IMG/VR virus record: IMGVR_UViG_3300044957_000763
Location: 186,001-250,000 of that record
Reading direction: 5' to 3' (one strand)
DNA length: 64,000 nucleotides
The translations under genes and the position numbers were made by a program. The notes beneath the pieces are model-generated. The model saw nothing but the letters and a program-made list of their open reading frames with translations. It did no database searches and was not told where the DNA came from. This document shows, piece after piece, positions 1-64,000 of this stretch; within the stretch, counting starts at the first letter, position 1, and each line of letters begins with the position of its first letter.

Positions 1-1320
1 ATGCGCATCGCGCAGTTCTTGTGGTCTACGTTGCGACAGATGGTGTTTGAGCGCAATGACAAACATGTTCCACGGTGCGTGTGGCTCAATTCCAGGTTCT
101 TGTCCAACCATAAAGTTGTTGAGTTTATAGTAGCACTTCTCGAGAGTGATTGTAGCCGGCGCATTATTATCAGACACCCATGCACATACTTTTTTGAGCA
201 ATTCTATGTCTGGTATTTCGTCTACGTCTGAAATCAGTACAATATCTCCGATTTTTGCATGCTGTAGTCCAAGTTCTATGTTGTTTCTTTGCGCAGATTC
301 ATTCCACCATGCGTTGTCTGGTTTTGGTTGAAAATCTGTTAGTACATGCTCGATTTTATCAGTCGCCCATTCGAATCTTTGCTTGTTTTCTAGATAGAAC
401 AGTGGTTTGGGCTTACCAGTAAACGTGTACGGCGATTCTACTATAACAAACTTGTCTACGTGGTCATACATATGTCGAAGACGAAGTTCTAAAAGGTCCA
501 ATTCGCGCCAGAACATGAAGCAGTCAAATATCTTCTTCGGTTCTCTTCTGTCAATGGGATGAAATAGATGCGGGTGTGTTTTTCGAGCATGAAACATGAC
601 GGCAGGCAACTCAAGGTCGTCTACTGGTGACAATTGAATACCGTCAAGAAATATTCTGTCTTCAACAATGTCGCGCCAAAGCCTTGCTTCGTCATGAAAT
701 TCTGGTATGTCAAACTCTGAGTGACTGAAGCTGGATAGCTTTCTTTGAATCCCTTCAATTCCACCAGTGTATGAGAAATGCCAACCTGCATCAGCAATCG
801 GTGTGTATTTTCCAGATGTGCGTTGTTGGCGAATGTCTTGGGCATGTAGTCCTTTTTGATATGATACGATACTAGTGCCATGCCAAGCAAATGAATTAGT
901 ATATCGGTCAAGATAGTAACAATGCGGTCGCATTAAGCACACATAGTTTTGTTTAGATTCAATTGCTGACTCAACGACATCTATAGCAGGAAATTCATCT
1001 ACGTCACCTAGTATTATTGTGTCGCCTTCTTTAGCGTCCTTGATTCCGTTGAATATAAAGTTGCGTTGCCTGGTTTCGTTATGCCATCTTTCGTGTGGTT
1101 TTACATTTGATACTAACGTATCACAAATAACGTGTCTGATTTTACTCATTGCCCAGCCAAATCTACCTGAATTTTTGGCAAAAACAAGTTCTTTTTGATT
1201 GCCGGCAAATGTTAGCGGTGCTTCGCATATTACAAATGCGTCGACTAAGTCCCATAAGTGTCTTAGTCGAAACTCCAGTAAGTCTATTTCGTCAGCGAAT
1301 GTAAAACAATCAAATACCAT
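1..1320 (-). CDS. Tandem two-domain glycosyltransferase family 17 (MGAT3-like) protein, truncated by window edge
   Basis: Not in the ORF track because it runs off the edge. Manual translation from ATG 1320: MVFDCFTFADEIDLLEFRLRHLWDLVD...GDVDE...GWHFSY...SHSEF, continuing in frame into a second domain KKIFDCFMFWRELDLLELRLRHMYDHVD...SDVDEIP. Confidence 0.85.
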   Translation of the reverse strand, partial: MVFDCFTFADEIDLLEFRLRHLWDLVDAFVICEAPLTFAGNQKELVFAKNSGRFGWAMSKIRHVICDTLVSNVKPHERWHNETRQRNFIFNGIKDAKEGDTIILGDVDEFPAIDVVESAIESKQNYVCLMRPHCYYLDRYTNSFAWHGTSIVSYQKGLHAQDIRQQRTSGKYTPIADAGWHFSYTGGIEGIQRKLSSFSHSEFDIPEFHDEARLWRDIVEDRIFLDGIQLSPVDDLELPAVMFHARKTHPHLFHPIDRREPKKIFDCFMFWRELDLLELRLRHMYDHVDKFVIVESPYTFTGKPKPLFYLENKQRFEWATDKIEHVLTDFQPKPDNAWWNESAQRNNIELGLQHAKIGDIVLISDVDEIPDIELLKKVCAWVSDNNAPATITLEKCYYKLNNFMVGQEPGIEPHAPWNMFVIALKHHLSQRRPQELRDAH

Positions 1321-2160
1321 TTATGACACTTCTGCAATCCATCCGAGCTTGGTGTACTTTTCGATGTTATCGACTATCTCGTCTGGATATTTTTCTGGAG
1401 TAATTGCTTCTACTCTGTAGCGATAACCTCGTTCAAATGGGTCTACATCAAGAGCCGCAATGCGCTGTTTGATTTTCTCTGGGTCTGTGAATTCTGGTGT
1501 ATCATACTCTGAGTGAGAAAATGCCTTGATTTTCTCTTGGTTGAAAAATTCGTCTCCAATAAAACTAAAGTGCCATCCGCCGTGTTCAACCGCCGGCCAG
1601 GCACATCGTTTGTCTCTGATTTGTTGAGGTGTCCACCCCATTGTTGATGGTTCTTCTGGGAATCTCAGATGTTTGCGTTGGCAAACGGTGAAGCTGTGCC
1701 ACGGGTGATGGTGCTCAGAACCTGGTAGTGTGGTGTCCATGCGATTGTTTATTTTCCAATGATGTTTTGTTAAAACCAATGCCACCGGTCCCTCGTTTAC
1801 ACATCGACTCATAGCCACTCGCATTTCATGATATCTTGGCAGCTCATCAACATCTGATATGAATACATAGTCTTCTGGTAATGCGTCCGTGAGCCCATTC
1901 ATAATTCCGTCACGTTGTATGCCTTCCATGCCCCAATATTCTGAATGAGATTCTGGCATGTTGACTAATACGTGGTGTATTTTTGGCATAGCCCACGCGA
2001 ATTTGCTTTTGTTCTCCCAGAAAAACAATGGTTTTGGCGCACCGCGAAACGTTCTGTCTGCTTCGACAATAACAAATTCGTCTACGTGTTCCCACATGTG
2101 ACGAAGTCGAAGCTCTAAAAGGTCTAATTCGCGCCAGAACATAAAGCAGTCATAAATCAT
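1321..2160 (-). CDS. Glycosyltransferase family 17 (beta-1,4-GlcNAc transferase-like)
   Basis: MIYDCFMFWRELDLLELRL N-terminus, SDVDE DxD motif, GGWHFSF and SHSEY motifs. Confidence 0.9.
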   Translation of the reverse strand: MIYDCFMFWRELDLLELRLRHMWEHVDEFVIVEADRTFRGAPKPLFFWENKSKFAWAMPKIHHVLVNMPESHSEYWGMEGIQRDGIMNGLTDALPEDYVFISDVDELPRYHEMRVAMSRCVNEGPVALVLTKHHWKINNRMDTTLPGSEHHHPWHSFTVCQRKHLRFPEEPSTMGWTPQQIRDKRCAWPAVEHGGWHFSFIGDEFFNQEKIKAFSHSEYDTPEFTDPEKIKQRIAALDVDPFERGYRYRVEAITPEKYPDEIVDNIEKYTKLGWIAEVS

Positions 2161-2888
2161 TTTTTACCCCAGTGGTTGTATATTTTTTGAATCATTGTTT
2201 TGAATTCTGCTGAACTGATTTCTCTTTTGGCATAATTACAACGTTTGCAACATGACACGCAATTTTTACTAGTGTATCCTGATTTTGAGTTTATGCGGTC
2301 TATGCCATTATAAATGTAGCTTCCGTTACTTGGAGAATTGTGTATTGCTTGATTTGGTTTGACGCCACAGTAGTGACACGGTCTACTGGTTAGTAATTCG
2401 AACTCTTCATCAGAAAGCGCCCAGTCGAGGTTCTTCTTTGTAGTCCTGCGCTTGTATTGATACAATAATGAGTTAAATGCTGCACGACCATTTGGCAATG
2501 AGTGCTTGGCCACCTGTCTTGATTCTTGCAATAGGCATCCACAACTTTGCGTGTTGCCAGAGCGTAACGCGCCAAGATGAACCGTGGTTTCGTTTCCGCA
2601 GTCACAAATACATCGAACTATTTTAGAATTATAAGTAGTCCGCCCGTCTAGTTCTATAACTGTGAGCCTCCCGAATTTCTCTCCTATATTGTTGTCGCTT
2701 TTGCGCCTTGTGCACCCGCAAGAATATGCAGTGCCATGTCGCAATGAACTACCGCTTCTTACAACAGTATTTCCACATTCACATTGACACAACCAATATG
2801 CCGAACTATTGTATGGCTTATGTGAAAATTCAATTACCTTAAGCATGTTGAACTGCTTACCTATCATTTCAGTAGTAGGTCTGCCCAT
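2157..2888 (-). CDS. HNH-type homing endonuclease with N-terminal IG-FG-LTV/CxCxCG repeats
   Basis: Repeats IGKQFNMLKVI..WLCQCECG and IGEKFGRLTVI..RCICDCG; C-terminal CHYCG...NGIDRINSKSGYTSKNCVSCCKRCN. Confidence 0.85.
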   Translation of the reverse strand: MGRPTTEMIGKQFNMLKVIEFSHKPYNSSAYWLCQCECGNTVVRSGSSLRHGTAYSCGCTRRKSDNNIGEKFGRLTVIELDGRTTYNSKIVRCICDCGNETTVHLGALRSGNTQSCGCLLQESRQVAKHSLPNGRAAFNSLLYQYKRRTTKKNLDWALSDEEFELLTSRPCHYCGVKPNQAIHNSPSNGSYIYNGIDRINSKSGYTSKNCVSCCKRCNYAKREISSAEFKTMIQKIYNHWGKK

Positions 2889-2935
2889 ATAGACATATTC
2901 ACACTGTATATCATATTCCTTCCAAAATCCCCAAA

Positions 2936-4744
2936 TTAGTACCTATACCCCACTTGCATTCTTTTTGGCGGACCGCTTTTTGTAGGAACCTCATGATAAA
3001 TATGCATTGCGTACACACTATCGTCGTAAAATAGTTCGGCACCATTGTTCATTGCTGATTCAAGTACGGAACAATAGCCCCATGCCCTTGATGCTTCGTC
3101 CGATGGTATGGAGGCCATTTTTCTTGCAGGGTCGTTATATGCGTGCATTACGCCATCTGGTCCCCAAAACCCTAATGCCCAGTTGTGCAAATCTATAGGT
3201 TCATCATGCCACATTTTTACATCTTTTACTTTAAGGCAAGAATTAAAATCATTTAGTTTAGCAAGTTTTCGCACGTCCTCTGGGTCTGCATATTCCCTAA
3301 TGTCAAATTTTTTGAAATTGATTATTGCAGGATTGGTTCGAGATTCCATTAAATCGCAAGTTGCACGAATCGCATTATCTGACAAATAGAAATCTGGTTT
3401 CATTACAAAGTAGTTCTTGTAACCGCCTATGCTGCGCATCTGGCACATGAAATCCGCTGATACAGATTTGTCATTTGCAATTTTTGGAGCTATTTTGACC
3501 TCTTTGAATTTGCGCAATACATCATATCGACTGAGTATGCTTATGATATCTTCGTTACTGCGCTGTGTAGACGCGTTGTAGATAAACAATGTATCAAACT
3601 CAAAATCATTGTTTGCAAGACTCTCTGTGCTCATGTCATAGTTGTAATCAGTAAGCGTGTCGTATGCATAGTAAATCATTGCCCAGTTTTTTGGGTGTAT
3701 GAATGAGTGCTCATACCAAGAAGGTTCGGGCTGCCCATCATTACCCCTGGTCCAGTTGGTGACATGCTTGGCGGTGGCTATTGTGGCAATGGCATCATTC
3801 CTTCCGGTGTACATACCAATTTCGTTGCGTTCTATTTGAGTTATCTTGCCATTCCAAAACAATGGAATATCTTCTTCAACCCATTTATAGTCTGCACCGT
3901 GCATATGTGTGGTTTTGACCGGCATATCTGGATTAAATAGCGTCCATCCAGGCCTTCGATTTTCGCCCCCAATATCTATGCGAATGCTGCCGGTAAAAAA
4001 CCCTTCTGGAATCTCGAGCGGCGGTGCTTCGCCAATACACATATTTTGCGGGCCGTAGCCATCAAAGTGTCTAACGAGTTCTTTTTTTGGCACCCATGCT
4101 TTGTATTGCTGTACATTCCAAAAAGCACCGTCGCTGCGCGGTAGCCATCCTGGGTGCCCTGGCGTCCGCGAATCAAACCATTTTCTTAGCAATCTGGCGT
4201 TAACAACTTGGTAACTGTCGTCTGAACCCCAGTAAAATGTGATGAAGTCATTGTGCTCTTCTAATCTAGTGCAAAACGGGGCTTTGGCAACTTTGAGGTG
4301 TTCAGGCCAATGTGACAGCACTACGGCTTTATATGGTTCTGGGTCTGATTCCATGGCATCAATACACGAATAGAGCATATCAAGGCTGGAATCAATAAAG
4401 ATGTGGTCGTCATTACAGAAAAACATCACCGACTCATCGTCTGGGATATGGGCCAGGTCATGTGCGATGTTTTGTTGCCATTCGGTAGACACGGTGGCTC
4501 TTTTGTTGATAAACTTTACCTTATCTCCAAACACCTCTTTGCCATGTTGGGCAATGGAGTCAAATTGATTTGCATATGGTGCATCAAACTCAACGCGCAC
4601 AACACCATCTGTAATTCTGTCGATACAAGCAAGGCTTGATAACATGTATTTGAATACGTCACTGCGTTGCTCTTGGCGTAAATGACCACGGTTAATTGGA
4701 GTTAACCTGGCATCACTGATGTATACGTTCATGTACAGAAACAT
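2936..4744 (-). CDS. Large glycosyltransferase-like protein
   Basis: 602-aa ORF in glycosylation cluster; FFCNDDHIFID resembles a GT-A DxD region. Confidence 0.55.
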   Translation of the reverse strand: MFLYMNVYISDARLTPINRGHLRQEQRSDVFKYMLSSLACIDRITDGVVRVEFDAPYANQFDSIAQHGKEVFGDKVKFINKRATVSTEWQQNIAHDLAHIPDDESVMFFCNDDHIFIDSSLDMLYSCIDAMESDPEPYKAVVLSHWPEHLKVAKAPFCTRLEEHNDFITFYWGSDDSYQVVNARLLRKWFDSRTPGHPGWLPRSDGAFWNVQQYKAWVPKKELVRHFDGYGPQNMCIGEAPPLEIPEGFFTGSIRIDIGGENRRPGWTLFNPDMPVKTTHMHGADYKWVEEDIPLFWNGKITQIERNEIGMYTGRNDAIATIATAKHVTNWTRGNDGQPEPSWYEHSFIHPKNWAMIYYAYDTLTDYNYDMSTESLANNDFEFDTLFIYNASTQRSNEDIISILSRYDVLRKFKEVKIAPKIANDKSVSADFMCQMRSIGGYKNYFVMKPDFYLSDNAIRATCDLMESRTNPAIINFKKFDIREYADPEDVRKLAKLNDFNSCLKVKDVKMWHDEPIDLHNWALGFWGPDGVMHAYNDPARKMASIPSDEASRAWGYCSVLESAMNNGAELFYDDSVYAMHIYHEVPTKSGPPKRMQVGYRY

Positions 4745-5445
4745 TATTGCCTCACTTTACTTTTGTTCATTTCAAAATCCTCTGGTGTGCCTAACCCATA
4801 CATGTTTTTGATATCGAATGTTCTTATGTCATATTCATCGACCATGTTGTTATATGCGGGACATACGTAAAATTCGCCGTTTACTCTTTCGTTTTTCGAT
4901 ATCATTCTCTCGGCTGCTTCAACGAACATTCCTCCGCGTGCATAGTGATATATTCCGACAGTAGCATGTGGTGAAATCACTTGTTTTTCAGCCACCCTAA
5001 GTATTCTGCCGGATTTATCTGTTTCTGCATAGCTCCATTTAGCGTCAGTCGAATAGAATGTCATAATCACACCATCATGTTTGTTAGTGGAGTCAATCCA
5101 CGCAGTCCGGTCGTACTCAATATATTGGTCGCTATTGGCGATTAGCAACGGTTCATCATTGTCTATGAACTTCTTGGTTCGTAGTACAGTACATGCCGCA
5201 CCCTCTGTTAATTGGTCAATCATTACGAAACATACGTTGTTTCGTTGTGTCAAGTCTGTGTTCTGGGCGTACACAATATGTTCTGACCGCATTAGAAGAT
5301 AGACCTTGTCATTTTCGTCTGCTAAATTATCAATGGCGATTTGAACCATCGGCTTGCCATTGATTGGCAAGAATGGTTTTGGTATCGAGTAGCCCGCATC
5401 GACAAAACGCCGACCAGCCCCGGCTGCTGGTATAACTATGTTCAT
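4744..5445 (-). CDS. Sugar-phosphate nucleotidyltransferase (NTP_transferase family)
   Basis: MNIVIPAAGAGRRF...PKPF signature; AEKQVIS, NGEFYVCP, GLGTPEDF. Confidence 0.85.
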   Translation of the reverse strand: MNIVIPAAGAGRRFVDAGYSIPKPFLPINGKPMVQIAIDNLADENDKVYLLMRSEHIVYAQNTDLTQRNNVCFVMIDQLTEGAACTVLRTKKFIDNDEPLLIANSDQYIEYDRTAWIDSTNKHDGVIMTFYSTDAKWSYAETDKSGRILRVAEKQVISPHATVGIYHYARGGMFVEAAERMISKNERVNGEFYVCPAYNNMVDEYDIRTFDIKNMYGLGTPEDFEMNKSKVRQ

Positions 5446-5482
5446 GATTTTCTTGTCCTAAAAAACATTGGTTGTATTGCTC

Positions 5483-6097
5483 CTATTCTACGAGCTCTGA
5501 GTACAGACTTAGATTGACCATTTCTGGTCCTGATACTGTGACTATTCGCCTCGCCCCCGCCGCGATTGCTGAAGTTATGCCAACTTCAGAATCTTCAACT
5601 ATTATGCACTCACTTATGTCTACGCCAAGTACTTCTGCACCCTTAATGTAAATATCAGGCGCTGGCTTAGGGTTCTCAACATCTTCATTGCCAAGATAAG
5701 TGTTCAGTAAGTCCAATATGCCAATTTTTTCTGACATTGTTTTCACAGAATCACGTATGGCATTGGAACATATTGCGACCATGTACCCGTTATTCTTGAG
5801 TTTTTGTAAGAGCTCAATTTTGGTCTGGTCTTGTTTCAAATTTGTTTCAAATAGCATGTTGGTGTATTTTTGCTTTGAGTCAAAAATTTGGTCATATAGG
5901 TTAACATCAAGCCCTTTTTCCGTGGTAAGCATATGCAATTTTGTACGCGTGGTTTTGCCATTAAATCGTTCAATGTGGTCTTCGTAAGAAATGTGGAAAC
6001 CATGTTCTTCAAGTGCCATATTGAGTGCTTTGTAATGTATGTCCCTGGCATCAAACATAACACCATCAGCATCGAATAGTACTGCTTTGAATCTCAT
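5483..6097 (-). CDS. HAD-superfamily phosphatase
   Basis: Motifs FDADGV, CSN, KPAPDIY, VEDSEVGI; start moved to MRFKAVLFD. Confidence 0.9.
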   Translation of the reverse strand: MRFKAVLFDADGVMFDARDIHYKALNMALEEHGFHISYEDHIERFNGKTTRTKLHMLTTEKGLDVNLYDQIFDSKQKYTNMLFETNLKQDQTKIELLQKLKNNGYMVAICSNAIRDSVKTMSEKIGILDLLNTYLGNEDVENPKPAPDIYIKGAEVLGVDISECIIVEDSEVGITSAIAAGARRIVTVSGPEMVNLSLYSELVE

Positions 6098-6107
6098 AGT
6101 ATCTCCA

Positions 6108-7214
6108 TTACGCACTGGGTTTGCGCCCCCTAAAGAAAATCCATTTTTCGTGAATATCAGCGGGACCAGTTGGTCTAAGCCAATACTCAAAATCTACAAA
6201 ACCAAGTGCTGTTAGGTCATCTGATAATTGCTTTTGGTCTTCAACCCGGCAATCCATCGTTCCGTTTGTACCGGTGGCGTCCCATTGGTTCTCGTAATAC
6301 CCAACGCTTTTTGGGTGTACGCTGCTGTATCCCATTTGCGCTGTGAACAAGCCTCCAGGTTTCAGCACCCTATAGAATTCTTTCATCAAACCCAATCTGA
6401 TTTGATGTACACAAATGTGTTGCAGGCATATCACACTATAAACAACATCGTATGTGGAAGATGGCACTTCTCTTATGTCGGTGCCATTGCTTAAGTAAAG
6501 GTTTGGAACTTCTAGGTTTTCGCTAAGCAGATACTCTTTAGCCTTCTGTAAGCCAACACCACTTATATCAACTCCGTCTATTGAGTCAAAAATATCGCGA
6601 TATAACGAGATGCACCTTCCGAATCCACACCCAAAATCCAGTGCCCTTGGGTGTTCGTCTAGTTGCATGTTTTGAAATAAGAATGTTTGGTAGTCTGGCC
6701 AAAGGTTGTGTGCGTCAAATGGTCCTGCAATATAGTCTTTTTCTTTTAGATTCCACCTAGCCGCCTCGTCATCTTGGTGAACCCTCTGCATAAGCGAATA
6801 GTGATTATTGATGGTTTCATCTGTAATACCAGAATACAGATTTGTGTTAAGCATTTCTGGACTCATTACTTTGATGATTCGATATGGCTTTGCGGCATTG
6901 GCTGCGGCTATACCTACTTCAGAATCTTCAACAATAACACATTCATCAATATTAACGCCTAGAATTGATGCGGCTTTGAGATACATACCTGGGTGTGGTT
7001 TATTTTCTGCTTCGTCACCGCCGACATTTGCGTCGATAATATCAAATACGCCTTTCTTTTCTGCCAAGTCTTGAATCGAGCTACTAATATGGGATGAGCA
7101 TATAGCAATCAGATACCCATTGTCTTTTAGCATTTGCATTAGGTCTATTTGACCCTGGTTTCTTGGTGACCCAAGCGCACTCGTGTATTCAAACAATACT
7201 GCTTTAATTTTCAT
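6108..7214 (-). CDS. Degenerate HAD domain fused to class I SAM-dependent methyltransferase
   Basis: N-terminal KAVLFEYT (motif I Asp lost), KPHPGMY, VEDSEVGI; C-terminal LDFGCGFGR, YDVVYSVICLQH, LKPGG. ATGA overlap with upstream gene. Confidence 0.85.
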   Translation of the reverse strand: MKIKAVLFEYTSALGSPRNQGQIDLMQMLKDNGYLIAICSSHISSSIQDLAEKKGVFDIIDANVGGDEAENKPHPGMYLKAASILGVNIDECVIVEDSEVGIAAANAAKPYRIIKVMSPEMLNTNLYSGITDETINNHYSLMQRVHQDDEAARWNLKEKDYIAGPFDAHNLWPDYQTFLFQNMQLDEHPRALDFGCGFGRCISLYRDIFDSIDGVDISGVGLQKAKEYLLSENLEVPNLYLSNGTDIREVPSSTYDVVYSVICLQHICVHQIRLGLMKEFYRVLKPGGLFTAQMGYSSVHPKSVGYYENQWDATGTNGTMDCRVEDQKQLSDDLTALGFVDFEYWLRPTGPADIHEKWIFFRGRKPSA

Positions 7215-7993
7215 GATATTCTTCCTTGCTTTCTCCAGGCATCTGTTGCGGCCGGGTACCAATCAACATGCTCTGGTACCCATTTACATTCTGGAAATTC
7301 ATGTGATGTAAAAATTTCATATGGTGATTTGCCCCACTTACTTGTCCACATGCCACCGAGTTCATTGCCAGTGGCTTGGGCAATGCCGTCTCCAGTGTTA
7401 TAAATCTCTGCTGTTCTAGGGCTTTCTGAAAAATACTGGTCTAGACCAACAGCGTTGTGCATCAAAGACCAATGATGTAAGTCTGTGATAGAAATGCACT
7501 CAGGCGCAAATTTTAGTGCACGCAACATGTAGTCACTTTCTTGATAGAATATGGTTCTAAATCTTTCATCCCACCACCGGTACATACCAAAACCCTCAAT
7601 GCTGTTGATGTGAACCATGTCACCCTTTGGTGCAAAGTATGTGGCAAATCCAGATTCGTCAACAATTCTGTCCCAACCGGGTTTTATCATAACATCGTCT
7701 TGGCTGCAAACAACCCAATCTTTGTTTCCTAGCGTGTGACAATAGGCGGTGTTCCAGCATTGGGCAAGCGAACCAATCATCCAACTAGGCCTGATGTTGT
7801 GCATGATATTGATTTTGCTTCTATCTTGTTCTCTAAATACATCTAACGTAAGAGAGCCGTGATTATCAATGATATTGACCTCCTCAAAAGGAAATGAGTC
7901 CATCCATTGAGCAACAGTCTGATATACTTCGTTATGTCGAAGGTAATTGACTATAAATAGGCTTACATTATTTGGTTCTAGTCGCCCATTCAC
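7211..7993 (-). CDS. Putative GT-A fold glycosyltransferase
   Basis: LFIVNYLR, IIDNH, LAQCWN, VVCSQDDV pattern; cluster context. Confidence 0.6.
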   Translation of the reverse strand: MNGRLEPNNVSLFIVNYLRHNEVYQTVAQWMDSFPFEEVNIIDNHGSLTLDVFREQDRSKINIMHNIRPSWMIGSLAQCWNTAYCHTLGNKDWVVCSQDDVMIKPGWDRIVDESGFATYFAPKGDMVHINSIEGFGMYRWWDERFRTIFYQESDYMLRALKFAPECISITDLHHWSLMHNAVGLDQYFSESPRTAEIYNTGDGIAQATGNELGGMWTSKWGKSPYEIFTSHEFPECKWVPEHVDWYPAATDAWRKQGRIS

Positions 7994-8826
7994 TATCTGT
8001 CTCTACCCCCGTACTGAATTGCTTTCTCTTTAGTCCATCCAGCAGAGTCCATCCTCATTGCGGCCCAAACATAAGTATCTTCTTCGGATGGGTTCTCTGG
8101 GTTGTCATACCAGGGCATGTGTTTGGCAACGTATGGATAATTTGCTCTGATAGCGTGACTAAAATCTGCGTAAGTTGTTGGGTCAATATCCCAAATGAAA
8201 TTGCGCTTGTTGTAAAGCGCAAAAGTTGTATCGCATGACGCCTTAAAAAATTCTGAGTCTAGTGGACTGCGCCACATGTTTTCAGTTTCAAAATGATGAA
8301 TGAATTCAGTATGCTTGTTTAGTGGCACATCTTTTATTTCTAATCCAAGTCCAGCTTTGTTTATATTGAGATGCTTGTATCTTTCATATCCTTTAAGTAA
8401 GTGAACCAGACAGTTTTTTGGTATGCCAACAAGCGAAAGGTCAGGGTCTGTCACTACATAGTACGGAGTGGCAAGTTCTTCAATTACATCCGAAATCCAC
8501 GGAGACCTATGACCAAGATTTTTGTTTAAGTATATGACTTTTGCTGGTGTTTGTTCGTAATATTCAAGCAGTGGAGGGTATGTAGAAAGATTATCAATGA
8601 TGTACACTTCACCAACATTGTCCATCGCAAAAATGTCCCTAACCATATCCGGCAACCACGTAACTCGATTGAATGATATAATGAAAACATTGATTTTTTC
8701 ATTATGGGTTGATGCCGGTTGCACTTTTGGTACTGGTTGTACCGGTTGTATTTTTATCACCGACTGCACTTTTGGTACTGGTTGTATTGGCTGTACTCTT
8801 GGTGGTATTGGTCGAACTCTTCTCAT
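7993..8826 (-). CDS. GT2-like glycosyltransferase with N-terminal VQP repeats
   Basis: VFIISFNR, IIDNLSTYPPLL, YVVTDPD; low-complexity RVQPIQPVPKVQ N-terminus. Confidence 0.7.
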   Translation of the reverse strand: MRRVRPIPPRVQPIQPVPKVQSVIKIQPVQPVPKVQPASTHNEKINVFIISFNRVTWLPDMVRDIFAMDNVGEVYIIDNLSTYPPLLEYYEQTPAKVIYLNKNLGHRSPWISDVIEELATPYYVVTDPDLSLVGIPKNCLVHLLKGYERYKHLNINKAGLGLEIKDVPLNKHTEFIHHFETENMWRSPLDSEFFKASCDTTFALYNKRNFIWDIDPTTYADFSHAIRANYPYVAKHMPWYDNPENPSEEDTYVWAAMRMDSAGWTKEKAIQYGGRDR

Positions 8827-8876
8827 ATAACTACCGCACGGCTTGTGTACGGAATATTTGTACAGAGTGATTAACG

Positions 8877-8906
8877 AAAAAAGCCGGCAAATAGCCGGCT
8901 TTTTTC
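8877..8906. terminator. Bidirectional intrinsic terminator
   Basis: AAAAAAGCCGGC-AAATA-GCCGGCTTTTTT. Confidence 0.8.
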
Positions 8907-8924
8907 GTATCGAAGATATATCGT

Positions 8925-9578
8925 TTAAGACCTGTTTGCCAGTATAGCAATTACAACGATAATACCAGCGACACCAAGAATAATCAGAAGCATGGTTCCG
9001 AACCCAATACCTCCACCTACAACTGGTGTGTACGCAACTGGCGTGTATCCTGGCATATAAGCAATCACAGGTCCGCCTGGGTAGTAACTGTATCCGCCAT
9101 TGACATTTATGTAGACCTGTCGACCGTTATATGTCGTTTCTCTGGGTCCAGAGTACGTTTTGTAACGATAATTCGTGTTCGTACTAGAATTCGTACTAGG
9201 CCGCGAAGAACCACTTGGTGTGGTTACCGGCGGCGGTGATTGATTCATAGCACCACCTGACTTCATTTTGCTGGAGTTCGATGAACTAGAACCAGAATTG
9301 ACACCAGACCCCATGGTTCCACCAGACCGCATTTTGCTAGATGACCCGGATGAACTAGAACCAGAACTGATTCCAGACCCCATGGTTCCACCAGACCGCA
9401 TTTGGCTAGAAGAACTTGGTGCCTGATATGTCTGTTGAGGTGGAGAGTAGCTTCTTCGAGAATAGCTGCTACTGCTACTGCTACTGCTACTGCGTCGTTG
9501 TGCAAAACCTTCTGCGCTCAATCCTGTTAAAAACAGAACTAGCGCGAAAAGCCAGATGTATTTTGCGATGTTTTTCAT
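8925..9578 (-). CDS. Exported Ser/Gly-rich membrane-anchored protein
   Basis: Signal peptide, three MRSGGTMGSG-like repeats, C-terminal hydrophobic helix. Confidence 0.75.
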   Translation of the reverse strand: MKNIAKYIWLFALVLFLTGLSAEGFAQRRSSSSSSSSSYSRRSYSPPQQTYQAPSSSSQMRSGGTMGSGISSGSSSSGSSSKMRSGGTMGSGVNSGSSSSNSSKMKSGGAMNQSPPPVTTPSGSSRPSTNSSTNTNYRYKTYSGPRETTYNGRQVYINVNGGYSYYPGGPVIAYMPGYTPVAYTPVVGGGIGFGTMLLIILGVAGIIVVIAILANRS

Positions 9579-9592
9579 TGTTTTTGCTTCCG

Positions 9593-10057
9593 TTAAATCA
9601 AGACCACATTTTCAAATTCAGCAATACCAAACTGTTCGCCAGTTTTGTACTTAAACCAAATTGACACGTTGTCGTTGATTGCGTCAATGCTTGCGTAAAC
9701 GCGAGCTACGTCGTCGGTGATTTCTAGACCATCCATGAACACTTGCGTGTCAAGGAAGTTCATTTCTGGGTCATCACACACAACTCGAATGTTGCGATTG
9801 TTGACCTGAAATTCGATACCGCCGGGGAAGAGTGCGCCACGAGTAAGTTCATCAAGATTGTCTTGATTTGCATTGGCCGAAAAATAATCGACCCATCCTT
9901 CCAAGTTTCCACCTTCGTCTACCCCAGCCTCGCCTTCGTCAGTGTTGTAGATGCGCAAATCCAGAAAGATGCGCCTGCAACTAAGTGGCTGATTGTTGTT
10001 GAACACGTTGGTGTTATCCCAAGTGCCATCTGTCATGAATAGAATGTTGTTAGCCAT
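9593..10057 (-). CDS. Hypothetical protein
   Basis: 154-aa ORF in co-directional run. Confidence 0.7.
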   Translation of the reverse strand: MANNILFMTDGTWDNTNVFNNNQPLSCRRIFLDLRIYNTDEGEAGVDEGGNLEGWVDYFSANANQDNLDELTRGALFPGGIEFQVNNRNIRVVCDDPEMNFLDTQVFMDGLEITDDVARVYASIDAINDNVSIWFKYKTGEQFGIAEFENVVLI

Positions 10058-10081
10058 GATTTTCTTTTATGTTAACATGAG

Positions 10082-10828
10082 TTAATTGCAAGACCAGCCG
10101 TCTGGAGCATCATTAAAGTCTAAATCAAAGTACAAAGCCAGAATCATGCGGTTCAAGCCAAATGAATACCCTCCAAGCATCTCTTTGATGTCTTTATTTT
10201 TTAGTGACGCAAACCTCTCTCGAATGTGACTTGTGTCTCTATCCACGTATTGAGACCATTCATCAAAGAATTGAAGCAATACACTCATTGGCGGCACCGC
10301 TTTGCGCATTGTGTATTCTGTGTTGATTTTAGCAGACCATTGATTGAGAACTTTATCTGCCATCCACCTTCGGTGGTCTGCAATTGTGCTTTCTGGGTCT
10401 TGAGTCCAAATGAGTTTTTGACCCAAACTAAGTGGTTCAAAGTACACCCGCTCATCGTTGCCAACACGCAACGCAATTACCTCTACGTTTATTTTGGAAC
10501 CATGCTTAACTAATGTTTGGCAGAATTCTTGGATGTTGGTGAATTTGATATGTGACCACGCGCCCAATGACATGCCATCAATCTTCATTGCCTCTGTAAC
10601 AATGGCAAGCGCATCCATGTCATCCATTTTGTAGCGGAACGCGATAAAATCCACATTGTCTCCATCGGATAGTTGCATAAGCGCAAATGCTGTAGCACAG
10701 TCCATGCGATTAGCGTAACTATTTTCACAATTCTGCAATGTGTTTTTTGCCCAATCTTGAACTGACACTTTCAATCCTTTAGGATATGCTTTAGGTTTTC
10801 GTTCGTTCTTGCTTTTAGTTACTGTCAT
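10082..10828 (-). CDS. Hypothetical protein
   Basis: ORF; start moved to MTVTKSK, downstream of the terminator. Confidence 0.7.
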   Translation of the reverse strand: MTVTKSKNERKPKAYPKGLKVSVQDWAKNTLQNCENSYANRMDCATAFALMQLSDGDNVDFIAFRYKMDDMDALAIVTEAMKIDGMSLGAWSHIKFTNIQEFCQTLVKHGSKINVEVIALRVGNDERVYFEPLSLGQKLIWTQDPESTIADHRRWMADKVLNQWSAKINTEYTMRKAVPPMSVLLQFFDEWSQYVDRDTSHIRERFASLKNKDIKEMLGGYSFGLNRMILALYFDLDFNDAPDGWSCN

Positions 10829-10847
10829 GATTGTTATTATGGCACAT

Positions 10848-10882
10848 AAAAAAGGCCGATTACAATACAATCGGCCTTTTTT
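10848..10882. terminator. Bidirectional intrinsic terminator after pspA
   Basis: AAAAAAGGCCGATT-ACAATAC-AATCGGCCTTTTTT. Confidence 0.8.
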
Positions 10883-10891
10883 ATTGATTGG

Positions 10892-11641
10892 TTATTTTGC
10901 TGAGATTCTTGCCTCGAGTTCCGCAAGTTCACCTTCAACAGTAGAAGTGTTGTTTCCGGTTGTCACTGCGGCCGGAGAAGCAATGCCAAGCCTCTGCTCT
11001 AGGGCGCGTAGGTCGCTTTCTGCCTCTGTGTCAACAGCATATTGCTCCAACTGCATAACCTTGCCGGCGATAGACTCGCCAAACATTTCTTGTCTTGCCG
11101 CCGCTTCGCTTTGTGCGTCTTTGATTTTAGCCTCCGCTGCACCAAACCCTTCCAGCTCGTTCTCAAACGTAAGACCCTCAAGAGCCTTGGTAATAGAGTT
11201 TTGGATTTGTGCAGTCTTCCATTGTGCCTTGAGCGCCAAGGCCTCTGCGGTTTTCTTTCGAACTTCTCCCTCTTGGGTCTTGATGGCTTGTTTCACTTGT
11301 TCAACGGTTTTGTTTGCCGTTTCAAGCGATGCACGCAGACTCTCGAGATTGGACTCCCAGCGTCGTTTTTCCGCCATGAATGTCAATGCCAATTCGCGGT
11401 TTCCTTGCTTGAGGGCAAGTTCTGCCTTTTGTTCGCAGTTTGCGGCGTTGGTTTCAACCTCGCGCACCGTCATCTCAAGCCTATTCTTGGCCGCAAGTGC
11501 TTCAACTGCTCGTTCTCGGTTTCTGCTAAGAACTTCTTGCATGTCGCGCTTGGCCTGGTCGAGCATCATTTCTGGGTCTTCGACTGTAGTCATGAACTTG
11601 TTGAAAAATGCTTTGAGTAGGTTAATGAATCTTTTCCACAT
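10892..11641 (-). CDS. pspA: PspA/IM30 (ESCRT-III-like) family protein
   Basis: MWKRFINLLKA...EDPEMMLDQAKRDM, AELALKQGNRELA, coiled coil. Confidence 0.85.
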   Translation of the reverse strand: MWKRFINLLKAFFNKFMTTVEDPEMMLDQAKRDMQEVLSRNRERAVEALAAKNRLEMTVREVETNAANCEQKAELALKQGNRELALTFMAEKRRWESNLESLRASLETANKTVEQVKQAIKTQEGEVRKKTAEALALKAQWKTAQIQNSITKALEGLTFENELEGFGAAEAKIKDAQSEAAARQEMFGESIAGKVMQLEQYAVDTEAESDLRALEQRLGIASPAAVTTGNNTSTVEGELAELEARISAK

Positions 11642-12375
11642 TAGCTTTTATCTCCGGTTTCTTGAGCCTGAAGTTCTTCTTCAGCTTCTTGGAAGAACTG
11701 TGCCGTTGAATCAATTCCAATCTTAGAATCGCGCAGTCGTTTGCTGGTGCCTGCGGACATCATGGCGAATGTTTCATTAAAGTTCGCGGCACTCTTGGCG
11801 TATGCTCGAGTATTCCCGCTGGCAATATTGAGTCCGGCGGCGGCCCGAGCTGCTTGCCATTTGTCCTGGTCTGCACCAAGATATAGGAAAGTCCATCCGT
11901 TGTTTGTGAGTTCTTTGATTGCATCTGCAATCTCATCCTTCGTGTGCTTTTGTGATGCGTTTTCTTCTCCGTCTGTAAAGATGGCGAAAGTTACAGTAAC
12001 CTCTTCTGGTTCACCTAAAGTGCCTGCAACTACATCATCAAGGGCATTTGGTGCTTTATTTACAGCGCATTTGCACTCTTCAATCGCTTTACCAACTGCA
12101 TCCAGCAATGCTGTGCTTCCGCGAGTGAAGTATACATTCTTGGTTAGTGGCTCAAGATTCTGTACTGGTCGAGAGGCATATAATACCTCGATTACGTCGT
12201 CAAACAATACCAGTGTGACATTTGTGTCAACACCTTCTGCTGCCGAGTCTTTGGCGATGTTTGTAATATAGGTGTTGAAGCCGCCAATGACATCGTCTAT
12301 TTGACCACTCATTGAACCGCTGCGGTCTAAAACCGCCACCACTTCATGTCTTTGTTTCATATGGATTTTCACCAA
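11641..12375 (-). CDS. von Willebrand factor A domain protein
   Basis: MIDAS motif LDRSGSMS, TALLDAVG, IFTDGEENAS, FLYLGA. Confidence 0.9.
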   Translation of the reverse strand: MVKIHMKQRHEVVAVLDRSGSMSGQIDDVIGGFNTYITNIAKDSAAEGVDTNVTLVLFDDVIEVLYASRPVQNLEPLTKNVYFTRGSTALLDAVGKAIEECKCAVNKAPNALDDVVAGTLGEPEEVTVTFAIFTDGEENASQKHTKDEIADAIKELTNNGWTFLYLGADQDKWQAARAAAGLNIASGNTRAYAKSAANFNETFAMMSAGTSKRLRDSKIGIDSTAQFFQEAEEELQAQETGDKS

Positions 12376-12390
12376 ACAGTCACTATTATA

Positions 12391-12927
12391 TCACACATTG
12401 GGCTTTGTGCGCAAGAGTGAGTCGTTGGATTTTGCAATTGCATCAGCAAGCTCTACCACGCTTCCGTGCCTGCGCTCGGTAGCATACATGTGCTTTAAGT
12501 TGTTTATGAGTTCGATTGTATATTCAGCCGGCGTTTCTTGAATTAGTCGCTTATAAACACGCGTATCTGGCAGTCTAACTTCTGTTTTCAGATTGACTGG
12601 CGTAATCCAGTTGGCTGCAAGATTTATTTCAGAATATCTGTTTATCGAATCCCAATCTTGGATTTCGTATTCTTCTGGCAGTAGGTATTCCCGTCCACCA
12701 AGCCAGATTGACACCGCTCTGTGGTGCCCGTCATGCAAGTACAGACCACCATCTGGGAATCTACTGATGCGTACCAACGGAAATACACTGTCCTCTGGGT
12801 GGAATTCTGGGACATTTTCAATTGTGAATACACCGCCATTCCGCACGTGCTCGGTCATTCTTTTGACCTGAGACATGCTTCTGACCCAAGATTGAGTAAT
12901 TTGAAGTGTAATAAGATTGATAGGCAT
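12391..12927 (-). CDS. ParB/sulfiredoxin-like domain protein (start uncertain)
   Basis: LYLHDGHHRAVS motif. Confidence 0.6.
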   Translation of the reverse strand: MPINLITLQITQSWVRSMSQVKRMTEHVRNGGVFTIENVPEFHPEDSVFPLVRISRFPDGGLYLHDGHHRAVSIWLGGREYLLPEEYEIQDWDSINRYSEINLAANWITPVNLKTEVRLPDTRVYKRLIQETPAEYTIELINNLKHMYATERRHGSVVELADAIAKSNDSLLRTKPNV

Positions 12928-12982
12928 ACGTTTATATAATACCACATTATGGTGCATCGGTATAATGTGACACAGAGGTAAC

Positions 12983-13303
12983 ATGAAAAAGTTAATTTTA
13001 GCCCTTGGACTTGTCGCCATTTCGGCAATCGGACTTGCTCAATCAGGTGGCAAAGTAGTTCGTCGTATTCAAATCAGACACGCAGACCCGCAACTGATTT
13101 TTATGCTGTTATCTGGAACAACCAATTTCCAAACACCACCAGAAATGTCTACGATTTGGTTTGGTCTCGGAGGCAATGGTGGCTTCGGTAATGGTGGCTT
13201 CGGCGGTGGCAGCAACGGCTTCGGAGGCAATGGTGGATTTGGGGGCTTTGGCGGGGGCAACTTCGGTGGTAACAACGCCAGCGGCGGCCGACGGGGCAAC
13301 TAG
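12983..13303 (+). CDS. Small exported Gly-rich protein with secretin/NolW-like IxHADPxLI motif
   Basis: Signal peptide MKKLILALGLVAISAIGLA, RRIQIRHADPQLIFMLL, GGFG-repeat tail; AGAGG RBS. Confidence 0.7.
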   Translation: MKKLILALGLVAISAIGLAQSGGKVVRRIQIRHADPQLIFMLLSGTTNFQTPPEMSTIWFGLGGNGGFGNGGFGGGSNGFGGNGGFGGFGGGNFGGNNASGGRRGN

Positions 13304-13779
13304 TGCCCAGGCATTTTGCTTCCCTTTTTTGAATTACAAGTCAAGCACATAGTTTGACTGTTTGACATATCATTACTACCGCCGAGACTTTTTGGCATAA
13401 TGTGGTCGCGTGTCAGGAGTTTGTCATCTTCTGTGAACAACTCTAATGACGCGCGACCCTTTGCGTGTGGGTTGCGAAGCAGAAGGAAATAAGCACCACT
13501 GGCATGGCATGACGCACAGGTTGTACTTTGCTTGAATGTCAAGAGCTTCTTGCTGGCAATTGAAACATATATGGTTCCAAAATCTGTTTCAATTGTAGCC
13601 TTGAGTCCGTAATTACCATTATCTTCTGATGGAACCATGTCAAGAATTTCATTGACAGTGAACCTAGCCAAGACTTCATGCTTTGGAAAACACCGTACTA
13701 CATCCACCAATATTGGAATTAGGTGAAAACGTTTAGTAGACCTTCCTTCGAGTTTGGGGGATTTGCTTTTGCGCTTCAC
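13300..13779 (-). CDS. HNH endonuclease
   Basis: CASC...TRDHIMPKSLGGSNDMSNSQTMCLTCNSKKG; paralog of 61321..61788. Confidence 0.85.
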   Translation of the reverse strand: MKRKSKSPKLEGRSTKRFHLIPILVDVVRCFPKHEVLARFTVNEILDMVPSEDNGNYGLKATIETDFGTIYVSIASKKLLTFKQSTTCASCHASGAYFLLLRNPHAKGRASLELFTEDDKLLTRDHIMPKSLGGSNDMSNSQTMCLTCNSKKGSKMPGH

Positions 13780-13785
13780 TTCAGG

Positions 13786-14361
13786 CTATTCACAGGACAT
13801 TGCGACGTCTTCCATTATCGCATCTAGTTTGTTTTGTGTTGTTGGCAATTTGGTCTCGCCATCCACCTGAGACATGATTAATAGTTTACCGGATGGAGAA
13901 ACCGTATTTGTGAACTTGGTGATGTGTTTCATTCTAAGACTGTGATATGAGGTGTCCACGATTATAGCATCATAATCCTCTCCAACATGATATGCACTCA
14001 ACGTATGAAATTTCACTTCTGATTTTGTTTCACCAAATCCAATTTGTACGTGTCCATCTACAATTTGATATGTTCGCTCAGGCCTGCACTTTGAAAAGTT
14101 TTTGGCAAGCGTCGCGGCCAGTGTTTTTGAATGTGCAACCGCATTACCATCATCGGCAATATAAAGGCACTTAATGTTGGGCTTCCAATATGCACTAACA
14201 AGCGCATATGTAATACCAACTGTGGTCTGACCCTCTCTTTTATGAAAAAAGAAAAATGCCAGGTCTCTGTTGTCTTCTGCGAATACATTTGCTTGGTCTT
14301 CTGTAAACTTGTATCCTGCGATGCTTTCAGCAAGCTCTAGTTTTTGCTCCCATACATCCAT
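13786..14361 (-). CDS. Hypothetical protein, possible degenerate terminase-like/SF2 ATPase domain
   Basis: KREGQTT (Walker A-like) and YDAIIVD (Walker B-like). Confidence 0.45.
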   Translation of the reverse strand: MDVWEQKLELAESIAGYKFTEDQANVFAEDNRDLAFFFFHKREGQTTVGITYALVSAYWKPNIKCLYIADDGNAVAHSKTLAATLAKNFSKCRPERTYQIVDGHVQIGFGETKSEVKFHTLSAYHVGEDYDAIIVDTSYHSLRMKHITKFTNTVSPSGKLLIMSQVDGETKLPTTQNKLDAIMEDVAMSCE

Positions 14362-14369
14362 ATGGTATT

Positions 14370-14699
14370 ATGCACTTTGAGTATATGTTTGACGAGATAA
14401 ATTGTGCCCTTTGCGGCCGCTCAGTTTCTGTGGTAACCAATCATCATCTGGTACCACAATCAATTGGCAAGCGCAAGGGAATTAAACCTAGTGATTTACC
14501 ACAGGTCGACTTGTGTATCATGTGCCACAAACAATTGCACGCGCTGTTTTCAAATACCGAATTGGCTCAGTATTTGAGTGATATACAATTGCTTCTAGAA
14601 CATGAAAAAATTCAATCTTATCTTCGGTTTATTCGCAAACACCCAGGACACACCGTGTTTAAGGCTAAGAGAGGCGACGAACGGAAGAAGCGAAAATAA
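14370..14699 (+). CDS. Small HNH endonuclease-like protein
   Basis: CALCGR...NHHLVP...CIMCHKQLH. Confidence 0.75.
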   Translation: MHFEYMFDEINCALCGRSVSVVTNHHLVPQSIGKRKGIKPSDLPQVDLCIMCHKQLHALFSNTELAQYLSDIQLLLEHEKIQSYLRFIRKHPGHTVFKAKRGDERKKRK

Positions 14700-15174
14700 G
14701 TTCGTTAGCATTTGAAATGTAGTGGTCCCATGTAATTGCATCTAGTTCAGCAGCTTCTTTAATAATGATTCTGCTGGCTTTGTCTGAATCGCATTTACGA
14801 ATTTGCATTATGCGACGCAACAATTCGTCATAATTTGGTGCTGACACTATAATTACAGTATCTCCATCTCGTCTGACTGCATTTACCGCATAGACCGGCA
14901 CTTCTGCAAATTCTGCAAATTCTGCAAAATTTCTGAACTCATCAGAAACTGCTTTGCACACTTTTTCAAGCATATCTGGCGTGATAGCCAGTAGCTTTCT
15001 GGCTATAGACGGGTGCTCTAGATATTCACTTGGCACAATGTCTGCAATGCTTTGTTTGCCTTTGTCGGCTTCTATGTACAGGGGGAACCAATCATCCCAT
15101 CTAACGAACATTTGACCGGACGATTCCAACATGGTGGTTTTACCAGCATGTAAAACACCTGTGACGATTTTCAT
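14665..15174 (-). CDS. P-loop kinase-like protein (dephospho-CoA kinase-like)
   Basis: N-terminal IVTGVLHAGKTT. Confidence 0.55.
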   Translation of the reverse strand: MKIVTGVLHAGKTTMLESSGQMFVRWDDWFPLYIEADKGKQSIADIVPSEYLEHPSIARKLLAITPDMLEKVCKAVSDEFRNFAEFAEFAEVPVYAVNAVRRDGDTVIIVSAPNYDELLRRIMQIRKCDSDKASRIIIKEAAELDAITWDHYISNANELIFASSVRRLS

Positions 15175-15180
15175 ACGGTA

Positions 15181-15777
15181 TTATGCCTTGCCTTTCAATT
15201 TATATCGACCTTTTTCAACATTTCCCCATCGAAGATGGATTTCATTAAACTTAACATCTTTGGGCGTAAAATCAATGTGTGGCAACACGTCTGAGCCCCT
15301 GGTTCCGCTTTGTGTAAACCCGATGGTGATGTGTGGAGTAAAACCATGCTCTTCATTGACTGGTAGGCCTATGTTTTTAAGTCTTGTAGTCAAGTCTGAT
15401 TGAAATTTAGGTAGGCCTGGACCATCGAAGGAGTAGTAAATAGGATTTCTCGCGGAAGTGTCTTCGTGATTGCCGTCAGGTGTAAATACACCCAAGCCTC
15501 CAATTTTTCCATCAATCCCCGCATATTCTGAGGTGATTTGCTCCAAACACGCTTTTACCAAGTCAATTTTTGATTCTAACTTGTCGGCGTCGTTAAGCAA
15601 AACCAGGGTCATGTGCATGTCTTCTGGTGGAGACAAGTCGATTTCTATTTCGTTTGGTAGTTCTTTTGGTTTGACGACCATTTCCCTTGCCAAAGACTTT
15701 GGTAAATAGAAAGCAATCATTACATTATCGTATGATTTCTTCTTGGAAAGGCGATACCACATACATACTTTATACAT
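15181..15777 (-). CDS. 2H phosphoesterase (2'-5' RNA ligase / RNA 2',3'-cyclic phosphodiesterase family)
   Basis: Two HxT motifs: DMHMTL and FTPHITI. Confidence 0.85.
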   Translation of the reverse strand: MYKVCMWYRLSKKKSYDNVMIAFYLPKSLAREMVVKPKELPNEIEIDLSPPEDMHMTLVLLNDADKLESKIDLVKACLEQITSEYAGIDGKIGGLGVFTPDGNHEDTSARNPIYYSFDGPGLPKFQSDLTTRLKNIGLPVNEEHGFTPHITIGFTQSGTRGSDVLPHIDFTPKDVKFNEIHLRWGNVEKGRYKLKGKA

Positions 15778-15813
15778 ATAGGTCAGTTAGCCACACCTGT
15801 CCAATAATACACT

Positions 15814-17262
15814 ATGTTTGGTTTGTGCGAGTATCTGATGCAACAGGCGCAATCCCTTGATTCTCAAGGCCGCTATGCTATTGCAGATATCATAGACCGC
15901 CTGGCGCAATCGACATCAGAAAACTATCCGGTACTCTATCATGGAACAATGGAGGATTATGCCCCGGAAGATGTTCAGACCGACCAAAACATGCAAGGTC
16001 TATACATGACCACAAGCAAAAAGGGCGCCGGAGACTATGGTGATGTACGGACTTACAGACTAAAGCCAGATGTAAAAATTCTTGATTTGTCAGATGGCGA
16101 AGAACTATGGCAATGGATGATTGAGCAGGGGATTTTGGATGAAGAAGACATTGAAGATGTTGACCTGCACAGCTATGTAGTGGGCGGTCAGGTTTATCAA
16201 TATGACCTTTCCAGTAGGACTTATTACGCAGACGATATTGTTAAAACAGCCAGGTATCTTGGATACGATGTAGTCAAGATGCCAGATTATCCTTTGGGTG
16301 ATGACCATACTGCGTGGGTGGCCACACACAAAGACGCCATACAACCAGAGAGACTGTCGTACAGGCAGGCAAGTCCCACCGGAAGTGGTGAGTATTGGAT
16401 AGGCGAAGACGGCAATGCAATATACGCAGACGGTGATGTGGGCGACTACAATCATGCAATGATTGCAGAGCAAGAAATACTGAACAGGCTTGGCTATGAT
16501 TCATATTACGATGAACCCGTGGCATCTCTAGATGACGCCCAAAACCGATTTTCACGCTCTTTAGACAGTGCTAAAAGCTGGAACCCATATGACGAGTCAG
16601 ACCTTGGCGAGTACTTTGAAATGCTTATGGAAAAGTATGGCGAAGATGACTGGAAGGACTATGCTGAATTAGAAGAATATCTATTTTGGAAAGCGAACAG
16701 GCACACGACAGACGAACAAGAACTAACAAATCGCAAAAAAGAATTTGACCACCATTGGTCTGGAATGAAAGACCCAACCCTTCATGCAGTTCAGCACTTT
16801 GGGTGGCACAGGGTGAAGCCGTCTGGCAATATACCTGGAATTAGTGTTGAGACATGGGAACTTACACCGGCTACCGTCGAGACAATTGCAAGAGGCTTGT
16901 ATGATGCGTATGACGAAATGGCCGAAGTACAAAGATATAACATAGATGTGCGTTCTACAGGAGACTATTTGACCAACGTTCCGTTTAGTGAAATAGAAGA
17001 CGGTACAGTTGTATATCGACTGAAGAAACAACCATCCGCAACACCTATGCAAAAATCTCTCGATAATGTGGATTTGTCCAATCAAATGGCACAACATGCA
17101 CCAGTGTCAGACGCAAGATACAAAAGCGGTCTTGAGACAGCATATCCTGATAACGATAAAATCAAGGAACTTTATCGCTATCAGGGCGCGACCGACAACA
17201 CAGAGTTAATTAGGCACTCAAGTTCGGCATACTCTTGGTATGCGCCTACTGCGCAGATTTAA
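15814..17262 (+). CDS. Putative virion/ejected protein with ADP-ribosyltransferase-like domain
   Basis: N-terminal AQSLDSQGRYAIADIID motif; YHGT...GLYMTTSK..AGDYG...GYDVVKM pattern. Confidence 0.55.
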   Translation: MFGLCEYLMQQAQSLDSQGRYAIADIIDRLAQSTSENYPVLYHGTMEDYAPEDVQTDQNMQGLYMTTSKKGAGDYGDVRTYRLKPDVKILDLSDGEELWQWMIEQGILDEEDIEDVDLHSYVVGGQVYQYDLSSRTYYADDIVKTARYLGYDVVKMPDYPLGDDHTAWVATHKDAIQPERLSYRQASPTGSGEYWIGEDGNAIYADGDVGDYNHAMIAEQEILNRLGYDSYYDEPVASLDDAQNRFSRSLDSAKSWNPYDESDLGEYFEMLMEKYGEDDWKDYAELEEYLFWKANRHTTDEQELTNRKKEFDHHWSGMKDPTLHAVQHFGWHRVKPSGNIPGISVETWELTPATVETIARGLYDAYDEMAEVQRYNIDVRSTGDYLTNVPFSEIEDGTVVYRLKKQPSATPMQKSLDNVDLSNQMAQHAPVSDARYKSGLETAYPDNDKIKELYRYQGATDNTELIRHSSSAYSWYAPTAQI

Positions 17263-17896
17263 GCGTATACACATTCATGTAGTCGTGAATACCAGGCCAC
17301 ACAGGGATGCTGATGGTTTTGACACACTCCAGCCGCTCTTCAATCAAGTTGTGGAACTCGTCATCGCCAGTGCATCCACCATGCCCCTCACCAACATAGA
17401 TGAGCGTTTTCCCACCGTGCTTTAGATAGGTTTCTAGGCAATCGTGCGCCATTGGCGAATCATACGGCGGCCAACACAAGAACAAAGTTTTATCGCTGTG
17501 AAGTTCGGCAACTTCGACTCCGCCTTGAAATACTTGGGTGTATGCAGGAGCATAATCGCTCTTGGTCATGTATAGTTTGACCATTCCTTGGTCATTTACA
17601 CATGAGTCATAAGGAATGATTTCGCCACCGGCATCTTGCACTAGCTTAGCCCAGTATCCAAGACCACAGCCGATTTCAACCACCGGTCCGTAATGAACCA
17701 GTGCGTCGATTGCCTCTTGACTTGGCACTGCAAATGAGTACTCTTTGAGGCATTTGTCACGAGCCTGAAACACATTCGCAAATGTGTCGAAATTCCCCAG
17801 AACATTTGTATAGTGCTCTTCACCATACGTGGGTAGCACGCTGCCAACGGTAGCCATGTACTTTTCTAAATATGGGTTCCAGAATTTAGTCAACAC
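17246..17896 (-). CDS. SAM-dependent methyltransferase-like protein
   Basis: VVEIGCGLGYWA SAM motif; LFLCWPPY. Confidence 0.7.
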   Translation of the reverse strand: MLTKFWNPYLEKYMATVGSVLPTYGEEHYTNVLGNFDTFANVFQARDKCLKEYSFAVPSQEAIDALVHYGPVVEIGCGLGYWAKLVQDAGGEIIPYDSCVNDQGMVKLYMTKSDYAPAYTQVFQGGVEVAELHSDKTLFLCWPPYDSPMAHDCLETYLKHGGKTLIYVGEGHGGCTGDDEFHNLIEERLECVKTISIPVWPGIHDYMNVYTLKSAQ

Positions 17897-17948
17897 ATGG
17901 TTATTGTAGCATATACTGGTGCTGATTAGTCAAGTCAATAAATACAAT

Positions 17949-19004
17949 TCATAGCAACTTGCTCTCTCTCATTGAACCTGTGGTGAGGATTACATACTCT
18001 GTGTTCTCGCGCAACTCGTCAATATTGAATGCTCCGCTATAGCTTAGACCACTGGCGATTCCGCCAAGAATTTCTGCAAGCAGTTCAGACGTATCACCCT
18101 TATACGGCAAAAGCCTGTCAATGCCCTCAGCCGCAATACCTCTGCGTTTTCCAGTATCCTTGTGACGCTCTTGTGCTGTATATGAGCTCATTCCGTAGTA
18201 TTCTTTGAATTGCCCTTCTGGCAACTCGAGCAACGCACCAGGTGTGCTACTCGTGGCAGCAAGCATAGAACCAAGACACACGGCATTCGCACCAAAAGCA
18301 AGTGCTTTTACGATGTCTCCAGATGTCCTTAAACCACCGTCCGCGATGATGGGCACACCGGATTGCCTCGATGCGTCTGCGCAGTCAATAACACTGGCCA
18401 ATGTTGGCATGCCGTGACCAGTGACCATTCGAGTCGTGCATGCGCTTCCACCGCCAATACCAACCCGCACTGCATCCGCACCAGCATCAACCATGCGCAG
18501 GAAACCATGCCTGGTTGCAATGTTGCCGGCAATAACATCTAAGTGTGGGTATTTGGTTTTGACCTCGGTAATCGTATTGCAAACACTGTCGCTGTCTCCG
18601 TGTGCAATGTCAATGATAACACCAGCAAGATGTTCATGGTCTAACCATCCACCATTGATTTCCTCTCCTTTGACACCGATGCTTGCAATACCCCTTACCT
18701 GAGTAAATACATCACGCTTAAAGCATTTTTGAACAAACAGTTTCATTTGTTCTTGGTATTTTTCTGTGCTCATGAAGCGATGCATGAACCCGTAACTACC
18801 AGACTCCCACATATCACACATCATGTCTGACTCAGTGATGGTCGACATATTGGTTGAAACAACTGGGTGCTTGATTTTGATGTTTCTAGTGAGTTGGGTT
18901 TCTAGCGTTGGGGCCGTCCGACTTGGCACATTGCTGTGTTGTGGAACCAACAGGACATCATCAAATGACAAAACGGAATTCTGATACAATGTTGGACTAT
19001 TCAT
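17949..19004 (-). CDS. IMP dehydrogenase / GMP reductase family protein without CBS domains
   Basis: SFDDVLLVP, IDIAHG, VIAGNIAT, GIGGGSACTTR (catalytic Cys), IIADGG, YYGMSS; GMSS is more GMPR-like. Confidence 0.9.
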   Translation of the reverse strand: MNSPTLYQNSVLSFDDVLLVPQHSNVPSRTAPTLETQLTRNIKIKHPVVSTNMSTITESDMMCDMWESGSYGFMHRFMSTEKYQEQMKLFVQKCFKRDVFTQVRGIASIGVKGEEINGGWLDHEHLAGVIIDIAHGDSDSVCNTITEVKTKYPHLDVIAGNIATRHGFLRMVDAGADAVRVGIGGGSACTTRMVTGHGMPTLASVIDCADASRQSGVPIIADGGLRTSGDIVKALAFGANAVCLGSMLAATSSTPGALLELPEGQFKEYYGMSSYTAQERHKDTGKRRGIAAEGIDRLLPYKGDTSELLAEILGGIASGLSYSGAFNIDELRENTEYVILTTGSMRESKLL

Positions 19005-19076
19005 GCCAACTTGATTATGCCAAAAACCGCCCACTTAAAATAATGTTTCTTGAAAACAGAATGTGTAGTTCTAAAA

Positions 19077-19170
19077 TGGTACCCGCACCGGGATTTGAAC
19101 CCGGAAGACTCCCTAATCTGGGGACAATGCACGTTATAAGCGTGGTGTTTTACCGTTAAACTATACGGGC
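19077..19170 (-). tRNA. tRNA-Ile(UAU) with 24-nt variable region
   Basis: GCCCGTA/TGCGGGT acceptor, CCACG-CT TAT AA-CGTGC, T arm CCGGG-TTCAAAT-CCCGG, encoded CCA. Confidence 0.8.
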
Positions 19171-19186
19171 GTTTGAATTAAGATTG

Positions 19187-19261
19187 TGGGCCCTGTGGGA
19201 TTCGAACCCACGCTCTAGCGGTTATGAGCCGCTTGCTTTAGGCCGACTAAGCTAAAGGCCC
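19187..19261 (-). tRNA. tRNA with CAU anticodon, Ile2 (lysidine) type
   Basis: GGGCCTT/AGGGCCC acceptor, AGCGG-CT CAT AA-CCGCT; resembles Ile2 rather than fMet. Confidence 0.8.
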
Positions 19262-19284
19262 TCAATCTTTTTAGCAAAACTTTT

Positions 19285-19369
19285 AGGAGAGTGTGGGATT
19301 TGAACCCACGGGACATTGCTGCCCACCAGTTTTCAAGACTGACCCGATAAACCGCTCCGGCAACTCTCC
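19285..19369 (-). tRNA. tRNA-Ser(UGA)
   Basis: Cloverleaf with long V-arm, loop CT TGA AA. Confidence 0.9.
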
Positions 19370-19402
19370 GTGTAGTCCTGGGCACCGAAGTGCCCAGATA
19401 AT

Positions 19403-19810
19403 TTAGTTCTTCGGCTTGTCCAACGCATCCAGACTCAGGACAAGGACATCGCCCTCTCGAGTGTAATCGAGGTGATACGTTCCTTTGGCAAGAGGGGTGC
19501 CGCGCAAATCGCACATTAACTCGGTGAAATTCACCGAGCGACTAACTGTGCTGTCGAGCGCAAGCCGCTTGCCGAGCTTAACTCGGTTTGCGTTTGGTTT
19601 CTGGTGGAATGACAGGCCAATGGCGTTGCGACTCTTGTCAACGCGAATCCTGGTGTGAGTTGCAAGGCGGTTTAGACCAAGCTCTTGACCAAGAACGTTG
19701 TTGATAAGCAGTGTGGCAACATTGCCAGATGACGAAATTGTCGCACGAGGCCGCTTACTACGCTTGTCGTTGCGACTTGGTTTGTAGTTTTCCCAAGCCA
19801 TGAGTTTCAT
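19403..19810 (-). CDS. Hypothetical basic protein
   Basis: ORF inside tRNA region; start uncertain. Confidence 0.6.
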   Translation of the reverse strand: MKLMAWENYKPSRNDKRSKRPRATISSSGNVATLLINNVLGQELGLNRLATHTRIRVDKSRNAIGLSFHQKPNANRVKLGKRLALDSTVSRSVNFTELMCDLRGTPLAKGTYHLDYTREGDVLVLSLDALDKPKN

Positions 19811-19841
19811 CTTACCACACGGTTGGCGAACTTTGCAAGCC

Positions 19842-20060
19842 CTACTCTTCTTCGGATAAACCACTAGGTCGCTTGCTACGCTTTCTCAGCACGCTACCAA
19901 GTTCGCCCCATAGATTTCGCGCTTGCTCTTCTGATACCTCTACAATATGATGCCCAACCAGTATTTGTATGGTTCCCCTGTTGGAACTACTGTGGTCTCG
20001 CACAATGGGGTCTGCGTGGTATGTACCGCGAAACATGTTTAATAGCCTTTTGATAAACAT
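19842..20060 (-). CDS. Hypothetical protein
   Basis: 72-aa ORF. Confidence 0.55.
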   Translation of the reverse strand: MFIKRLLNMFRGTYHADPIVRDHSSSNRGTIQILVGHHIVEVSEEQARNLWGELGSVLRKRSKRPSGLSEEE

Positions 20061-20099
20061 AATGCGTTTATACAGCTTATTCTATATTATAGCATAAAT

Positions 20100-20173
20100 T
20101 GGAGGTCGTACAGGGAATCAAACCCTGCTTTCGGCGTTACGAGTGCCGTGCATCGTCACAATGCTTTACGACC
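20100..20173 (-). tRNA. tRNA-Thr(CGU)
   Basis: GGTCGTA/TACGACC, loop CT CGT AA, T loop TTTGATT (atypical), CCA. Confidence 0.8.
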
Positions 20174-20178
20174 GAAAT

Positions 20179-20264
20179 TGGAGCCGACACTGGGAATTGA
20201 ACCCAGACTGGATTTCTCCACCTGCTTACCAAGCAGGCTCCGTGACCACTAGGATAATGTCGGC
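20179..20264 (-). tRNA. tRNA-Thr(GGU) with class II-type V-arm
   Basis: GCCGACA/TGTCGGC, CCTGC-TT GGT AA-GCAGG, V-arm TGGA-GAAA-TCCA. Confidence 0.8.
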
Positions 20265-20387
20265 ATGAATTCTGGGGCTCCTGCTTTGGTTGTAGCAACT
20301 CCCTTAGCAGTACGGTTACTCGGAGTTGCTATTCATCCTTTCCCATACTAACCCCAGAAACTTAGAGGACTGAGTACTTTGAAGTAC

Positions 20388-21014
20388 TTAGTTATGTGCC
20401 ATTTGAGGTACTTTGGTCAATCTTTCAAAATCAGTCCTGTCTTTGTTGGCATAGATTTTCCAAATGGCTAGGTCAAGTTCTGCAGAATCAACACCAATTT
20501 CATCTGCATAATCCAAATAGATTTTTTCTAGGCGATTGTATTCTTTTTTGCTTCCTGGGGTTGATGTCGGAATATTTGACTCTCCCAAATAATCGCGCAT
20601 AAACTTAAGCAAATGGGTGTCAATGACACCAAAACGCACATTAGGCCTAGTGCAAGTTAAAAAGAAACGAGAGGTTTTAGGACCAATACCATGAATCGAC
20701 TCCAAATCATCGACCGTGCAATTGAAAAGGTCAACACCACTTGAAATTAAAGCACGGAAACAATGCGCAAGCCTGTTGTATTGTCCTAGGCGCGACTCCA
20801 TCAGTTTTTCAAACAAAGCACCTTCAGAATCCATTGTGCGGATTTTGTCAAAAGGGGATGCGCCAACTTTTCCTTTGCTTAAAAAAGAATCAAGAAGCCG
20901 CACTTGCACACTTGCTTTTTTCCCCGCAGCAACAATACAGAAAAGAAGAAAGCACTCTAACTCTTCTTTGGTTCTGTCGAAAATAATTGTATTGTTAGGG
21001 TCTGGAAATCTCAC
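20388..21014 (-). CDS. Helix-hairpin-helix DNA glycosylase-like protein (HhH-GPD/Ogg-like)
   Basis: LESIHGIGPKTSRFFL HhH motif, VIDTHLLKF, ELDLAIW; GTG start. Confidence 0.8.
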   Translation of the reverse strand: MRFPDPNNTIIFDRTKEELECFLLFCIVAAGKKASVQVRLLDSFLSKGKVGASPFDKIRTMDSEGALFEKLMESRLGQYNRLAHCFRALISSGVDLFNCTVDDLESIHGIGPKTSRFFLTCTRPNVRFGVIDTHLLKFMRDYLGESNIPTSTPGSKKEYNRLEKIYLDYADEIGVDSAELDLAIWKIYANKDRTDFERLTKVPQMAHN

Positions 21015-21042
21015 ATGTGGAAGTATACCACATGTGAAAAAA

Positions 21043-21123
21043 TGGCGACCTGTACGGGATTCGAACCCGTCTGATGTCTACCGTGACAGGGTAGTGGGAA
21101 CAACCAAGCTCCCCCCACAGGCC
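21043..21123 (-). tRNA. tRNA-Asp(GUC)
   Basis: CTACC-CT GTC AC-GGTAG, G73, CCA. Confidence 0.9.
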
Positions 21124-21129
21124 ATAAAT

Positions 21130-21205
21130 TGGAGCACCAGGTGGGACTCGAACCCACTACCTCCACATTACCAATGTGGCGTTCATCCATATGAACTTCA
21201 AGTGC
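21130..21205 (-). tRNA. tRNA-Thr(GGU)
   Basis: CCACA-TT GGT AA-TGTGG, CCA. Confidence 0.85.
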
Positions 21206-21211
21206 ATAAAT

Positions 21212-21287
21212 TGGAGCACGCGACAGGATTCAAACCTGCTACATCCGCATTACAAGTGCGGCGTTCAATCTCATGAACTTCGCGTGC
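21212..21287 (-). tRNA. tRNA-Thr(UGU)
   Basis: CCGCA-CT TGT AA-TGCGG, T loop TTTGAAT, CCA. Confidence 0.85.
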
Positions 21288-21294
21288 AAAAATC

Positions 21295-21377
21295 TGGAGC
21301 TGGCGACAGGATTCGAACCTGCGATGTGGAATCCCTGTTTACAAAACAGGTGCAATCGACCTCTATGCAACGCCAGC
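21295..21377 (-). tRNA. tRNA-Thr(UGU) with 11-nt variable region
   Basis: CCTGT-TT TGT AA-ACAGG, V region GAT-TCCAC-ATC, CCA. Confidence 0.8.
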
Positions 21378-21402
21378 GTATCTGTATTATACCTTAAAAA
21401 CT

Positions 21403-21476
21403 TGGCCCCCTCGACAGGAATCGAACCCGTATCATGGGTGTAGAAAACCCAGGCCTTGTCCATTAGACCACGAGGG
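21403..21476 (-). tRNA. tRNA-Arg(UCU)
   Basis: CCCCTCG/CGAGGGG, TGGGT-TT TCT AC-ACCCA, CCA. Confidence 0.9.
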
Positions 21477-21484
21477 GAGAATGC

Positions 21485-21554
21485 ATGCCCTGTATGGAAT
21501 TTAATCCATTCTCCTAGTTTACAGCCAGGTATTGCTCTTCTATACTTACATGGT
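21485..21554 (-). pseudogene. Degenerate tRNA-like sequence with GUA (Tyr) anticodon
   Basis: D stem GTAT/ATAC, loop CT GTA AA, T-like ATGGA-TTAAAT-TCCAT; acceptor only 5/7 paired, no CCA. Confidence 0.4.
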
Positions 21555-21657
21555 GCGCGGTACCACACAGTCCATGCTTTCTGTCCGACTCGGTCAACTG
21601 ACAGGACATAAGCTATTATACCACAGCCTTTGAGCCGGATGCAACCACACTTAAATC

Positions 21658-21739
21658 TGGCCCCTCGAGCGGGATTCGAACCCACATTTTCAGTTCCATT
21701 ACGCTGGACGGTTTAGAAGACCGCGACGACTACCGAGGG
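21658..21739 (-). tRNA. D-arm-less tRNA-Arg(UCU)-like RNA with expanded variable region
   Basis: CCCTCGG/TCGAGGG, 8-nt connector, GCGGT-CT TCT AA-ACCGT, 22-nt V region, canonical T arm, CCA. Confidence 0.75.
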
Positions 21740-22176
21740 ATATGTTGATGAATGGCATTGTGCAGAACAGTGTCTGTATACTGAATTGGTATATTTGGCA
21801 TATTTGATTTGAACGCCTTGGCCTTTTCTTCAATTGAAATTAAGTAATCAGCAGTCAATCCAATCTCAATACATTGCTCAACCTCTTGTGGTTCAATGTA
21901 CCTAAAACCACATTGAGTTCCGTTGAGATAATATGACTTATCATCACGCAGCCCAAGTGCAAAATTTTCTGGAATGGCATACCATTCAGGTGCAATTGAT
22001 AAATCTTTGTTGAGTCCGTGCCTGGATTGCCCTGATTCTGTCAATTCAATTAGGCACAATTTCAGTTTTGAGTCCAGTGTTAGCGGAACTTCGAGGACTT
22101 CAAATAGAGACCATGTTATTTTATTGAGTTGATGCACTGGCAATGAGTTAACTTGGATTTTGATTAATTCACTCAT
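21730..22176 (-). CDS. Hypothetical protein
   Basis: ORF; stop codon lies within the 5' end of the downstream tRNA-like gene. Confidence 0.65.
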   Translation of the reverse strand: MSELIKIQVNSLPVHQLNKITWSLFEVLEVPLTLDSKLKLCLIELTESGQSRHGLNKDLSIAPEWYAIPENFALGLRDDKSYYLNGTQCGFRYIEPQEVEQCIEIGLTADYLISIEEKAKAFKSNMPNIPIQYTDTVLHNAIHQHIPR

Positions 22177-22363
22177 TTTGAAACGTCTCATCTAGCTTGG
22201 TAGAAACTTTGACAACGAAATCTTGAATGTCTTCCTTGAGCAATCCAAGTACATCAGCGACTGGTTGCTCAGCCGCTTTCCCGCGCAATCTGTTCATCAA
22301 AGAACTTGTGATGTCAACTGTCATGCCAACTGCGTGAAGATTTGGGTGGTTCTCGATACTCAT
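22169..22363 (-). CDS. Hypothetical protein
   Basis: 64-aa ORF. Confidence 0.55.
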   Translation of the reverse strand: MSIENHPNLHAVGMTVDITSSLMNRLRGKAAEQPVADVLGLLKEDIQDFVVKVSTKLDETFQNE

Positions 22364-22385
22364 GTTGTTAGTTTACCTTAATTCT

Positions 22386-22460
22386 TGGCCCCCTCGATGG
22401 GATTCGAACCCATACCCTGTCGTTTAGGAAACGACCGCACATCCCTTGCGCTTCGAGGGG
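22386..22460 (-). tRNA. tRNA-Arg(CCU)
   Basis: GTCGT-TT CCT AA-ACGAC, CCA. Confidence 0.9.
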
Positions 22461-22469
22461 ATTTGATAT

Positions 22470-22687
22470 GATTTGACAGGTGAGCGTACCCGAGATTCTG
22501 CTCTATGTCTTGATTTATCTATTGGCCTCTAACCCGACCATCATAGCGTCGCTCACCCGCTAGGTCTGTTTGAGTTGCAGTCTCAGTAGTGCAAGCGACG
22601 AATCTCCTACCTTAAGCGACACTGTCTCGAGGTTTCTCTCCGCGCCTCTTTCGAGATTGGAGCCAAGACTTCTCTGCCTGTCAAATC
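22470..22687 (-). ncRNA. rnpB: Minimal RNase P RNA-like gene (catalytic domain only, no S-domain)
   Basis: P1 11 bp; P2 GUCUUGG/UCAAGAC; P3; P4 ACC-U-CGAGA/UCUCG-GGU with bulged U; P5; P6 pseudoknot; P7; P15-P17; conserved CAA, GGU, AGAUAAAU and CAGAA...GGUA elements. Confidence 0.85.
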
Positions 22688-22692
22688 TATTA

Positions 22693-22917
22693 TTACACAA
22701 CATCTGTGTTATTGTCAACTATTGGCACATGTTTGATATGTGGATATCGTTGACCGTATGTAACACGCACGTGGCACTCATCGCATTCATGCGGGAATTG
22801 CGGCGGGTGTGTTAAAAATGCTTGGCCAGTAGGTATCATCTTGCCTTTGCCGCACACATCGCACTGCATATCTATTTGAATTGTCATCATTGGTGTTTTG
22901 ATTTCCATATTCTTCAC
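22693..22917 (-). CDS. Small zinc-ribbon protein
   Basis: CDVC...HECDEC. Confidence 0.65.
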   Translation of the reverse strand: MKNMEIKTPMMTIQIDMQCDVCGKGKMIPTGQAFLTHPPQFPHECDECHVRVTYGQRYPHIKHVPIVDNNTDVV

Positions 22918-22927
22918 CTACTTTACA

Positions 22928-22950
22928 TGGTTCGCACGACAGGATTTGAA
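22928..22950 (-). pseudogene. Orphan tRNA 3' fragment
   Basis: TTCAAAT-CCTGT-CGTGCGA-A-CCA immediately after the endonuclease stop codon; no 5' T-stem strand. Confidence 0.6.
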
Positions 22951-22951
22951 T

Positions 22952-23383
22952 TTACATCGACCAAATATAGTCTTTAGCATATGTAAAATTAGGTGCGGTA
23001 TTTTTGGCATCAGAGAGCCTGATTGAAGCCTTGCCTTTGCCAGACCAAATTTCAACTGGAACCCATAATACTTCATTGATTTTTGGAACAAAAACAAGAA
23101 ATACATCAATTTGATTTTTAGTATATCCCTTGCGGATTGTTTTTCCGTTTTTGCTTCTTCCACTCCAACTAGATAGATTTACCACAACACTTCCTTGTGT
23201 TCTTTTGTTTGGTTTTCCATCGGCATATTTGACTTGACACCTATACATTTGACCATTTTTATCAATAATACAATCATATAGGCAACCTTCAATTGTTGGC
23301 TTGCTCAGAATGCAGTTGGTTGTAATTGCCCGCTGCTCTGCTGCAAGCATGGCTAAATGACCCTTTTGAGATGTGGATAACAT
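22952..23383 (-). CDS. PD-(D/E)XK homing-type endonuclease
   Basis: KGHLAM...YDCIIDKNGQMYRCQVKY...YTKNQIDVFLVF, pattern of the PDDEXK_5-like family. Confidence 0.8.
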   Translation of the reverse strand: MLSTSQKGHLAMLAAEQRAITTNCILSKPTIEGCLYDCIIDKNGQMYRCQVKYADGKPNKRTQGSVVVNLSSWSGRSKNGKTIRKGYTKNQIDVFLVFVPKINEVLWVPVEIWSGKGKASIRLSDAKNTAPNFTYAKDYIWSM

Positions 23384-23432
23384 TTCAATGTTATACAGCG
23401 AGTTTCCAAGCTATAGCCACTCAATTTCAAAT

Positions 23433-23509
23433 TGGTCTCCCCTGTGCGACTCAAACGCACGACCTTCGGCTTCGCGGACCGATGTTCTATTCAACTGAAC
23501 TAAGGGGAG
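23433..23509 (-). tRNA. tRNA-Arg(GCG)
   Basis: CTCCCCT/AGGGGAG, TCGGT-CC GCG AA-GCCGA, T loop TTTGAGT, CCA. Confidence 0.8.
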
Positions 23510-23515
23510 AATATT

Positions 23516-23824
23516 TTACCCTAAAAACCAATCCGCAAGACCAGCTTGCTCTTTGGGTCTCCATTTTGTCGCCATTTCAGGAGTGGTTAGTATGGCATTA
23601 ACGTATTGGTACCCACATGACATACATTCCCAAAATTCAGGATAGCGGTCAATTAAATCCGGGCAACCACACTCTATGCATGTTGGCACTGTGAATTTGT
23701 CGTGATTGCCTATTTCAAAGTTTGGAAACAGTGCTCCTTTTCTTTGCGACAATACAATCTCACTACAAGGATTAAGTTCGTATATCATTGTGTCTTTGCC
23801 AAAGAAAATTTCGCCCACACTCAT
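23516..23824 (-). CDS. Hypothetical zinc-ribbon protein
   Basis: CIECG...WECMSCG. Confidence 0.65.
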   Translation of the reverse strand: MSVGEIFFGKDTMIYELNPCSEIVLSQRKGALFPNFEIGNHDKFTVPTCIECGCPDLIDRYPEFWECMSCGYQYVNAILTTPEMATKWRPKEQAGLADWFLG

Positions 23825-24133
23825 CTACATATCCACAATTGTATCTAATACAGAAGTCTTGTCTTTTACTTGAGGGTCTAATCTTGAGAATATCTTTTCT
23901 TGACCAAGTTCTGTGAGCCTGAATATTTGCACTGTCCATTGTTCAGACGATTGGCACAATCCTTCATATTTATCTTCGTAGATGATGTCGTTGTCTAGAC
24001 CCCATTGAATGCTTTCTCTCAGAAATCTGTTTCGACCAACATGACCATCGAATACGATGTAGTCTGCCTTTCCATCTCGAAACGCTCTTGTGAATGAGTC
24101 AAGATATTCTTTTTCAGTAAACTTCTGTTCCAT
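23825..24133 (-). CDS. Hypothetical protein
   Basis: 102-aa ORF. Confidence 0.65.
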   Translation of the reverse strand: MEQKFTEKEYLDSFTRAFRDGKADYIVFDGHVGRNRFLRESIQWGLDNDIIYEDKYEGLCQSSEQWTVQIFRLTELGQEKIFSRLDPQVKDKTSVLDTIVDM

Positions 24134-24140
24134 TTAAGAA

Positions 24141-24530
24141 CTATACCCGATTGCGCCATTTGTTCAGCGCATCAATAGCATTAATAACGTCTTCTGAGAG
24201 TTCAGTAGCAGTTTTGGCCTCAAGTTCTTTGATTCTTGCGATAAGTCTTGGCACTAGATTGACCGAAGCTACTGCAAGTTCGGCATTGGCTTTTGCGTTG
24301 TGGTTGTCGCCCAGAAACGTTGCCATGCATTCTTCGTAGTAAAAATTGCATTCTGGATTTCCATAACGCTCTTGCAAGTCATATGGTCCGATTTCCATGT
24401 AATCACAGTCATATTCATCTTGGCTTAATTCATTACAGAACCATGGCAATTCTGTTGCGCCCCTGATTGCTTCGTATTGCTCTATGGCTGTTGCCAAGTC
24501 AACTTCTTGTTCTTCCAGAAAATCTTCCAT
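24141..24530 (-). CDS. Hypothetical protein (Ead/Ea22-like)
   Basis: ATELPW...NAELAVASVNLVPRLIARIKELEA pattern. Confidence 0.65.
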   Translation of the reverse strand: MEDFLEEQEVDLATAIEQYEAIRGATELPWFCNELSQDEYDCDYMEIGPYDLQERYGNPECNFYYEECMATFLGDNHNAKANAELAVASVNLVPRLIARIKELEAKTATELSEDVINAIDALNKWRNRV

Positions 24531-24593
24531 AGTTTATTATGACAGATAGCAGCGCAATGCCATCTGCGGAGGAGCTTACTATGAATAGGTCTG

Positions 24594-24827
24594 TTATTTG
24601 CCGTTGCGCCGGCATTCGCGTTCACCGCTCATTCGTTGATTATCTGACACAATCACCGGAATAGTAATTGGCCAAATAAGACCGCAAAAACCAACCTCGG
24701 CAAGTAACAACCATCTGGGTTGCACCCCTCTTGCAAGTTCTGTTTTGCCTGTGTCAGAAGCCGTATACCATACGTATATTGCCACTATTTGTGCAACCAG
24801 AAGATAAAGCATTATCCATATTGACAT
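24594..24827 (-). CDS. Small membrane protein
   Basis: Two hydrophobic segments; start moved downstream of the tRNA. Confidence 0.6.
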   Translation of the reverse strand: MSIWIMLYLLVAQIVAIYVWYTASDTGKTELARGVQPRWLLLAEVGFCGLIWPITIPVIVSDNQRMSGERECRRNGK

Positions 24828-24848
24828 ATGAATAGTGTACCATAAATT

Positions 24849-24927
24849 TGGAGCGCATGACAGGAATCGAACCTGCATTTTCATCCCTTAACTTATCTAG
24901 TTTCGAAGACTAGTGGTATACATGCGC
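24849..24927 (-). tRNA. D-arm-less tRNA-Arg(UCG)-like RNA with expanded variable region
   Basis: GCGCATG/CATGCGC, 7-nt connector, CTAGT-CT TCG AA-ACTAG, 20-nt V region, T arm GCAGG-TTCGATT-CCTGT, CCA. Confidence 0.75.
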
Positions 24928-24940
24928 GTGAATTGTGACC

Positions 24941-25015
24941 TGGAGGCCGGAACGGGACTCTAACCCGCATTCTTCTCGTTTGCAGCGAGATGCTTGGACT
25001 TTTAGCTATCCGGCC
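24941..25015 (-). tRNA. tRNA-Cys(GCA)
   Basis: TCTCG-CT GCA AA-CGAGA, U73, T loop TTAGAGT. Confidence 0.85.
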
Positions 25016-25536
25016 TTCAGGTCGACACCAAGTACGTATTGTGAGTTGATAACACTCATTCCAACTTGGATTGGTTCAACGGGAAACTGTTTGGTTGCGA
25101 TAACACCCAAAAACATTGGGGATGGCAGGAAATATGCTTTGTCTTTTGGACACAAATCTGTTTCGTGTACTTCTAGCGACGGCAGTTCCTTTGCATTGTC
25201 TGGGTGAACCACCACTTGTGTACAAATTAGTTCCATATCTGAAAAGCGTGAATCAACATCGAGCATTATATTGATGTCATCTATTGACTCGCCTTTAATG
25301 GTTTCTTTCTCTGGTCTCATACTTGTGCTCTTTTCAAGCATGTCCATCAGAACTTGGTCCCAATCTATGTCGTTTTTGGTCAATGGGATGACCATTTCTT
25401 CTTGACCAGCAGACATAACTATCTTGCCTGTCATTGGACTGTATATGATTGAGATTGCCTGGTCTTGTGTTTCGTATCGCGCTAAATTGTCAAGCGGAAG
25501 TTCATCCCGCATCAATACCTTGTTGCATAATTCCAT
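25006..25536 (-). CDS. Hypothetical protein
   Basis: 176-aa ORF; stop overlaps the 5' part of tRNA-Cys. Confidence 0.65.
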   Translation of the reverse strand: MELCNKVLMRDELPLDNLARYETQDQAISIIYSPMTGKIVMSAGQEEMVIPLTKNDIDWDQVLMDMLEKSTSMRPEKETIKGESIDDINIMLDVDSRFSDMELICTQVVVHPDNAKELPSLEVHETDLCPKDKAYFLPSPMFLGVIATKQFPVEPIQVGMSVINSQYVLGVDLKAG

Positions 25537-25557
25537 GCGGTATTATGTCGAAAAATC

Positions 25558-25633
25558 TGGAGCTCCGAGTCAGAGTCGAACTGACGAATGAGGCTTTTGC
25601 AGAACCTTCCCTTGGCCGCTTGGGTACCGGAGC
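25558..25633 (-). tRNA. tRNA-Cys(GCA)
   Basis: AGGTT-CT GCA AA-AGCCT, U73, CCA. Confidence 0.9.
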
Positions 25634-25649
25634 ATAGTAAGCCGGAGCT

Positions 25650-25853
25650 TTATACCCCGGCTAGGTCGCGTTCCTCTTCAATGAGGTTTTGTGCCTCATC
25701 GTGAGAAATATCAATTGCTTGAACGATAAATCGCTCAATGTGGTTGTACGGCAACCACCTGCCTGTTTCTGCGTCGAAGACTCGAGGCACGCCGCCCTCT
25801 TCTGGGATGCGAAGCACTGAACCCTCGAGCTCGAAGTAACTTGTGTTCTTCAT
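25650..25853 (-). CDS. Hypothetical protein
   Basis: MKNTSYFELEG..., preceded by GGAGG. Confidence 0.6.
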   Translation of the reverse strand: MKNTSYFELEGSVLRIPEEGGVPRVFDAETGRWLPYNHIERFIVQAIDISHDEAQNLIEEERDLAGV

Positions 25854-25900
25854 GCTGTGCCTCCTATGCAATGTTAGTATACCACGATTTTGGTATGTTT

Positions 25901-25975
25901 TGGAGCGGGGTACGAGACTCGAACTCGTCTCTTCAGATTGGAAATCTGAGGCCCGAACCTCTAGACCAACCCCGC
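25901..25975 (-). tRNA. tRNA-Gly(UCC)
   Basis: TCAGA-TT TCC AA-TCTGA, U73, CCA. Confidence 0.9.
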
Positions 25976-26084
25976 CTGTGTTGCGCATTGATATTGCGCA
26001 ATCTATTAGACGTTATACAACGTCAAAAAGTTCCATGTTAGTCAAGTTTGTAGACTGGTTACTAGTCGCTACTCTATCGCAGAT

Positions 26085-26125
26085 TGTGTCCACGGGTGGG
26101 ATTCGAACCCACGCTCTCTTTTGAG
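26085..26125 (-). pseudogene. 3' remnant of a class II tRNA
   Basis: CTC-AAAA-GAG V-arm-like hairpin and GTGGG-TTCGAAT-CCCAC T arm; no matching 5' half found. Confidence 0.45.
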
Positions 26126-26160
26126 TTGATGAACCACATCGGTCGTACCAACATGAAATC

Positions 26161-26303
26161 TGGCCCCGCAGATGGAGTCGAACCACCCACTCGTACAAGC
26201 GATATCTCCTCAACAAGCGTTCAAGTGTGTCTTACTCAACAGCACGATGTACGTCATACTACCTTTGATAGCACTATCCAGCTTGCATCCCAGAATGCGG
26301 GGG
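26161..26303 (-). ncRNA. 143-nt tRNA-like RNA (acceptor plus T arm enclosing ~110 nt)
   Basis: CCCCGCA/TGCGGGG-CCA, GGTGG-TTCGACT-CCATC, internal helix CGTACA/TGTACG. Confidence 0.55.
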
Positions 26304-26308
26304 TAAAT

Positions 26309-26384
26309 TGGTCCTCCTGACCGGACTTGAACCGGCTACTTCCTGACAGACAATCAGGTGCTTCGACTCTTGAGCTTCAGAAGG
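26309..26384 (-). tRNA. Atypical tRNA-Asp(GUC)
   Basis: CCTGA-TT GTC TG-TCAGG; pyrimidine at position 37 and A73 are atypical for Asp. Confidence 0.6.
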
Positions 26385-26393
26385 ATAAATTGG

Positions 26394-27578
26394 CTACGCG
26401 GGCTTGATTATCTTGAGAGCTCTTTCCAAGTAAAAATCATATCGCCCTTCTTGTGAAACAATTGGTGCGCCTGGAGTGATGCCTGCGCATCCTTCCACAT
26501 ACACCCTGGCCTTATCATTGACATTATTGTGTGCCAAGTAGAAAAAGTCTTTGCTGGCTGGTCTTTCACCAATGCTGTACCATCCAAACTGCATTCCAGT
26601 AACATGAGTTCGGCAACAGTTTCGGAACGAGAACATAGCTCCTGGGGTGAACAGTCCGCTTTTTGCTCCAGTATACGGCATGAAGTCGTCAACTATCATG
26701 TCGGTGATACTGGCTGGTACGACAGTTGCCTGATATCCCCTTGAACTGCCATGCGAGAATAGAGACCCGCCGATTTCGTGTCTTCCGCCGTGAGCGTAAA
26801 ATGGGAATCCTCCATCAACTCTAAATATCAAATTGACATAGGAGGTTCCAAAATTCACCACGTACATGCCGCTACTGCCGCTATTTGGCAATTTGTCTGT
26901 TCCAAAAACATTGATGCCTATGAGACAGCCACTTGCATTGCAACTGTCCATTTTGTTTGCAAGAGTGTTTCCGCCTACGAATTGGTATCCAATATGACCT
27001 CTGTCAATTATGTCAGTGGTAATGAGTTTGTAGTCACCACCACCAATAGTATCACTATACGCTTCGCACTTAGTTAATTCTATACTAGATACATCAGCAG
27101 AGCCATTAGGCCATATTTCGTTGCTACCAACCAGGAATCCGGTGCTATTTTTACTACCGGTCATGAACTGCACTCGGCACCCCAGTAACTGCATATTGCT
27201 GGTTGATTGAACATCTGCGTCAACCCCGATTTCAAAACCTACCTGCTTATTGCCAAATGTTCGAACACAAACATCTGTGACTCTAACACGCTTAGTTCCG
27301 ATAAACCTAAACGCTGAGGTTCCATCTGCGCCTCGATAATTTATCAAATTCCAAAACGGGTCTGCAACAATATTGCCCTGTAGGTAGTCACCTGGTGTTG
27401 AAGACTTGAACGTGATGGTTTTGTCTATAGTCCACTCGCGCCCAATCCACGGAATATACAGTTGTTTTCCTGTGCCTTTATTGAACTCAGCGGCAGCAGC
27501 AAGAAACTTTTCTGTGTCTGACGCACCAGGCATTTGCGATACGTCAATGATTTTAGCGGAAGTAGTGGAGTTTAGCAT
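26394..27578 (-). CDS. Pectate-lyase-like beta-helix protein (tailspike/depolymerase-like)
   Basis: N-terminal DVSQMPGASDTEKFLAAA..QLYIP, repetitive beta-strand pattern. Confidence 0.6.
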   Translation of the reverse strand: MLNSTTSAKIIDVSQMPGASDTEKFLAAAAEFNKGTGKQLYIPWIGREWTIDKTITFKSSTPGDYLQGNIVADPFWNLINYRGADGTSAFRFIGTKRVRVTDVCVRTFGNKQVGFEIGVDADVQSTSNMQLLGCRVQFMTGSKNSTGFLVGSNEIWPNGSADVSSIELTKCEAYSDTIGGGDYKLITTDIIDRGHIGYQFVGGNTLANKMDSCNASGCLIGINVFGTDKLPNSGSSGMYVVNFGTSYVNLIFRVDGGFPFYAHGGRHEIGGSLFSHGSSRGYQATVVPASITDMIVDDFMPYTGAKSGLFTPGAMFSFRNCCRTHVTGMQFGWYSIGERPASKDFFYLAHNNVNDKARVYVEGCAGITPGAPIVSQEGRYDFYLERALKIIKPA

Positions 27579-27646
27579 GCGTCATCATTAGCCGATGACT
27601 TGTTTCATGCCTGCAAAACTCAAATCTATAGGCCATATGGCAAATC

Positions 27647-27802
27647 TTAATCTTCGTCAACAGCCTTGGATGCCCTAATGAATCTGCGCCAAAGGCTATC
27701 AATCCTCCACGAGCCTCCGCCATGTGCGGAATCGGTCTTACGATTACGAAAATGCAATCGGTCTCTTTTGCGATTGCCGTTCTTTTTCTTGTAATTAGCC
27801 AT
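27647..27802 (-). CDS. Small basic hypothetical protein (51 aa)
   Basis: Manual translation MANYKKKNGNRKRDRLHF...KAVDED. Confidence 0.45.
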   Translation of the reverse strand: MANYKKKNGNRKRDRLHFRNRKTDSAHGGGSWRIDSLWRRFIRASKAVDED

Positions 27803-27820
27803 TGTTCTTCGCTTAAAACT

Positions 27821-27896
27821 TGGCGCGGATGACGGGTACTGACCCCGCTATCTGTTGCGTGACAGGCAACCGGATTAACCATCTTCCTCCACCCGC
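27821..27896 (-). tRNA. tRNA-Asp(GUC)
   Basis: GTTGC-CT GTC AC-GCAAC, G73, CCA; atypical T loop GTCAGTA. Confidence 0.75.
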
Positions 27897-27914
27897 GCAT
27901 ATGATTGGCATTAT

Positions 27915-27994
27915 TGGTGCCGGTCAAGACCTTACTCTACATCCTCACAGAGTCTTAGACTCTGTGAGGCGCCTCTGGTTATAGAGGAACCGGC
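27915..27994 (-). ncRNA. tRNA-like RNA with double-length anticodon arm (UAA) and degenerate T arm
   Basis: GCCGGTT/GACCGGC-A-CCA, D-like CCTC/GAGG, perfect CCTCACAGAGTC/GACTCTGTGAGG hairpin. Confidence 0.5.
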
Positions 27995-28163
27995 GTTTGT
28001 TGGGGCGGCAATTGCTCACCGCCCTATTCCCTATGGATTAACTTGAACAAGTTTACTATGTCCGACCGCACCAGATTATTCTAGCTTTTCCAGTTTCGCT
28101 TGGTGGCCACAAGGTTCAGCTTCTTTTGATGTGCACTTAGCCTCACGAGCTTGTTCGAAGATG

Positions 28164-28192
28164 ATTATACCACAAGACCATTCGTTTGTCAA
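28164..28192 (-). promoter_or_regulatory. Consensus sigma70-type promoter inside the tRNA array
   Basis: TTGACA-17 nt-TATAAT with TG at the extended -10 position. Confidence 0.8.
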
Positions 28193-28206
28193 TAGTGCTT
28201 GGGTTT

Positions 28207-28431
28207 TTACACCAAAAGCACATTCATATCGTTTGGGACACGGTCTCCAGTGGCATTGTAATACGCTTCTTGTGCTTTTTGTAGCACTTCGAGCCAGTGA
28301 GCATTCTCGTCATCTGGATTAAACGCTTCGCCATCATGTGCATCGAGATATTGTTCAGTATTGTCGTTCTCAATCATCAGTCTCAATGCCGCAAGAACTT
28401 CTTCGTTGATTTCGTTCATATGTTCCATCAT
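28207..28431 (-). CDS. Hypothetical acidic protein
   Basis: 74-aa ORF. Confidence 0.55.
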   Translation of the reverse strand: MMEHMNEINEEVLAALRLMIENDNTEQYLDAHDGEAFNPDDENAHWLEVLQKAQEAYYNATGDRVPNDMNVLLV

Positions 28432-28656
28432 ACCTTATTCTTTAGGTCGATTTCCACTATAACCGTCTGTTACAAAGCAGTTTTCTGGTGCCTTTTCAAT
28501 GAAATGCTTTGCCTTGAGCGCAGAGTAAAATTTGCGTATATCGCCTTTGTAATACTGGACACCGCCATGCTTACAGTCTCGAACGCATTTGACATAGAAA
28601 ACTTTTCTATTCACACGGTTGATTTATGAGCGAATTGCGTTTTTACCTGTGAAAAA

Positions 28657-28746
28657 TGGAGGAACGGGTGGGATTCGAACCCACGGAACGCTTTCACGTT
28701 CACTTCTTTAGCAAAGAAGCTGAATAAACCTCTCTCGCACCGTTCC
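28657..28746 (-). tRNA. tRNA-Ser(GCU)
   Basis: CTTCT-TT GCT AA-AGAAG, long V-arm, CCA. Confidence 0.9.
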
Positions 28747-28752
28747 GAAATC

Positions 28753-28841
28753 TGGAGGAGAGCAACGGAATTGAACCGTAGCCACTTGCGCGGCCGTAAC
28801 GCTTTCCAGGCGTACCCCATCACCGTCAGGGATTACTCTCC
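28753..28841 (-). tRNA. tRNA-Ser(GGA)
   Basis: Loop CT GGA AA, long V-arm, CCA. Confidence 0.9.
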
Positions 28842-28861
28842 ATATTGGCATTATACAAATC

Positions 28862-28949
28862 TGGCGGAACGCAGAGTACTCGAAACTCAACCCTTTCAGG
28901 TCCCATCCCTTAGCAGGGGAGGCAGGTTCGCCTGTCCTGTTTACGCTCC
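28862..28949 (-). tRNA. tRNA-Ser(GCU)
   Basis: Loop CT GCT AA, long V-arm, G73, CCA. Confidence 0.85.
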
Positions 28950-28954
28950 ATATT

Positions 28955-29025
28955 TGGTGGCAACTTGTGGTCTCGAGCCACAACACCGGCCCTGGGGCCG
29001 GCTGTCCGTCCTACCGGACGTCGCC
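28955..29025 (-). ncRNA. 71-nt degenerate tRNA-like RNA
   Basis: GGCGAC/GTTGCC-A-CCA, TCCG/CGGA, CCGGC/GCCGG with 6-nt loop, TGTGG-CTCGAGA-CCACA. Confidence 0.45.
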
Positions 29026-29031
29026 AAATTC

Positions 29032-29120
29032 TGGCGGATAGCTGGGGAGTCGAACCCCAAAGGCCTTATCAGCTCACCTGTTTTCGAAACAGTTCCCATC
29101 ACCCATTGGGTTGGCTATCC
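29032..29120 (-). tRNA. tRNA-Ser(CGA)
   Basis: Loop TT CGA AA, long V-arm, G73, CCA. Confidence 0.9.
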
Positions 29121-29263
29121 ATTTGTTTCCGGGTGGCTCCCCACCCGGAGGTAATTCAGCGCACTGAACCACCAATTTCGACCGAAGGTCATAACGCTGT
29201 TCTCACGAACTGGCCTCGCGCCGCGACAGAGGAAGTCTTCAGTCCTCTGCAACTATTATACCA

Positions 29264-29350
29264 CGGCGGAAGCAGTGGGAATCGAACCCACGAAACCTTT
29301 CAGTTCAGGCCGCTTCAAACGGCTGTCCTCGTCCGTGCCGGGCTACTTCC
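29264..29350 (-). tRNA. tRNA-Ser(UGA)
   Basis: Loop TT TGA AG, long V-arm, G73. Confidence 0.8.
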
Positions 29351-29372
29351 GCTGTGGTTTGTTGATAAATCT

Positions 29373-29445
29373 GGAGAGGCTAACGGGAATCGAACCCGTG
29401 TCTTAACATTGGCAATGTTATGTATTACCGCTATACGATAACCTC
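29373..29445 (-). tRNA. tRNA-Gly(GCC)
   Basis: TAACA-TT GCC AA-TGTTA, U73, CCA. Confidence 0.9.
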
Positions 29446-29457
29446 GTTTTTGCTCAG

Positions 29458-29529
29458 AGCGGAAGACGGGATTCGAACCCGCAACTTCTTGCCTGGCAGG
29501 AAAGCACTCTACCATTGAGTTACATCCGC
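29458..29529 (-). tRNA. tRNA-Gly(GCC)
   Basis: GCGGATG acceptor, loop CT GCC AG, CCA not encoded. Confidence 0.8.
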
Positions 29530-29538
29530 ACTGAGCAT

Positions 29539-29907
29539 TTATTCTTCTTGTTCCATGTTTAGTTTACGACCTTCGGCTGCGCTGGTTGCAGTGTTTTTGG
29601 TTTGCCATAGACCAATTCCAATTATCGCACCTAGAATCAAGGCAAGTATCAATCCTTGTTTTATCGCACTCAACCACAGTTCCGCAGAAGACAGTTGTCC
29701 AGACCAGCTTAGTCCTGAGTGACTTCCAGGACCAATAACTGGAGCGTATTTAAGCAAGACCCATTTACCATTAACCCATAAGAATTCGTTTTCTTTGCAG
29801 CAATCACACAATTCATCTGACCACAAGTGCGCGTTACCCATTGGGCACTTTCGATATAACAGCGGTAGAACCACTGTTATCACACTTGCCATTCTGCCTG
29901 TAATCAT
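29539..29907 (-). CDS. Hypothetical membrane protein
   Basis: C-terminal hydrophobic helix; start uncertain. Confidence 0.5.
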   Translation of the reverse strand: MITGRMASVITVVLPLLYRKCPMGNAHLWSDELCDCCKENEFLWVNGKWVLLKYAPVIGPGSHSGLSWSGQLSSAELWLSAIKQGLILALILGAIIGIGLWQTKNTATSAAEGRKLNMEQEE

Positions 29908-30299
29908 CCCAGTGAAATTCCATATTCTGCCGGAAGAGCATTATATTCTGTCCATTCTGCAAAGCAACTTTTACACAGTGTCTTAAGCCACCCTGCTCGC
30001 CGGCAAAGTGCGCCTGGTTCGCCACAACATTCACATGTCTTTGCGGCTAACTTTTCTGCCCCTTCGATAATTTCATACACTTGGTCAAAAACATTTTCTT
30101 GTAAAGCACCAATGTAGTAACGCAATCCACCGAACTTTTCCTTGATTTGCAAGATTGTGTAATCAGGTGCCAGCTTTCTAATGTCTTTGTCAAGCTGTGC
30201 AATGATTGGATACCAACCAGCATCGCATTCAAGAAAAACATTTCTTCGACCGCCGTCCCAATGGTGTTTAAGTTGTTGCTCAAGTTGTTCTTTGGTCAT
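29904..30299 (-). CDS. Conserved phage hypothetical protein
   Basis: CDAGWYPII...QIKEKFGGLRYY...CECCG...WLKTLC. Confidence 0.75.
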   Translation of the reverse strand: MTKEQLEQQLKHHWDGGRRNVFLECDAGWYPIIAQLDKDIRKLAPDYTILQIKEKFGGLRYYIGALQENVFDQVYEIIEGAEKLAAKTCECCGEPGALCRRAGWLKTLCKSCFAEWTEYNALPAEYGISLG

Positions 30300-30308
30300 T
30301 GTTTTCCT

Positions 30309-30746
30309 CTAAGGTGTATTGATTCCAGCAAGGCCAAGCAATCTTTCCTGCTCGGCAATTGGCAACTTCTTGAATTGCTCTGACAATGATTCCACTTTCT
30401 TTTTTCTTTTCTCTCTTTGCTCTTGTGCCTTGCGTTTCTTGTCCCACTTTTGATGTTTTTCCCACCAGTCAGCAAGAGACCGCGCATTGGCATTCTTTCC
30501 ATCGTAGATGTACTTGTCTTGTTCGGCCGCAGACATGATTCTGATTGTACTGCACAGCAATGCAGTCCAGTTGTCTACTTCTGACTGATTGCCATAATAC
30601 TCACTCGCGGCGGTTTTCCATGCATCAGTTTCAGCCTTAGTGGGTTTCAGTCCGATAGCAGGAAGCAAATACAAAAGATGACCAGCAACACGCTTCGACT
30701 CTGCTTGGCGTGCGTTTGGTTCGGAGTAATCTGTACGACATGGCAT
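30309..30746 (-). CDS. Conserved phage hypothetical protein
   Basis: MPCRTDYSEP...LADWWEKHQKWDKKR; start moved downstream of the tRNA. Confidence 0.7.
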   Translation of the reverse strand: MPCRTDYSEPNARQAESKRVAGHLLYLLPAIGLKPTKAETDAWKTAASEYYGNQSEVDNWTALLCSTIRIMSAAEQDKYIYDGKNANARSLADWWEKHQKWDKKRKAQEQREKRKKKVESLSEQFKKLPIAEQERLLGLAGINTP

Positions 30747-30799
30747 AACATAACCATTATAACACACTGGTTTCAAGTTGTCAAGTGCCTTTGTAAATT

Positions 30800-30875
30800 T
30801 GGCGCCCCAGGACGGACTCGAACCGCCGTCTCTTACGTTCGAAGCGTAAGTTTCTATCCACTGAATTACTGGGGC
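30800..30875 (-). tRNA. tRNA-Arg(UCG)
   Basis: TTACG-CT TCG AA-CGTAA, CCA. Confidence 0.9.
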
Positions 30876-30881
30876 AAATTT

Positions 30882-30968
30882 TGGTGGCTCTCCCCGGACT
30901 CGAACCGGGACGCTTTGTGGGCACGATATTTTGAGTATCGCATGTACTACCAATTTCATCAGAGAGCC
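30882..30968 (-). tRNA. tRNA-Leu(CAA), with V-arm
   Basis: CGATA-CT CAA AA-TATCG, A73, CCA. Confidence 0.9.
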
Positions 30969-30974
30969 GAAATC

Positions 30975-31049
30975 TGGAGGCCGGGGTGGGACTCTAACCC
31001 ACGCTCTTTCACTTTGCAGGCGAACGCCTTAACACTTGGCTACCCGGCC
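30975..31049 (-). tRNA. tRNA-Cys(GCA)
   Basis: TTCGC-CT GCA AA-GTGAA, T loop TTAGAGT, U73, CCA. Confidence 0.85.
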
Positions 31050-31064
31050 GGTTGTTCTTAAATT

Positions 31065-31148
31065 TGGTGCCGCACCTCGGAATCGAACCGAGACAAGAGG
31101 ATGATTTTAAGTCATTTGCTTTTACCAGTTTAGCTACTCCAGTGCGGC
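31065..31148 (-). tRNA. tRNA-Leu(UAA) with 5-nt insertion after the acceptor stem and no V-arm
   Basis: GCCGCAC-TGGAG-TA-D arm; loop CT TAA AA; V region CTCTTGT. Confidence 0.75.
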
Positions 31149-31173
31149 ATTGTTTATATGTAAGCGCAAAACT

Positions 31174-31250
31174 TGGTGCTCCTACTCAGATTCGAACTGA
31201 GACTTTCATAGGTTTGAGCTATGTGACTCTACCAATTGGCCTATAGGAGC
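31174..31250 (-). tRNA. tRNA-Leu(CAA) lacking V-arm
   Basis: CATAG-CT CAA AC-CTATG, 5-nt V loop, A73, CCA. Confidence 0.85.
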
Positions 31251-31252
31251 AT

Positions 31253-31338
31253 TGGTGCGGATGAGAGGACTTGAACCTCCAAGGGGTTTCCCCCACAGCC
31301 GTCTCAGGACTGCGCGTTTACCATTTCGCCACATCCGC
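31253..31338 (-). tRNA. tRNA-Leu(GAG)
   Basis: Loop CT GAG AC, V-arm, CCA. Confidence 0.9.
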
Positions 31339-31343
31339 AAAAT

Positions 31344-31427
31344 TGGACCGGGTAAAAGGACTTGAACCTTCACGTCTTTCGACAAATGCTCCTAAGGCAT
31401 TCGCGGCTACCGTTACGCCATACCCGG
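31344..31427 (-). tRNA. tRNA-Leu(UAG)
   Basis: AATGC-CT TAG GA-GCATT, V-arm, U73 (atypical). Confidence 0.85.
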
Positions 31428-31431
31428 ATTT

Positions 31432-31517
31432 TGGTCTCGATGACCGGATTTGAACCAGCACGCTTTGTGGGCGCTACCACCTCAAGGTAGTGCGTCTACC
31501 AATTTCGCCACATCGAG
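31432..31517 (-). tRNA. tRNA-Leu(GAG)
   Basis: CTACC-TT GAG GT-GGTAG, V-arm, CCA. Confidence 0.85.
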
Positions 31518-31523
31518 ATATTT

Positions 31524-31601
31524 TGGTCCCCCCTGCGAGACTCGAACTCGCAATACTTTCGGTTCTGAGCCGAACGACTTTACCAATTTGCCCAAAGGGG
31601 G
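31524..31601 (-). tRNA. tRNA-Leu(CAG) lacking V-arm
   Basis: TTCGG-CT CAG AA-CCGAA, short V loop, CCA. Confidence 0.85.
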
Positions 31602-31700
31602 AAATTCTTTCACATCGGGGCAGGACAACCAGGCTAGTTGCCACTGCCCCCACACACCGCCTAAGTGTTGCCATCACTTAGGACTTTGAACTACACTATT

Positions 31701-31740
31701 CTATTTTCAAGGTGCCACTGTTTCAAATCACTGAAACTGT
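31701..31740 (-). promoter_or_regulatory. boxB-like hairpin and boxA-like element at the start of the tRNA array
   Basis: GTTTCA-GTGATT-TGAAAC hairpin followed by GCACCTTGAAAATAG. Confidence 0.45.
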
Positions 31741-31755
31741 ATGTATGTAAATCGT

Positions 31756-31789
31756 AAAAAAAGAGGACTCGCCTTTCGGTCGAGTCCTC
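31756..31789 (-). terminator. Intrinsic terminator (attenuator) upstream of the tRNA array
   Basis: GAGGACTCG-ACC-GAAA-GG-CGAGTCCTC followed by T7. Confidence 0.85.
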
Positions 31790-31826
31790 TCTCCTCTTTC
31801 CCCTTATGGGTTGTCAGTATTTCTCT

Positions 31827-31967
31827 CTACTTACAACCCCGGCTTTTTGGTTTGGTCTCGACCTTTTGCTCCCTAAGACAATCTCTGAGGGTACGCAGTG
31901 ACGACAAGGTACCGGATAGACTATCCGTTCCCCGTAAACCTATGGTTGTTGTCGTTGCGAAAAACAT
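31827..31967 (-). CDS. 46-aa codon-sampling leader peptide
   Basis: MFFATTTTIGLRGTDSLSGTLSSLRTLRDCLREQKVETKPKSRGCK; AGGA RBS; lies between promoter and terminator. Confidence 0.75.
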   Translation of the reverse strand: MFFATTTTIGLRGTDSLSGTLSSLRTLRDCLREQKVETKPKSRGCK

Positions 31968-31988
31968 AATTTCGATTCCTATGACGCT

Positions 31989-32018
31989 ATTATACACAAA
32001 TCGTTCCGTCTCCTGCAA
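31989..32018 (-). promoter_or_regulatory. Promoter for leader and tRNA array
   Basis: TTGCAG-18 nt-TATAAT with TG extended -10. Confidence 0.7.
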
Positions 32019-32092
32019 GGCCTCCAGACAAAAAGTCAAAAAAGTCTTGCTTCGAACCGAACAGCCCCTGTATAATGCGACATGATTATACC

Positions 32093-32848
32093 ATGGAAAG
32101 CCAAAGTCAAGCATCCACAGATATTCAGACGCCTGATTTAGACGTTTGGTTCCAGGACCATCAAATGCCGCTTTCTATGCGGCCTCATGATTCTTGGAAT
32201 CAAAATCATGGCGGCCGCACTACAAATTACCGGCGCGATTATCGTGACAGTATTACTGGAGAAGACTTTTTTGAGAACTATCTCAAAGGTATTCACGGCA
32301 AAGACAATGTGTTTCCTGTAGATAGGGAAGAGCAACGATACAACCATCGAGGCGATGTGTCTTTGAACCATGTTGGCGGACCAACAGAATTTGAAGTTAA
32401 ACTTGAGCGTAAGGGTTCTGAGACAGGTCGCCACGCGATGGAATTCGGTGAATATTATTCAGACTATCATGGAAACGTCCGCGATGAACGAGCCCCTGGA
32501 TGGTTTCGTTCCAGTAAAGCTGATATTATCGTTCCGGTGGTGCCAATGAGTGACGGGACTGTAATTCTGTATCCATACAGTATTAAGGCAATGCGAGATT
32601 TTTTGGCTAAGATTTCAGCAAAAGCCGCTCGTGATGGTTACAATATCAAGGATGAACATGGTCAATATGACCGCGCCTTGATTCTTGACTCATTGGAATC
32701 TCAAATTGAAAACTCGCGCCACACACTGGGTCCCATTAACACACTCCCAGGTGGTGGATACAAGCGGTCACGCAGTATTTGTGTTCCTTATGAGTTTTTG
32801 ATAAAGAATCATTTGATGAAACCTTATGTTATTCACTTCGATTCTTAG
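32093..32848 (+). CDS. Putative PD-(D/E)XK nuclease-like protein
   Basis: HRGDV...EFEVKLERKGSETGRHAMEF...SKADII pattern. Confidence 0.55.
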   Translation: MESQSQASTDIQTPDLDVWFQDHQMPLSMRPHDSWNQNHGGRTTNYRRDYRDSITGEDFFENYLKGIHGKDNVFPVDREEQRYNHRGDVSLNHVGGPTEFEVKLERKGSETGRHAMEFGEYYSDYHGNVRDERAPGWFRSSKADIIVPVVPMSDGTVILYPYSIKAMRDFLAKISAKAARDGYNIKDEHGQYDRALILDSLESQIENSRHTLGPINTLPGGGYKRSRSICVPYEFLIKNHLMKPYVIHFDS

Positions 32849-32880
32849 GATTCATGCGATAATACAACAGGAGAACTATT

Positions 32881-33321
32881 ATGGACCCACTTACACGACT
32901 ATTTATGGAAGCATTTGGTCTGCCGTTATCTCAAACGGTCACTAATCAAATCAATTCCAACATTTTGCAAATCCCAGTCAATTTCTATGAGATGAGAAGT
33001 GGTGTAGTTATCGAACTTGCACTGCCTGGTTACTCTCGAGAAAATGTTGATGTGAGTATCAATGGACGAAGACTCAAACTCGTAGCCACGTCTCGTGTCT
33101 CCGAGGGTTTTTTGGAATCCAAGGTATATTCACATAATTTTGCTCATGTGAACCTAGACAGAGAAATTGAATTGCCTGAATTTTTAGATACTTCAGACGT
33201 TCAAGTCAGTATGAATGACGGATTGCTACGAGTCATTATTCAGAGGCGCAACGAAGAAGAATACAAGTTGAAAATCACCGAACACACAGACCAGTATCTA
33301 CAAGACGAGGACGGAGCTTAA
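32881..33321 (+). CDS. Small heat shock protein (Hsp20)
   Basis: ELALPGYSRENVDVSI...LDREIELP...MNDGLLRVII. Confidence 0.85.
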   Translation: MDPLTRLFMEAFGLPLSQTVTNQINSNILQIPVNFYEMRSGVVIELALPGYSRENVDVSINGRRLKLVATSRVSEGFLESKVYSHNFAHVNLDREIELPEFLDTSDVQVSMNDGLLRVIIQRRNEEEYKLKITEHTDQYLQDEDGA

Positions 33322-33879
33322 ATGGACAAATTAGACATCAAAGATTATATCCCAGCAGCAATTCGCACAGAAAGCCATACATCTGGCCAGGTTTATGAAA
33401 GGGTAATGGGCAACGCCGATATGCGTGCAGAAATGAATATAGCATTCGGTATGTTTATTGAAGCCGCCCAATCTCTTGACCGCATCAAGAAATACCTTTA
33501 CTACAAAAAACCAACTGAGTTTGTTGAGGCTGAGTCAAACTTAGACGCAGTGGCTAATTTTAGGGCTTTGAATGAAGACAAAATGTCTCGTTTGTTCCAT
33601 GCTGTGCTTGGTATGTGTACAGAAGCCGGCGAATTGCTTGAAGCATTTGACGCCATGATGTATCGCGGCGAGAACCTTGATGTCGACAATTTGTTTGAAG
33701 AAATGGGAGACAGTATGTGGTATTTTGCAATAGGGTGCAGTTCGATGGGTTTTGACCCGAATGAACTACTCGGTCGCAATATTGCAAAGTTGAAAGCGCG
33801 TTATCCAGAAAAGTTCACAGTTGAAAACGCTTTGAATCGCGACCTGGATGCAGAGAAAGCGGCTTTGAAAGGCGTATGA
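33322..33879 (+). CDS. MazG-like NTP pyrophosphohydrolase
   Basis: LGMCTEAGELLE...EEMGDSMWY...NIAKLKARYPEKF. Confidence 0.9.
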   Translation: MDKLDIKDYIPAAIRTESHTSGQVYERVMGNADMRAEMNIAFGMFIEAAQSLDRIKKYLYYKKPTEFVEAESNLDAVANFRALNEDKMSRLFHAVLGMCTEAGELLEAFDAMMYRGENLDVDNLFEEMGDSMWYFAIGCSSMGFDPNELLGRNIAKLKARYPEKFTVENALNRDLDAEKAALKGV

Positions 33880-33881
33880 TT

Positions 33882-34265
33882 TCAGCTATGTGGCTCAACA
33901 ATCATATCAAGCAGTGAACTCTTGCGACTTATCAGGATAGAAATTGCCTCTTGTAACAAAGGGTACTTGGCACGTTCAAGTACCCTTTGTAATTCTGCGA
34001 TGGTCAGTGATTTGATTAGTGCGTTTTCTTCTTGCTCATTCTTTGACACATATTTGTCAATAAGCAATTCTACACCGTCATCGTCACTTAGGCAAAGCCA
34101 CTGAACATCTGAATTGTGGGGTTCAACATTGGTTCTGAAATATTCTAGCCCGCCGTCAATGAAATATGTTTTGTCCCCAACTTCAAATGACACATAATCG
34201 TGTCTATGCCAAGATTTATAAATCTGACCTGTTGATGTAACCATGACGGCATTTTGAATCAGCAT
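33882..34265 (-). CDS. Conserved phage hypothetical protein
   Basis: IQNAV...KSWHRHDYV...FIDGGLEYFR. Confidence 0.75.
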   Translation of the reverse strand: MLIQNAVMVTSTGQIYKSWHRHDYVSFEVGDKTYFIDGGLEYFRTNVEPHNSDVQWLCLSDDDGVELLIDKYVSKNEQEENALIKSLTIAELQRVLERAKYPLLQEAISILISRKSSLLDMIVEPHS

Positions 34266-34271
34266 GCTTTA

Positions 34272-34718
34272 TTATAGCATGGTCAAAGCCTGGTGGGCTT
34301 CATCATTATATAGCTCGTTCGCAGCGGACTCTACGGCTTGTATTTCTACAGTCGCTGACTCCCATGCATTTTTGACTTTATCTGTCGAGTTTGATGTGTA
34401 AAATACACGCAGTTTATCGTAATCAGGTGCAATCGGCCGGAGCACAACCCTGGAGTATCCACCGTCGTTTAGGTAATATTCACGACCTTCATACAATGCC
34501 TCGAGAATATCTTTATCGCTTTTTGGTCGCTCTTGTTCGCGGCGCGCATTGCCGGTTAGTTTGAAATCTAAAGCCTCAAACACTTGTCTGAGCTTGGACA
34601 AGTTGTAACGCTTAGGCTCCGTAATAGTACTGTCAACAATGTCGGCGGCCTGGTGTTCGCCGTTACTGTCAAGTGTTTGTGCCAGTACTATTCGAGCATC
34701 TATGGAACTGAGATTCAT
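34272..34718 (-). CDS. Hypothetical protein with LAxxLDxxGxxxxADxxD motif
   Basis: LAQTLDSNGEHQAADIVD. Confidence 0.7.
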   Translation of the reverse strand: MNLSSIDARIVLAQTLDSNGEHQAADIVDSTITEPKRYNLSKLRQVFEALDFKLTGNARREQERPKSDKDILEALYEGREYYLNDGGYSRVVLRPIAPDYDKLRVFYTSNSTDKVKNAWESATVEIQAVESAANELYNDEAHQALTML

Positions 34719-34720
34719 GA

Positions 34721-35686
34721 TTAGATATTGAGCGTTCTTGCAAATCCTAGCTTCAGTGTACCATTTAATACAGTGGGTGTTGCACGAATCCAATATCTGG
34801 ATGGATTGTATGACATCCCCATTGGCAGTTGGTTGCCGGCAATGATGTCATCAATCATTAGTTTCAACGGGTCAGTTGATAATTGTGCAGGCCCCCATCC
34901 TGCCAACGTAGGCAAGGCAAGTGTTCCTGAATAGTTGAATTCTCCAGGTGTTGCTTGCCCGTCAGATGTGTTGTCTATGGGCGTAAATGTAGTCCACGTT
35001 GCTGTGTCTGCTCGGTAATATTGCCACGTGAACTGACCCGTGGTTTGGGCACCAGAGTAAATTTGGAATTCAAGAGCACTAAACGATTTGTCTGAGCCAA
35101 AATACATAGTATCGTTGGTGCTACTAAAACACACAGGAGCATCTCCATAATTTGTAGGTGGACTGTTCCATGCCAGCATTGATGTTAAGTCTGTGGCCCT
35201 GGTGTCACCTGTGGTTAGCCTAAGCGCTCTAAATTGCCTGTCATCCTTGTATGGAGCAGCGTCAGTTGCTTCAATTTCGATAGGAACTCTAGCAAATCCA
35301 TCTACTGTAACCCGGAATGTTGCGCCAGTTGTAAATGTCGCACCAATAACCATATACAGATAGCCTGCTCGATAGTTGTCGCGTGTTTGTGAGTTGACAT
35401 CGAATTCATACCATTGAACAGCACCGCCGGACTGCGTTAGTTTATCAAGGATATATTGCTGTTGGTCGTCTACGTTAGCCGCACGATATGCTGCACCATC
35501 AGACAGCAAAGTCACTGTCATACTGCCAAACGTTTCGTTTGATGAAATGACAATGCGCTCAACGGTTGAATATGACGGCCAAGGAATGGTCACATACATA
35601 ACGGTTCCACCAGCCAGCGCCGGTGGCGAGGTCACTGTTGAACTCAGTGCCTTTCTTGGGTTTACGATACCTGCATAAATACTCAC
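34721..35686 (-). CDS. Putative virion structural protein
   Basis: Beta-rich Thr/Gly sequence, RYWIR C-terminal motif. Confidence 0.6.
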   Translation of the reverse strand: MSIYAGIVNPRKALSSTVTSPPALAGGTVMYVTIPWPSYSTVERIVISSNETFGSMTVTLLSDGAAYRAANVDDQQQYILDKLTQSGGAVQWYEFDVNSQTRDNYRAGYLYMVIGATFTTGATFRVTVDGFARVPIEIEATDAAPYKDDRQFRALRLTTGDTRATDLTSMLAWNSPPTNYGDAPVCFSSTNDTMYFGSDKSFSALEFQIYSGAQTTGQFTWQYYRADTATWTTFTPIDNTSDGQATPGEFNYSGTLALPTLAGWGPAQLSTDPLKLMIDDIIAGNQLPMGMSYNPSRYWIRATPTVLNGTLKLGFARTLNI

Positions 35687-35759
35687 GGCTAAATTTTAGG
35701 CGACTAGTACAGTCGAACCTCCTATTTGTATGTTAGCAGTAAGTGATTCATGCACCTAT

Positions 35760-36362
35760 CTAGCCAATTTGAAATGGCAGATTCATATTTCCGCCACCAA
35801 GCATTCCGCCACCTTGTTGCATCTTGCGGGCCTGTTCGGCCTCTAGCCACTGGAAAAATTCCTCGACTTCGTCATTATATGGCGCAACTGATTGCGCAGG
35901 AGCCATTCTTCCTGCGGGTGCATAAGTCCCAGGAACATTTGCAGGTGCATTGGTGCTTCTTGGGGCCACTTCGATTTGTGACCTTCGCGTTTGCTGCGGT
36001 GCTGGTACTCCGCGCAAACCAAAAGCATTCATATCTGTGACTGGTTGCTGTTGTACTTGTGGTGACCCTTGGTATTTTGACCTACGGAATCGCCAAAAAT
36101 CTCTAGCACCACGTGCAATTGTATTATGCATTTCTTTCAGTGATTTGATGTCTGCATCTACGCTTTTAATCATGCTGGCCTGTTGTGTGGTCAATTTTTG
36201 TACTTCTTGTGCTGCCGCCGCAGCTTTGTCATATGATTGACCGAATGTCTCTGGCATAGAAACGGCCTGCGCCATTCGAATATTGTCGATAACATCTGCT
36301 TGTGTATATTTGCCAGCTTTGTCGAGATTATCTGCAAGTGATAATAGATATGAATTGAGCAT
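35760..36362 (-). CDS. Hypothetical protein with LAxxLDxxGxxxxADxxD motif
   Basis: LADNLDKAGKYTQADVID. Confidence 0.7.
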   Translation of the reverse strand: MLNSYLLSLADNLDKAGKYTQADVIDNIRMAQAVSMPETFGQSYDKAAAAAQEVQKLTTQQASMIKSVDADIKSLKEMHNTIARGARDFWRFRRSKYQGSPQVQQQPVTDMNAFGLRGVPAPQQTRRSQIEVAPRSTNAPANVPGTYAPAGRMAPAQSVAPYNDEVEEFFQWLEAEQARKMQQGGGMLGGGNMNLPFQIG

Positions 36363-37369
36363 TATGCCTCACCGCCGCCATTTGGTGCGTAGTATTCGCC
36401 AAGCCTGTCGTTCCACCCAGACAAATTTGATGTCAGTGAACTGATTTCTGTTTGAATTTGAAAGAACTGCCCTCTTACTTTTGCATAAGCAGACTTAGAC
36501 ATATTGTACTGACCTTCCATTGAGGTCGCACGTTGTTTGTTGATGCCATGTCGTCGCCTCATTTCTTGGACGAATGTGACCAATTGCGCCTGCAATTCAT
36601 TGATTTGTTGTACATTTATGGATTTCTGCGGGTCTGAGCTGAGTGTAGCTGCAGCCGTAGTTTGCGTTGTTGTGGGGTTTCCAGTATTATCAGTAGTATT
36701 TTCTGAACTAGTATTGGTGGTTTGTGTTGATTCACCTCTTGACAATCGTTCCATTTGCTCTCCACGGTCACGCCATGTTTTGGCTATTTTATAAAAATCT
36801 TGCATTTTCTTAATGTCTTTTTCTGCATTTGCAGCATTTATTAATGCTTGTGCATGCGCTATGTCCGCCGCGGCAGCGGCCTTATATGCTTCCGGGGTTT
36901 TGATATACATTGCTTGCTGAAATGCCAACTCAGCAGCTCTACGGGTTGCTTCTGAGACTTCTGCGGACCTGGTCATATTGACAACGGTACTACCAGTTTT
37001 TTGCACAACTTCTGTATTTTCCACGTTAATTCCGCCGACTATTCCTTGAACAGCGCTTTCGGCTCTTGAAAGATATTGCGGATTAATTCGCGCACTGTTC
37101 AACAGCATCATGGCCATTTTTACTTTTGGTTCAAGCTGTCGCATATACGCTTCTGATTGTTCAAATGTTTTGAGGGCACTCACGTAAGAATCCTTTGTTC
37201 GATTGAGGTCTTCTAGCGAGTTTTGTAAATCTTCTGATGATGAGCGATATTGTCTTTCTAGTCTTTTGATTTGTCTGGGTCCGGTTAACAGCACTCTTGG
37301 AGACAGCATAACTGACTGTTCTACTGAATCATCATTGTTTGTGTCTTGTGTTTGTGCAATGCGCTTCAT
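36362..37369 (-). CDS. Coiled-coil hypothetical protein
   Basis: 335-aa helical, Ala/Gln/Thr-rich. Confidence 0.7.
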   Translation of the reverse strand: MKRIAQTQDTNNDDSVEQSVMLSPRVLLTGPRQIKRLERQYRSSSEDLQNSLEDLNRTKDSYVSALKTFEQSEAYMRQLEPKVKMAMMLLNSARINPQYLSRAESAVQGIVGGINVENTEVVQKTGSTVVNMTRSAEVSEATRRAAELAFQQAMYIKTPEAYKAAAAADIAHAQALINAANAEKDIKKMQDFYKIAKTWRDRGEQMERLSRGESTQTTNTSSENTTDNTGNPTTTQTTAAATLSSDPQKSINVQQINELQAQLVTFVQEMRRRHGINKQRATSMEGQYNMSKSAYAKVRGQFFQIQTEISSLTSNLSGWNDRLGEYYAPNGGGEA

Positions 37370-37437
37370 AATCGTCTCTGCGTTAATGATGAATGAACAC
37401 CCTCAACTATTGTTTTAGGTTTTGAGTTTGTGCTCAC

Positions 37438-37668
37438 CTACATTTGCTGATTCAAAGTTTCTTTCCAATTTGAGCCAACAAGTCGCACCAATATATCGTT
37501 GAGTACATCCGGTTTTATACCAGAAATCAATTCACCAAGCAGTGTTCTCATACCTTGTTCGCTAAGTTCCAATATGTAAACCGCATCACTGTCAGACATA
37601 CCAATTCTAAATGTCCGATGGCAAACTTCATTGGTGATATCGCAATATGTTACGGTTTTAGTCGCCAT
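37438..37668 (-). CDS. Hypothetical protein
   Basis: 76-aa ORF. Confidence 0.6.
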   Translation of the reverse strand: MATKTVTYCDITNEVCHRTFRIGMSDSDAVYILELSEQGMRTLLGELISGIKPDVLNDILVRLVGSNWKETLNQQM

Positions 37669-38104
37669 TTGATAATGTGATATGGTTAATTGTTTGTTGA
37701 AAATGACCTGGACTGAACGGGAATACGTAAATGTATTTCTGAAGACCGGCTTCGTTTAGTGCTGCAGTAATTCTCTTCGCACCACTTGAATTGAATGTAT
37801 GCACGATGGCATATTCTGGCTGTTTTTCTTCATCGAGTTCTGTGACCAAAAAGACAGCAACGTCATATCCGGTCATTTCACTGCCATAATCAGCGTTTTC
37901 TCCATTCTCTATAAATGCACTGTAGTGCTCGTCACTTAAATCATGGTCAAAACAAACGATGTCGTATTTTGGGTTTTCGCTTAGGTATTTAATAGCACTT
38001 TTGGCGTCTTGGGCCCAATCCACATGTGTCACTCCGGTGCCAATTATAACACTCTTAAATGCCTTATGTCGGTTCTCGTTGTCATCTAAAAACAAAACTC
38101 GCAT
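37658..38104 (-). CDS. Cyclic-phosphate-processing receiver-like domain protein
   Basis: MRVLFLDD, CFDHDL, TGYDVA, IVHTFNSSGAKRI. Confidence 0.8.
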   Translation of the reverse strand: MRVLFLDDNENRHKAFKSVIIGTGVTHVDWAQDAKSAIKYLSENPKYDIVCFDHDLSDEHYSAFIENGENADYGSEMTGYDVAVFLVTELDEEKQPEYAIVHTFNSSGAKRITAALNEAGLQKYIYVFPFSPGHFQQTINHITLSNGD

Positions 38105-38169
38105 ACTCTATTATAGACAATTCTGTAGTAGGAATGAGCACTAATTGAATTGAATAAGTAGTATAGGAC

Positions 38170-38886
38170 ATGGCACTAATCGACCCTTCCGATATAACTG
38201 AGCTTACAGACAGGCTTGGCGACGCTGAGTTAGCCTTAATAACTGCCAGGGACATTAACACCAATGGCTCAGCCATGAATCGCCTCGCCGCCGCTCGAGA
38301 TTATGTTTATGACATGGGCGCAACGCTTAATGGCACGGAATTCGATAACATTTTGGCTTTGGCTACGTCTATTCGTGGTTCTGAGGTTACCATGATGGAC
38401 TATCTCGAAACCACCCTTGAAGATTCAGTTAATGCTTTGAACACCTATTTTGTTAATACTGTTGGAAAGGCGATGCGTGCGTATTACACAGGCATTGATG
38501 TGGCCACAACAGTGACTTGGGATGTCAACTTTAGGTCTTTATGGAGAAGGATAAGAGAAGAAGAAATAATTATTGCATTGGCAACTGGTTCTCGTTCTGG
38601 TGGTACATGGAGTGTAAGTTACGACGCAGATGGTATTGAGCTTCCGTCTGGTCTTGAGGTTCGTACAGAAGCACTGGTTGGTGCAAGCGATATCATTGTT
38701 ACACTAGTTTTAGATGTGGACGACACGACAACTGCGACAATTGGCATTCGAATACCTGCAGAAACTGTTGCAGACACTGCTTTCACTGTACAAAACACGC
38801 TATACACAGAGTTTATCGGAGTGTCTTCAATGTCTGTTACCGGTGGAACTAATGGCGATTCTATTAAACTTTGGGTGGGTGTGTAA
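38170..38886 (+). CDS. Putative structural protein, paralog family A (copy 1)
   Basis: Ends GGTNGDSIKLWVGV; similar to 38886..39587 and 50193..50909. Confidence 0.75.
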   Translation: MALIDPSDITELTDRLGDAELALITARDINTNGSAMNRLAAARDYVYDMGATLNGTEFDNILALATSIRGSEVTMMDYLETTLEDSVNALNTYFVNTVGKAMRAYYTGIDVATTVTWDVNFRSLWRRIREEEIIIALATGSRSGGTWSVSYDADGIELPSGLEVRTEALVGASDIIVTLVLDVDDTTTATIGIRIPAETVADTAFTVQNTLYTEFIGVSSMSVTGGTNGDSIKLWVGV

Positions 38887-39587
38887 TGTCTTTAACAACT
38901 GCTGCAAATATCCTTTCTATCACAACTGCATTAGGCGAAGCCTACACAGACCTTCAGGCCACCATTGACGACGGGAGTCCTTCAAGTGCACTCAGTAAAT
39001 TAATTGCCGCACGTCAAGAGATTGATACACAACAAGCTGAGTCAGATTTTGATGAGGCCACTGCGTGGATGTCTGATGTACGAGACAATGAAACATCACT
39101 TGAGAACACCATTAACAATGCTCTTGACGAAGCTGTTAATGCATGCAATACGTATTATGTGTCTGCACAAAACAGTAGTTTCAAGTCTTATTGGCATGGT
39201 CGCAGTGCATCATACCTGGTGTCTTTTACAACAGCATTTAGAAACCTGTGGAGACTGGTGCGTGATGAAGAGTTATGCGTATTGTTGTCTTCCAAAACCA
39301 AAAGCGGCGGTGTTTGGCAATCAACATCTACTATTAATACATTAGGCCGCGAGACCACATTAGACTTGCGCGCTGGTTCAGCTATCGGCGGTGCTGACAT
39401 TACAGTAACTTTGACTTTAGTACGCGGTAGCGGTGTTGTAGATGTTATTGTTATGACAATACCAGCCGGCGCAGCGTTGGATACATACTATCCAATCAAT
39501 GGTTCAATTGAGTATCTAACGATTACCGACATATCATGCACAGGCGGCACCAATTCTGACATTGTTGAAGTCTGGGTTCGGCCATAA
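38886..39587 (+). CDS. Putative structural protein, paralog family A (copy 2)
   Basis: FRNLWRLVRDEEL, GGTNSDIVEVWVRP. Confidence 0.75.
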   Translation: MSLTTAANILSITTALGEAYTDLQATIDDGSPSSALSKLIAARQEIDTQQAESDFDEATAWMSDVRDNETSLENTINNALDEAVNACNTYYVSAQNSSFKSYWHGRSASYLVSFTTAFRNLWRLVRDEELCVLLSSKTKSGGVWQSTSTINTLGRETTLDLRAGSAIGGADITVTLTLVRGSGVVDVIVMTIPAGAALDTYYPINGSIEYLTITDISCTGGTNSDIVEVWVRP

Positions 39588-41930
39588 TCATACTTTGTCA
39601 TTAGTTATTTTTTTGATTTCATGATTGATTTTGACTGGATAACGAATCGGCCTATCGTTGATTATTGTTTTTTCGTGCTTCTCTGATTCCAAAAGCAATT
39701 TATCTTTTTGTTTTCTGGATATAGATTCTTCGTGATGCCTGAGTTTTATGGGAGTAAGAATTCTTTGGTAGTCCGCATGGGTGTCATAGTTCCATATGTA
39801 TCCAGCGCAGTTTTTAGGACCAGCAAATGGTCTTTCTTTATTTACCATACCTGTCTTTTGTGCCCTAAGAGTATAGTCTATGTGCTCGCTACCATAAAAC
39901 CCAAAATCAGTACACAATCCGCCGAGCGCGTCGTACATTGATTTCGTGAAGAACAATAAAGCACCATATGCTTTGTTATAGCACTCTATTCCATTGGGCT
40001 GTTCAGTAATAGTGTTGTGATAATTGTTTCCGTACAACAAATGCTGGTACCCACTTTGTTGGTGTGCGTCAATATATAGCTCCATCCAACCGTTGTCTAT
40101 TGGAAATGTATCGTCATCAAATAGAAAATAGTAACTGTAAGAATCTCCTAACAAATACAGGCAACTGTTTTTTGCCTGAGCGATACCAACCTGCTCCGCT
40201 CCATAATAATAGTTGTCATCCAGTTCGTACTTCTTTACGATTGCCTGATTCTTCAATCTTAGTGCCGGGTCGCTTGCGTCGTCGTAAATTACAAGGTGTT
40301 TTAATTGGTCTTCAGTGCTGTATGTCTTGAAGTGCAGTAAACACGCGTCCAGCATATCTGGCCTATTACGTGTTGTAATGGCTATTCCTGAATTTGCTGT
40401 TATGTGTTGCAAGACTATGTTTTGATTGCACTCGAGATTATCATTGGGTAATCCAACATAGTCTACTTCTGGTATGTCGAATAATACATTGTATTCTGGG
40501 GGGCAGTAAACATAAATTCTTGACAAAGGCATGTTTCTTCGCTTTTCTTTGATTTGCTTGAGTGCGCTAATAGAGTTGTGTATTGGTCCGTTAAAATGAA
40601 GTGAAACATGCACTCCAAATCCAAGATAACCATATCTGTCTGCAAACAATTGTTTGTTGTCTAAAATGTATTTTTGTAAATTAGGTAACAGTTTTGACGT
40701 TTGTCCTTGTAGGTGCCTCATGGTGTTTGGCACTCCTGTCCATGTGTATCCTTTTAATCTGGCTCGACACGACCAATCGGTGTCTTCAAAATAGGCCATC
40801 TCATAGCTTTCATCAAATTCTCCAATGTTAAACCACACATCGCGCCTAAAAAACAACGCTTCTCCATTCGCATAGTCGCTATTTGCGAAATGCAAAGTCT
40901 GTGTTCCACCAATAAAGTTCGGGCTTGCTTTCATCATACTGGCGCATGATATACCACTTCGAATTGCCTCGGTATACAGTCTTGCAATACCACCAGGAAA
41001 TAACTCAACATCATTGTTGAGAACTGCTAATACTTTACCAGTTGCTTGATTCAATCCAGCATTCCATGCCCTTGAAACACCCTCATTCTTGGTGTTGTCA
41101 ATGACCTTGACACCTGATAGCGTTTTCAGCCATTGCCTAGTGCCGTCCGTGCTGGCATTATTTACTACAATGATTTCAGAACACGGGGCTTCTGTTTTTA
41201 ACTGCTCAAGCAGTTTTTGGGTACAAAATATGTTGTTGTAAACAGCAATTACAATAGATAACTCAGGCAACAGCTTAGACTGATGTGCGCGTATGTTATC
41301 ACTATTGTTTTTGCTTTGGTACCAATACCAGCGATACATATTCAGGTTGTCTTTGAAACTTTGGGTGTGTGGGTTTCCGGGTGATAAATGTTGCACTTTA
41401 ATATCGCATACCCAATTGTAATACCCCATGTCCTCGGTTTGTCTACACATCCACGCATCTAATAAATGAATGCCAGGCAATATTTCCGGGAACATCAACC
41501 TTTTGTCAGTAACCATGAAAACAGCATCTATAGTTCGGGCCATGCAATCCGTTTGACCGAAACACAACCACTCTCCTTGTTCCTTGACCCCGCCAAGGAA
41601 TGAATTTGCAGATTCATTGAACCATACTCCTCTTTGGTTGTTATTGACAGTACCTGCAATTCCAGCGAGTCCAATTTCTGGATGTTTTGCAAAAGTGCCA
41701 ATCACCTTTGCTGTGAAATTTTCGTCAATTAAGCGGGCATCTTGATGGCAATACACAAGGTACCTGCCCTTGGCTTGTTCGGTGCCTGCGTTATATGCCT
41801 GTGACATAGACTGATATTCTTGACCAAGTTCTATAAACTCGCAATCGACACCATCAAAAGACGCCACCATATCTTGATACAGTTCTTGATTGTTGACCCA
41901 ACTGATTACACTAAATAGAGGCGGCCGCAT
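39588..41930 (-). CDS. Multi-domain glycosyltransferase (glycosyltransferase-like plus two GT2 domains)
   Basis: YNAG..AKGRYLVYCHQD; IVVNNASTDGT..NEGVSRAWNAG..LNNDV; YFEDTDW; GIAQAKN..FLFDDDT. Confidence 0.9.
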   Translation of the reverse strand: MRPPLFSVISWVNNQELYQDMVASFDGVDCEFIELGQEYQSMSQAYNAGTEQAKGRYLVYCHQDARLIDENFTAKVIGTFAKHPEIGLAGIAGTVNNNQRGVWFNESANSFLGGVKEQGEWLCFGQTDCMARTIDAVFMVTDKRLMFPEILPGIHLLDAWMCRQTEDMGYYNWVCDIKVQHLSPGNPHTQSFKDNLNMYRWYWYQSKNNSDNIRAHQSKLLPELSIVIAVYNNIFCTQKLLEQLKTEAPCSEIIVVNNASTDGTRQWLKTLSGVKVIDNTKNEGVSRAWNAGLNQATGKVLAVLNNDVELFPGGIARLYTEAIRSGISCASMMKASPNFIGGTQTLHFANSDYANGEALFFRRDVWFNIGEFDESYEMAYFEDTDWSCRARLKGYTWTGVPNTMRHLQGQTSKLLPNLQKYILDNKQLFADRYGYLGFGVHVSLHFNGPIHNSISALKQIKEKRRNMPLSRIYVYCPPEYNVLFDIPEVDYVGLPNDNLECNQNIVLQHITANSGIAITTRNRPDMLDACLLHFKTYSTEDQLKHLVIYDDASDPALRLKNQAIVKKYELDDNYYYGAEQVGIAQAKNSCLYLLGDSYSYYFLFDDDTFPIDNGWMELYIDAHQQSGYQHLLYGNNYHNTITEQPNGIECYNKAYGALLFFTKSMYDALGGLCTDFGFYGSEHIDYTLRAQKTGMVNKERPFAGPKNCAGYIWNYDTHADYQRILTPIKLRHHEESISRKQKDKLLLESEKHEKTIINDRPIRYPVKINHEIKKITNDKV

Positions 41931-41992
41931 TGATTCACTTTATACATATCGTCGCAAACTATAAATAAGCCAACCATGGTACAATAAGAGTA

Positions 41993-42784
41993 ATGTCACG
42001 TCGTCGCGCAGTGTTGTCTGGTCAACACTATAGCAACATTAAGATGATTTCACCGGAAGGTGTCTTGATGTGTAGATTATCGGAGAGGAGAGCCCAGTGG
42101 TACCTTGACCGAGGTCTTGCTATATCCGAGGGGCCTAGTTCAATCAAGCTGACATTTACACCAAATGGACTGGGTGCCAACGGTCATACTTTCTACACAA
42201 GTGCGCACTTAGATATTTGTGTGGTTTGTGGTCGTACCGATGCTTTGTCTAGGCACCATTGTGTTCCTCATTGTTTTAGGAAACATTTTCCAGAAGAATA
42301 CAAGGTTCATAATTGGCATGACATTGTGTTATTGTGTGACGATTGTCACAATGGCTACGAAGAGGTGGCCCAATTGGTCAAAAACGATATGTTGCAAATT
42401 CCAGAGGAAGAATGGCAACAACGCAAAGACACGCTTCGTGCAATCAAGAACGCACACACGCTGGTATATCACCTAGACCTGATTCCAGAGTCTAAAAAGG
42501 TTCAAATCAGAGAAAGCCTGAGTGAATATCTTGAGGTTGAGAACGTGTCTGACGACCAAATCATTGAGCTGGCATTGAGAGACAGACCTTGTTTGTTAAC
42601 CGACGAAGACTGGAAACGAGTCGTTGATAACGTCGAAGACCTTGATGTTTTTGTGCGCTGGTGGAGACAACACTTTCTTGACACTATGGCACCAGAGTAT
42701 TTACCTCAGGGTTGGTCTGTCGACTCTCCAACCACCAGACACGATTTGGATATCGTGTCTGGTAGGATTGTTGTGCCCAGTTAG
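41993..42784 (+). CDS. HNH-containing protein resembling the EXD2 C-terminal region
   Basis: KMISPEGVLMCR..RAQWYLDRGLA; CVVCG..RHHCVPHCFRKHFP..HDIVLLCDDCH. Confidence 0.75.
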   Translation: MSRRRAVLSGQHYSNIKMISPEGVLMCRLSERRAQWYLDRGLAISEGPSSIKLTFTPNGLGANGHTFYTSAHLDICVVCGRTDALSRHHCVPHCFRKHFPEEYKVHNWHDIVLLCDDCHNGYEEVAQLVKNDMLQIPEEEWQQRKDTLRAIKNAHTLVYHLDLIPESKKVQIRESLSEYLEVENVSDDQIIELALRDRPCLLTDEDWKRVVDNVEDLDVFVRWWRQHFLDTMAPEYLPQGWSVDSPTTRHDLDIVSGRIVVPS

Positions 42785-42797
42785 TGTATAATCATAT

Positions 42798-42879
42798 TGT
42801 CTCATATTGGGGAATCTGGTGAGAATCCAGAACTGTATCGCAACGGTGTGTTGAAAGACGAGTCCGAATGCCAGAGACT
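42798..42879 (+). promoter_or_regulatory. Cobalamin riboswitch (compact)
   Basis: GGGAA-TCTGG-TGAGAAT-CCAGA-ACTG...CGCAACGGT...GAGTCCGAA-TGCC core; P1 GTCTC/GAGAC; TATAAT at 42787; SD-sequestering hairpin ACCCTC/GAGGGT downstream. Confidence 0.8.
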
Positions 42880-42958
42880 ATAATGCAAACCGCGAGTTAC
42901 GGTTGGGCTAGTTGAATCTGTTTGATTTCAACCCTCAATTTCACTCACGGAGGGTAAC

Positions 42959-44239
42959 ATGAAACAAAAAACTAACTGGATTCACCTCGCTGTCATTTTT
43001 TCAATGACGCTTCTTTGTCGATTGATGCCACATGAATGGGGTTGGGCACCCACCGTCGCCATGAGTGTGTTATCAACATGCTTGTTTGGTCTGCTGGCAT
43101 TACTCCCAATTTTGCTCGGGCAATTTTGCTCAGACCTTTATTTTGGATTTTACGATGCGCCGGCTATGATTGGGACATATGCCGGATATGTTATGGCTGG
43201 CATATGTGGTATTTGGGCTGGAAAAAAGCAGCAAACATTATCAACGATTGGCTTTGCGTTTACTGCATCTTCCGGCTTTTTTGTCTTGTCTAATTTTGGG
43301 GTTTGGATGACTCCGTATTATGAACACACTTTACAAGGTCTCTCAAATTGCTATGTGGCGGCTCTGCCGTTCTGGAAAAATCAACTCGTAGCTGATTTGT
43401 TTTTGTCAACAGCGACAGCGTTGATGTTGTTCTACAGACCAAAGACGAAGCCAATATATACAATGGCTCGTCGCAAAGCTGGTTTTACGCTCATAGAACT
43501 ACTCGTAGTCATTGCAATCATCTCGACTCTGGCTGCAATCCTCTTCCCTGTCTTTTCTCAGACTAAAGCGGCCGCGAAAAAGACTCAGTCGATTGCATAT
43601 ATCAAACAAATCAATCTGGCAAGCATGATGTACACAAATGACAATGATGGTATATTGATGCGTGACCACATCAATGGCAATGGCAAAACATACTATTGGT
43701 GGGGGAGTTGGGATGGTTCTGTATTGAACCAACAAGAAAGCTATCTTTATCCATACACAAAGAATCATGAAATAGCCAAAGACCCTGTTTTCCCAGATAC
43801 ATTCAGGACTGCACTTGGCCTAACTGGATATGGCTACAACTATGCATATTTGTCTCCTAGTAATTACGACTCAAACTGGAATGAAATACCAGTGTCAGTA
43901 TCTGATACGAGTGCCGGAAGTCCTATTGAGACAATCACATTCGCCACTGCTGCGCGCATTAACAACTGGTCTTTCAGTACATGGAAACTAGAGGGCAATG
44001 CGCTCATTGACCCACCTAGCTACGAATTCCCAGGAGTACATGCGAGACACGTTGGAAACAAAGCGATTTTGGCCTGGCTTGATGGTCACGCAAGTTCAAT
44101 CAGTGTGACTCAGAGAAGCCAAGCATTTGGATATGGATTTATCCCAGACTGGTTTGTTAAGTCCAATCTGGGCGATGTTATAAAGTCTGGTTGTGGCTTT
44201 GGTTCAGTCTGTCAGGACTACTACTACGACCTCGACTGA
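42959..44239 (+). CDS. Fusion of DUF6580-like membrane protein and prepilin-type N-terminal cleavage/methylation domain protein
   Basis: CRLMPHEWGWAPTVAM...FFVLSNFGVW...CYVAALPFWKNQL, then in frame RRKAGFTLIELLVVIAIISTLAAILFPVF...LAWLDGHA. Confidence 0.85.
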   Translation: MKQKTNWIHLAVIFSMTLLCRLMPHEWGWAPTVAMSVLSTCLFGLLALLPILLGQFCSDLYFGFYDAPAMIGTYAGYVMAGICGIWAGKKQQTLSTIGFAFTASSGFFVLSNFGVWMTPYYEHTLQGLSNCYVAALPFWKNQLVADLFLSTATALMLFYRPKTKPIYTMARRKAGFTLIELLVVIAIISTLAAILFPVFSQTKAAAKKTQSIAYIKQINLASMMYTNDNDGILMRDHINGNGKTYYWWGSWDGSVLNQQESYLYPYTKNHEIAKDPVFPDTFRTALGLTGYGYNYAYLSPSNYDSNWNEIPVSVSDTSAGSPIETITFATAARINNWSFSTWKLEGNALIDPPSYEFPGVHARHVGNKAILAWLDGHASSISVTQRSQAFGYGFIPDWFVKSNLGDVIKSGCGFGSVCQDYYYDLD

Positions 44240-44240
44240 G

Positions 44241-45413
44241 TTACTTGACGCCGAATACCGACTTCAGATACCTGAGGTATTCGGCGTCTTCACAAGTGGC
44301 CTTTTCGGGTTCGTCGCTGATTTTTGCTACGGGCTGACCGTTGCAACTTGCCATCTTCATTACAATGCTTACTGGCTTTACGTCGTCTCGGCATTTGTTG
44401 GTCAGATATGTTCCGATTCCACACGAGACGTTGATTTGGTCTCCCCATGTTTTGGTCAAATCGAAGGCACGTTCAAAATCAAGATTGTCGCTTGGAATCG
44501 CGGATTTCGTCTTAGGGTCGATGCGTAAAGACTTGTAGTGTCGGATAACTTTGTCAATAGTTACGTCCATATCACCAGAGTCAAGACGACATCCATCGTA
44601 CAGCTTGGCCAAATAAAGGTCAAAGTCATTCAAGAACGCATCAATGCCTATAGTATCGGTGAGTGCGTATCCAAGGTCGCCCCTGTATTCTGAAGACCAC
44701 GCTTCAAGCATGTATTTCTGGTGATTGGCAAGCCTGGTTTGCGGCATTCCTTGTCCGGCCATAATCCACTGATGTGCCATTGTGCCGATAGGATTTAGCC
44801 CATATTTCATGGCGAAGTAAACGTTTGATGTACCCACGAGGTGTTCGCCACACTGTCGCTTTAGGTCTTGCACAACTTGTTCGTGCCATGCTCGAGAAAG
44901 CCTTCGGCGGGTTCCAAATTCAGAGAATCTAAAATTCCCTGGCGCACGCATTTTGAATAGGTTAAGTTTTCGATTTTGGATTTCTTGGTCGCCCAGTGCA
45001 TCCGCAACACCGCACTGCATCTCTGTGTTTAATTCGCTCACAATAGCTAAGATTGGCACTTCCCAGTAAATGTTGTGCAGCCAACTTCCTGTTGCTGAAA
45101 TCTTTAGTTCACCCGAATCGTCTACGCGAACTGTAACATTTTCAGGGTTCGGTCTGAACATCCTCAAAAATTCAACATAGTCGCGCTTGATAAAACGCAA
45201 ACTGCCGATGAAGTCAAGTTCATCCTTGGTGTATGACAAGTCTCCCAATGCATTGATTTCATCACGAACTCGATTGGCTAATTTGTCCAGTCCGGCGCGT
45301 GGTGTGCGACAATTGAACTCGAAACGTGTTTGAGCTGCTGGGAATTGATGCAAAACTGCTTGTTGCATCGTACAAACATACAAATCCAAGTCTGCCAGTG
45401 AGCGGATAATCAT
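44241..45413 (-). CDS. pncB: Nicotinate phosphoribosyltransferase
   Basis: LADLDLY, EFGTRRR, GTSNV, GTMAHQW, ALTDT, RLDSGD, SDNLD, GIGT, KISDEPEKA. Confidence 0.95.
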   Translation of the reverse strand: MIIRSLADLDLYVCTMQQAVLHQFPAAQTRFEFNCRTPRAGLDKLANRVRDEINALGDLSYTKDELDFIGSLRFIKRDYVEFLRMFRPNPENVTVRVDDSGELKISATGSWLHNIYWEVPILAIVSELNTEMQCGVADALGDQEIQNRKLNLFKMRAPGNFRFSEFGTRRRLSRAWHEQVVQDLKRQCGEHLVGTSNVYFAMKYGLNPIGTMAHQWIMAGQGMPQTRLANHQKYMLEAWSSEYRGDLGYALTDTIGIDAFLNDFDLYLAKLYDGCRLDSGDMDVTIDKVIRHYKSLRIDPKTKSAIPSDNLDFERAFDLTKTWGDQINVSCGIGTYLTNKCRDDVKPVSIVMKMASCNGQPVAKISDEPEKATCEDAEYLRYLKSVFGVK

Positions 45414-45434
45414 GTTAACAGTATACCCAAGACA

Positions 45435-45947
45435 TCAGGAGTTGTCAAGCACTTCTTGCGACGTTTTACAACACGCCACCATGTCCTCGCCGGCTTCATG
45501 TGCGCAATCTCTCATTGAAACAAGGTCTTTGCTTGTGATTGGCATGCTAAATTCTTTGCACACCGCGCGATAAGTTTGTATTTTCTTTTGCTTGGCTTGT
45601 TGAAGCCGGGCATGTAATACAGCCAGTTCTTCTTCAATTTGTGCTATTTCACATTCAATCTCTTCAATTTGTTTAATACCAATAGGATTGGTGACAGCGT
45701 GGATACTATCGTTATATTGATGAAAGTTAATACGGTCCATCCAGTTGCTTGGGTTTTGAGCACCGTTGTTAGTCAGGCCCCATCTTCCCCTTGAGCGTTC
45801 AAGAACCCCGGAATTGTATGTTGGTGAGACCCACAATGTATCACCCTTTTCACCCCAGTGTGTTATGAAAACCAAAGGGTGACCCTTGGGCCAATGATAC
45901 TCAATCGGATTAGAGCCGTATATTCTTTTTACGGATTCAGGCATCAT
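45435..45947 (-). CDS. Hypothetical coiled-coil protein
   Basis: ORF starting MMPESVKR after TATAAT; divergent from 45978. Confidence 0.65.
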   Translation of the reverse strand: MMPESVKRIYGSNPIEYHWPKGHPLVFITHWGEKGDTLWVSPTYNSGVLERSRGRWGLTNNGAQNPSNWMDRINFHQYNDSIHAVTNPIGIKQIEEIECEIAQIEEELAVLHARLQQAKQKKIQTYRAVCKEFSMPITSKDLVSMRDCAHEAGEDMVACCKTSQEVLDNS

Positions 45948-45980
45948 GTTATTATACCGCGCACGTGCTATAATAACATG
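45945..45980. promoter_or_regulatory. Symmetric back-to-back leaderless promoters
   Basis: Perfect 12-bp inverted repeat CATGTTATTATA/TATAATAACATG; each side reads TATAAT-AAC-ATG-ATG. Confidence 0.65.
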
Positions 45981-46742
45981 ATGAAGCCCAAATACGAAGA
46001 TATGGATGCAACATTGCGCTTGGTCAAAGGTGGCAAGCTCTATTACAGAAAGTGGTTTATGGATGAGCGACAAGGAGAGGTCTTTGATATTACCGACCGA
46101 CCGATTAGATTCTTGATGTATGATTGTGAACTAGATGCAGGCGTTACTTTACGAGATGTGTTTGACCTAATCGAAGCAAACATAGACGACCTGGAGCCAA
46201 TTTTGGGGAACTGGGTAAAGGAGTTTGTGGATGAATCCAAGCAACCATATGAGCCCGGCGAAGACAGGGAGATGGAGAGTTTGGAAATGTACTGGTTCCT
46301 GGAATCTGACGCAGAGTTCGGCACAGATGGCATGGCGTTCCCCTCCTTTCATGGTATTGGAAAGAACGGCGAGAAGTATGGAGTCGATTTTTCTTCTTGT
46401 CATACACTGATGGAATTGCCGCTTAAACTGAAGGCAGACGCAGAAATGTACCGCCGCGATTATAGGCACAAATCAGACGGTTCGTCAACTATTACATTGC
46501 CTAAGGTTGGGTACACACTCATGCATATTTTGTATGGAATCATCTGGGAACTTTCATTTTTCGGACCGCCCAAGAAACGAGACGAAGAGGTCAAGAAGTT
46601 GATGAACATAGCAGAAGACGCCAAACTGCATCCTGAAAAACTCATACCTTTAGATGAAGTTTTGAAAAAAATTGAGGCAAAACAAGAAAATCCAAAAAAA
46701 GACAATCAGGGCCTTGACAACGCAAATACCGATGTGGTTTAA
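45978..46742 (+). CDS. Conserved phage hypothetical protein
   Basis: VTLRDVFDLI...ILYGIIWELSFFGPPKKRDE. Confidence 0.75.
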   Translation: MMKPKYEDMDATLRLVKGGKLYYRKWFMDERQGEVFDITDRPIRFLMYDCELDAGVTLRDVFDLIEANIDDLEPILGNWVKEFVDESKQPYEPGEDREMESLEMYWFLESDAEFGTDGMAFPSFHGIGKNGEKYGVDFSSCHTLMELPLKLKADAEMYRRDYRHKSDGSSTITLPKVGYTLMHILYGIIWELSFFGPPKKRDEEVKKLMNIAEDAKLHPEKLIPLDEVLKKIEAKQENPKKDNQGLDNANTDVV

Positions 46743-46804
46743 TCAATCTTCAAACGCAATCGACTACTCGACACGAGTTTTGAAGAAATGTGTATAATAA
46801 ACAC

Positions 46805-47815
46805 AGCACTTTGACAGTTTAATAGAATTTCGGCGGTATGGCGTCGGACAAAAAGATATTGCATCGCAAGATGCAGAAAGGGACCAGGTTCTTCAGACCC
46901 CCGCCTTGTAAGTTCGCTTATGAGGTCAGCCATGCAAGTCCAACTTCCTTGGGTTTCGCGCTTCACGGTGCGGAACTAAGCCCCCGCGAAGGGGCGCGAC
47001 AGAAGATGGAGGATAAATGTTGTCAGTGGCCTGGCCGACGGTGAAGCCATTGACAATCATGACACGGCAGTGTCATAAAACCTCACGCAAAACATCGGTG
47101 TCTAAGAAGTCAAGGATAGCCTCGGGGTTCGAGTTGTTGCAGACAAGGGCTTCGTGAGATTTACCTTCGGGTACTTCTTTAGCATAACCAAAGGCAAGAG
47201 CATTGCGGTATAGAATGTAACAGTGGTTACACACTGACCTATTCCATGATGCAGGCGTCTTGAAGTTGAGCAGAGTAGCACGGCAATGTGAAATGTAATA
47301 TTCGGCGTGTTGTATTCGGTAGACCGAAAGGTTTATGGAGCAGCAGCGCGCGCACGTCGAACTGAAGTAGCAAACTAGCTCATTCGGTAGAGCAGTTCCT
47401 TTCAACGGAACAGGTAGTTGGTTCAAGCCCAACGCTTGCAAAAATGCGAAAGCCGCGTGCCGCACAAAACGAAAATGGCTTACTTCCTGAGTGGCAACAT
47501 GTCAGGAGCGACGACAACTCGCAAGGTTGTGGTTGTGTTGGTGAGAACGAAAGATGGTGGGGAGCCCCCCTTTACTGCCCGGCAGGGTAGACGGCAATTA
47601 GAACTTGCTCAGTAGTTTTGTGAACAGGCTCGATAAGCCAATCGAGCATAAACAATGGCAGTCATGCCGACTGACTGGTAGCAATACCAGTGGACAAGCT
47701 GGCAAGCGATGCGCAGACATCGTGTAATCCAGTATGGCGAGTCGGATATGTAGGTGTAGTCTCGACCTGCATGCAGTCCCAGAACCCTGGCCTTGTGTCA
47801 GAGTTCTGGGACTTT
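46805..47815 (+). ncRNA. Giant structured ncRNA, GOLLD-like
   Basis: TGTGTATAAT at 46789-46798; ~1 kb rich in UUCG/GNRA-capped hairpins; embedded tRNA-like element; intrinsic terminator at the 3' end. Confidence 0.65.
47369..47441 (+). tRNA. tRNA-like element with UCA anticodon embedded in the giant ncRNA
   Basis: GCTC-ATTCGGTA-GAGC D arm, GTTCC-TT TCA AC-GGAAC, GTTGG-TTCAAGC-CCAAC; acceptor 5/7 paired, no CCA. Confidence 0.6.
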
Positions 47816-47820
47816 TTTGT
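47775..47820 (+). terminator. Intrinsic terminator
   Basis: AGTCCCAGAAC/GTTCTGGGACT followed by a T-tract. Confidence 0.8.
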
Positions 47821-47996
47821 TTGTCTATTGACATAGGTTTTGATATGTGCTAGAGAAGCCACCATCCAGCTTGCTCAATCGGAAAACACCAAGATTGTGG
47901 TTATTGGTCAGGGCAAGGACGGACTGCCTTTGATTCTCAGCGGCGCAGACAAATAAGCTGTTGATATTTGTGCGGGTATGTGGTAGTATTCACACC

Positions 47997-48464
47997 ATGG
48001 ATGCAACTACATATCCCGCCTCTTTTTTAGACGTTCCACCATCAGAGCGGCGGCCAATGACAGAAGATGAAACCAAGAGCTTTATGTCGGCTATTTTGGC
48101 AGACCTTCAAGATAACAAACCTGGTGACTTTTCTAACATTGAGGGCACTCTTACGTATGCCACTATTGTTCACAGACTGAAGACTGCCGGCGTTAATTTA
48201 AGCGTCGGTGGTCTTTTGGGTCTAGTGGCCTGGACTAACGGCCGACCTGGAGATATGGTGATGTGGGCATACACCGCCAGTCAAATTGCAAAGTCGTCTG
48301 GTACCAAGCTGATTACATGTAATGATTTGGTGGAGGCTTTTCCTTTTGGTATTCCAACTGAAGAAGCTCGCAAGAAGATTTGGGAAGCGCAGAAAGTACC
48401 ATTCGATGAAATCAAAAATGGCATGTCTGACAATTATTTGGATATGCTCGAATTCTGGTCGTGA
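47997..48464 (+). CDS. Hypothetical protein
   Basis: ORF from MDATTYPA. Confidence 0.7.
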   Translation: MDATTYPASFLDVPPSERRPMTEDETKSFMSAILADLQDNKPGDFSNIEGTLTYATIVHRLKTAGVNLSVGGLLGLVAWTNGRPGDMVMWAYTASQIAKSSGTKLITCNDLVEAFPFGIPTEEARKKIWEAQKVPFDEIKNGMSDNYLDMLEFWS

Positions 48465-48581
48465 TGGTTTTGGCGGAAAGTTGTATAATATTGGTGCGCT
48501 GGTAAAATAGCGACACTAATCCTCGGCAGAATGCACACATGCTGCCAAACAGACCGAATGAGGATAAGGTCAAGGAGAAAA

Positions 48582-49556
48582 ATGGTGTATAGTAATAACT
48601 GTGTTTTGGCGGTGCTGGTTAATGGCACTCCATGTCAAGAACTGGCAAATGGTTCAGTTCCCATCCCGTTCAATTCGGAATATGTTATCCGAGTTCGCAA
48701 CAAAGACAAAAAGCGACGAGTAGTTGCCAAAATCTTTGTAGACGGAGAAAATGTCGCTGAAGGCGGCATCATCGTAAACCCCAACAGCTATGTTGACCTA
48801 GAAGGTCCTGTTGATTTGCATAAACGATTTAAGTTTGTGTCTCTTGATAGTCCTGATGCAGTCGACTTCGGCAAAAACGGTTCCAACCCAGACAAGTCTA
48901 AGGGCTTGATTGAGGCTCACTTTCACTTTGAGAAAGAAGCGAAGAAGGCTGAAGAGCATCACCACCATCATTATCATGATTGGCCTTGGTGGTTGCCATC
49001 GAGGCCTTATAATCCACAGCCAGGACCGTATGGCCCGTATTGGCGTGGTAATCGCTTAGGCACCTGTGGCACGAGAACATCTAACATAACCAGAGGCATG
49101 AGCTATGGAATGTCTTTGGGCAATGATAATCTCAATGATTCATTGGACTTGTGTGACCAAAGTGTTTCATATTCAGCGAACGCACAAAACTTCAATCGAG
49201 AAGGTCTTTCTGCGAATTCTATAATGGCTTGTTCTGCAAAGCCATTGCAAGATGGATGCACAGTTGAAGGTTCGTACACTGGTCAATCGTTCAATTCGAT
49301 GTACTTGGATTACGAATCAGAAGCAACTGTGCTGAAGATTTTCTTGCAGGGCTTTGAACCTGGTGTGGTCGCAGTTCAATCGACTCAAAAGCCCAGTCCA
49401 TTGCGACGCAAAAAGTCCACTGAAACAGAGGCGGATTGTGAAGACGCTGAGCTAAAAGCATTGCGAGAAAAGAATGTCGCACTGCAAAAAGAAATTGAGC
49501 TTCTAAAAGCTAAAGCACTTGAAAAAGAACTTGCGCAACTGAAAACTAGTTCCTAA
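48582..49556 (+). CDS. Conserved jumbo-phage hypothetical protein
   Basis: AGGAG RBS; EYVIRVRN...IFVDGENV...GLIEAHF; His/Pro-rich linker; GCTVEGSYTGQSF. Confidence 0.75.
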   Translation: MVYSNNCVLAVLVNGTPCQELANGSVPIPFNSEYVIRVRNKDKKRRVVAKIFVDGENVAEGGIIVNPNSYVDLEGPVDLHKRFKFVSLDSPDAVDFGKNGSNPDKSKGLIEAHFHFEKEAKKAEEHHHHHYHDWPWWLPSRPYNPQPGPYGPYWRGNRLGTCGTRTSNITRGMSYGMSLGNDNLNDSLDLCDQSVSYSANAQNFNREGLSANSIMACSAKPLQDGCTVEGSYTGQSFNSMYLDYESEATVLKIFLQGFEPGVVAVQSTQKPSPLRRKKSTETEADCEDAELKALREKNVALQKEIELLKAKALEKELAQLKTSS

Positions 49557-49566
49557 CTGTGGTACA

Positions 49567-50106
49567 ATGAGTGTGGCAAAAATCTGCCACACTCATTGTA
49601 TGAAACCTAGTGACAAATATCTAAAGAGACCAACACGTCTTGGAGAAGGTGTGTGGTTGACAGACACAAAATGGGCACACAATGTTGGGACCGTCTTGCG
49701 TGTTGCTGCGTGTTACGGTATGCCCGAGGTGTGTGTATCCGGCAGTCGCATAATTGACGAAGTTGATACCATCGACCGAATTCCTAGAGAAGAGCGTCTG
49801 CGCGGCTATTCCATGGTAGACCTGTATCACCACAATGACCCATTTTCTATTTTGGATGAAGATGTGGTACCGGTGGCGATTGAGTTTAGGCCTAATTCAT
49901 ATGATTTGTTTGAGTTCAAGCATCCAGAAAAAGCCGTATATATCTTCGGCCCCGAAGACGGCACGCTTGGTCGAAGTATCTTAACCAAATGTCATCACTT
50001 TGTTCGGATTGATACGATGGAGTGCTTGAATCTGGCCGTAGCCGTTGGTACAGTTTTGTATGACCGTGCGTGCAAAGAGCACGCTAAAAGGTTGGTGATG
50101 GCATGA
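49567..50106 (+). CDS. SpoU/TrmH-family RNA methyltransferase
   Basis: HNVGTVLRVAACYG, YIFGPEDGTL, CLNLAVAVGTVLYDR. Confidence 0.85.
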   Translation: MSVAKICHTHCMKPSDKYLKRPTRLGEGVWLTDTKWAHNVGTVLRVAACYGMPEVCVSGSRIIDEVDTIDRIPREERLRGYSMVDLYHHNDPFSILDEDVVPVAIEFRPNSYDLFEFKHPEKAVYIFGPEDGTLGRSILTKCHHFVRIDTMECLNLAVAVGTVLYDRACKEHAKRLVMA

Positions 50107-50192
50107 CAGATATTGAGTTTAATCCAATCACATTCGCGTTTCAGGTTGTAGAAAAAGCACACCCTGACTTGAAATTTGAATTTCATTTCGAA

Positions 50193-50909
50193 TTACACGC
50201 TGACCCAAATACTTAGTTCATCTCCATTGGTTCCGCCAGATACATCGAGAGTCCTTAGGTCAGTAAATAATGACAATACACCGTGCGTAATTGTTGTACT
50301 TGTGCCGGCTTCTGTATTTGCAGCAACCAACATGCCAACATTGACATCTTCTTCTAGTTCAGTTGTCAATCCAATGGTAAGAGATATATTTCCAGGTCCT
50401 ATATTGACGTCTGCTCTTACCTCTAACCCTGAAGGCAACTCAATTCCTGGCGCAACAACATTGACAACCCAAATTCCACCTGTTTTCACCGCTGTTGCGA
50501 GTCTTATAACGAGTTCCTGATTCATTTCTCGTCGCCATAATTGTCTAAACATGTCGTTCCACGGTACGGTATGGCTGGCATCGCTGCCATCATAATATTC
50601 TCGCATGCCAATCTCAAATGTTTGCCTGAAATAATTATCAATGGCGCCAACAGATAACGACAAGCTATCTCGCAAGCTATCTACCATACTAGTTTCATTA
50701 AGCCTCATACTCTCCGCAAGTTGTCTGATTCGGTCGAACTCTACTGAGTTTAACGTAGTGCCTTCCTCATACACTAGTGTTCGTGCTTCTATCATGCGCT
50801 CAAGGACAGAGCCATGGTATAGTTCGCTAACCATGTCGTCTATTTCAAACTCGGCCGCACCTAAAAAGTCAGCTAGTTCAGTGATTGTTGTTACGTCGTA
50901 TAGTGCCAT
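50193..50909 (-). CDS. Putative structural protein, paralog family A (copy 3)
   Basis: MALYDVTTITELADFLG vs MALIDPSDITELTDRLG; GIELPSGLEVR shared. Confidence 0.8.
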   Translation of the reverse strand: MALYDVTTITELADFLGAAEFEIDDMVSELYHGSVLERMIEARTLVYEEGTTLNSVEFDRIRQLAESMRLNETSMVDSLRDSLSLSVGAIDNYFRQTFEIGMREYYDGSDASHTVPWNDMFRQLWRREMNQELVIRLATAVKTGGIWVVNVVAPGIELPSGLEVRADVNIGPGNISLTIGLTTELEEDVNVGMLVAANTEAGTSTTITHGVLSLFTDLRTLDVSGGTNGDELSIWVSV

Positions 50910-50910
50910 A

Positions 50911-52842
50911 TTATAAGTCTGGAATCGGTACTGGATTTTCTGCTATTGGAACTCGAGCAAATCTGCGTGCAAATTCCCAGAATATGCCATTTTTGCCTTC
51001 TGGGTCGTCAACACCTATGTGTAAATTGCGATATCCAACACTGTATGGAATCATGTGGAATGCTTGTTCGCCTAAATACGTGTGGAAGTAAGATGTGTCG
51101 TTGTTTGATATACCAACAGTAATTGCAGCTACAGACAACGATGTTGCAACAGATGTGGCATCAGAAGTTAGAGTAACCTTAGAACCCTGTGTGCCAAAGA
51201 ACAAAACAGTGCCAGATGGTATGGCAACACCTGTCGCAGCGGTTAGATTGATTGTGGTCGCACCAATGCTGTGTGAACCACTGGCCGTTAGGGTGTATCT
51301 AGTGCCGCCATCTCTGTGAACATAACAGTAGTGAGTCCACCCGACTGCACCTAGTGATTGGCACACATCATGGCACACCAGTATGTTATTAGCAACTGCC
51401 GTCGAATTGTATGTTACATCACGATTGTATAGATATTCAGGTCTTACACCACATTCTGTTATAAGCCAAGGTGTATTAATGAGTGGGGTAAACGCTCTTG
51501 CATTAGACTGAGATGTACTAAGTGCTCCATGGGCTTCCTTGGCACACGAGCGCAGTGTTCCGTCTTGTGAAAAACTATACATGTGAAAATTTAATACGTC
51601 AACACTTCCCCAATATTCATCAATACCGCTAACTTGATTGAGTCCAGTAGTAATCAAATTTTCAGACCTTACTGAATTCATTACACTGTCGTCTCCATAA
51701 CTAAATGACGGTCCTACAAGCCTTACGTTTGGAAATGCCGCCTTGCATGCAAGTATTTGCGCTGATACAACCTTTTTAACACCTGATGTAAAGAACCCAT
51801 GTCCATATGCGTAGCCATTTGGAATACCAGATGCGCCAAATACCCTTTGGTCTGGTTCATTCCAGAATTCTACCCATAGTTGTTCGGCAGGAAAAAGCAC
51901 ACCTGGGTCATTAAGTGCATATGAAATAATAGCCAAAGCACCATCAGCCATAGCTGATGCATCTGCTGGGTCTGGAGAACGATAGCCATATGGTTCATCA
52001 GATGTGGGAACATCTGCAACAACAGCATAGTCTCCTGAGTTTAGTCCAGTTGAAAGTGCTGTTACGTTTAGAGAAGTTTGCCCGGCAGCCTTTCTAACCG
52101 TTGCTTTAGTGGCAGTAATTATCGTTGCGGCACTTGAGAATACATACACCGCATCATTAAGTTGAGTGCTGTTGACTAGATTTACTGTCAATACAATATT
52201 TCTATTGTTACTTTCTATGGTTGGTTCTGGATAACCACTTACTACAGCGGTTTCAATGAGTACGCCGTTTCTTACAATTGCGACTTTGTCACCGCTATTG
52301 AGTGATGTTTGTAAATCATAAACTTGAATGGTTGCAGTTGTTCCACCAGTGGTGGCATTAGAAATATACGCCCTTGTGGTATATGAACCACTTCTTGCAA
52401 ACACCAATTCGGCACCATTTGGTGTTGCGCCAGTGGTTGCGTTTACTGATATAGAGGTTGCACCGCCAGAGGCCCCAGCAGAAGTTGTTACTGTGTGTCT
52501 GGTGTAATTAAAGAATATGTCTGGTGTAGACCAATTATTTCTGTATCCATTGAACCTAACTTCAATTACACAGTCCATGCCGTTATTTTTCGCCGCCAAT
52601 AATGCGTCTTTTAGGGTCATGTCTCCAGCGTAATTAGATGTTTCAAAACGGTTTGTGCTACCTCCGCCTGAATTTGTTGACGACCAATTTATTTGGTACG
52701 GATATGCCGGCACAGATGCAAATACTGGTTTTTTTTCAAAAAAGGTATGAAACTCGGCGGTTGAAGAGCGCAGACCGTCGAACCCAAGGTCTTTAGCCTC
52801 TGGTATTCTTTGTTCCCAATCACAAATAACGAATCTTTTCAT
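50911..52842 (-). CDS. Tail-associated protein with glycoside hydrolase-like (GH39/GH5-type TIM barrel) domain
   Basis: VEFWNEPD, LVGPSF, DVLNFHMY, WLITECG, interrupted by Thr/Ser/Ala beta repeats. Confidence 0.7.
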   Translation of the reverse strand: MKRFVICDWEQRIPEAKDLGFDGLRSSTAEFHTFFEKKPVFASVPAYPYQINWSSTNSGGGSTNRFETSNYAGDMTLKDALLAAKNNGMDCVIEVRFNGYRNNWSTPDIFFNYTRHTVTTSAGASGGATSISVNATTGATPNGAELVFARSGSYTTRAYISNATTGGTTATIQVYDLQTSLNSGDKVAIVRNGVLIETAVVSGYPEPTIESNNRNIVLTVNLVNSTQLNDAVYVFSSAATIITATKATVRKAAGQTSLNVTALSTGLNSGDYAVVADVPTSDEPYGYRSPDPADASAMADGALAIISYALNDPGVLFPAEQLWVEFWNEPDQRVFGASGIPNGYAYGHGFFTSGVKKVVSAQILACKAAFPNVRLVGPSFSYGDDSVMNSVRSENLITTGLNQVSGIDEYWGSVDVLNFHMYSFSQDGTLRSCAKEAHGALSTSQSNARAFTPLINTPWLITECGVRPEYLYNRDVTYNSTAVANNILVCHDVCQSLGAVGWTHYCYVHRDGGTRYTLTASGSHSIGATTINLTAATGVAIPSGTVLFFGTQGSKVTLTSDATSVATSLSVAAITVGISNNDTSYFHTYLGEQAFHMIPYSVGYRNLHIGVDDPEGKNGIFWEFARRFARVPIAENPVPIPDL

Positions 52843-53756
52843 AGAGGTTCCACCATAAACCAATAAAGTACACTTGATTTACCAAGCGCACTGTCTTGAC
52901 TACCTACTGCTGCAGTGTAATTATGTACTGTAGTCCACACCGGCGACGCATAAGTTCCATCGGATGTGTTTGACCTGTCGCCCTTAAATCCCTGTGCCAT
53001 ATCCAATCCATAACGCACAAGCAAACCAGGCCCCGAGCCGCCACTAGTCGTGTTAGACCAGTGCGCTTTTACATAAAACTTTTCGTCTTCAATAATAGGC
53101 GATTCAGAATAGCTATACCAATTTAGTGTATATTTATATCCACTTATTGGTGAAGATTCGTCAAGGTAAAGCAGCGCATTGTCGTAAATCTTCCATGGCA
53201 TTGCATTATCATTGTAGTGATTTGCAGCCCTGTAAATTCCAAATTTTCCTCGCATTGTGGTAACACTGGTCGCGTCCACCAAATACACCCCCATTTTCAA
53301 AATTCTAAATGGTGAACCAACTCGTAAAATACAACACGTATATCTGGCGATTGAGTCGTCTGCAGCGCCCATGTAATATCTATTTAATGCGGTTGATGCA
53401 TTTACAGATTGTCCATGATAGGTGCTAATGGTGTCATTTGGGTCTGCAGGAATATTGGTTGCAGAACTATTGTCTGCCAACAATGTTCCTGTTCTAGCAG
53501 TAGTCCCGCCAATATAAATTTCTTGTGCTCTGTTTATCAACGATGGATGCTCGCAGTTATGTACTAACATAGCCGGTTTATATCCAGATGATGTGTGTTG
53601 CCAGTTCGCCCCGGCTGGCCTAGCCAATTGCAAATAGCCATCTCCGTATACATTGTAACTCATGGTGCCAAACGGCGCCGCTGTTGTTGGTTCCTCGAGT
53701 CCATCATGCTGACGAACATGTGAATAAACGCCACCAGAACTTCTGCCACGGCTCAT
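52839..53756 (-). CDS. Putative tail/virion protein
   Basis: Beta-rich; middle gene of cassette 2. Confidence 0.6.
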   Translation of the reverse strand: MSRGRSSGGVYSHVRQHDGLEEPTTAAPFGTMSYNVYGDGYLQLARPAGANWQHTSSGYKPAMLVHNCEHPSLINRAQEIYIGGTTARTGTLLADNSSATNIPADPNDTISTYHGQSVNASTALNRYYMGAADDSIARYTCCILRVGSPFRILKMGVYLVDATSVTTMRGKFGIYRAANHYNDNAMPWKIYDNALLYLDESSPISGYKYTLNWYSYSESPIIEDEKFYVKAHWSNTTSGGSGPGLLVRYGLDMAQGFKGDRSNTSDGTYASPVWTTVHNYTAAVGSQDSALGKSSVLYWFMVEPL

Positions 53757-55117
53757 GATAACACCTGCGCCACATAATCAATCGTTCCTGAGTGGGCTAG
53801 AATCCTGGCTTCGTTTGAACTATCACAATCAATATCTCTGGTTTCTAGTGGCAATAAGCATTCCAGAAACGAAGTAGTGGTTGGGTCAGAATCATATCTC
53901 ACAAGAAGGTTATACGTATCAGAACAATTACACAATCTTATTTTCAATGCGCCTGCTGGTCTAGAAGGCCTTCCGCTCTGTCCATCAAACAATGGAATAG
54001 CAGTTGACGCACCGACGCTGCCCGCTTGCTCGCTGCCAAATATGTACTGAGTGCTGAAAGATGTTATTTGCGAACCGCCACTGTTTACAATAGAAACGTT
54101 GAGAGAATCGTTGCTGCCTGTGTCTCGAACAGTTGCTTGTCTGGTTCCATCACCAATCTGAACATTAACTGGAGTACCGGTTGGCGCATCGACTGTAATA
54201 CTATTGCCGCCATCTTGAATATTAACAGCACCAGCACCACTAGTGTTATTGATGGTAATATCACCAATATCAACACCTGAGTTAGCACCAAGAGTCCAAG
54301 TTCCTGATTGTGTAGCAGCTACTGTTCCATCAACTGTAAGGGAACTACCATTATCATCAACACTCAATACACCAGTTGAATTATTGGCAATCGTTACTCG
54401 TAATGCCGCGGCCTCAGTTCCACCGCCAGTAACGTTAAGCGGTGCTGGTACTGTGAGTATGTCTACATCACCAATGTTATTGGCGCCGGCAGCAAGGTTT
54501 GCGGTAACAGCGCCTGTGACAGTAACATCGTTATTAGAACCCAGATTTACTAGTAATCCATCTGTGATACTACCCTGTACTGGTCTGAGTGTGTCCAAGG
54601 CACTTTCCATAAGTATGGCAACACCAGTAATACTGCCGTCTGTACTTCCTTCGGTATATTCGGTTCCTCCGCCACCTCCGCCGATTGTTACTGTAGGAGG
54701 GGTGCCAGTGTTCACCACTGATGAAACGCGACCAAGTGTGAAATATTCACTCGTAGCAACTTCGGGGTATGTAATGTCAGTAGACATCCCAGGACGTATG
54801 CTGCCATCTGACGCATCTCCGCCAGTGCCAACATACATAGCCGACCCGCTAAGTCGACCAATCAATCCAACTGCTTTGCCACTGTCCCAACCACTATCTG
54901 ATTTTTGTTGCAACGTTAATACGCTTTCAATAGTTGTGGCTGTTGTTATGTTGATAGTAATGGCTTGTCCTAATTGGTCTCCTCTTGCATCTACAAAAAA
55001 ACCGTTGATGACGGACGTTCCAGAAACCGCTGACAGTACCAGGGTTTTTAGTTCAGGGTTTCCGCCGCTCAAGTCAGATATTCGCGCTAAAACCACCTTG
55101 TTGTATGGGTTCGTCAT
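53753..55117 (-). CDS. Tail-fibre/adaptor-like protein (cassette 2)
   Basis: N-terminal ~140 aa nearly identical to 57870..58691; GANSGVDIGD/GANNIGDVD repeats. Confidence 0.7.
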   Translation of the reverse strand: MTNPYNKVVLARISDLSGGNPELKTLVLSAVSGTSVINGFFVDARGDQLGQAITINITTATTIESVLTLQQKSDSGWDSGKAVGLIGRLSGSAMYVGTGGDASDGSIRPGMSTDITYPEVATSEYFTLGRVSSVVNTGTPPTVTIGGGGGGTEYTEGSTDGSITGVAILMESALDTLRPVQGSITDGLLVNLGSNNDVTVTGAVTANLAAGANNIGDVDILTVPAPLNVTGGGTEAAALRVTIANNSTGVLSVDDNGSSLTVDGTVAATQSGTWTLGANSGVDIGDITINNTSGAGAVNIQDGGNSITVDAPTGTPVNVQIGDGTRQATVRDTGSNDSLNVSIVNSGGSQITSFSTQYIFGSEQAGSVGASTAIPLFDGQSGRPSRPAGALKIRLCNCSDTYNLLVRYDSDPTTTSFLECLLPLETRDIDCDSSNEARILAHSGTIDYVAQVLS

Positions 55118-55219
55118 ATTAGATTATTAGGAAAACAACTATTTCATCGCCTTTGCTTTTGAAGATTTTGTTTTGATGAACACAGATTTTCAATGATAGA
55201 GATAATATGTTTGGAATCA

Positions 55220-57220
55220 TTAGTTCTCGGTAAATGTTGCCGAACCAAAGTTAGTACGCACAACTTGATTGTCACAGTTGTTATAATCAGCACCGGTAAT
55301 TGATGAACCATCTGGAAATCTATATTCATCGAGGCTTCCAGAAAAATACACAGCAAGTGCCGGTTCGGCCGCAATATGAATTGCAGAATCAATTGATGAA
55401 GAGTGCAATTGTGTGGTGTATTGCCATTCTCCACCGGTATATCCAATTGAACCATTGGCTATACTTCCTGGTGTTGGTGTAGATGTGTAAAATGACAATG
55501 AAGACGCACCAATAGATGCGTTGGCACTTAGTGTTAGCAAAATATCTTCATCCTTGAAATACACATCTGAATTAGCTGACAATGATTCTGTCAAACCAGT
55601 TATGGCCATTGTTGTTGATGTGCCGGCTACAAAACCAGATTGATTACATGTAAATGGTGTTGATGATACAGATTTATCAAACAGCGTTGCGAGCTCCCAG
55701 GCCCATGTTGTTAGTGAACCGTCATATCTCCATGCAATAAAACAATCATTAAATACCGGTTGTAATACGTGTATATTCCTACCACCGTTTGTGTGTATCC
55801 CCCTATCTGTACTATTGAATACACAATTGTTTACATTTGCATTTCCTGCGCCGTCATCCATGTAAACACAAGCGGTAAACTCACCGGTATTTGTATTGTC
55901 TACTCCAGGGTTGAGACCGTTGTTGATGTTGTTGAATACACAATTATCAATATTGATATCTGACCATATTGGATTTCTCCCCCAATAAATCGCCGCGCAG
56001 TCTTGCATATTTTTGACAACATTGTTGAATTCGCAGTCGCTCACATCAATAGAAGAACCAGCAAACCGCAGACTTTGACCAAAGGCCTCTTGAAACAAAC
56101 AATTCGTAACCTCGTAACCACACCCGACCAGCATGCATGCGCCAGAACCATAGAGCCCAAGTATGGTCGAGTTGAGAAACGAACAATCTTTGATTTGTAC
56201 ATTTCCACTGGTTAGCGTACTCAAATTTCCAGATTGTATGTACATATCCATATCCATACAAGTTTCAACAATAACACTATCAAATGTCAAATTGTCCCCC
56301 TGTATGTCAAGTGCGGCACGACCTATTCCGGCCACTGTAAAGTCATGAAAATTCATTTCGTTCCCAGATATTACTTTAAGACCTTTGTTCACACTTCCGA
56401 TGATATTGCATTGGAAGTCCAAGTTGGTACACGAATTAAGTGTGAGTAGTGGCCCGTTGGTAGACCACCCATGCGAAGTACTTATGTATGATGTCGCTGT
56501 ATTTGGATTTACTAATCCGGGCGCTATGAAATAAATTCTTCCGTATTGACCTAATCCATATCTGTCAATATAGTACTCTCCTTCTTCATCTAGCTCTTCT
56601 GGTACATTGGCATAAAAAAATCTTGGGTTACTTAGGTGAACATTATAGGTTGTACTTGAGCAAGTCAGAACATTGGTTGATGGATTTATTGCGCTTACAG
56701 TGCGTAATTCTGGAGCCCATACATATGAAAAGTAACCAACAACACACAATCCAACAATAGATGCGTATGCTTCTGGCCTAGTACCAGTATAGTTCAATGT
56801 GGTACTTGTTCCCATACTACCACTCGATTCATACCCAGGAGACCTGGCAAGTGTCATTGCTTTATTGTCCCAAATGAGTGTCGGCCACATGTTACTTGTT
56901 CGTGTGTTGGTGCTATTCCCCCATTGCTGTGCAGACACAGACTTAAATGGTGTGTCTCCTGGTATTGGTGCCGTAGTAGTCCATACATTTGCTCTGGCAC
57001 TTTCTGGAATTCTATAGTACATTGGGTCAGATACATCCAGAGGTTCCCATTCATGTGTGGGTATTCCGCCAACAATAGTGCCCTTTATGGTAACCCCGCT
57101 TTTGTTAGTAAGCGAAAGTGGTTTTGATACAAATACATGTCCAAAATCAATCACGGAATTATTGCCCGCTTTGTTCAACATGTCTTGTGCGTCTTTGCTT
57201 GATAATCCAGTGTAAATCAT
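55220..57220 (-). CDS. Right-handed beta-helix protein (depolymerase/tailspike-like)
   Basis: MTLARSP, NVPEELDEEGEYYID, QDCAAIY, VYMDDG, NxxxxNCxF repeats. Confidence 0.75.
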   Translation of the reverse strand: MIYTGLSSKDAQDMLNKAGNNSVIDFGHVFVSKPLSLTNKSGVTIKGTIVGGIPTHEWEPLDVSDPMYYRIPESARANVWTTTAPIPGDTPFKSVSAQQWGNSTNTRTSNMWPTLIWDNKAMTLARSPGYESSGSMGTSTTLNYTGTRPEAYASIVGLCVVGYFSYVWAPELRTVSAINPSTNVLTCSSTTYNVHLSNPRFFYANVPEELDEEGEYYIDRYGLGQYGRIYFIAPGLVNPNTATSYISTSHGWSTNGPLLTLNSCTNLDFQCNIIGSVNKGLKVISGNEMNFHDFTVAGIGRAALDIQGDNLTFDSVIVETCMDMDMYIQSGNLSTLTSGNVQIKDCSFLNSTILGLYGSGACMLVGCGYEVTNCLFQEAFGQSLRFAGSSIDVSDCEFNNVVKNMQDCAAIYWGRNPIWSDINIDNCVFNNINNGLNPGVDNTNTGEFTACVYMDDGAGNANVNNCVFNSTDRGIHTNGGRNIHVLQPVFNDCFIAWRYDGSLTTWAWELATLFDKSVSSTPFTCNQSGFVAGTSTTMAITGLTESLSANSDVYFKDEDILLTLSANASIGASSLSFYTSTPTPGSIANGSIGYTGGEWQYTTQLHSSSIDSAIHIAAEPALAVYFSGSLDEYRFPDGSSITGADYNNCDNQVVRTNFGSATFTEN

Positions 57221-57870
57221 ACAACGTGTGACAAAATCCAGTCCATATTACATAGTGAGTTGTTGTTTCTTGGGGAAATTAATGACGGGTTTAGAGAACT
57301 AAAATCGTCTGGAAATACGAAACTATTGTATACAAAAGCACCAACTGTAATTTCTAAGTCGAGTCCATATGAAAACCCAGGAGCATAGTATGGGTGAAGG
57401 TCTCCGATGTTTACGGCATAGCTAGACATAAAAGAGCCGCCATTAGTTATGGTAACAGAATTTAGATTTGATACCCAGCATAGAAGCAATGGCGCAAGCG
57501 GATTCGGCATATCTATAGACGATACAGGAACCAGCGAAGTTGAAGTATATGTTAATGTAGTGATATTAGCTTCTGCATCAGAATTGGATAACTTTGTTGT
57601 TGGTAGTCCAAGGCTGTTCACTTGATAAATTGCCGCTTTAATAGCACCCGTGCCAGCAGATTGAGAGAACGCAGTTCCAGAATTGTTCATGAATCCATAT
57701 TTGATGATTGGTTGTTCACAATTGGGATAAATCCTATACCCCCATATTCTGACATTTGCATTCGTTCCAGTAAGTACAACGTTTGTATTTGCACCGCTGA
57801 TAAACGCTGTATCGCTTCTGCGTATATACACTGGCGCTATTCTGCTGGTTTTAGATACAGATATTCCCAT
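57217..57870 (-). CDS. Putative tail/virion protein
   Basis: Middle gene of cassette 1; IKAAIYQVNSLGLPTTKL. Confidence 0.6.
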   Translation of the reverse strand: MGISVSKTSRIAPVYIRRSDTAFISGANTNVVLTGTNANVRIWGYRIYPNCEQPIIKYGFMNNSGTAFSQSAGTGAIKAAIYQVNSLGLPTTKLSNSDAEANITTLTYTSTSLVPVSSIDMPNPLAPLLLCWVSNLNSVTITNGGSFMSSYAVNIGDLHPYYAPGFSYGLDLEITVGAFVYNSFVFPDDFSSLNPSLISPRNNNSLCNMDWILSHVV

Positions 57871-58691
57871 TAAAATTCCGCTCCAAATCCAACATATTGC
57901 ATATTGTAAGACCCCACCGGTACTCTGGTTGAGTAAGTAGTATTTGGTTCATATCCAGAGACAATGCCGTTGTTGGTCGCCGGAGTTCCATTACCGCCAG
58001 TATTGATAAGAATTGCATATCCAGCAACATCATATACACGGACTGATTTCATATTGCTGCTAAATGTTGTGGTTGGTGTTGCAGACGACAACCAATTGTC
58101 TAATGATTTCGCTGTGGTGGTAATATTTAGCACGCCGCGATATATCACAACACTATCAGTGTTGAGAATTTCAACAGATACATTCGATGTGCCACCTTCT
58201 GATACCAGGGCATAATAGTTGAGCGCAGGACCGGTACCATAACTTCCTTGCGCAGTGCCACTCGATACCCCGCCAATTCCGCTGTTAATGATTTGGCCAC
58301 ATCGTCCAAGTGTGAAATATTCAGATGGCTCAATTCTTGGATATGCAGAACTTAATGACATGCCTCCATTGACGTTTCCATTGTCTGGGTTTCCGCCTGT
58401 TCCAAAGTATAACGCCGAACCAGATAGTCTGCCAACAAACCCCACTGCTTTGCCAGTACTCCATCCACTATCGTTTTCTTGCTGTGGTGTCAGCGCGTTG
58501 GCTAGTGTTGTTTCTGAAGTAATGCTCAAAGAAACCAATTGCCCTAGTTGGTCTCCTCTTGCATCTACAAAAAATCCAGATATGGTGGCCGTTCCAGACA
58601 CTGCCGAAATAACCAAAGTTTTTAACTCAGGGTTACCTCCGCTTAAGTCAGATATTCGCGCCAAAACCACTTTCTTATATGGGTTTGCCAT
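57870..58691 (-). CDS. Tail-fibre/adaptor-like protein (cassette 1)
   Basis: MANPYKKVVLARISDLSGGNPELKTL shared with 53753..55117. Confidence 0.7.
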   Translation of the reverse strand: MANPYKKVVLARISDLSGGNPELKTLVISAVSGTATISGFFVDARGDQLGQLVSLSITSETTLANALTPQQENDSGWSTGKAVGFVGRLSGSALYFGTGGNPDNGNVNGGMSLSSAYPRIEPSEYFTLGRCGQIINSGIGGVSSGTAQGSYGTGPALNYYALVSEGGTSNVSVEILNTDSVVIYRGVLNITTTAKSLDNWLSSATPTTTFSSNMKSVRVYDVAGYAILINTGGNGTPATNNGIVSGYEPNTTYSTRVPVGSYNMQYVGFGAEF

Positions 58692-58883
58692 ATCGGTTTA
58701 TTAGGAAAATCACGCAGGTATTGCCTATGCTTTTGTCGAAAAAAACCAAGGCGCAGAAAAGTCCAGAATAGCGCCAACAGTGGGCGGTGTGGCATAAACT
58801 ACCTACATAGCGATAAGACACCATTGACCGACACCTCGTCAAATCGCCAGTCACCCGCCCCATCTTTTTTGACATAATACGTT

Positions 58884-59705
58884 ATGTCAGCCTCACACCC
58901 GCTCGCGGTCAGTATTCCGGTGCACGAAGCACTTGATTGTGTGATAGACCAAGCAAAGAATTGGAAAGCATTTGCGCCAGAAGCATCGCTAGTGTTCCAT
59001 GTCAGTACACAGGCACCGTTTAACACAGATGAACTATCTGATGCGTTGGCAGATGCCAACCCAATGACCATAGTCAATCCAGAACGACTGGAAACCGGAT
59101 GGGCAGATGGTAGTTTGATTAAGGCGCACTTGAGTAACTACAGGTACGCCAAAAAGATGCTTAATCCATGTTATTTTGCAATGGATGCAAGCAATACGTT
59201 GTTGGCGAAACACGGTCTTGTAGAGCATATGATGCAACATTGGTCTTTGGAGAACGCTGTCGCTGGGCACAATTTGCAATGCCCGACTATTGAGGGAATT
59301 TCAGCACACGCTATGCATGGCGACATGGAATTAAAAATGCCAATAATGCTTTCTTCTCGATTGATGCCTGAGCTCGGTGTTGTCCCATGCGAAGGCGCAT
59401 GGTTTGATGCTGTAAGATTCGAACGCGCCGCCGAACTCATTGTAGAGTGGAAATGGAATGGCAAATATGCCACAGAAGAAGTATATCCTGTGGCTGCTTG
59501 GAATTTTGTTGCGCGACCCGAAAGTCGTGTTGCCGGCAACTATATTGCAACACCGTTTGAGGCAAATCTCTACATCAACAAAGACACCGTAATAGCCATA
59601 CATTATGGTGACCATCGAAATAAAGACTTATTTGGTGTGAAACGTGTCCCAAGAGAAATTGATAACCCGCTTCGCAAAATGATTCGAGAGCTTGGCGGTT
59701 ATTGA
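58884..59705 (+). CDS. Hypothetical protein, possibly glycosyltransferase-like
   Basis: SIPVHEALDCVIDQAKN...VFHVS...HLSNY...AMDASN. Confidence 0.55.
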   Translation: MSASHPLAVSIPVHEALDCVIDQAKNWKAFAPEASLVFHVSTQAPFNTDELSDALADANPMTIVNPERLETGWADGSLIKAHLSNYRYAKKMLNPCYFAMDASNTLLAKHGLVEHMMQHWSLENAVAGHNLQCPTIEGISAHAMHGDMELKMPIMLSSRLMPELGVVPCEGAWFDAVRFERAAELIVEWKWNGKYATEEVYPVAAWNFVARPESRVAGNYIATPFEANLYINKDTVIAIHYGDHRNKDLFGVKRVPREIDNPLRKMIRELGGY

Positions 59706-60268
59706 CCGTCTTCTTCGTCCCACTTTAGAGCTTCTTTTTTCCAATCTGGGAACAAGTCATATGGTACTTTGTCCTTGCAATCTTCGCAATACCATTGTTT
59801 ATCGCGTGTTTGTCCGTAATACGTCTTGTTCTTGCACAAATAACATTCTTCATCTGGCTCAAAAACATTCGATGTGAAAAGATTGCAGTGCTTGCAAAAG
59901 CCAGCACCGTTTTTGTAACCGCGCCTTTCATACTCATGCCCGGTACAAGAGGTGATTTTTTGTAACCGCGCCCAGGCTTTTTCTTCAGCCTCTTCAATGT
60001 TTTTGCCTTCACTGCGAATAATTGTATCTGGGTTGCGCGGAAATGCTTCAAAAAATGCAGTCCGGTAATGCGATGACTGAATTGGCTCGTCTAAAATAGC
60101 CCCGGCAACCACTTCTTTAATCGAGTCTTCTTTTGTCAATATATCCTCTAGTGAGCCTTTGCCAGTAAACACAATTCCATTATCACCACATTGTACAAAA
60201 CAGTCTTCTGGCCAAGGTTTTTGACACGGGTAAGGTTCTTTTCCAAATGAGCGAGTTGCTAATCTCAT
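59699..60268 (-). CDS. Hypothetical zinc-binding protein
   Basis: FFEAFP..IRSEG..EAEEKAW; Cys-rich C-terminus. Confidence 0.7.
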   Translation of the reverse strand: MRLATRSFGKEPYPCQKPWPEDCFVQCGDNGIVFTGKGSLEDILTKEDSIKEVVAGAILDEPIQSSHYRTAFFEAFPRNPDTIIRSEGKNIEEAEEKAWARLQKITSCTGHEYERRGYKNGAGFCKHCNLFTSNVFEPDEECYLCKNKTYYGQTRDKQWYCEDCKDKVPYDLFPDWKKEALKWDEEDGQ

Positions 60269-60287
60269 GTGTGCTATAATACCACAC

Positions 60288-60770
60288 ATGAGAAAGATAT
60301 TTTTCGACACTGAATTTTTGAGCGCACCGCCTGAACTGCATTTGATTAGCATAGGAATGGTGGACGAAGACGGTCGTGAGTTCTATGGTGTTCGCAAAGA
60401 TGCACCATGGGAGCGCATTTATGCGCATTCGTGGCTGAATAAGAATGTGGTTCCACACTTGCCAGACAAGACATCAGAGTTTTGGATGTCAGACAATGAC
60501 CTAAAATATGAGATTGAGAGATTTTGTGGAAGATACCCTGAGTTTTGGTGCTATGTTGGTGCCTACGATTGGACGGTTCTCACTGGTCTCTATGGGCAGT
60601 TTTATGAACTACCGGACACTTGGCCATTCCATTTCAACGACATTAAGTGGATTATGGCCCAGGCGAATGTAAAGAGACTTCCGCCTCGAACCGACGGCAA
60701 GGAGCACGACGCACTTGCCGATGCCTGGGAAGTAAAAGTAGGGTATGATTGGTGCAAATCCTACTTGTGA
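60288..60770 (+). CDS. DEDD 3'-5' exoribonuclease (Rv2179c-like)
   Basis: IFFDTEF, LISIGMVDEDGREFY, AYDW, HDALADA. Confidence 0.9.
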   Translation: MRKIFFDTEFLSAPPELHLISIGMVDEDGREFYGVRKDAPWERIYAHSWLNKNVVPHLPDKTSEFWMSDNDLKYEIERFCGRYPEFWCYVGAYDWTVLTGLYGQFYELPDTWPFHFNDIKWIMAQANVKRLPPRTDGKEHDALADAWEVKVGYDWCKSYL

Positions 60771-60776
60771 GGACGT

Positions 60777-61130
60777 ATGTCTGTAGTTGTGTTTGACGTT
60801 GAACTAGCCGGAGACAATAAAAATGATGTTATGTACACCGTTATTGTGCATCACGAATCATTTGAAAAAATACCATTCCCAATTTCGCACATTTTGAACG
60901 TTGCTGCCGATGAATTTGGGTGGCAACGTCCATGGATTGAACTGCGTTCACAGACCACAGGTGAGGCTTTTGTATTGATTCAATATGAAAAAATTCAAAA
61001 TCAATGGGTAAAGGCGAGTGTTTCTGGCACAATACCGGAAATAAATACCCGCGTCGACTTGTATTTACTGGACCATTGCCCCAACCGCGCGATAGACGCA
61101 CTGTTCGATATAGACCCCAGTGTGCCATAG
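60777..61130 (+). CDS. Hypothetical protein
   Basis: 117-aa ORF, GAGGA RBS. Confidence 0.65.
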   Translation: MSVVVFDVELAGDNKNDVMYTVIVHHESFEKIPFPISHILNVAADEFGWQRPWIELRSQTTGEAFVLIQYEKIQNQWVKASVSGTIPEINTRVDLYLLDHCPNRAIDALFDIDPSVP

Positions 61131-61275
61131 CATTTTAAGTGAGTTGCGCACTAACGATGGCACCCCCCGGCCTGTCGAATCATCATTGAATATCAACCAG
61201 GAGACAGCCCTGTATTTGATTGGCAACAGGAAGACGTGTTTTTGAACTAAGAATAGAGTATAATAACATTGTTCG

Positions 61276-61309
61276 GCCGCGTCTGTTGGACAGACGCGGC
61301 TATTTTTTT
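61276..61309 (+). terminator. Intrinsic terminator-like hairpin
   Basis: GCCGCGTCTG/CAGACGCGGC followed by T7. Confidence 0.7.
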
Positions 61310-61320
61310 AGGAGGTTGCT

Positions 61321-61788
61321 ATGCAAGTATATGAAAGAACAGTAAAACGCTGGGAGAAGAACATACGTGTGCCATTTGCATGGCAGACTGAACACTTTCC
61401 TGCTGCTCACTTAAAGAGCAGGGGCAACGCTGTTCTTATTGCCTGGTGCCCCTTCTTTGAACTGTCTCGACCTGTCAAGCGAAAGTCGTACACGTTTGTT
61501 AGACCAGATGGCGTAAAATACAATTACAGCTACCCGAGCAAACACGCTAGACTGATGCACAAAATGGGCATGGTGTGTGTTTCGTGCCACCAGCCCGCTG
61601 CATACTATGTATTGGTGCGCTCAATGGGAAAATACATGGTTTGGGCACTGACAGAGGATGGTGAACCGTTCACGCTTGACCATCACATACCGCGCTCGAG
61701 AGGTGGTTCCAACAGAGTCAGTAATCTTCGAGTAATGTGCGATGTCTGTAACCAGAAAAAGGGCAACACGCACCCAAATGAAATGTAA
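61321..61788 (+). CDS. HNH endonuclease
   Basis: CVSC...[31 protein letters not shown]; AGGAGG RBS. Confidence 0.85.
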
Positions 61789-61793
61789 GCCGG

Positions 61794-62054
61794 CTATGCC
61801 GGCTTACATTTCTTCCACCAACCCTTGGGTTTATGAGGCGGTATGACATGTCTGGCACAACAGCCGTCATGACAGCTCAATACAGACGAAGCCACCCTGG
61901 CACCGCACAGTTCACATTTTAGCTTAATGCGCTTTATTCCGCGCACGGCATGTCGATTGCTCCAGGTATCTTCCTGCCGCAGTGCCTTTAGTTGTTTGTC
62001 GGTAAGCTCAATCAGGACTGAATCAGCTTTCCCCGGACACAGTTTTTGATTCAT
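61794..62054 (-). CDS. Hypothetical zinc-binding protein
   Basis: CELCG...CHDGCC...PPHKPKGWW. Confidence 0.65.
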   Translation of the reverse strand: MNQKLCPGKADSVLIELTDKQLKALRQEDTWSNRHAVRGIKRIKLKCELCGARVASSVLSCHDGCCARHVIPPHKPKGWWKKCKPA

Positions 62055-62274
62055 GTAGCACGCTCAATATGTCTTCAATATAGTCTTCTTTGGTTTGATT
62101 GGGCTCGAGAATAATCACGTCATCTGCATTGTCACTTCCTATGTATTCGGTGATTCTTGCTCTAATCCAATGACTGCTTTCGCCCATCTCTTTGTACGCA
62201 ATTGCTAAAGCTCGCCATTTCTTCATTAAACGTTTGCGCCGAATTTCTTGAAAGAATTTTATGATATTGCTCAT
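62023..62274 (-). CDS. Hypothetical protein
   Basis: 83-aa ORF. Confidence 0.55.
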   Translation of the reverse strand: MSNIIKFFQEIRRKRLMKKWRALAIAYKEMGESSHWIRARITEYIGSDNADDVIILEPNQTKEDYIEDILSVLHESKTVSGES

Positions 62275-62750
62275 TCATCGCCCCACTGAGGTGTTATCAA
62301 CAATTCTTGTTTGTCGAGCACACTCGCAAGTCTTTGCGCCGCCGGCCATGTGCACGGGAACGCCAGTTCGTTGATTGGCATTGTGTCAACTGTGAACCAA
62401 TTCCATTCATAGAACTTATCAGGTTCTGCGTTGTACAAATCAAACCCAGGTATACGACTGGCTAGTGTATATACAGTCAGGTGATATGAGTCAAACTCTT
62501 CTTTGTAATATGAGTGCGAACATAATTGACCAAGATATTTCACCACTAAACCACATTCCTCTTCGGTTTCGCGTTCTGTTGCGACACAAAAGTTCTCGCC
62601 CCACTCGAGTCCGCCGCCAGGAAGACACCACAATCCGTCATCGTGCTTGCCAGTTTTGCGCCGACCCATTGGAAACCTTTTTTGTTCGTCTGGTACGAAC
62701 ACGGCTACGCCTGGTCTGAATTTAAGTTTTCTTTCTATTTCTTTTGACAT
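62271..62750 (-). CDS. Nudix hydrolase
   Basis: Nudix box PGGGLEWGENFCVATERETEEECG; NAEPDK. Confidence 0.9.
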   Translation of the reverse strand: MSKEIERKLKFRPGVAVFVPDEQKRFPMGRRKTGKHDDGLWCLPGGGLEWGENFCVATERETEEECGLVVKYLGQLCSHSYYKEEFDSYHLTVYTLASRIPGFDLYNAEPDKFYEWNWFTVDTMPINELAFPCTWPAAQRLASVLDKQELLITPQWGDE

Positions 62751-63098
62751 TTATCTCACCCAATGGATTGTTGCAGTATTTCCGTTCACCTGTAATCCAA
62801 GCCCATAAACATTTGGCTTGCTAACGGCAATATCTCTTGCTTCGTTGAATTTCTTGTTGACGCGCTCACCCGTGAGTCCCCATTTCTGTTCCCAGATTTC
62901 TGCCTCTTGGTCATTGGCAAATACCGCGATAACATTGACCTCCATTGGGTCTGGACCCGCTGTTGTGGTGTTAACCGCAGCATATTTGCCAGCCCCAAGT
63001 GAAATCATGATGACCGCATCAGGAAAATCACCTGGGGTGTCAGTCATATCGCTGTCTTGCGAGTCAATCAGCTTATCAATGTCGATTACTGAACTCAT
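62751..63098 (-). CDS. Hypothetical protein
   Basis: 115-aa ORF. Confidence 0.65.
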   Translation of the reverse strand: MSSVIDIDKLIDSQDSDMTDTPGDFPDAVIMISLGAGKYAAVNTTTAGPDPMEVNVIAVFANDQEAEIWEQKWGLTGERVNKKFNEARDIAVSKPNVYGLGLQVNGNTATIHWVR

Positions 63099-63100
63099 GA

Positions 63101-63742
63101 CTATATTTTACCCCAAATAGCAATATGGTCTTGTTCTGGCGCGATGGCTCTTGAAACAATCCACGGATGGTATGCCTTATTATGCGGCAAATCCCACACG
63201 GGCTTCTCCCAGTGAGTTGTATCATTGCCAATATGAACGTAATTGTCGACCATGGCAATGATTTCTCTCTCATCAGGGCCGAACATGTTGCCAGTCGACA
63301 TACCCGGCTCCCACTTATGCGTGAGCCAGGATGCCACAACCACCTGCGGCTTGTATTTTGCCACAGCATCCACTGCATCAATGATGTCTACCACCGCAGG
63401 CGGACACGTACACGCCTGGCCCATCGCCTGATATTGTGCAATGATTTCCGGCCGCATCTGCATACCAGAATCCGTCATTGGAATACCAAGTGCATTGCCA
63501 AGATGACCATTACCAGCACCAACCTCGATTACGTTGCGACCAGCGATGAAATCGGTTAGGTATTCTACCAGCTCCTGCGTAGGGTACAAGTAGACGGCGT
63601 TCTGGCCACACCATAGCCTAAAGCTATCGCGATTGATGGCGTTGACTTCATCCGCTGGCAACACGCGACAGAAACCATTGCTGTCTAGCAATATGGAGTC
63701 AAGGTGTGTAACATCGTGTCTTTCAATGAAACTTACGTTCAT
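63101..63742 (-). CDS. SAM-dependent methyltransferase-like protein
   Basis: VIEVGAGNGHLG; VVVASW. Confidence 0.65.
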   Translation of the reverse strand: MNVSFIERHDVTHLDSILLDSNGFCRVLPADEVNAINRDSFRLWCGQNAVYLYPTQELVEYLTDFIAGRNVIEVGAGNGHLGNALGIPMTDSGMQMRPEIIAQYQAMGQACTCPPAVVDIIDAVDAVAKYKPQVVVASWLTHKWEPGMSTGNMFGPDEREIIAMVDNYVHIGNDTTHWEKPVWDLPHNKAYHPWIVSRAIAPEQDHIAIWGKI

Positions 63743-63772
63743 TCAATCAGTATACCACGATATCACATTGGA

Positions 63773-63955
63773 TTACAACTCCGGTTCGTCAACCGGAGGT
63801 TTGGTGATAATTTTGGCGAACTCAAATAGCTCGTAGATTCGCCTTCTCCTATCAGCGCCCATGGTGTTGAGTGTAATAAAAACCGTAATGGTCATTTTAC
63901 CGGTTTGTTCATACTCGAGCAACTCGGACACTATTTCATTGTCGTCCATGGGCAT
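63773..63955 (-). CDS. Hypothetical protein
   Basis: 60-aa ORF after TATACT. Confidence 0.55.
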   Translation of the reverse strand: MPMDDNEIVSELLEYEQTGKMTITVFITLNTMGADRRRRIYELFEFAKIITKPPVDEPEL

Positions 63956-64000
63956 GATATAGTATACGGATTTTGCGCGTGTGTTACATGCATGTGCTAT

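Follow-up and report, generated by a model that had tools for sequence, protein, structure and literature searches.

Upstream of a cluster of about 35 tRNA genes in a giant phage lies a short leader ORF, predicted from comparative evidence to be translated, which is followed by an intrinsic terminator and whose codons come almost only from the eight amino acids that the tRNA cluster serves. The best reading of this arrangement, to which we assign a probability of about 0.6, is that of a ribosome-mediated transcription attenuator that samples the tRNAs of the array it precedes and that might turn on the tRNA genes when those tRNAs run short. The DNA examined (hereafter the window) is a stretch of 64,000 nucleotides, positions 186,001 to 250,000 of IMG/VR record IMGVR_UViG_3300044957_000763, a phage contig of 478,840 bp. 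The leader had been singled out in an earlier note made from the sequence alone, and the observation recorded there is real and far beyond chance, with all of its elements found at the stated coordinates on the minus strand. The components of the locus are as follows.

32027..32046, minus strand: T-rich block with two TTGACT-like repeats just upstream of the -35, conserved in the close relatives; a possible UP-like element of P1, with its function inferred.
31989..32018, minus strand: promoter P1, with TTGCAG at 32018-32013, an 18-nt spacer and TATAAT at 31994-31989.
31977..31980, minus strand: Shine-Dalgarno sequence AGGA, 9 nt before the ATG.
31827..31967, minus strand: leader ORF of 46 sense codons, from ATG at 31967 to TAG at 31829-31827.
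31872..31955, minus strand: putative sensor run, codons 5-32, encoding only Thr, Ile, Gly, Leu, Arg, Asp, Ser and Cys with 22 distinct codons that cover all 21 elongator anticodons of the array.
31899..31955, minus strand: long predicted hairpin inside the run, in which ACGACAA (31955-31949) pairs with TTGTCGT (31907-31901), capped by hairpin H1, in which CGGAT (31927-31923) pairs with ATCCG (31917-31913).
31854..31863, minus strand: region 2, GGTCGAGACC, the 5' strand of the proposed antiterminator.
31808..31839, minus strand: hairpin H2 (GGGTTGT / ACAACCC), which holds the leader stop codon.
31778..31787, minus strand: region 3, GGACTCGACC, the inner part of the terminator 5' arm plus the first loop bases; the 3' strand of the proposed antiterminator.
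31755..31790, minus strand: intrinsic terminator, with a 10-bp G+C-rich stem (31790-31781 / 31771-31762), an inner CC-GAAA-GG cap and seven T residues at 31761-31755.
31698..31726, minus strand: candidate promoter P2 (TTGAAA, 17 nt, TAGAAT) downstream of the terminator, overlapping the invariant block TTGAAAAYAGAATAGTGT (31709-31692).
31617..31682, minus strand: two conserved hairpins in the 5' leader of the tRNA precursor, both with TGGCAAC in the loop.
19077..31601, minus strand: array of about 35 tRNA genes for Leu, Cys, Arg, Gly, Ser, Asp, Thr and Ile(UAU) plus one CAU tRNA, interspersed with small ORFs.

The -35 hexamer of P1 matches the consensus at only 3 of 6 positions, so that P1 was not listed by a consensus promoter scan, and the terminator was missed by the accompanying scan because its loop is 9 nt; the energy of the terminator hairpin is about -19 kcal/mol, and it is the only strong canonical terminator on the sense strand of the 13-kb array, where it lies upstream of the tRNAs. 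In the array, ARAGORN finds 29 tRNAs at 19077-31601, to which Rfam, relaxed ARAGORN settings and reading by hand add Leu-UAA, two Asp-GUC, Arg-UCG, Arg-UCU and Ser-GCU. All of these serve the eight amino acids, apart from the CAU tRNA, which the earlier note took as Ile2. This tRNA lacks initiator hallmarks and shows no similarity to E. coli tRNAs at the level of blastn, so that only the absence of initiator features could be read in choosing between Ile2 and Met.

The run of 28 codons is the longest of its kind in all six frames of the window (the next is 18 codons), contains all six Leu codons once each and has ATA as its only Ile codon, while the other two frames contain stops. The earlier note estimated the chance of such a run at (33/61)^28 = 3e-8; we obtain the same value under that assumption, 1e-9 with the phage's own amino-acid usage (in-set fraction 0.479) and 3e-7 from dinucleotide shuffles of the run itself (mean 16.3 of 28 in-set codons, maximum 25 in 20,000 shuffles). 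Every codon of the run is readable by an array tRNA, and given the peptide sequence the coverage of 21 of 21 elongator anticodons has P = 0.001 with phage codon usage and 0.005 with uniform usage. The finding was picked post hoc from 64 kb, and the eight amino acids cover 33 of 61 codons, but the number of codon positions in six frames is only about 1.3e5. Coincidence is therefore very unlikely, all the more so because the pattern is maintained through sequence change in homologues whose flanking protein is about 50% identical, and because these homologues are 11 distinct sequences from different samples rather than assembly duplicates of one sequence.

The eleven homologues (related sequences are labelled L003, L009 and so on below) have a flanking protein that is 47-81% identical to that of the window. 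In all 11, the hexamers and spacing of P1 are identical while the spacer sequence varies, the ribosome site is present as AGGA or AAGGA, the ATG lies 21-23 nt after the -10, and an open frame of 45-49 codons with a fixed start is kept. Indels inside the run are multiples of three (3, 3, 6 or 15 nt), whereas those in the tail behind the run are of 1-2 nt and shift its frame freely. Of 30 nonsynonymous states in the run, 25 stay within the eight-residue set and 5 do not, and 7 of 7 inserted codons also stay within it, against 46% expected (P = 2e-5), although the replacements are physico-chemically arbitrary (G to D, L to T, R to S); 21 synonymous states were counted as well. Occasional Ala, Val and ATC codons do occur in the run of some homologues. 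In distant homologues the peptide sequence itself is not conserved, only its amino-acid set, and a Pfam search with the 46-residue peptide gave only a sub-threshold chance match.

At the level of codons, 20-21 of 21 anticodons are covered in every homologue, against about 17 expected, and the same-codon fraction is 0.71-0.89 against 0.34-0.51 in the flanking gene, although part of this synonymous-site conservation can be due to the RNA hairpins inside the run. Codon losses are compensated elsewhere: AGA moves from codon 28 to codon 12, and in L003 CTG is regained at codon 31 after being lost at codon 24. The same eight-amino-acid set appears in arrays of distant relatives, namely the complete array of L024 and that of L023 together with L141. 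Whether leader codons covary with array anticodons had been proposed beforehand as a test; since the amino-acid set does not vary among the relatives it cannot covary, and at the anticodon level the differences do not track. One clade lost CTG but keeps tRNA-Leu(CAG), L003 lost AGG but keeps tRNA-Arg(CCU), and the L009 genome has tRNA-Gly(CCC) and tRNA-Arg(CCG) without GGG or CGG in its leader, while its leader has AGA, AGG and CGA, for which no matching tRNA was detected. The nearly one-to-one mapping of codons onto anticodons described in the earlier note is thus not strictly kept in relatives.

Searches of IMG/VR for more relatives with the flanking protein and with its profile returned only the contig itself, GenBank phages gave no DNA or protein match, and a metagenome scan gave one true relative and one chance hit in a high-G+C coding region. 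Exact-motif scans of IMG/VR with the terminator core and with the P1 pattern found only this locus, so that there is no close paralogue elsewhere in the contig. A scan with the invariant P2-like block returned unrelated contigs and was uninformative.

Several conserved hairpins with some compensatory changes lie both inside and after the run. The long hairpin in the run appears in the RNAalifold consensus, with a few compensatory pairs, and in single-sequence MFE folds, and might act as a pause or timing element. Four pairs of H2 show compensatory changes, and the stop codon stays within or at this hairpin despite the frameshifted tails. The outer stem of the terminator covaries (AGAGG/CCTCT, AAAGG/CCTTT, GGGG/CCCC). 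These structures, together with nucleotide conservation that is very high compared with the neighbouring gene and the fact that gene callers did not call the ORF in the related contigs, might suggest a structured non-coding RNA gene in which the open reading frame is incidental. We consider this very unlikely in view of the fixed distance between SD and ATG, the frame that is open in 11 of 11 homologues, the frame-preserving indels and in-set replacements of the run, and the stops in the other frames; moreover, RNA structure cannot explain an amino-acid set that equals the tRNA set.

Just after the run, GGTCGAG (31863-31857) is complementary to CTCGACC (31784-31778) in the terminator 5' arm, extended by CC/GG across an A-A mismatch; a 7-nt complement alone has P of about 0.04 in shuffles. 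Region 2 (GGTCGAGACC) occurs once in the window and is invariant in all homologues, although it is read as VET, RSR or GRD in three different frames. The inner terminator arm and its loop bases (GGACTCGACC) are likewise invariant, as expected for a strand with two alternative partners. None of the nine pairs between regions 2 and 3 ever varies, so that there is no covariation for the proposed antiterminator helix. The helix is present in the MFE of the nascent RNA in 4 of 4 sequences tested (the window, L009, L010 and L011), whereas equilibrium folding of the full-length RNA always favours the terminator and therefore says nothing about the kinetic choice. When a ribosome footprint was imposed on the folds, A-site positions 2-31 left the antiterminator at P of about 1, while positions from about 32 (35 in L009) to 41-43 abolished it, so that the run ends where stalling stops being permissive.

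The "off" state is not robustly explained. A ribosome parked at the stop codon, 24-30 nt past region 2, does not cover that region. In the full-length consensus fold, region 2 pairs with an SD-proximal UCGA in the 5'-UTR in 9 of 10 sequences, but this pairing is lost in L010 and changes register in L009, and in masked folds it wins only for the window sequence, where the antiterminator is abolished (P 0.01), and not in L010 (0.71) or L009 (0.94). Sterics, a trailing ribosome or polymerase pausing must be invoked.

Between the terminator and the first tRNA lies the candidate promoter P2, which matches the consensus at 10 of 12 positions in the window. Its core block (TTGAAAAYAGAATAGTGT) is invariant even in L009, although the -35 is not kept there, and it would start the transcript just before the two hairpins of the tRNA precursor leader, which are structurally conserved with a different sequence in L009. 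Sigma-54 and alternative -10 readings of this block were considered by eye and rejected because the spacing is wrong. Perfect consensus promoters also lie inside the array, so that the array may be expressed without readthrough of the terminator and the leader need not be its only control. An alternative, which we regard as possible but unlikely, is therefore that P1, the small ORF and the terminator form a self-contained small gene, as their layout would allow, with the array transcribed from P2 and internal promoters. The codon set of the ORF would still report on the tRNAs of the array but through a different output: the peptide or the terminated RNA of about 225 nt might act in trans, as rnTrpL and peTrpL do (PMC6614838, PMC7968998), or the pairing of the 5'-UTR with region 2 might control translation of the ORF itself. 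Against this alternative stand the lack of conservation of the peptide sequence, the frameshifted tail, the variability of the 5'-UTR pairing and the loss of the P2 -35 in L009. It also does not explain why the inner terminator arm and its loop bases are invariant and complementary to region 2.

In the mechanism that we propose, P1 starts a transcript whose first 140 nt are translated. While RNA polymerase moves toward the terminator, the ribosome must decode 28 codons that together call on every tRNA species encoded by the array and on no amino acid that the array does not serve. If any of these decoding steps were slow because a tRNA is scarce, cleaved or uncharged, the ribosome would stay upstream of GGTCGAGACC (31863-31854), which would pair with GGACTCGACC (31787-31778) as soon as the latter is made, blocking nucleation of the terminator hairpin and letting polymerase read into the tRNA genes. 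If decoding were fast, the ribosome would run over GGTCGAGACC and into H2, the antiterminator would be prevented and the terminator would form. Since the output (tRNAs) would relieve the signal (slow decoding), this would be a negative-feedback controller of tRNA supply that sums delays over many codons. What the sequence comparisons establish is the existence and conservation of the elements, a translation-type constraint on the run, its restriction to the amino-acid set of the array, its conservation at the codon level, and covariation in the terminator and in H2; actual translation of the ORF, the antiterminator pairing, the coupling of stalling to readthrough, the timing and the physiological trigger are inferred. 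The interpretation in the earlier note, a multi-tRNA sensor in which stalling at any of these codons frees an antiterminator, is therefore partly supported: its core idea of a leader whose codon set mirrors the downstream array, coupled to a terminator and a complementary upstream segment, holds up as well as sequence comparison allows, but strict anticodon tracking is not upheld and cleavage of tRNAs by anticodon nucleases as the trigger is speculation.

In its most far-reaching form, which we consider about as likely as not, the leader would be a tRNA-supply homeostat, built as a checklist of one or a few codons for each tRNA species of the array, whose summed decoding time sets, through antitermination, how much of the array is transcribed. 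It would be the first attenuator known to regulate tRNA genes and the first to sense about 21 tRNA species at once, and it would let a giant phage switch on its replacement tRNAs exactly when host tRNAs for those codons fail; other arrays, in this and other huge phages, may carry analogous leaders for the remaining amino acids. How phages, or any organism, regulate tRNA genes in response to the availability of specific tRNAs is essentially unknown, the known sensors acting on synthetases or biosynthetic operons. A leader that gates its own array would represent a new regulatory logic of product-sensing feedback on tRNA genes summed over many codons, would give a direct functional argument that phage tRNA arrays respond to tRNA shortage rather than being expressed constitutively, and would provide a compact natural part for building reporters of the supply of individual tRNAs. 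It also makes the question accessible with a 270-bp fragment in a defined translation system.

Large phage-encoded tRNA sets that can replace host tRNAs have been discussed as countermeasures to host tRNA depletion or anticodon nucleases (PMC10264068, PMC11555353, PMC11464382), and repair-type genes (HD, LigT-like) sit next to the arrays of relatives of the present phage. As far as their titles and abstracts show, those works concern the tRNAs themselves, and our literature searches returned no paper describing a translated leader that senses the tRNAs and gates the array. The rnTrpL RNA and peTrpL peptide of Sinorhizobium (PMC6614838, PMC7968998) illustrate how a terminated leader transcript of a ribosome-dependent attenuator could have a second life in trans, although there is no evidence here for trans targets and only the composition of the peptide is conserved. 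No Rfam family matches the leader, and no hit to the Rfam leader families (Thr, His, Leu, Trp leaders and others) or to T-box was found in 31745-32020 at gathering thresholds or at E up to 0.1. In T-box riboswitches and pheST-type attenuation, as proposed here, the regulated products belong to the translation apparatus and the signal is tRNA status, but T-boxes bind uncharged tRNA directly and need no translation, and pheST uses Phe codons only and controls a synthetase rather than tRNA genes. The closest layout is that of the multivalent leader-peptide attenuators of amino-acid operons (the thr operon leader with Thr and Ile codons and the ilvGMEDA leader with Ile, Leu and Val, besides trp, his, leu and pheA), with a promoter, SD, short ORF rich in regulatory codons, intrinsic terminator and an upstream segment complementary to the terminator's 5' arm, and with more than one amino acid sensed; the run even starts with a Thr4-Ile stretch reminiscent of thrL. 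The present leader differs from these in the position of its stop codon beyond the proposed antiterminator strand, so that the classical geometry in which a ribosome at the stop masks region 2 does not apply, in preceding tRNA genes rather than genes for biosynthetic enzymes, and in a putative sensor of 28 codons for eight amino acids, with about one codon per tRNA species rather than tandem repeats of one codon.

The window is part of IMGVR_UViG_3300044957_000763, a 478,840-bp viral contig, has a G+C content of about 44%, and predominantly encodes proteins that exhibit no match to Pfam or PHROG entries. No relatives were found among the GenBank phages, and the contig therefore looks like the genome of an uncultivated giant phage. 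The elements that we read on the minus strand in front of its tRNA gene array are as follows.

32018-31989, minus strand: promoter P1, consisting of TTGCAG, 18 nt and TATAAT
31980-31977, minus strand: AGGA, the Shine-Dalgarno (SD) sequence
31967, minus strand: ATG of the leader ORF, which is 46 codons long
31829-31827, minus strand: TAG, the stop codon of the leader ORF
31790-31755, minus strand: terminator with a 10-bp G+C-rich stem, an inner CC-GAAA-GG cap and seven T residues
31601 down to 19077, minus strand: a long series of tRNA genes, the first of which lies about 150 nt beyond the terminator

A simple consensus scan missed both the promoter, whose -35 hexamer matches at 3 of 6 positions, and the terminator, whose loop is 9 nt long, but both are clear and both are conserved in the relatives described below. 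ARAGORN detected 29 tRNAs in the array, and Rfam, a relaxed ARAGORN run and the direct reading of anticodon loops added Leu-UAA, two Asp-GUC, Arg-UCG, Arg-UCU and Ser-GCU, for a total of about 35 genes, in agreement with the count in the earlier note. These genes serve Leu, Cys, Arg, Gly, Ser, Asp, Thr and Ile (UAU), and are accompanied by one CAU tRNA, of either Met or Ile2 identity, that lacks initiator hallmarks. The tRNA with the UAU anticodon (19077-19170, minus strand) is 94 nt long and carries a long variable arm, which makes it class II-like, as in Leu, Ser and Tyr tRNAs. This oddity is conserved in distant relatives (17935-18029 of L024, the complete array from the genome that carries the leader homologue L003, and 13250-13343 of L141, a part of the array of the L009 genome introduced below), and the charging identity of this tRNA may not be Ile. 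A sequence at 26088-26157 (minus strand) has a good T-arm but no convincing cloverleaf and is possibly a decayed tRNA gene. Outside the array, a lone tRNA at 47368-47442 (plus strand) has the anticodon UCA, which would read UGA; it is labeled SeC by ARAGORN but scored as an ordinary tRNA by Rfam, and might be a suppressor or recoding tRNA.

Codons 5-32 of the leader ORF encode only the eight amino acids served by the array, and this is the longest such run in any of the six frames of the window (28 codons, as compared to 18 for the runner-up). The per-position probability of the run is 3e-8 with uniform codons and 1e-9 with the amino-acid usage of the phage itself, and was estimated as 3e-7 from dinucleotide shuffles of the run, of which the best of 20,000 reached 25 of 28. 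The other two frames of the run contain stops and are ordinary. Beyond this composition, the codons of the run cover all 21 elongator anticodons of the array under standard wobble, every codon is readable by an array tRNA, and the only Ile codon is ATA, which is the one Ile codon that the array can read. Given the peptide sequence, full coverage has P = 0.001 with phage codon usage and P = 0.005 with uniform usage. The observation made in the earlier note is thereby confirmed, and coincidence is a very unlikely explanation for it.

The divergently transcribed gene at 32075-32848, which specifies a protein of 257 aa, has homologues that range from 81% down to 47% identity. The contigs of these homologues, together with one pattern scan of metagenomes, yielded eleven distinct versions of the leader region from different samples, all of which are syntenic, with the same flanking genes and a tRNA array that starts with Leu genes. 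The neighborhood, which is conserved in all relatives, includes an IMPDH/GMP-reductase family gene directly after the array (17949-19034, minus strand) and, on the other side of the leader, HSP20 (named from the annotation of the syntenic relatives) and MazG-like genes (32881-33321 and 33322-33879, plus strand). An AdoCbl-II (cobalamin) riboswitch that scores above its gathering threshold lies at 42796-42881 (plus strand), upstream of a 426-aa ORF (42959-44239) with DUF6580 and an N-terminal methylation motif; this is unusual cargo for a phage, and the ORF is conserved in relatives. The most distant complete version of the leader, L009, derives from a 1,363,254-bp contig of an Armatimonadota MAG (JAFDWS010000002.1), in which the region at about 420-461 kb (stretches L009, L016, L023 and L141) is syntenic for more than 40 kb. 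This contig could carry a prophage or represent a mis-binned very large phage or a chimeric assembly, and it hints at the host phylum. The arrays of relatives also contain or adjoin tRNA-repair-type genes (HD domain, 2',5' RNA ligase/LigT-like) and, between the tRNAs, homing-endonuclease-like ORFs (HNH, PDDEXK_5); these two gene types were seen at 18466-19053 of L024, at 11481-12059 and 14831-15406 of L141, and in the stretches L005 (4485-4919) and L006 (484-1137) of relatives.

P1, the SD, the ATG at a fixed distance and an ORF of 45-49 codons are present in all eleven versions. All of the indels inside the run are multiples of three (3, 3, 6 and 15 nt), whereas those behind it are 1-2 nt, such that the tail is read in different frames in different relatives. 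By this comparative signature, the run is selected as a translated frame and the tail is not selected as protein, and a purely non-coding RNA is very unlikely. Among the non-majority codon states in the columns of the run there are 21 synonymous states, 25 amino-acid changes that stay within the eight-residue set and 5 that leave it (to Ala or Val only), whereas single-nucleotide neighbors of these codons would stay in the set 46% of the time (P = 2e-5). All seven inserted codons are also in the set. The replacements are chemically arbitrary (Gly to Asp, Leu to Thr, Arg to Ser, Asp to Gly), and the set itself is chemically incoherent, since it includes Leu and Ile but not Val, Phe or Met, Arg but not Lys, and Asp but not Glu. 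What is conserved is membership of the set served by the tRNA array and not a peptide. At residues that are conserved between the window and a relative, the codon is the same in 71-89% of cases in the run, as compared to 34-51% in the neighboring gene. Every homologue covers 20 or 21 of the 21 anticodons, where about 17 are expected from its peptide sequence, and losses are sometimes compensated: AGA disappears at codon 28 and appears at codon 12, and in L003 CTG is lost at codon 24 and regained at codon 31.

The arrays of L003's genome (L024) and of the L009 genome (L023 plus L141) contain the same eight amino acids and the CAU tRNA, and nothing else. The amino-acid set does not vary among the relatives, and the covariation between leader and array that had been proposed as a test in the earlier note has no variation to act on at that level. 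At the level of the anticodon, the differences do not track. The largest clade lacks CTG but keeps tRNA-Leu(CAG), L003 lacks AGG but keeps tRNA-Arg(CCU), and the L009 genome has tRNA-Gly(CCC) and tRNA-Arg(CCG) with no GGG or CGG in its leader, while the L009 leader has AGA, AGG and CGA, for which no array tRNA was detected. The claim that the leader senses the exact tRNAs of the array is therefore too strong.

The consensus fold of ten sequences contains the terminator, with three outer pairs that show compensatory changes; a hairpin, H2 (31839-31808), that holds the stop codon and has four compensatory pairs; a long hairpin inside the run that is capped by a smaller one, H1; and, in 9 of 10 sequences, a pairing of the SD-proximal UCGA with the segment GGTCGAGACC (31863-31854), referred to here as region 2. 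The terminator is the only strong canonical terminator on the sense strand of the whole 13-kb array, and it lies upstream of the tRNAs. Region 2 is invariant in all homologues, even though it is translated as Val-Glu-Thr, Arg-Ser-Arg or Gly-Arg-Asp depending on the frame, and its conservation is therefore at the nucleic-acid level. Its proposed partner in an antiterminator, GGACTCGACC (31787-31778), comprises the inner eight bases of the 5' arm of the terminator and the first loop bases, and is likewise invariant while the outer stem drifts, which is the pattern expected for a strand that must pair with two alternative partners. The nine antiterminator pairs never vary, so there is no covariation for or against them, and a 7-nt complement alone would arise by chance with P of about 0.04. 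When the transcript is cut just before the 3' arm of the terminator, the minimum-energy fold contains the antiterminator enclosing H2 in the window and in the homologues L009, L010 and L011.

When a 30-nt ribosome footprint was imposed on the nascent RNA, A-site positions 2 to 31 left the antiterminator at a probability near 1, with a few isolated dips (to 0.55 in the window, and to 0.52 and 0.09 in L009), whereas positions from about 32 (35 in L009) to 41-43 abolished it. In these folds, the in-set run ends exactly where a stalled ribosome would stop being permissive, and the few out-of-set codons after it would act as a spacer. The weak spot in this scheme is the unstalled state. The stop codon lies 24-30 nt beyond region 2, so a terminating ribosome does not mask it, and in the masked folds the antiterminator is lost only in the window sequence, where the 5' UTR captures region 2, and persists in L010 and L009. 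Steric exclusion by the ribosome sitting in H2, a trailing ribosome, or pausing of the polymerase at H2 until the ribosome arrives might prevent the antiterminator, but all three possibilities are inferred.

There are also complications that the earlier note did not recognize. Between the terminator and the first tRNA there is a promoter-like site consisting of TTGAAA, 17 nt and TAGAAT (31726-31698), which matches the consensus at 10 of 12 positions. Its core block, TTGAAAAYAGAATAGTGT, is invariant even in L009, although the -35 is not kept there. A transcript starting at this site would begin just before two conserved hairpins (31682-31660 and 31651-31617, minus strand), both of which display TGGCAAC in the loop; L009 has hairpins at the same places with a different sequence, and these structures may be a processing, stabilizing or antitermination element. 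In addition, perfect consensus promoters (TTGACA, 17 nt, TATAAT) with TG-extended -10 elements lie inside the array at 30784-30756 and 28192-28164 (minus strand). The first of these is followed by an ATG only about 10 nt after the -10, giving a near-leaderless mRNA, and the second is conserved in L024. The array is therefore unlikely to depend on readthrough from P1 alone, and the leader may add a conditional input, mainly to the first Leu/Cys/Arg block or to the whole array if the polymerase continues. The alternative that the leader is a self-contained small gene, whose translation still reports on these tRNAs but has another output, is possible, although we regard it as unlikely.

On balance, the interpretation put forward in the earlier note is supported in part. 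We consider it highly likely that the codon content of the leader is functionally tied to the array, and assign a probability of about 0.6 to the view that the tie is stall-dependent antitermination that feeds back on tRNA transcription. The elements themselves, their conservation and the restriction of the run to the array's set are established by sequence comparison, whereas the antiterminator pairing, the stalling of ribosomes and the resulting readthrough are inferred from sequence alone.

No Rfam leader or T-box model matches the element, and the peptide matches no family. Full-text literature searches found no description of a leader peptide or attenuator in front of a tRNA array, and none of the retrieved papers on phage tRNAs and anticodon nucleases, as screened by title and abstract, mentions such a leader. 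We therefore do not place the element in any curated family. Its architecture is nevertheless that of the ribosome-mediated attenuators, among which the multivalent thr and ilv leaders are the closest in spirit. It differs from these in that the genes it would control are tRNA genes, in that the putative sensor is a 28-codon checklist for eight amino acids rather than tandem repeats of one codon, and in the geometry of its stop codon.

Follow-up and report, generated by a model that had tools for sequence, protein, structure and literature searches.

A cobalamin riboswitch leader and a transporter-like/pilin-like fusion gene in a huge phage

The window analysed here is a 64,000-nucleotide stretch (positions 186,001 to 250,000) of the 478,840-bp genome of a lake-water phage, IMG/VR record IMGVR_UViG_3300044957_000763; coordinates refer to this stretch. 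On its plus strand lies a single open reading frame of 426 amino acids (42959-44239), preceded by a structured leader. The assignment of the genome to a virus rests on the IMG/VR record (direct terminal repeats, CheckV 100%), on the tRNA array and on the huge-phage gene content of the relatives, since a Terminase_6N search of the genome and a PHROGs scan of nine neighbouring ORFs found nothing. Downstream, a 13-bp perfect inverted repeat (44247-44289) separates the fusion gene from a convergent NAPRTase gene and resembles a terminator hairpin, although it was not called by a terminator scan because it lacks a T run.

The leader contains a match to the Rfam family AdoCbl-II (RF01689, clan CL00101) at 42796-42881 (+), 78 nt upstream of the ATG. 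It scores 40.7 bits against a gathering score of 36.5 over the full model (positions 1-81 of 81), with an E-value of 2.9e-6 over the whole window and 2.3e-8 locally, and it is the only such match in the phage genome. Three nucleotides upstream is a promoter-like -10 box, TGTATAAT, at 42785-42792. A GTATAWT-like box is found at the same place in six related leaders, whilst a sigma-70 consensus scan did not call the box because no -35 match is present; its role as a promoter element is inferred from sequence. A cobalamin-clan match lies upstream of every phage-type homologue whose DNA could be read, namely the loci labelled L002, L003, L004, L005, L127, L128 and L147. In an alignment of only seven leaders, helices P1, P3 and P5 of the aptamer show compensatory changes: 85.3% of cells are paired against 77.1% in shuffles, and nine pairs change on both sides, values reached in none of 500 shuffles. 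Slid controls give 35-51% paired against 85%.

Three hairpins follow the aptamer. The first, H1 (42888-42904; AACCG, loop CGAGUUA, CGGUU), is almost invariant in the seven leaders, with one compensatory CG to UA change in L127; it may be a kissing-loop partner or part of an alternative pairing. The second, H2 (42911-42932), is formed by GUUGAA and UUCAAC, and a hairpin at this place is predicted in all seven leaders, each with a different sequence. In the third, H3 (42931-42955), ACCCUC (42931-42936) pairs with GAGGGU (42950-42955) and covers the Shine-Dalgarno (SD) sequence GGAGGG (42949-42954), which ends 4 nt before the ATG at 42959. The equivalent helix in L128 is 10 bp long and has a different sequence.

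It had been proposed in a preliminary description of the locus that H2 competes with the SD-sequestering hairpin. This is not supported, as H2 overlaps H3 by only 2 nt here and the equivalent hairpin in L005 does not overlap it at all; H2 is instead a conserved structural hairpin. Three other candidate contacts were recorded, none of which is established. The aptamer sequence UUGGGG (42807-42812) could pair with the anti-SD CCUCAA (42933-42938), with six of six pairs in four leaders and a compensatory change in L127. GUGAG in L5 could form a kissing pair with CUCAC in the H3 loop in four of seven leaders, without covariation. Finally, GAGU in the H1 loop and ACUC in the H3 loop, read by eye from the leader alignment, appear to covary in L127 and L128. 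A secondary-structure ensemble calculation gave the same SD accessibility with and without the aptamer helices enforced in six of seven leaders, so the switching step is not explained by this model and may need a tertiary contact, as in other class II cobalamin riboswitches.

The ORF is one open frame. Its N-terminal part (42965-43417, residues 3-153) matches DUF6580 (PF20221) with an E-value of 4.8e-29 and 102 bits against a cut-off of 27, confirmed on the genome at 105 bits. It is followed by a class III (prepilin) signal and alpha-1N helix (43469-43546), which matches PF07963 N_methyl at residues 171-196 (33 bits against a cut-off of 21.2) and TIGR02532 (29.5 bits against 16.3). The signal reads RRKAG|FTLIELLVV, with predicted cleavage between G175 and F176 (nucleotides 43481-43486) and E180 at +5. 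The remainder (43547-44236) is a pilin-like, presumably periplasmic domain with the motif H364-X10-D375-G376-H377 (residues 364-377, nucleotides 44048-44089); the bacterial relatives have X9 in place of X10.

The fusion is real. Eight further protein clusters, 45-85% identical and from different samples, carry both Pfam domains. The junction had been singled out beforehand as the place where a hidden stop codon might lie, but contigs from two independent lake-water runs, spanning 42802-43576 and 43396-43564 respectively, cross it with no differences. Together with the 426 open codons and the strong domain scores, this refutes an assembly or sequencing artefact, or a decaying gene, for which no evidence was found. 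Across the nine fusions, F at +1, T at +2, L at +3 and E at +5 are invariant and G at -1 is present in eight, the exception (P0011) having A, while the adjoining linker varies freely; with the unchanged junction, this supports a fusion under selection. An internal start at M169, which would give an ordinary prepilin beginning MARRKAG|F, was rejected because this methionine is not conserved in the other fusions. Searches of GenBank phages by tblastn and blastn, and protein and pattern scans of IMG/VR, found no relatives of the fusion apart from the window's own record.

The DUF6580 domain is predicted to fold as an ECF-transporter S-component. An AlphaFold2 model with a pLDDT of 92 was compared with solved structures using VIA-align, in which 18 S-components scored Z 11.3-14.7 with 147-157 of 170 residues aligned, led by ThiT (14.7) and with the B12 transporter BtuM at 13.5-13.7; scores then dropped to 8.3 and 7, with the next unrelated folds at 7 or less. 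The top Foldseek hits were BtuM structures 8c7p and 8ovv, at a TM-score of 0.62. At the sequence level, the only PDB hit of a DUF6580 profile was the 182-residue chain of 6FNP (ECF-CbrT), a weak match (E 0.0043, 20 bits) confined to profile positions 5-85, the first half of the domain, and the single phage sequence gave no hit to it. No sequence hit to BtuM was obtained. The basic residues K88-K89 and RPKTK...RRK fit a six-helix topology with both termini inside. The phage domain is only 26-33% identical to the bacterial sequences aligned with it, and up to 41% in local alignments.

The pilin-like domain is 54-59% identical to single-copy orthologues in Armatimonadota. Neither PF07596 (SBP_bac_10) nor TIGR04294 was hit by the phage protein at E<=1, whereas relatives at 54-59% identity and the bacterial operon partners do hit PF07596, as do look-alikes in the ESM Atlas. 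Thousands of homologues of this domain exist. An AlphaFold model of it built from 30 sequences was too poor for a fold search (pLDDT 57.7), and a prediction of its complex with the DUF6580 domain gave a score of 0.01, which is not evidence either way.

A scan of a genome collection with the pilin-like alignment was saturated by the generic pilin N-terminus and returned only distant paralogues, so searches were made within phyla. An orthologue was found at E<=1e-50 in 53 of 301 Armatimonadota genomes, as one copy in 51 of them. Of 30 loci retrieved, 25 have RF00174 or RF01689 upstream on the same strand at E<=0.01, 19 of which reach the gathering score, and 28 have one if weak hits are counted. 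For DUF6580 the association holds only sometimes: a cobalamin riboswitch was found within 1.5 kb at three of 20 genome loci (L125, L126 and L131) and on one metagenome contig (L185). Only one of 17 DUF6580 loci from Verrucomicrobiota and Planctomycetota had one within this distance, and the family as a whole need not be B12-specific. A metagenome pattern scan hit a generic cobalamin core in front of many gene types, of which only L181 (pilin-like) and L185 (DUF6580) were relevant.

In four bacterial loci the two parts are adjacent separate genes. The order is riboswitch, pilin-like, DUF6580, BtuF-like in L125 and riboswitch, pilin-like, DUF6580 in L131, a Planctomycete, while the pilin-like gene is also followed by DUF6580 in L124 and L135. 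In L126 a riboswitch precedes DUF6580 and a BtuF-like gene. A BtuF-like gene follows the pilin-like gene in L101, L103 and L122, and CobU follows it directly in L109. In the phage, the only ribonucleotide reductase is the B12-dependent NrdJ, which matches TIGR02504 at 454 bits against a cut-off of 400; no NrdB gene was found.

Taken together, the observation made in the preliminary description, of a cobalamin aptamer in front of a DUF6580/prepilin-signal fusion, is confirmed. Its interpretation as a phage-encoded B12 scavenger is supported in part: the aptamer, the SD-sequestering hairpin, the DUF6580 identity, the intact class III signal and the fusion all held, and its statement that such genes occur under B12 riboswitches in bacteria proved correct for the pilin-like gene and sometimes correct for DUF6580. 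The scavenger reading is strengthened by the predicted S-component fold with its BtuM and CbrT matches, by the bacterial operons with BtuF-like and CobU genes and by the phage NrdJ. The competing hairpin was not supported, and the suggested cutting of the fusion by prepilin peptidase remains pure inference.

The best explanation, held with moderate confidence, is that this is a B12-repressed vitamin B12 (corrinoid) acquisition gene. What the analysis demonstrates is an aptamer of the AdoCbl-II class followed by a hairpin that buries the SD, a gene encoding an S-component-like six-helix membrane domain joined through a basic cytoplasmic linker to a complete prepilin signal and a pilin-like domain, the membership of bacterial counterparts of both halves in B12 riboswitch regulons, and a sole ribonucleotide reductase that needs adenosylcobalamin. 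Ligand binding, regulation, transport and cleavage are inferred. In this view, when corrinoid is scarce in the infected cell the SD is left free and the fusion is made; the DUF6580 part inserts with both termini in the cytoplasm, and the pilin helix crosses outwards to place the globular domain in the periplasm. That domain would capture B12 and pass it to the permease-like part, raising the supply of cofactor for NrdJ while a 479-kb genome is replicated. When B12 is plentiful the aptamer would fold, the SD would stay paired and translation would stop. Some evidence argues against this reading. This includes the unchanged SD accessibility in the ensemble calculation, the scarcity of cobalamin riboswitches at DUF6580 loci of Verrucomicrobiota and Planctomycetota, the low identity of the phage domain to the bacterial sequences, and the invariant Cys131 of DUF6580, which does not lie where BtuM has its cobalt-ligating cysteine. 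Solitary CbrT did not support growth without its ECF module (PMC5997447), and the phage has no EcfT. Moreover, related phages carry the riboswitch and the pilin-like gene without DUF6580 (L005 and L147; the protein P0010 is a deletion derivative), so that the transporter half is dispensable and the pilin-like half, not the pair, is the constant element.

Cleavage by a host prepilin peptidase at G175|F176, giving equal amounts of permease and mature pilin-like protein, is possible but thought somewhat less likely than not. The alternative, that the same function is served by an uncut fusion, is also tentative. Here the pilin alpha-1 helix would be a seventh transmembrane anchor tethering a binding domain to the permease, as in ABC importers with fused substrate-binding domains, and the conserved G, F and E residues would simply be inherited from the pilin ancestor. 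No Peptidase_A24 gene is present in the 479-kb phage genome, prepilin leaders are typically about 5-30 residues long and a 175-residue, six-helix leader is not known to have a precedent, and one fusion lacks G at -1. Furthermore, fusing DUF6580 before the pilin, the reverse of the bacterial gene order, gives a covalent tether with the right topology. Against this, the signal residues are kept whilst the linker next to them varies, and hosts of this group have many prepilin-type proteins (132 first-look candidates in the genome G001, 12 of them at E<=1e-20), from which a host peptidase is presumed. The host is expected to belong to the Fimbriimonadaceae/Armatimonadota.

It is less likely that the cargo is a precursor or another corrinoid, such as cobinamide or pseudo-B12, or that the module works in remodelling or salvage rather than simple import. 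In favour of this, CobU (cobinamide kinase/guanylyltransferase) lies beside the orthologue in L109, CbrT and BtuM also take cobinamide (PMC5997447, PMC6072759), and the BtuF-like neighbours begin at position 1 of the Peripla_BP_2 profile, leaving no room for a signal peptide, so they may be cytoplasmic. However, no CobU, CobA, PduO or other salvage gene was found in the phage among the families searched, and it would depend wholly on the host to finish any precursor.

It is also unlikely that the pilin-like protein acts on the host surface or pilus machinery, for example in superinfection exclusion, adhesion or interference with type IV pili or type II secretion, with the riboswitch a regulatory passenger captured with the host gene. 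The pilin-like half is kept by all related phages, with or without DUF6580, second pilin-like genes lie next to it in L003 and L005, and PHROGs files phage pilins under moron / host takeover. Nevertheless, the riboswitch structure is kept by compensatory changes across phage lineages whose proteins have diverged to 45% identity, so B12-responsive control is itself under selection, and the bacterial orthologues are single-copy, riboswitch-controlled and linked to BtuF-like, CobU and DUF6580 genes.

A more speculative possibility, held with fairly low confidence but not excluded, is that Armatimonadota and the PVC phyla have an undescribed kind of B12 uptake system in which a type IV pilin-like H-X9-DG protein is the periplasmic, or pseudopilus-borne, B12-capturing subunit, working with a solitary S-component-like permease (DUF6580). 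A lineage of huge phages would have captured it with its riboswitch and welded the two genes into one precursor, the whole permease acting as a giant leader peptide removed by the host prepilin peptidase. This would give the first function for any member of the very large H-X9-DG/DUF1559 family. The fusion acts as a Rosetta stone, linking two families without known function, DUF6580 and a single-copy subgroup of the H-X9-DG/DUF1559 pilin-like proteins, to each other and to B12, and yields a testable proposal for how Armatimonadota and some PVC bacteria take up B12. If cleaved, it would represent a new way of using the prepilin peptidase. Literature searches on DUF6580, on H-X9-DG proteins and on links between DUF1559, prepilins or pilins and cobalamin or its riboswitches found nothing relevant.

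Phage-borne riboswitches exist, for example glutamine riboswitches in marine myophages, but are described as rare in phages (PMC9004378), and no report of a phage cobalamin riboswitch or phage B12 importer was found in the library searched. The element described here would let a virus sense a host cofactor and adjust an auxiliary uptake gene to feed its own B12-dependent reductase. Like class II cobalamin riboswitches (AdoCbl-II, formerly AdoCbl-variant; env8-type), it has a compact aptamer without the large peripheral extension, in the 5' leader of a B12-related gene with the SD in a downstream hairpin, which fits a translational OFF switch; it differs in being encoded by a phage and in having three leader hairpins. 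This class prefers aquo- and methylcobalamin over AdoCbl.

The pilin-like half shares with the H-X9-DG/DUF1559 (PF07596, TIGR04294) prepilin-type proteins of Planctomycetota, Verrucomicrobiota and Armatimonadota an N-terminal methylation signal, a length of about 250 residues and a C-terminal H-X9-DG-H-type motif, in this case with one extra residue. A B12-riboswitch-controlled, single-copy orthologous group within that family is, as far as our searches show, undescribed. The Sulfolobus 'bindosome' would work alike, in that solute-binding proteins carry a prepilin-type signal and are processed by the prepilin peptidase, but it is archaeal, serves sugar ABC transporters, has no sequence relation to this protein and is not fused to the permease.

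BtuM of Thiobacillus denitrificans (PMC6072759), a solitary S-component-like B12 transporter, shares the predicted fold and small size of the DUF6580 domain. It too is found in genomes without an ECF module: PF02361 (EcfT/CbiQ) was absent from the phage and was not found in three of four DUF6580-bearing MAGs searched, although MAGs may be incomplete. BtuM is proteobacterial and is not fused to anything. Its cobalt-ligating Cys80 lies in loop 3 and has no shown equivalent in DUF6580, which has invariant residues of its own (D59, N112, P137 and C131, the last in the final helix region) and a near-invariant RLxPH. CbrT, the cobalamin-specific S-component of ECF-CbrT (PDB 6FNP; PMC5997447), needs the EcfT/EcfA module for transport. 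It binds both Cbl and Cbi, and its gene lies in an nrdJ cluster, the same logic of B12 uptake for NrdJ that is proposed for this phage.

The window, bases 186001-250000, comes from a 478,840-bp virus record from lake water that has direct terminal repeats and is rated complete. The AdoCbl-II model of Rfam (RF01689) matches at 42796-42881 (+) over its full length with 40.7 bits, against a gathering score of 36.5, and this is the only such match in the genome. Three bases upstream lies TGTATAAT. The aptamer is followed by three hairpins: H1 (AACCG/CGGUU) at 42888-42904, H2 (GUUGAA/UUCAAC) at 42911-42932 and H3 (ACCCUC/GAGGGU) at 42931-42955. H3 buries the SD GGAGGG, which lies 4 nt before the ATG at 42959. 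The ORF at 42959-44239 encodes 426 residues without a stop. It comprises DUF6580 at residues 3-153 (E 4.8e-29), a variable basic linker, a complete prepilin signal, RRKAG175|F176TLIE180LLVV, for which both PF07963 and TIGR02532 score above their cut-offs, and a domain of about 230 residues ending in H-X10-DG-H.

The surrounding genome has the character of a huge phage far from characterised phages. An array of 26 tRNA genes occupies 19080-31601 on the minus strand, with one more at 47369-47441 (+), which fits a huge phage carrying its own translation supplements. A GOLLD-like large RNA (RF02032) lies at 47300-47768 (+), scoring 112.9 bits, and at 10434-10903 of the syntenic relative L002, scoring 129 bits; both are below the gathering score of 150 but have E of about 1e-31 to 1e-34, and a tRNA gene is embedded in each. 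Converging on the fusion gene, at 44241-45413 (-), is a nicotinate phosphoribosyltransferase gene (PF04095 and PF17767), a second cofactor-related (NAD salvage) auxiliary gene next to the B12 module, whose only DNA similarity in GenBank phages is to two 735-kb uncultured phages. A 780-residue protein with at least two glycosyltransferase family 2 domains is encoded at 39588-41930 (-) and is conserved next to the locus in L002 and L004, two of the related phage loci. Of the ten larger neighbouring ORFs tested between 32000 and 52000, nine have no PHROGs match at E<=1e-5, and a Terminase_6N search of the genome was also negative.

The fusion itself is real. Eight other protein clusters, 45-85% identical and from other samples, carry both Pfam domains; across the nine fusions F+1, T+2, L+3 and E+5 are invariant and G-1 is kept in 8 of 9, whilst the linker varies in length and sequence. 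The junction had been singled out beforehand for re-checking against reads, and contigs from two other lake-water runs cross it with no difference, X4 at 42802-43576 and X5 at 43396-43564.

A cobalamin-clan match is found in the same place at every phage-type homolog whose DNA could be read, scoring 40.6 bits at L002, 44.2 at L003, 30.2 at L004, 38.7 at L005, 36.6 at L127, 46.7 at L128 and 44.6 at L147. On an alignment of seven leaders, P1, P3, P5 and H1 show compensatory changes; P5, for example, is UCUGG/CCAGA in the window, GGGGG/CCUCC in L127 and CUCGG/CCGAG in L128. Overall, 85.3% of cells pair against 77.1% in shuffles and nine pairs change on both sides, values that none of 500 shuffles reaches, whilst slid controls give 35-51%. 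The SD-sequestering helix is kept with a different sequence in L128, where it is 10 bp long. In the preliminary description H2 was taken to be a hairpin competing with H3. H2 is a conserved structure, however it overlaps H3 by only 2 nt here and not at all in L005, so it cannot be the anti-sequestering element. The switch could not be identified: an ensemble calculation gave the same SD accessibility with and without the aptamer enforced in 6 of the 7 leaders, and three other possible contacts are no more than candidates.

An AlphaFold model of the N-terminal half, built from 36 sequences, has a pLDDT of 92. The two best Foldseek matches to this model are BtuM with cyano- and hydroxocobalamin (TM 0.62-0.63), and VIA-align places 18 ECF S-components at Z 11.3-14.7 (ThiT 14.7, BtuM 13.7), with a drop to 8.3 and 7 below them. 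By sequence, the family profile finds one solved protein, the 182-residue chain of 6FNP (E 0.0043); 6FNP is ECF-CbrT, the cobalamin ECF transporter (PMC5997447). DUF6580 is therefore, on its predicted fold, an S-component-like protein with a weak but specific link to the B12 S-components. The placement of the basic residues fits six helices with both ends in the cytoplasm, which is the topology that a following prepilin signal needs.

Beyond the pilin alpha-1 helix, the C-terminal half matches nothing solved, and a structural model of it was too poor to use. Its relatives are very many (7,869 hits). The closest bacterial ones, at 54-59% identity, are from Fimbriimonadaceae/Armatimonadota and often carry PF07596 (DUF1559). 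In a sample of 301 Armatimonadota genomes, 53 have an ortholog at E<=1e-50, with one copy in 51 of them. Of the 30 loci fetched, 25 have RF00174 or RF01689 directly upstream on the same strand at E<=0.01, of which 19 reach the gathering score, and 3 more have weak matches. Genes downstream in these Armatimonadota loci include those for BtuF-like Peripla_BP_2 proteins (L101, L103, L117 and L122), CobU (L109) and small PEP-CTERM proteins (L120, L121 and L123). In four Armatimonadota loci, L120 (848-1477, -), L121 (857-1453, -), L123 (2242-2862, +) and L124 (622-1494, +), a protein of 200-290 residues with a PEP-CTERM sorting signal directly follows the B12-riboswitch-controlled pilin-like gene, and it may be a further surface component of the same system.

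DUF6580 is rare in Armatimonadota, being found in 3 of the 301 genomes, but all three loci are informative. In L125 the order is riboswitch, pilin-like, DUF6580, BtuF-like; in L124 it is pilin-like, PEP-CTERM protein, DUF6580, BtuF-like; and in L126 it is riboswitch, DUF6580, BtuF-like. The BtuF-like proteins next to DUF6580 (L124 2086-3090, L125 2222-3172 and L126 517-1464 (-)) start at position 1 of the Peripla_BP_2 Pfam profile within their first 4 residues; they therefore seem to lack a signal peptide and may be cytoplasmic B12-binding proteins. A Planctomycete (L131) has riboswitch, pilin-like, DUF6580, and a Verrucomicrobium (L135) has pilin-like followed by DUF6580. Thus, the parts are neighbours as separate genes in three phyla, always in the order pilin-like then DUF6580. 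The phage fusion has the opposite order, so it is not a simple read-through. Nevertheless, the other 12 of the 17 DUF6580 loci from the latter two phyla showed no riboswitch, pilin-like or BtuF-like gene within 1.5 kb of DUF6580 on the operon strand, and the family need not be B12-specific throughout.

In a quick tree of the pilin-like domains, all nine fusions and six unfused proteins (P0008, P0010, P0012-14 and P0021) form one clade with support 98, apart from 72 bacterial-type sequences, and fused and unfused forms are interleaved within it. P0008 (at L005) and P0021 (at L147) lie on huge-phage-like contigs of 161 kb and 129 kb, respectively, with the riboswitch directly in front of the pilin-like gene. 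P0010 begins MKQKT, like the fusions, and then runs straight into the signal; it is a deletion derivative. The riboswitch plus the pilin-like gene is thus the constant unit, and the DUF6580 part has been lost more than once. Around its riboswitch-controlled pilin-like gene, the L147 contig (1-16780) carries ribosomal protein L12, EF-G domain fragments, an alanyl-tRNA-synthetase fragment, PHO4/PhoU and a LAGLIDADG endonuclease. The related phage contigs at L003 (3999-4389, -) and L005 (5090-5442, -) encode a tmRNA (83 and 139 bits) just upstream of the riboswitch locus, along with GroEL/GroES, DNA ligase and NUDIX genes. In the same two phages a second, different prepilin-type gene (284-287 residues, with a C-terminal DGH motif) lies beside the riboswitch-controlled one, at L003 4843-5697 (-) and L005 6765-7628 (-), whereas the genome of the window has none.

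A reason for a phage to carry such a gene may lie in its nucleotide metabolism. The only ribonucleotide reductase large subunit found in the genome is a 901-residue class II NrdJ, which depends on adenosylcobalamin (TIGR02504, 454 bits against a cut-off of 400); it is encoded outside the window (G000:C1:426896-428647; locus L129, 1129-3834), and no NrdB gene was found. Searches of the phage for a B12-binding domain, PduO, CobA, a BtuF-like protein, EcfT and a prepilin peptidase also found nothing.

The observation made in the preliminary description, of a B12 riboswitch preceding a DUF6580-prepilin fusion, is thus confirmed. Its interpretation is supported in part: the reading as a B12-acquisition gene is the best supported and is held with moderate confidence, whereas the proposed competing hairpin does not stand. 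The riboswitch match, its covarying helices and the intact fusion are established by the analysis, but ligand binding, regulation by B12 and B12 uptake rest on genomic inference only. Cleavage of the fusion by a host prepilin peptidase, likewise an inference, is plausible, although it can be suggested only tentatively. In the library searched, no description was found of a phage cobalamin riboswitch, of DUF6580 or of B12-regulated pilin-like proteins, and riboswitches have been noted to be rare in phages (PMC9004378). As to the pairing of B12 uptake with NrdJ, CbrT itself lies in an nrdJ cluster in Lactobacillus (PMC5997447).

What the first reader, a model, noticed from the sequence alone, without database searches (positions are those of the whole stretch)
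46805..47815. About 1-kb giant structured ncRNA (GOLLD-like)
Bounded by an extended -10 promoter and a strong terminator, with no convincing plus-strand ORF. It is packed with hairpins capped by stable tetraloops on the plus strand: UGCAUC-GCAA-GAUGCA, GUAAG-UUCG-CUUAU, UACC-UUCG-GGUA, AGACC-GAAA-GGUUU, AUGACAC-GGCA-GUGUCAU, CUGGUA-GCAA-UACCAG, plus a 10-bp UGUCAGUGGC/GCCAUUGACA helix and possible long-range pairs (GGUCAG/CUGGCC, CUUCAC/GUGAAG). Established: GOLLD RNAs are ~800-nt phage- and tRNA-associated RNAs of unknown function. The 3' part (GUAGGUGUAGUCUCGACCUGC) resembles my recollection of GOLLD, which is unverified; if it is not GOLLD it is a new giant RNA.
Basis: partly seen in the sequence, partly recalled or inferred. 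Interest (0 to 1): 0.7.

Follow-up and report, generated by a model that had tools for sequence, protein, structure and literature searches.

The report
Divergent GOLLD RNA in huge phage
The roughly 1-kb gene-free stretch encodes a GOLLD RNA, a known class of giant phage noncoding RNA that builds RNA-only cages; this copy is divergent enough to fall below the standard database cut-off and carries a tRNA-like insert with a stop-codon-reading anticodon.

Summary
Rfam's GOLLD model matches 47300-47768 end to end (112.9 bits, E 1e-30). That is under the curated cut-off of 150, so routine annotation would miss it. Thirteen of 15 IMG/VR relatives that align over the same 3' domain do pass the cut-off. 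The helices and a 7-bp pseudoknot covary with the window included. The 5' half (about 46827-47299) is the variable GOLLD 5' domain. Two covariance models built only from relatives each have their best hit in the 64-kb window there, and it folds better than shuffles on the + strand only. In four sludge or wastewater metatranscriptomes, contigs of a relative that differs at about 4-7% of positions cover 46827/46843 to 47768 and nothing outside, with compensatory base-pair changes. The linker holds a tRNA-like module (47368-47442) with anticodon UCA and a weak acceptor stem. The genome shows no TGA recoding. Across 81 GOLLD linker tRNAs the modules are swapped as cassettes or mutate in the anticodon loop; two of the sludge relatives have GAU in place of UCA. 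Verdict: a new, divergent member of a known family. Its function is still unknown, and cage formation is inferred only.

The parts
46768..46798 (+). Putative promoter: perfect -10 TATAAT at 46793-46798 with TG directly adjacent (46791-46792). The -35 is weak (TCGACA 46768-46773, 19-nt spacer). Predicted start of transcription is about 46805.
   Evidence: Read from the sequence. Not called by the consensus scan. Inferred only; relatives have sigma-70-like promoters at the equivalent place upstream of the first hairpin.
46827..47299 (+). GOLLD 5' (variable, 'cap') domain. Includes the first hairpin 46831-46846, the GCAA hairpin 46860-46875, the 10-bp helix 47021-47030/47046-47055, hairpin 47059-47076, the long-range helix GUCC 46937-46940 / GGAU 47114-47117, helix 47207-47213/47239-47245, and the GAGUAGC...GCAA...GAAA motif at 47268-47295.
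   Evidence: CM R1, built from 11 relatives without the window, has its best hit in the whole window at 46850-46946 (23.2 bits, E 0.0018). CM R2 has its best hit at 47143-47300 (17.1 bits, E 0.036). Threading on the relatives' consensus structure forms 40 of 57 pairs against 22.0 +/- 4.1 for shuffles. MFE z is -3.4 on the + strand only. Natural variants include compensatory changes. RNA-library contigs begin at 46827-46843.
47300..47768 (+). GOLLD conserved 3' ('ring') domain, matching Rfam RF02032 model positions 1-416.
   Evidence: cmscan gives 112.9 bits, E 1.4e-30, full model, below the cut-off of 150. nhmmer homology covers the full length of relatives, of which 13 of 15 score 157-230 bits. 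RNAalifold on 15 sequences including the window predicts 96 pairs, 69 with compensatory changes.
47346..47352 (+). 5' strand of a pseudoknot (GCGCGCG, in the internal loop of the first 3'-domain hairpin). It pairs with 47454-47460.
   Evidence: All 105 of 105 cells are paired across 15 sequences, with up to 4 pair types per column; slid controls give 31-41 of 105. The natural variant G47348A turns G-U into A-U.
47368..47442 (+). tRNA-like module in the GOLLD linker, anticodon UCA (47402-47404). The D, anticodon and T arms are intact. The acceptor stem has 2 mismatches, and no CCA is encoded.
   Evidence: Rfam tRNA 50.1 bits. ARAGORN reports 'tRNA-SeC(tca)' with an 8-bp acceptor stem of which 6 pair. 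RNA-library contigs run across both junctions. Relatives carry different anticodons at the same site.
47454..47460 (+). 3' strand of the pseudoknot (CGCGUGC), just downstream of the linker.
47752..47768 (+). Invariant GOLLD 3'-terminal hairpin motif AGGUGUAGUCUCGACCU.
   Evidence: The pattern was found in 119 or more viral contigs. It is invariant in alignment A4 and matches model positions 398-416.
47775..47818 (+). Intrinsic terminator: 11-bp plus 5-bp stem 47775-47813, followed by UUUUUU.
   Evidence: -27.1 kcal/mol, z -5.0, 0 of 200 shuffles as good. RNA contigs end 6-15 nt past 47768, inside the 5' arm.

Best explanation
Window 46805-47818 (+) is a stand-alone gene for a GOLLD RNA in a complete 478.8-kb lake-water phage. 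It is probably transcribed from its own promoter and is ended by a strong intrinsic terminator, giving a noncoding RNA of about 960-1010 nt. The RNA has a variable 5' domain, a conserved 3' domain locked by a pseudoknot, and a linker between the first 3'-domain hairpin and the core that carries a tRNA-shaped module. The sequence and structural homology are shown, as is the existence of a discrete full-length RNA in close relatives. The rest is inferred by homology to the two GOLLD RNAs solved by cryo-EM (the env-38 14-mer and the Streptococcus agalactiae 12-mer). On that basis, copies of this RNA most likely self-assemble during infection into a hollow homo-oligomeric cage. The 3' domains would form the rings, the 5' domains the caps, and the linker with its tRNA-like module would point into the lumen. 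I take the UCA module to be a covalently held passenger or bait (stored, shielded or displayed in many copies) rather than a working opal-suppressor tRNA. What the cage does for the phage remains unknown. The confidence given (0.8) is for the whole statement: identity as a GOLLD RNA about 0.95, cage formation about 0.6, passenger rather than suppressor about 0.6.
For: Identity: there is a full-length Rfam GOLLD match at E 1.4e-30 and it is the only such locus in the genome. Homologues of the same length pass the Rfam cut-off. RNAalifold predicts 96 pairs, 69 of them with compensatory changes. The pseudoknot is paired in 105 of 105 cells. The 5' domain is recognised by two independent CMs and by threading. 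Strand and RNA nature: the + strand alone folds better than shuffles. Single changes in relatives keep pairs as G-U, which works only on the + strand, and there are double compensatory changes G47022-C47054 to A-U and G47678-C47687 to A-U. Expression: in four RNA libraries from three studies, contigs of a relative differing at about 4-7% of positions cover only 46827/46843-47768; one 933-nt contig is essentially the whole RNA. Phage context: a 478,840-bp virus record with terminal repeats and 63 tRNAs. Cage formation and tRNAs in the linker are published for the family (bioRxiv 10.1101/2024.12.08.627333; PMC12990946). Passenger rather than suppressor: code 11 gives 90.5% ORF coverage, TGA ends 28% of ORFs, and there is no excess of TGA-split frames. 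The acceptor stem pairs at only 5 of 7 positions, against 7 of 7 in 52 of the phage's 62 free tRNAs. RNA contigs span both tRNA junctions. Two sludge relatives carry GAU where the window has UCA.
Against: The Rfam score is below the curated cut-off (112.9 against 150). The second 5'-domain CM hit is marginal (E 0.036) and aligns part of the region differently from my manual mapping. No reads from this phage itself in an RNA library were found; the expression evidence comes from relatives in sludge, and contigs carry no strand information. Oligomerisation, cage geometry and the inward-pointing linker are inferred from other GOLLD members and were not tested here. The promoter is a consensus guess, and RNA contigs start 22-38 nt downstream of the predicted start. 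In one RNA run (X21) a contig ends at 47444, the 3' end of the tRNA-like module, with a six-fold depth drop beyond it. This could mean processing and release of the tRNA end. The Rfam tRNA score of the module (50.1 bits) lies within the range of the phage's ordinary tRNAs, so a decoding role is not excluded.
Confidence: 0.8

Rival explanations
1. The functional product is the embedded tRNA. The locus would then be a long tRNA precursor, with the GOLLD scaffold serving as a carrier or timer. RNase P and RNase Z would release an opal-suppressor tRNA(UCA) that lets ribosomes read through TGA in host or phage genes.
For: The module scores as a tRNA (50.1 bits) with intact D, anticodon and T arms, U33 and A37. 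The phage also carries an amber-type tRNA(CUA). In run X21 a contig ends exactly at the module's 3' end, with higher depth upstream. Published work proposes 'inhibited storage' of embedded tRNAs (PMC12990946).
Against: There is no sign of TGA reassignment or read-through genes in the genome. The acceptor stem has two mismatches, and across 81 linker tRNAs only 7 have a full 7-bp stem. Contigs in three of four RNA runs span both junctions. Two relatives that differ from the window at only about 5-6% of positions have GAU instead of UCA, which argues against a conserved suppressor role.
Confidence: 0.15
2. It is a new giant structured RNA family that only resembles GOLLD at its 3' end.
For: The score is below Rfam's gathering cut-off. 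The 5' half has no single-sequence nhmmer or BLAST match to 119 GOLLD loci.
Against: The match covers the full model at E 1e-30. An iterated profile links the window over the whole 3' domain to loci that pass the cut-off. The covarying helices and the pseudoknot are shared. Profile and CM searches recover the 5' domain in the correct order.
Confidence: 0.02
3. The region is protein-coding: the antisense ORF 47073-47465 (130 aa) or a short + strand ORF is the real gene.
For: An open frame of 130 aa exists on the - strand.
Against: There is no Pfam match at E up to 1. The ORF overlaps the tRNA-like module and conserved RNA helices. Close relatives carry indels inside it (+G after 47160, +C after 47171, -1 at 47282, +T after 47367) that shift the frame. 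Substitutions preserve RNA pairs rather than codons.
Confidence: 0.01
4. It is a cis-acting leader or riboswitch controlling the downstream gene 47961-48464.
For: It lies upstream of a + strand ORF and is highly structured.
Against: A strong terminator with a U-tract ends the RNA 140 nt before that ORF, and a separate promoter-like site lies at 47961-47989. RNA contigs stop near 47768-47783. In relatives GOLLD sits in tRNA arrays with no conserved downstream gene.
Confidence: 0.02

Closest known systems
GOLLD RNA (Rfam RF02032; Weinberg et al. 2009), including env-38 GOLLD (833 nt, 14-mer cage, PDB 9MEE) and Streptococcus agalactiae GOLLD (700 nt, 12-mer, PDB 9L0R)
   Same: It shares the conserved 3' domain with the same helices, the pseudoknot and the invariant 3' hairpin; a variable 5' domain of about 470 nt; phage origin; an abundance of GNRA-type tetraloops; and transcription as a separate unit ended by a terminator.
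   Different: The sequence is divergent (112.9 bits, below the Rfam cut-off of 150). It is longer (about 960-1010 nt) because of the tRNA-like insert and a larger 5' domain. It lies between orphan protein genes rather than inside a tRNA array. Oligomer state was not tested.
GOLLD RNAs with an embedded tRNA in J13/15 (for example Mycolicibacterium GOLLD with tRNA-Phe, Morgado et al. 2020, cited in PMC12990946; 'tRNAs sometimes present in the linker', bioRxiv 10.1101/2024.12.08.627333)
   Same: A tRNA-shaped module sits at the same linker position. 81 of 132 distinct GOLLD 3' domains sampled here have one.
   Different: The anticodon is UCA (opal-reading), unique among the 81 sampled. The acceptor stem is weakened. 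Two close relatives have GAU in the same place.
ROOL RNA (phage-associated, forms 6- to 8-mer cages)
   Same: It is likewise a giant ornate phage RNA near tRNAs that forms RNA-only cages.
   Different: There is no sequence or structure match; no ROOL hit appeared in the Rfam scans.
Phage suppressor tRNAs in stop-codon-recoded phages (established knowledge, not tested against specific records here)
   Same: A tRNA-like element with a stop-reading anticodon in a very large phage that also has a tRNA(CUA).
   Different: This genome is best read with the standard code, and the element is embedded in a structured RNA with a weak acceptor stem.

Membership tests
GOLLD RNA (RF02032) | Covariance-model score at or above Rfam's gathering cut-off (150 bits) | tested here: not met
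   112.9 bits, E 1.4e-30, model 1-416 of 416. The cut-off is a curators' annotation threshold, not a structural feature of the family.
GOLLD RNA (RF02032) | Homology over the whole conserved 3' domain to accepted members | tested here: met
   An iterated nhmmer profile aligns the window over positions 1-458 together with loci of the same length. 13 of those 15 loci score 157-230 bits with Rfam.
GOLLD RNA (RF02032) | Conserved multi-helix secondary structure of the 3' domain supported by covariation | tested here: met
   RNAalifold on 15 sequences including the window predicts 96 pairs, 69 with compensatory changes. The window carries its own compensatory pair types. A natural variant changes G47678-C47687 to A-U.
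GOLLD RNA (RF02032) | Pseudoknot joining the first 3'-domain hairpin to the strand after the linker | tested here: met
   47346-47352 pairs with 47454-47460: 105 of 105 cells are paired across 15 sequences, against 31-41 when slid. I could not confirm that this is the same pseudoknot as drawn in the original paper.
GOLLD RNA (RF02032) | Invariant 3'-terminal hairpin AGGUGUARUCUCNNCCU | tested here: met
   Present at 47752-47768.
GOLLD RNA (RF02032) | Large, less conserved 5' domain upstream of the 3' domain | tested here: met
   The CM R1 hit (E 0.0018) and R2 hit (E 0.036) are each the best in the 64-kb window and lie in the right order. Threading forms 40 of 57 pairs against 22 +/- 4. R2 is marginal.
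GOLLD RNA (RF02032) | Encoded by phages or prophages, associated with tRNAs | tested here: met
   The record is a 478,840-bp virus with terminal repeats. A tRNA-like module lies inside the RNA, and an array of 29 tRNAs ends about 15 kb away.
GOLLD RNA (RF02032) | Exists as a discrete, abundant RNA | tested here: inconclusive
   Shown for a relative differing at about 4-7% of positions in four metatranscriptomes, where contigs are bounded at 46827/46843 and 47768. Not shown for this phage itself, and the contigs carry no strand.
GOLLD RNA (RF02032) | Self-assembly into a homo-oligomeric RNA cage (10- to 14-mer) | not testable with these tools
   Known from cryo-EM of two members (bioRxiv 10.1101/2024.12.08.627333; PMC12990946). 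The RNA exceeds the size limit of the complex predictor.
Functional opal-suppressor tRNA | Fully paired 7-bp acceptor stem | tested here: not met
   5 of 7 pairs (6 of 8 in ARAGORN's model), with A-A and A-C mismatches. 52 of the phage's 62 free tRNAs have 7 of 7.
Functional opal-suppressor tRNA | The genome shows TGA read as sense | tested here: not met
   Code 11 coverage is 0.905 against 0.889 with TGA as sense. TGA ends 142 of 515 ORFs. In-frame ORF pairs split by TGA are not in excess.
Functional opal-suppressor tRNA | Processing to a mature tRNA and aminoacylation | not testable with these tools
   RNA contigs span both junctions in 3 of 4 runs. One run has a contig end at 47444.

The most novel reading that the evidence does not exclude
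The tRNA-shaped module in the GOLLD linker is not an ordinary tRNA gene but a fast-evolving, exchangeable 'bait' displayed in many copies by the RNA cage. Three results support this. First, among 81 linker modules the acceptor stems are mostly imperfect. Second, near-identical scaffolds carry unrelated cassettes: L212 and L208 are 99.2% identical outside the module and 58% inside it. Third, in two lineages the anticodon loop changes several times faster than the rest of the RNA (the window has UCA where two sludge relatives have GAU; L233, L228 and L218 have UAU, UAG and AUG). The commonest anticodons are GUU, UUU and CUU (Asn and Lys). From my own knowledge, these are the tRNA species attacked by several known anticodon nucleases and tRNA-targeting defence systems. 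GOLLD cages could therefore act as decoys, or as shielded reserves of tRNA, in an arms race with host tRNA-cleaving defences. On this reading the window's UCA copy is one variant in that diversification.
Probability: 0.25. Interest if true: 0.7.

Novelty: new member of a known kind. Interest (0 to 1): 0.4.

Why it matters
The result explains a conspicuous 1-kb gene-free stretch in a huge phage as a member of a known family whose function is still unsolved. It also shows that GOLLD RNAs extend below Rfam's cut-off, so surveys that use the curated threshold undercount them, also in very large phages. The locus gives a full-length, naturally bounded construct (promoter to terminator) with a tRNA-like insert for structural work. 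Natural variants from metatranscriptomes support its fold. The family-wide pattern seen along the way bears directly on the open question of what these cages are for, and it can be tested. That pattern is cassette exchange, rapid anticodon-loop change and weak acceptor stems in linker tRNAs.

Tried and rejected
1. BLAST of the region against 50,697 phage records found no match.
2. A search for relatives through the downstream protein in viral contigs found no relative. The flanking ORFs have no Pfam or PHROG family, so there is no conserved protein partner to follow.
3. A single-sequence nhmmer or BLAST search with the 5' half against GOLLD loci found nothing beyond the last 45 nt or so. Only profiles and CMs reached it.
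4. Lineage-specific pattern scans failed. The viral-contig scan found none.
5. DNA runs with partial word shares turned out to hold the same phage at low depth, with identical short contigs, so they gave no new variants and no long-contig control.
6. Alternative genetic codes (TGA or TAG as sense) were rejected: they give no gain in coding coverage.
7. An idea that the anticodon pairs with the loop 47031-47045 (UGAA there against UUCA in the anticodon loop) was not supported. One relative with a GAU anticodon has AUC inserted in that loop, but another with GAU does not.
8. My first acceptor-stem count was wrong, because ARAGORN's 3' ends vary. It was redone with a register search and controls.
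9. The MFE register of helix 47209-47217/47240-47248 is contradicted by natural variants. The register 47207-47213/47239-47245 fits them (plus reading of the sequence).

Full report
**What is there**

The stretch 46743-47960 lies between two + strand ORFs of unknown function (45858-46742 and 47961-48464) and holds no convincing ORF. The region ends in a strong intrinsic terminator: stem 47775-47813 followed by six U, -27.1 kcal/mol, z -5.0. The consensus scan missed this terminator because its loop is long and internally paired. Upstream there is a perfect TATAAT at 46793-46798. The TG lies directly against it rather than one base away, and the -35 is poor, so 'extended -10' is only approximately right and the promoter remains a prediction. 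The window is bases 186001-250000 of a complete 478,840-bp virus record with direct terminal repeats. DNA runs place this phage in lake water and freshwater sediment.

**Identity**

At Rfam's curated thresholds the window shows only tRNAs and one cobalamin riboswitch. A permissive scan of the region gives a full-length match to GOLLD (RF02032) at 47300-47768 on the + strand: 112.9 bits, E 1.4e-30, model 1-416 of 416. This is below the gathering score of 150. It is the only such locus in the genome.

An iterated nhmmer profile found the GOLLD 3' domain in 63 of them. About 16 form a subfamily with the same length as the window, roughly 460 nt. Thirteen of 15 members tested pass Rfam's cut-off at 157-230 bits.

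In a 15-sequence alignment that includes the window, RNAalifold predicts 96 pairs, 69 of them with compensatory changes. A 7-bp pseudoknot joins window 47346-47352 to 47454-47460. It is paired in all 105 cells, with up to four pair types per column, against 31-41 cells when the partner is slid. Membership in GOLLD is therefore secure despite the sub-threshold score.

**The 5' half**

[quoted passage not shown] The window's 5' half has no single-sequence match to other GOLLD loci. The 5' regions of twelve subfamily members do align with one another and have a covarying structure: 57 pairs, 45 with compensatory changes.

- Profile HMMs of those regions hit the window weakly but in the right order.
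- Threading the window onto their consensus structure forms 40 of 57 pairs, against 22.0 +/- 4.1 (maximum 33) for 100 dinucleotide shuffles.
- Two covariance models were built from the relatives alone and run with filters off over the whole 64-kb window on both strands. Each has its best hit in the expected place: 46850-46946 (23.2 bits, E 0.0018; next best 0.79) and 47143-47300 (17.1 bits, E 0.036; next best 2.4). The second is marginal.
- The 5' half folds at -162.2 kcal/mol on the + strand (z -3.4) but only -140.1 (z -1.7) on the - strand.

**Evidence from sequencing runs**

Four lake-water metagenome runs hold the stretch completely. Other freshwater runs hold identical fragments at low depth.

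Four metatranscriptome runs from sludge and wastewater, from three studies, hold a relative that differs from the window at about 4-7% of aligned positions. Their contigs begin at 46827-46843 and end at 47768 plus 6-15 nt, with nothing on either flank. One 933-nt contig is essentially the whole RNA. Because the contigs themselves stop there, this looks like a discrete RNA of about 940 nt rather than contaminating DNA. The contigs carry no strand information, and the evidence concerns a relative, not this phage.

The differences behave as expected for a structured RNA read from the + strand:

- G47022-C47054 becomes A-U, and G47678-C47687 becomes A-U.
- In the helix 47207-47213/47239-47245, A47210-U47242 becomes U-A and A47212-U47240 becomes G-C.
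- Several A-U or G-C pairs become G-U, which would be mismatches on the other strand.
- Indels at 47160, 47171, 47282 and 47367 destroy the antisense ORF 47073-47465, which also has no Pfam match.

**The embedded tRNA-like module**

The linker between the first 3'-domain hairpin and the core contains a tRNA-shaped element at 47368-47442 (Rfam tRNA 50.1 bits). It has anticodon UCA with U33 and A37. The D, anticodon and T arms are intact, the acceptor stem has A-A and A-C mismatches, and no CCA is encoded. tRNAs in the GOLLD linker are already described (both papers above).

ARAGORN's label 'SeC' reflects only the anticodon; there is no long variable arm. The genome does not use TGA as a sense codon. 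The standard code gives 90.5% ORF coverage, reading TGA or TAG as sense gives no gain, TGA ends 142 of 515 long ORFs, and frames split by a single TGA are not in excess. Contigs in three of the four RNA runs cross both junctions of the module, so much of the RNA is not processed there. One run has a contig ending at 47444 with lower depth beyond it, which I cannot explain.

**Family-wide pattern in the linker tRNAs**

A second scan raised the sample to 132 distinct GOLLD 3' domains, of which 81 have a linker tRNA call. They carry at least 17 anticodons. GUU (27), UUU (16) and CUU (7) are the commonest, and UCA occurs only in the window.

- Acceptor stems are mostly imperfect. Seven of 81 have 7 pairs, 33 have 6, 32 have 5 and 9 have 4. 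By contrast 52 of the 62 free tRNAs in this phage have 7.
- Near-identical scaffolds carry unrelated cassettes with sharp borders. L212 and L208 are 99.2% identical outside the module and 58% inside; L179 and L176 are 98.7% and 62%.
- In two lineages the same tRNA body carries different anticodons. L233, L228 and L218 have UAU, UAG and AUG. The window has UCA, where two of the four sludge relatives have all three bases changed to GAU.
- Over 14 close pairs, differences per site are 0.31 in the anticodon, 0.21 in the rest of the loop, 0.087 in the rest of the tRNA and 0.067 in the rest of the 3' domain. These pairs are not independent, and one clade dominates.

I read this as relaxed or diversifying selection on a module that is not an ordinary decoding tRNA. 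This is an inference.

**How it most likely works**

Shown: it is a GOLLD RNA gene with both domains, the pseudoknot and a linker module, and relatives exist as full-length RNAs.

Inferred from the solved structures of env-38 and S. agalactiae GOLLD: many copies assemble into a hollow cage, with the 3' domains as rings, the 5' domains as caps and the linker facing the lumen.

Open: what the cage does. I favour a role in holding or displaying the tRNA-like module over a role as a suppressor tRNA precursor. I give the suppressor rival 0.15.

**Verdict**

This is a new, divergent member of a known family in a huge phage. It is not a new kind of RNA. Interest is moderate. The most novel reading left open is that linker tRNAs are exchangeable, fast-evolving baits, or shielded tRNA reserves, in a conflict with host tRNA-targeting defences.

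Noticed in passing
window 42796-42881 (+) and ORF 42959-44239 (+): An AdoCbl-II (cobalamin) riboswitch (40.7 bits, above its cut-off of 36.5) sits directly upstream of a phage ORF that has a DUF6580 domain and a prepilin-type N-terminal methylation motif. A cobalamin riboswitch in a phage genome is unusual.
   Followed up: partly
window 19077-31601 (-): An array of 29 tRNA genes on the minus strand. Several are unusually long for their type, for example Ile(tat) at 94 nt (19077-19170), Thr at 83-86 nt and Asp at 81 nt. They may carry insertions or introns.
   Followed up: no
genome G000:C1:157728-157803 and 144131-144485 (outside the window): The phage has 63 tRNAs in total. These include an amber-type tRNA(CUA), which ARAGORN calls 'Pyl', and there is also a tmRNA (tag ANNNFALAV). 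Even so, the standard code fits the genome best.
   Followed up: partly
window 44241-45413 (-) and 39588-41930 (-): A nicotinate phosphoribosyltransferase gene (NAD salvage) and a 780-aa protein with two family-2 glycosyltransferase domains. Both look like auxiliary metabolic genes of the phage.
   Followed up: no
L212 vs L208; L179 vs L176 (linker, about positions 60-135 of the 3' domain): GOLLD scaffolds that are 98.7-99.2% identical outside the linker carry tRNA cassettes that are only 58-62% identical, with different anticodons (UUU against GUU). The borders are sharp, after GUAGGUU and before AAAA. This indicates cassette exchange.
   Followed up: yes
L233, L228, L218 (linker tRNA anticodon loop); window 47402-47404 vs runs X10 and X21: The same tRNA body carries different anticodons in near-identical GOLLD RNAs (UAU, UAG, AUG; and UCA against GAU). 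The anticodon loop changes about 3-5 times faster per site than the rest of the RNA in 14 close pairs, which are not independent.
   Followed up: yes
L076 and L107, linker: The linker module has the anticodon loop UUCUAAG, an amber-reading CUA anticodon. ARAGORN did not call it, but Rfam scores L076's copy as a tRNA (58.8 bits). This is a second stop-reading linker module in the family.
   Followed up: partly
window 47444, run X21: In one metatranscriptome a contig ends exactly at the 3' end of the tRNA-like module. Word depth is 35.8 upstream and 5.6 further downstream. This could be processing at the tRNA 3' end or just an assembly break.
   Followed up: no
window 47370-47439, run X13: An oligo-dT wastewater RNA-seq run holds a 248-nt contig at word depth 1026, against 14 for the full-length relative. 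It comes from another GOLLD-like RNA and spans that RNA's linker tRNA and both flanks, so some GOLLD relative is very abundant there.
   Followed up: no
contig lengths listed for loci L043, L199, L174, L175, L180, L181, L219, L223: Many pattern-matching GOLLD loci come from viral contigs of 300-578 kb, so GOLLD appears common in huge phages. I did not confirm a GOLLD domain for each locus individually.
   Followed up: no
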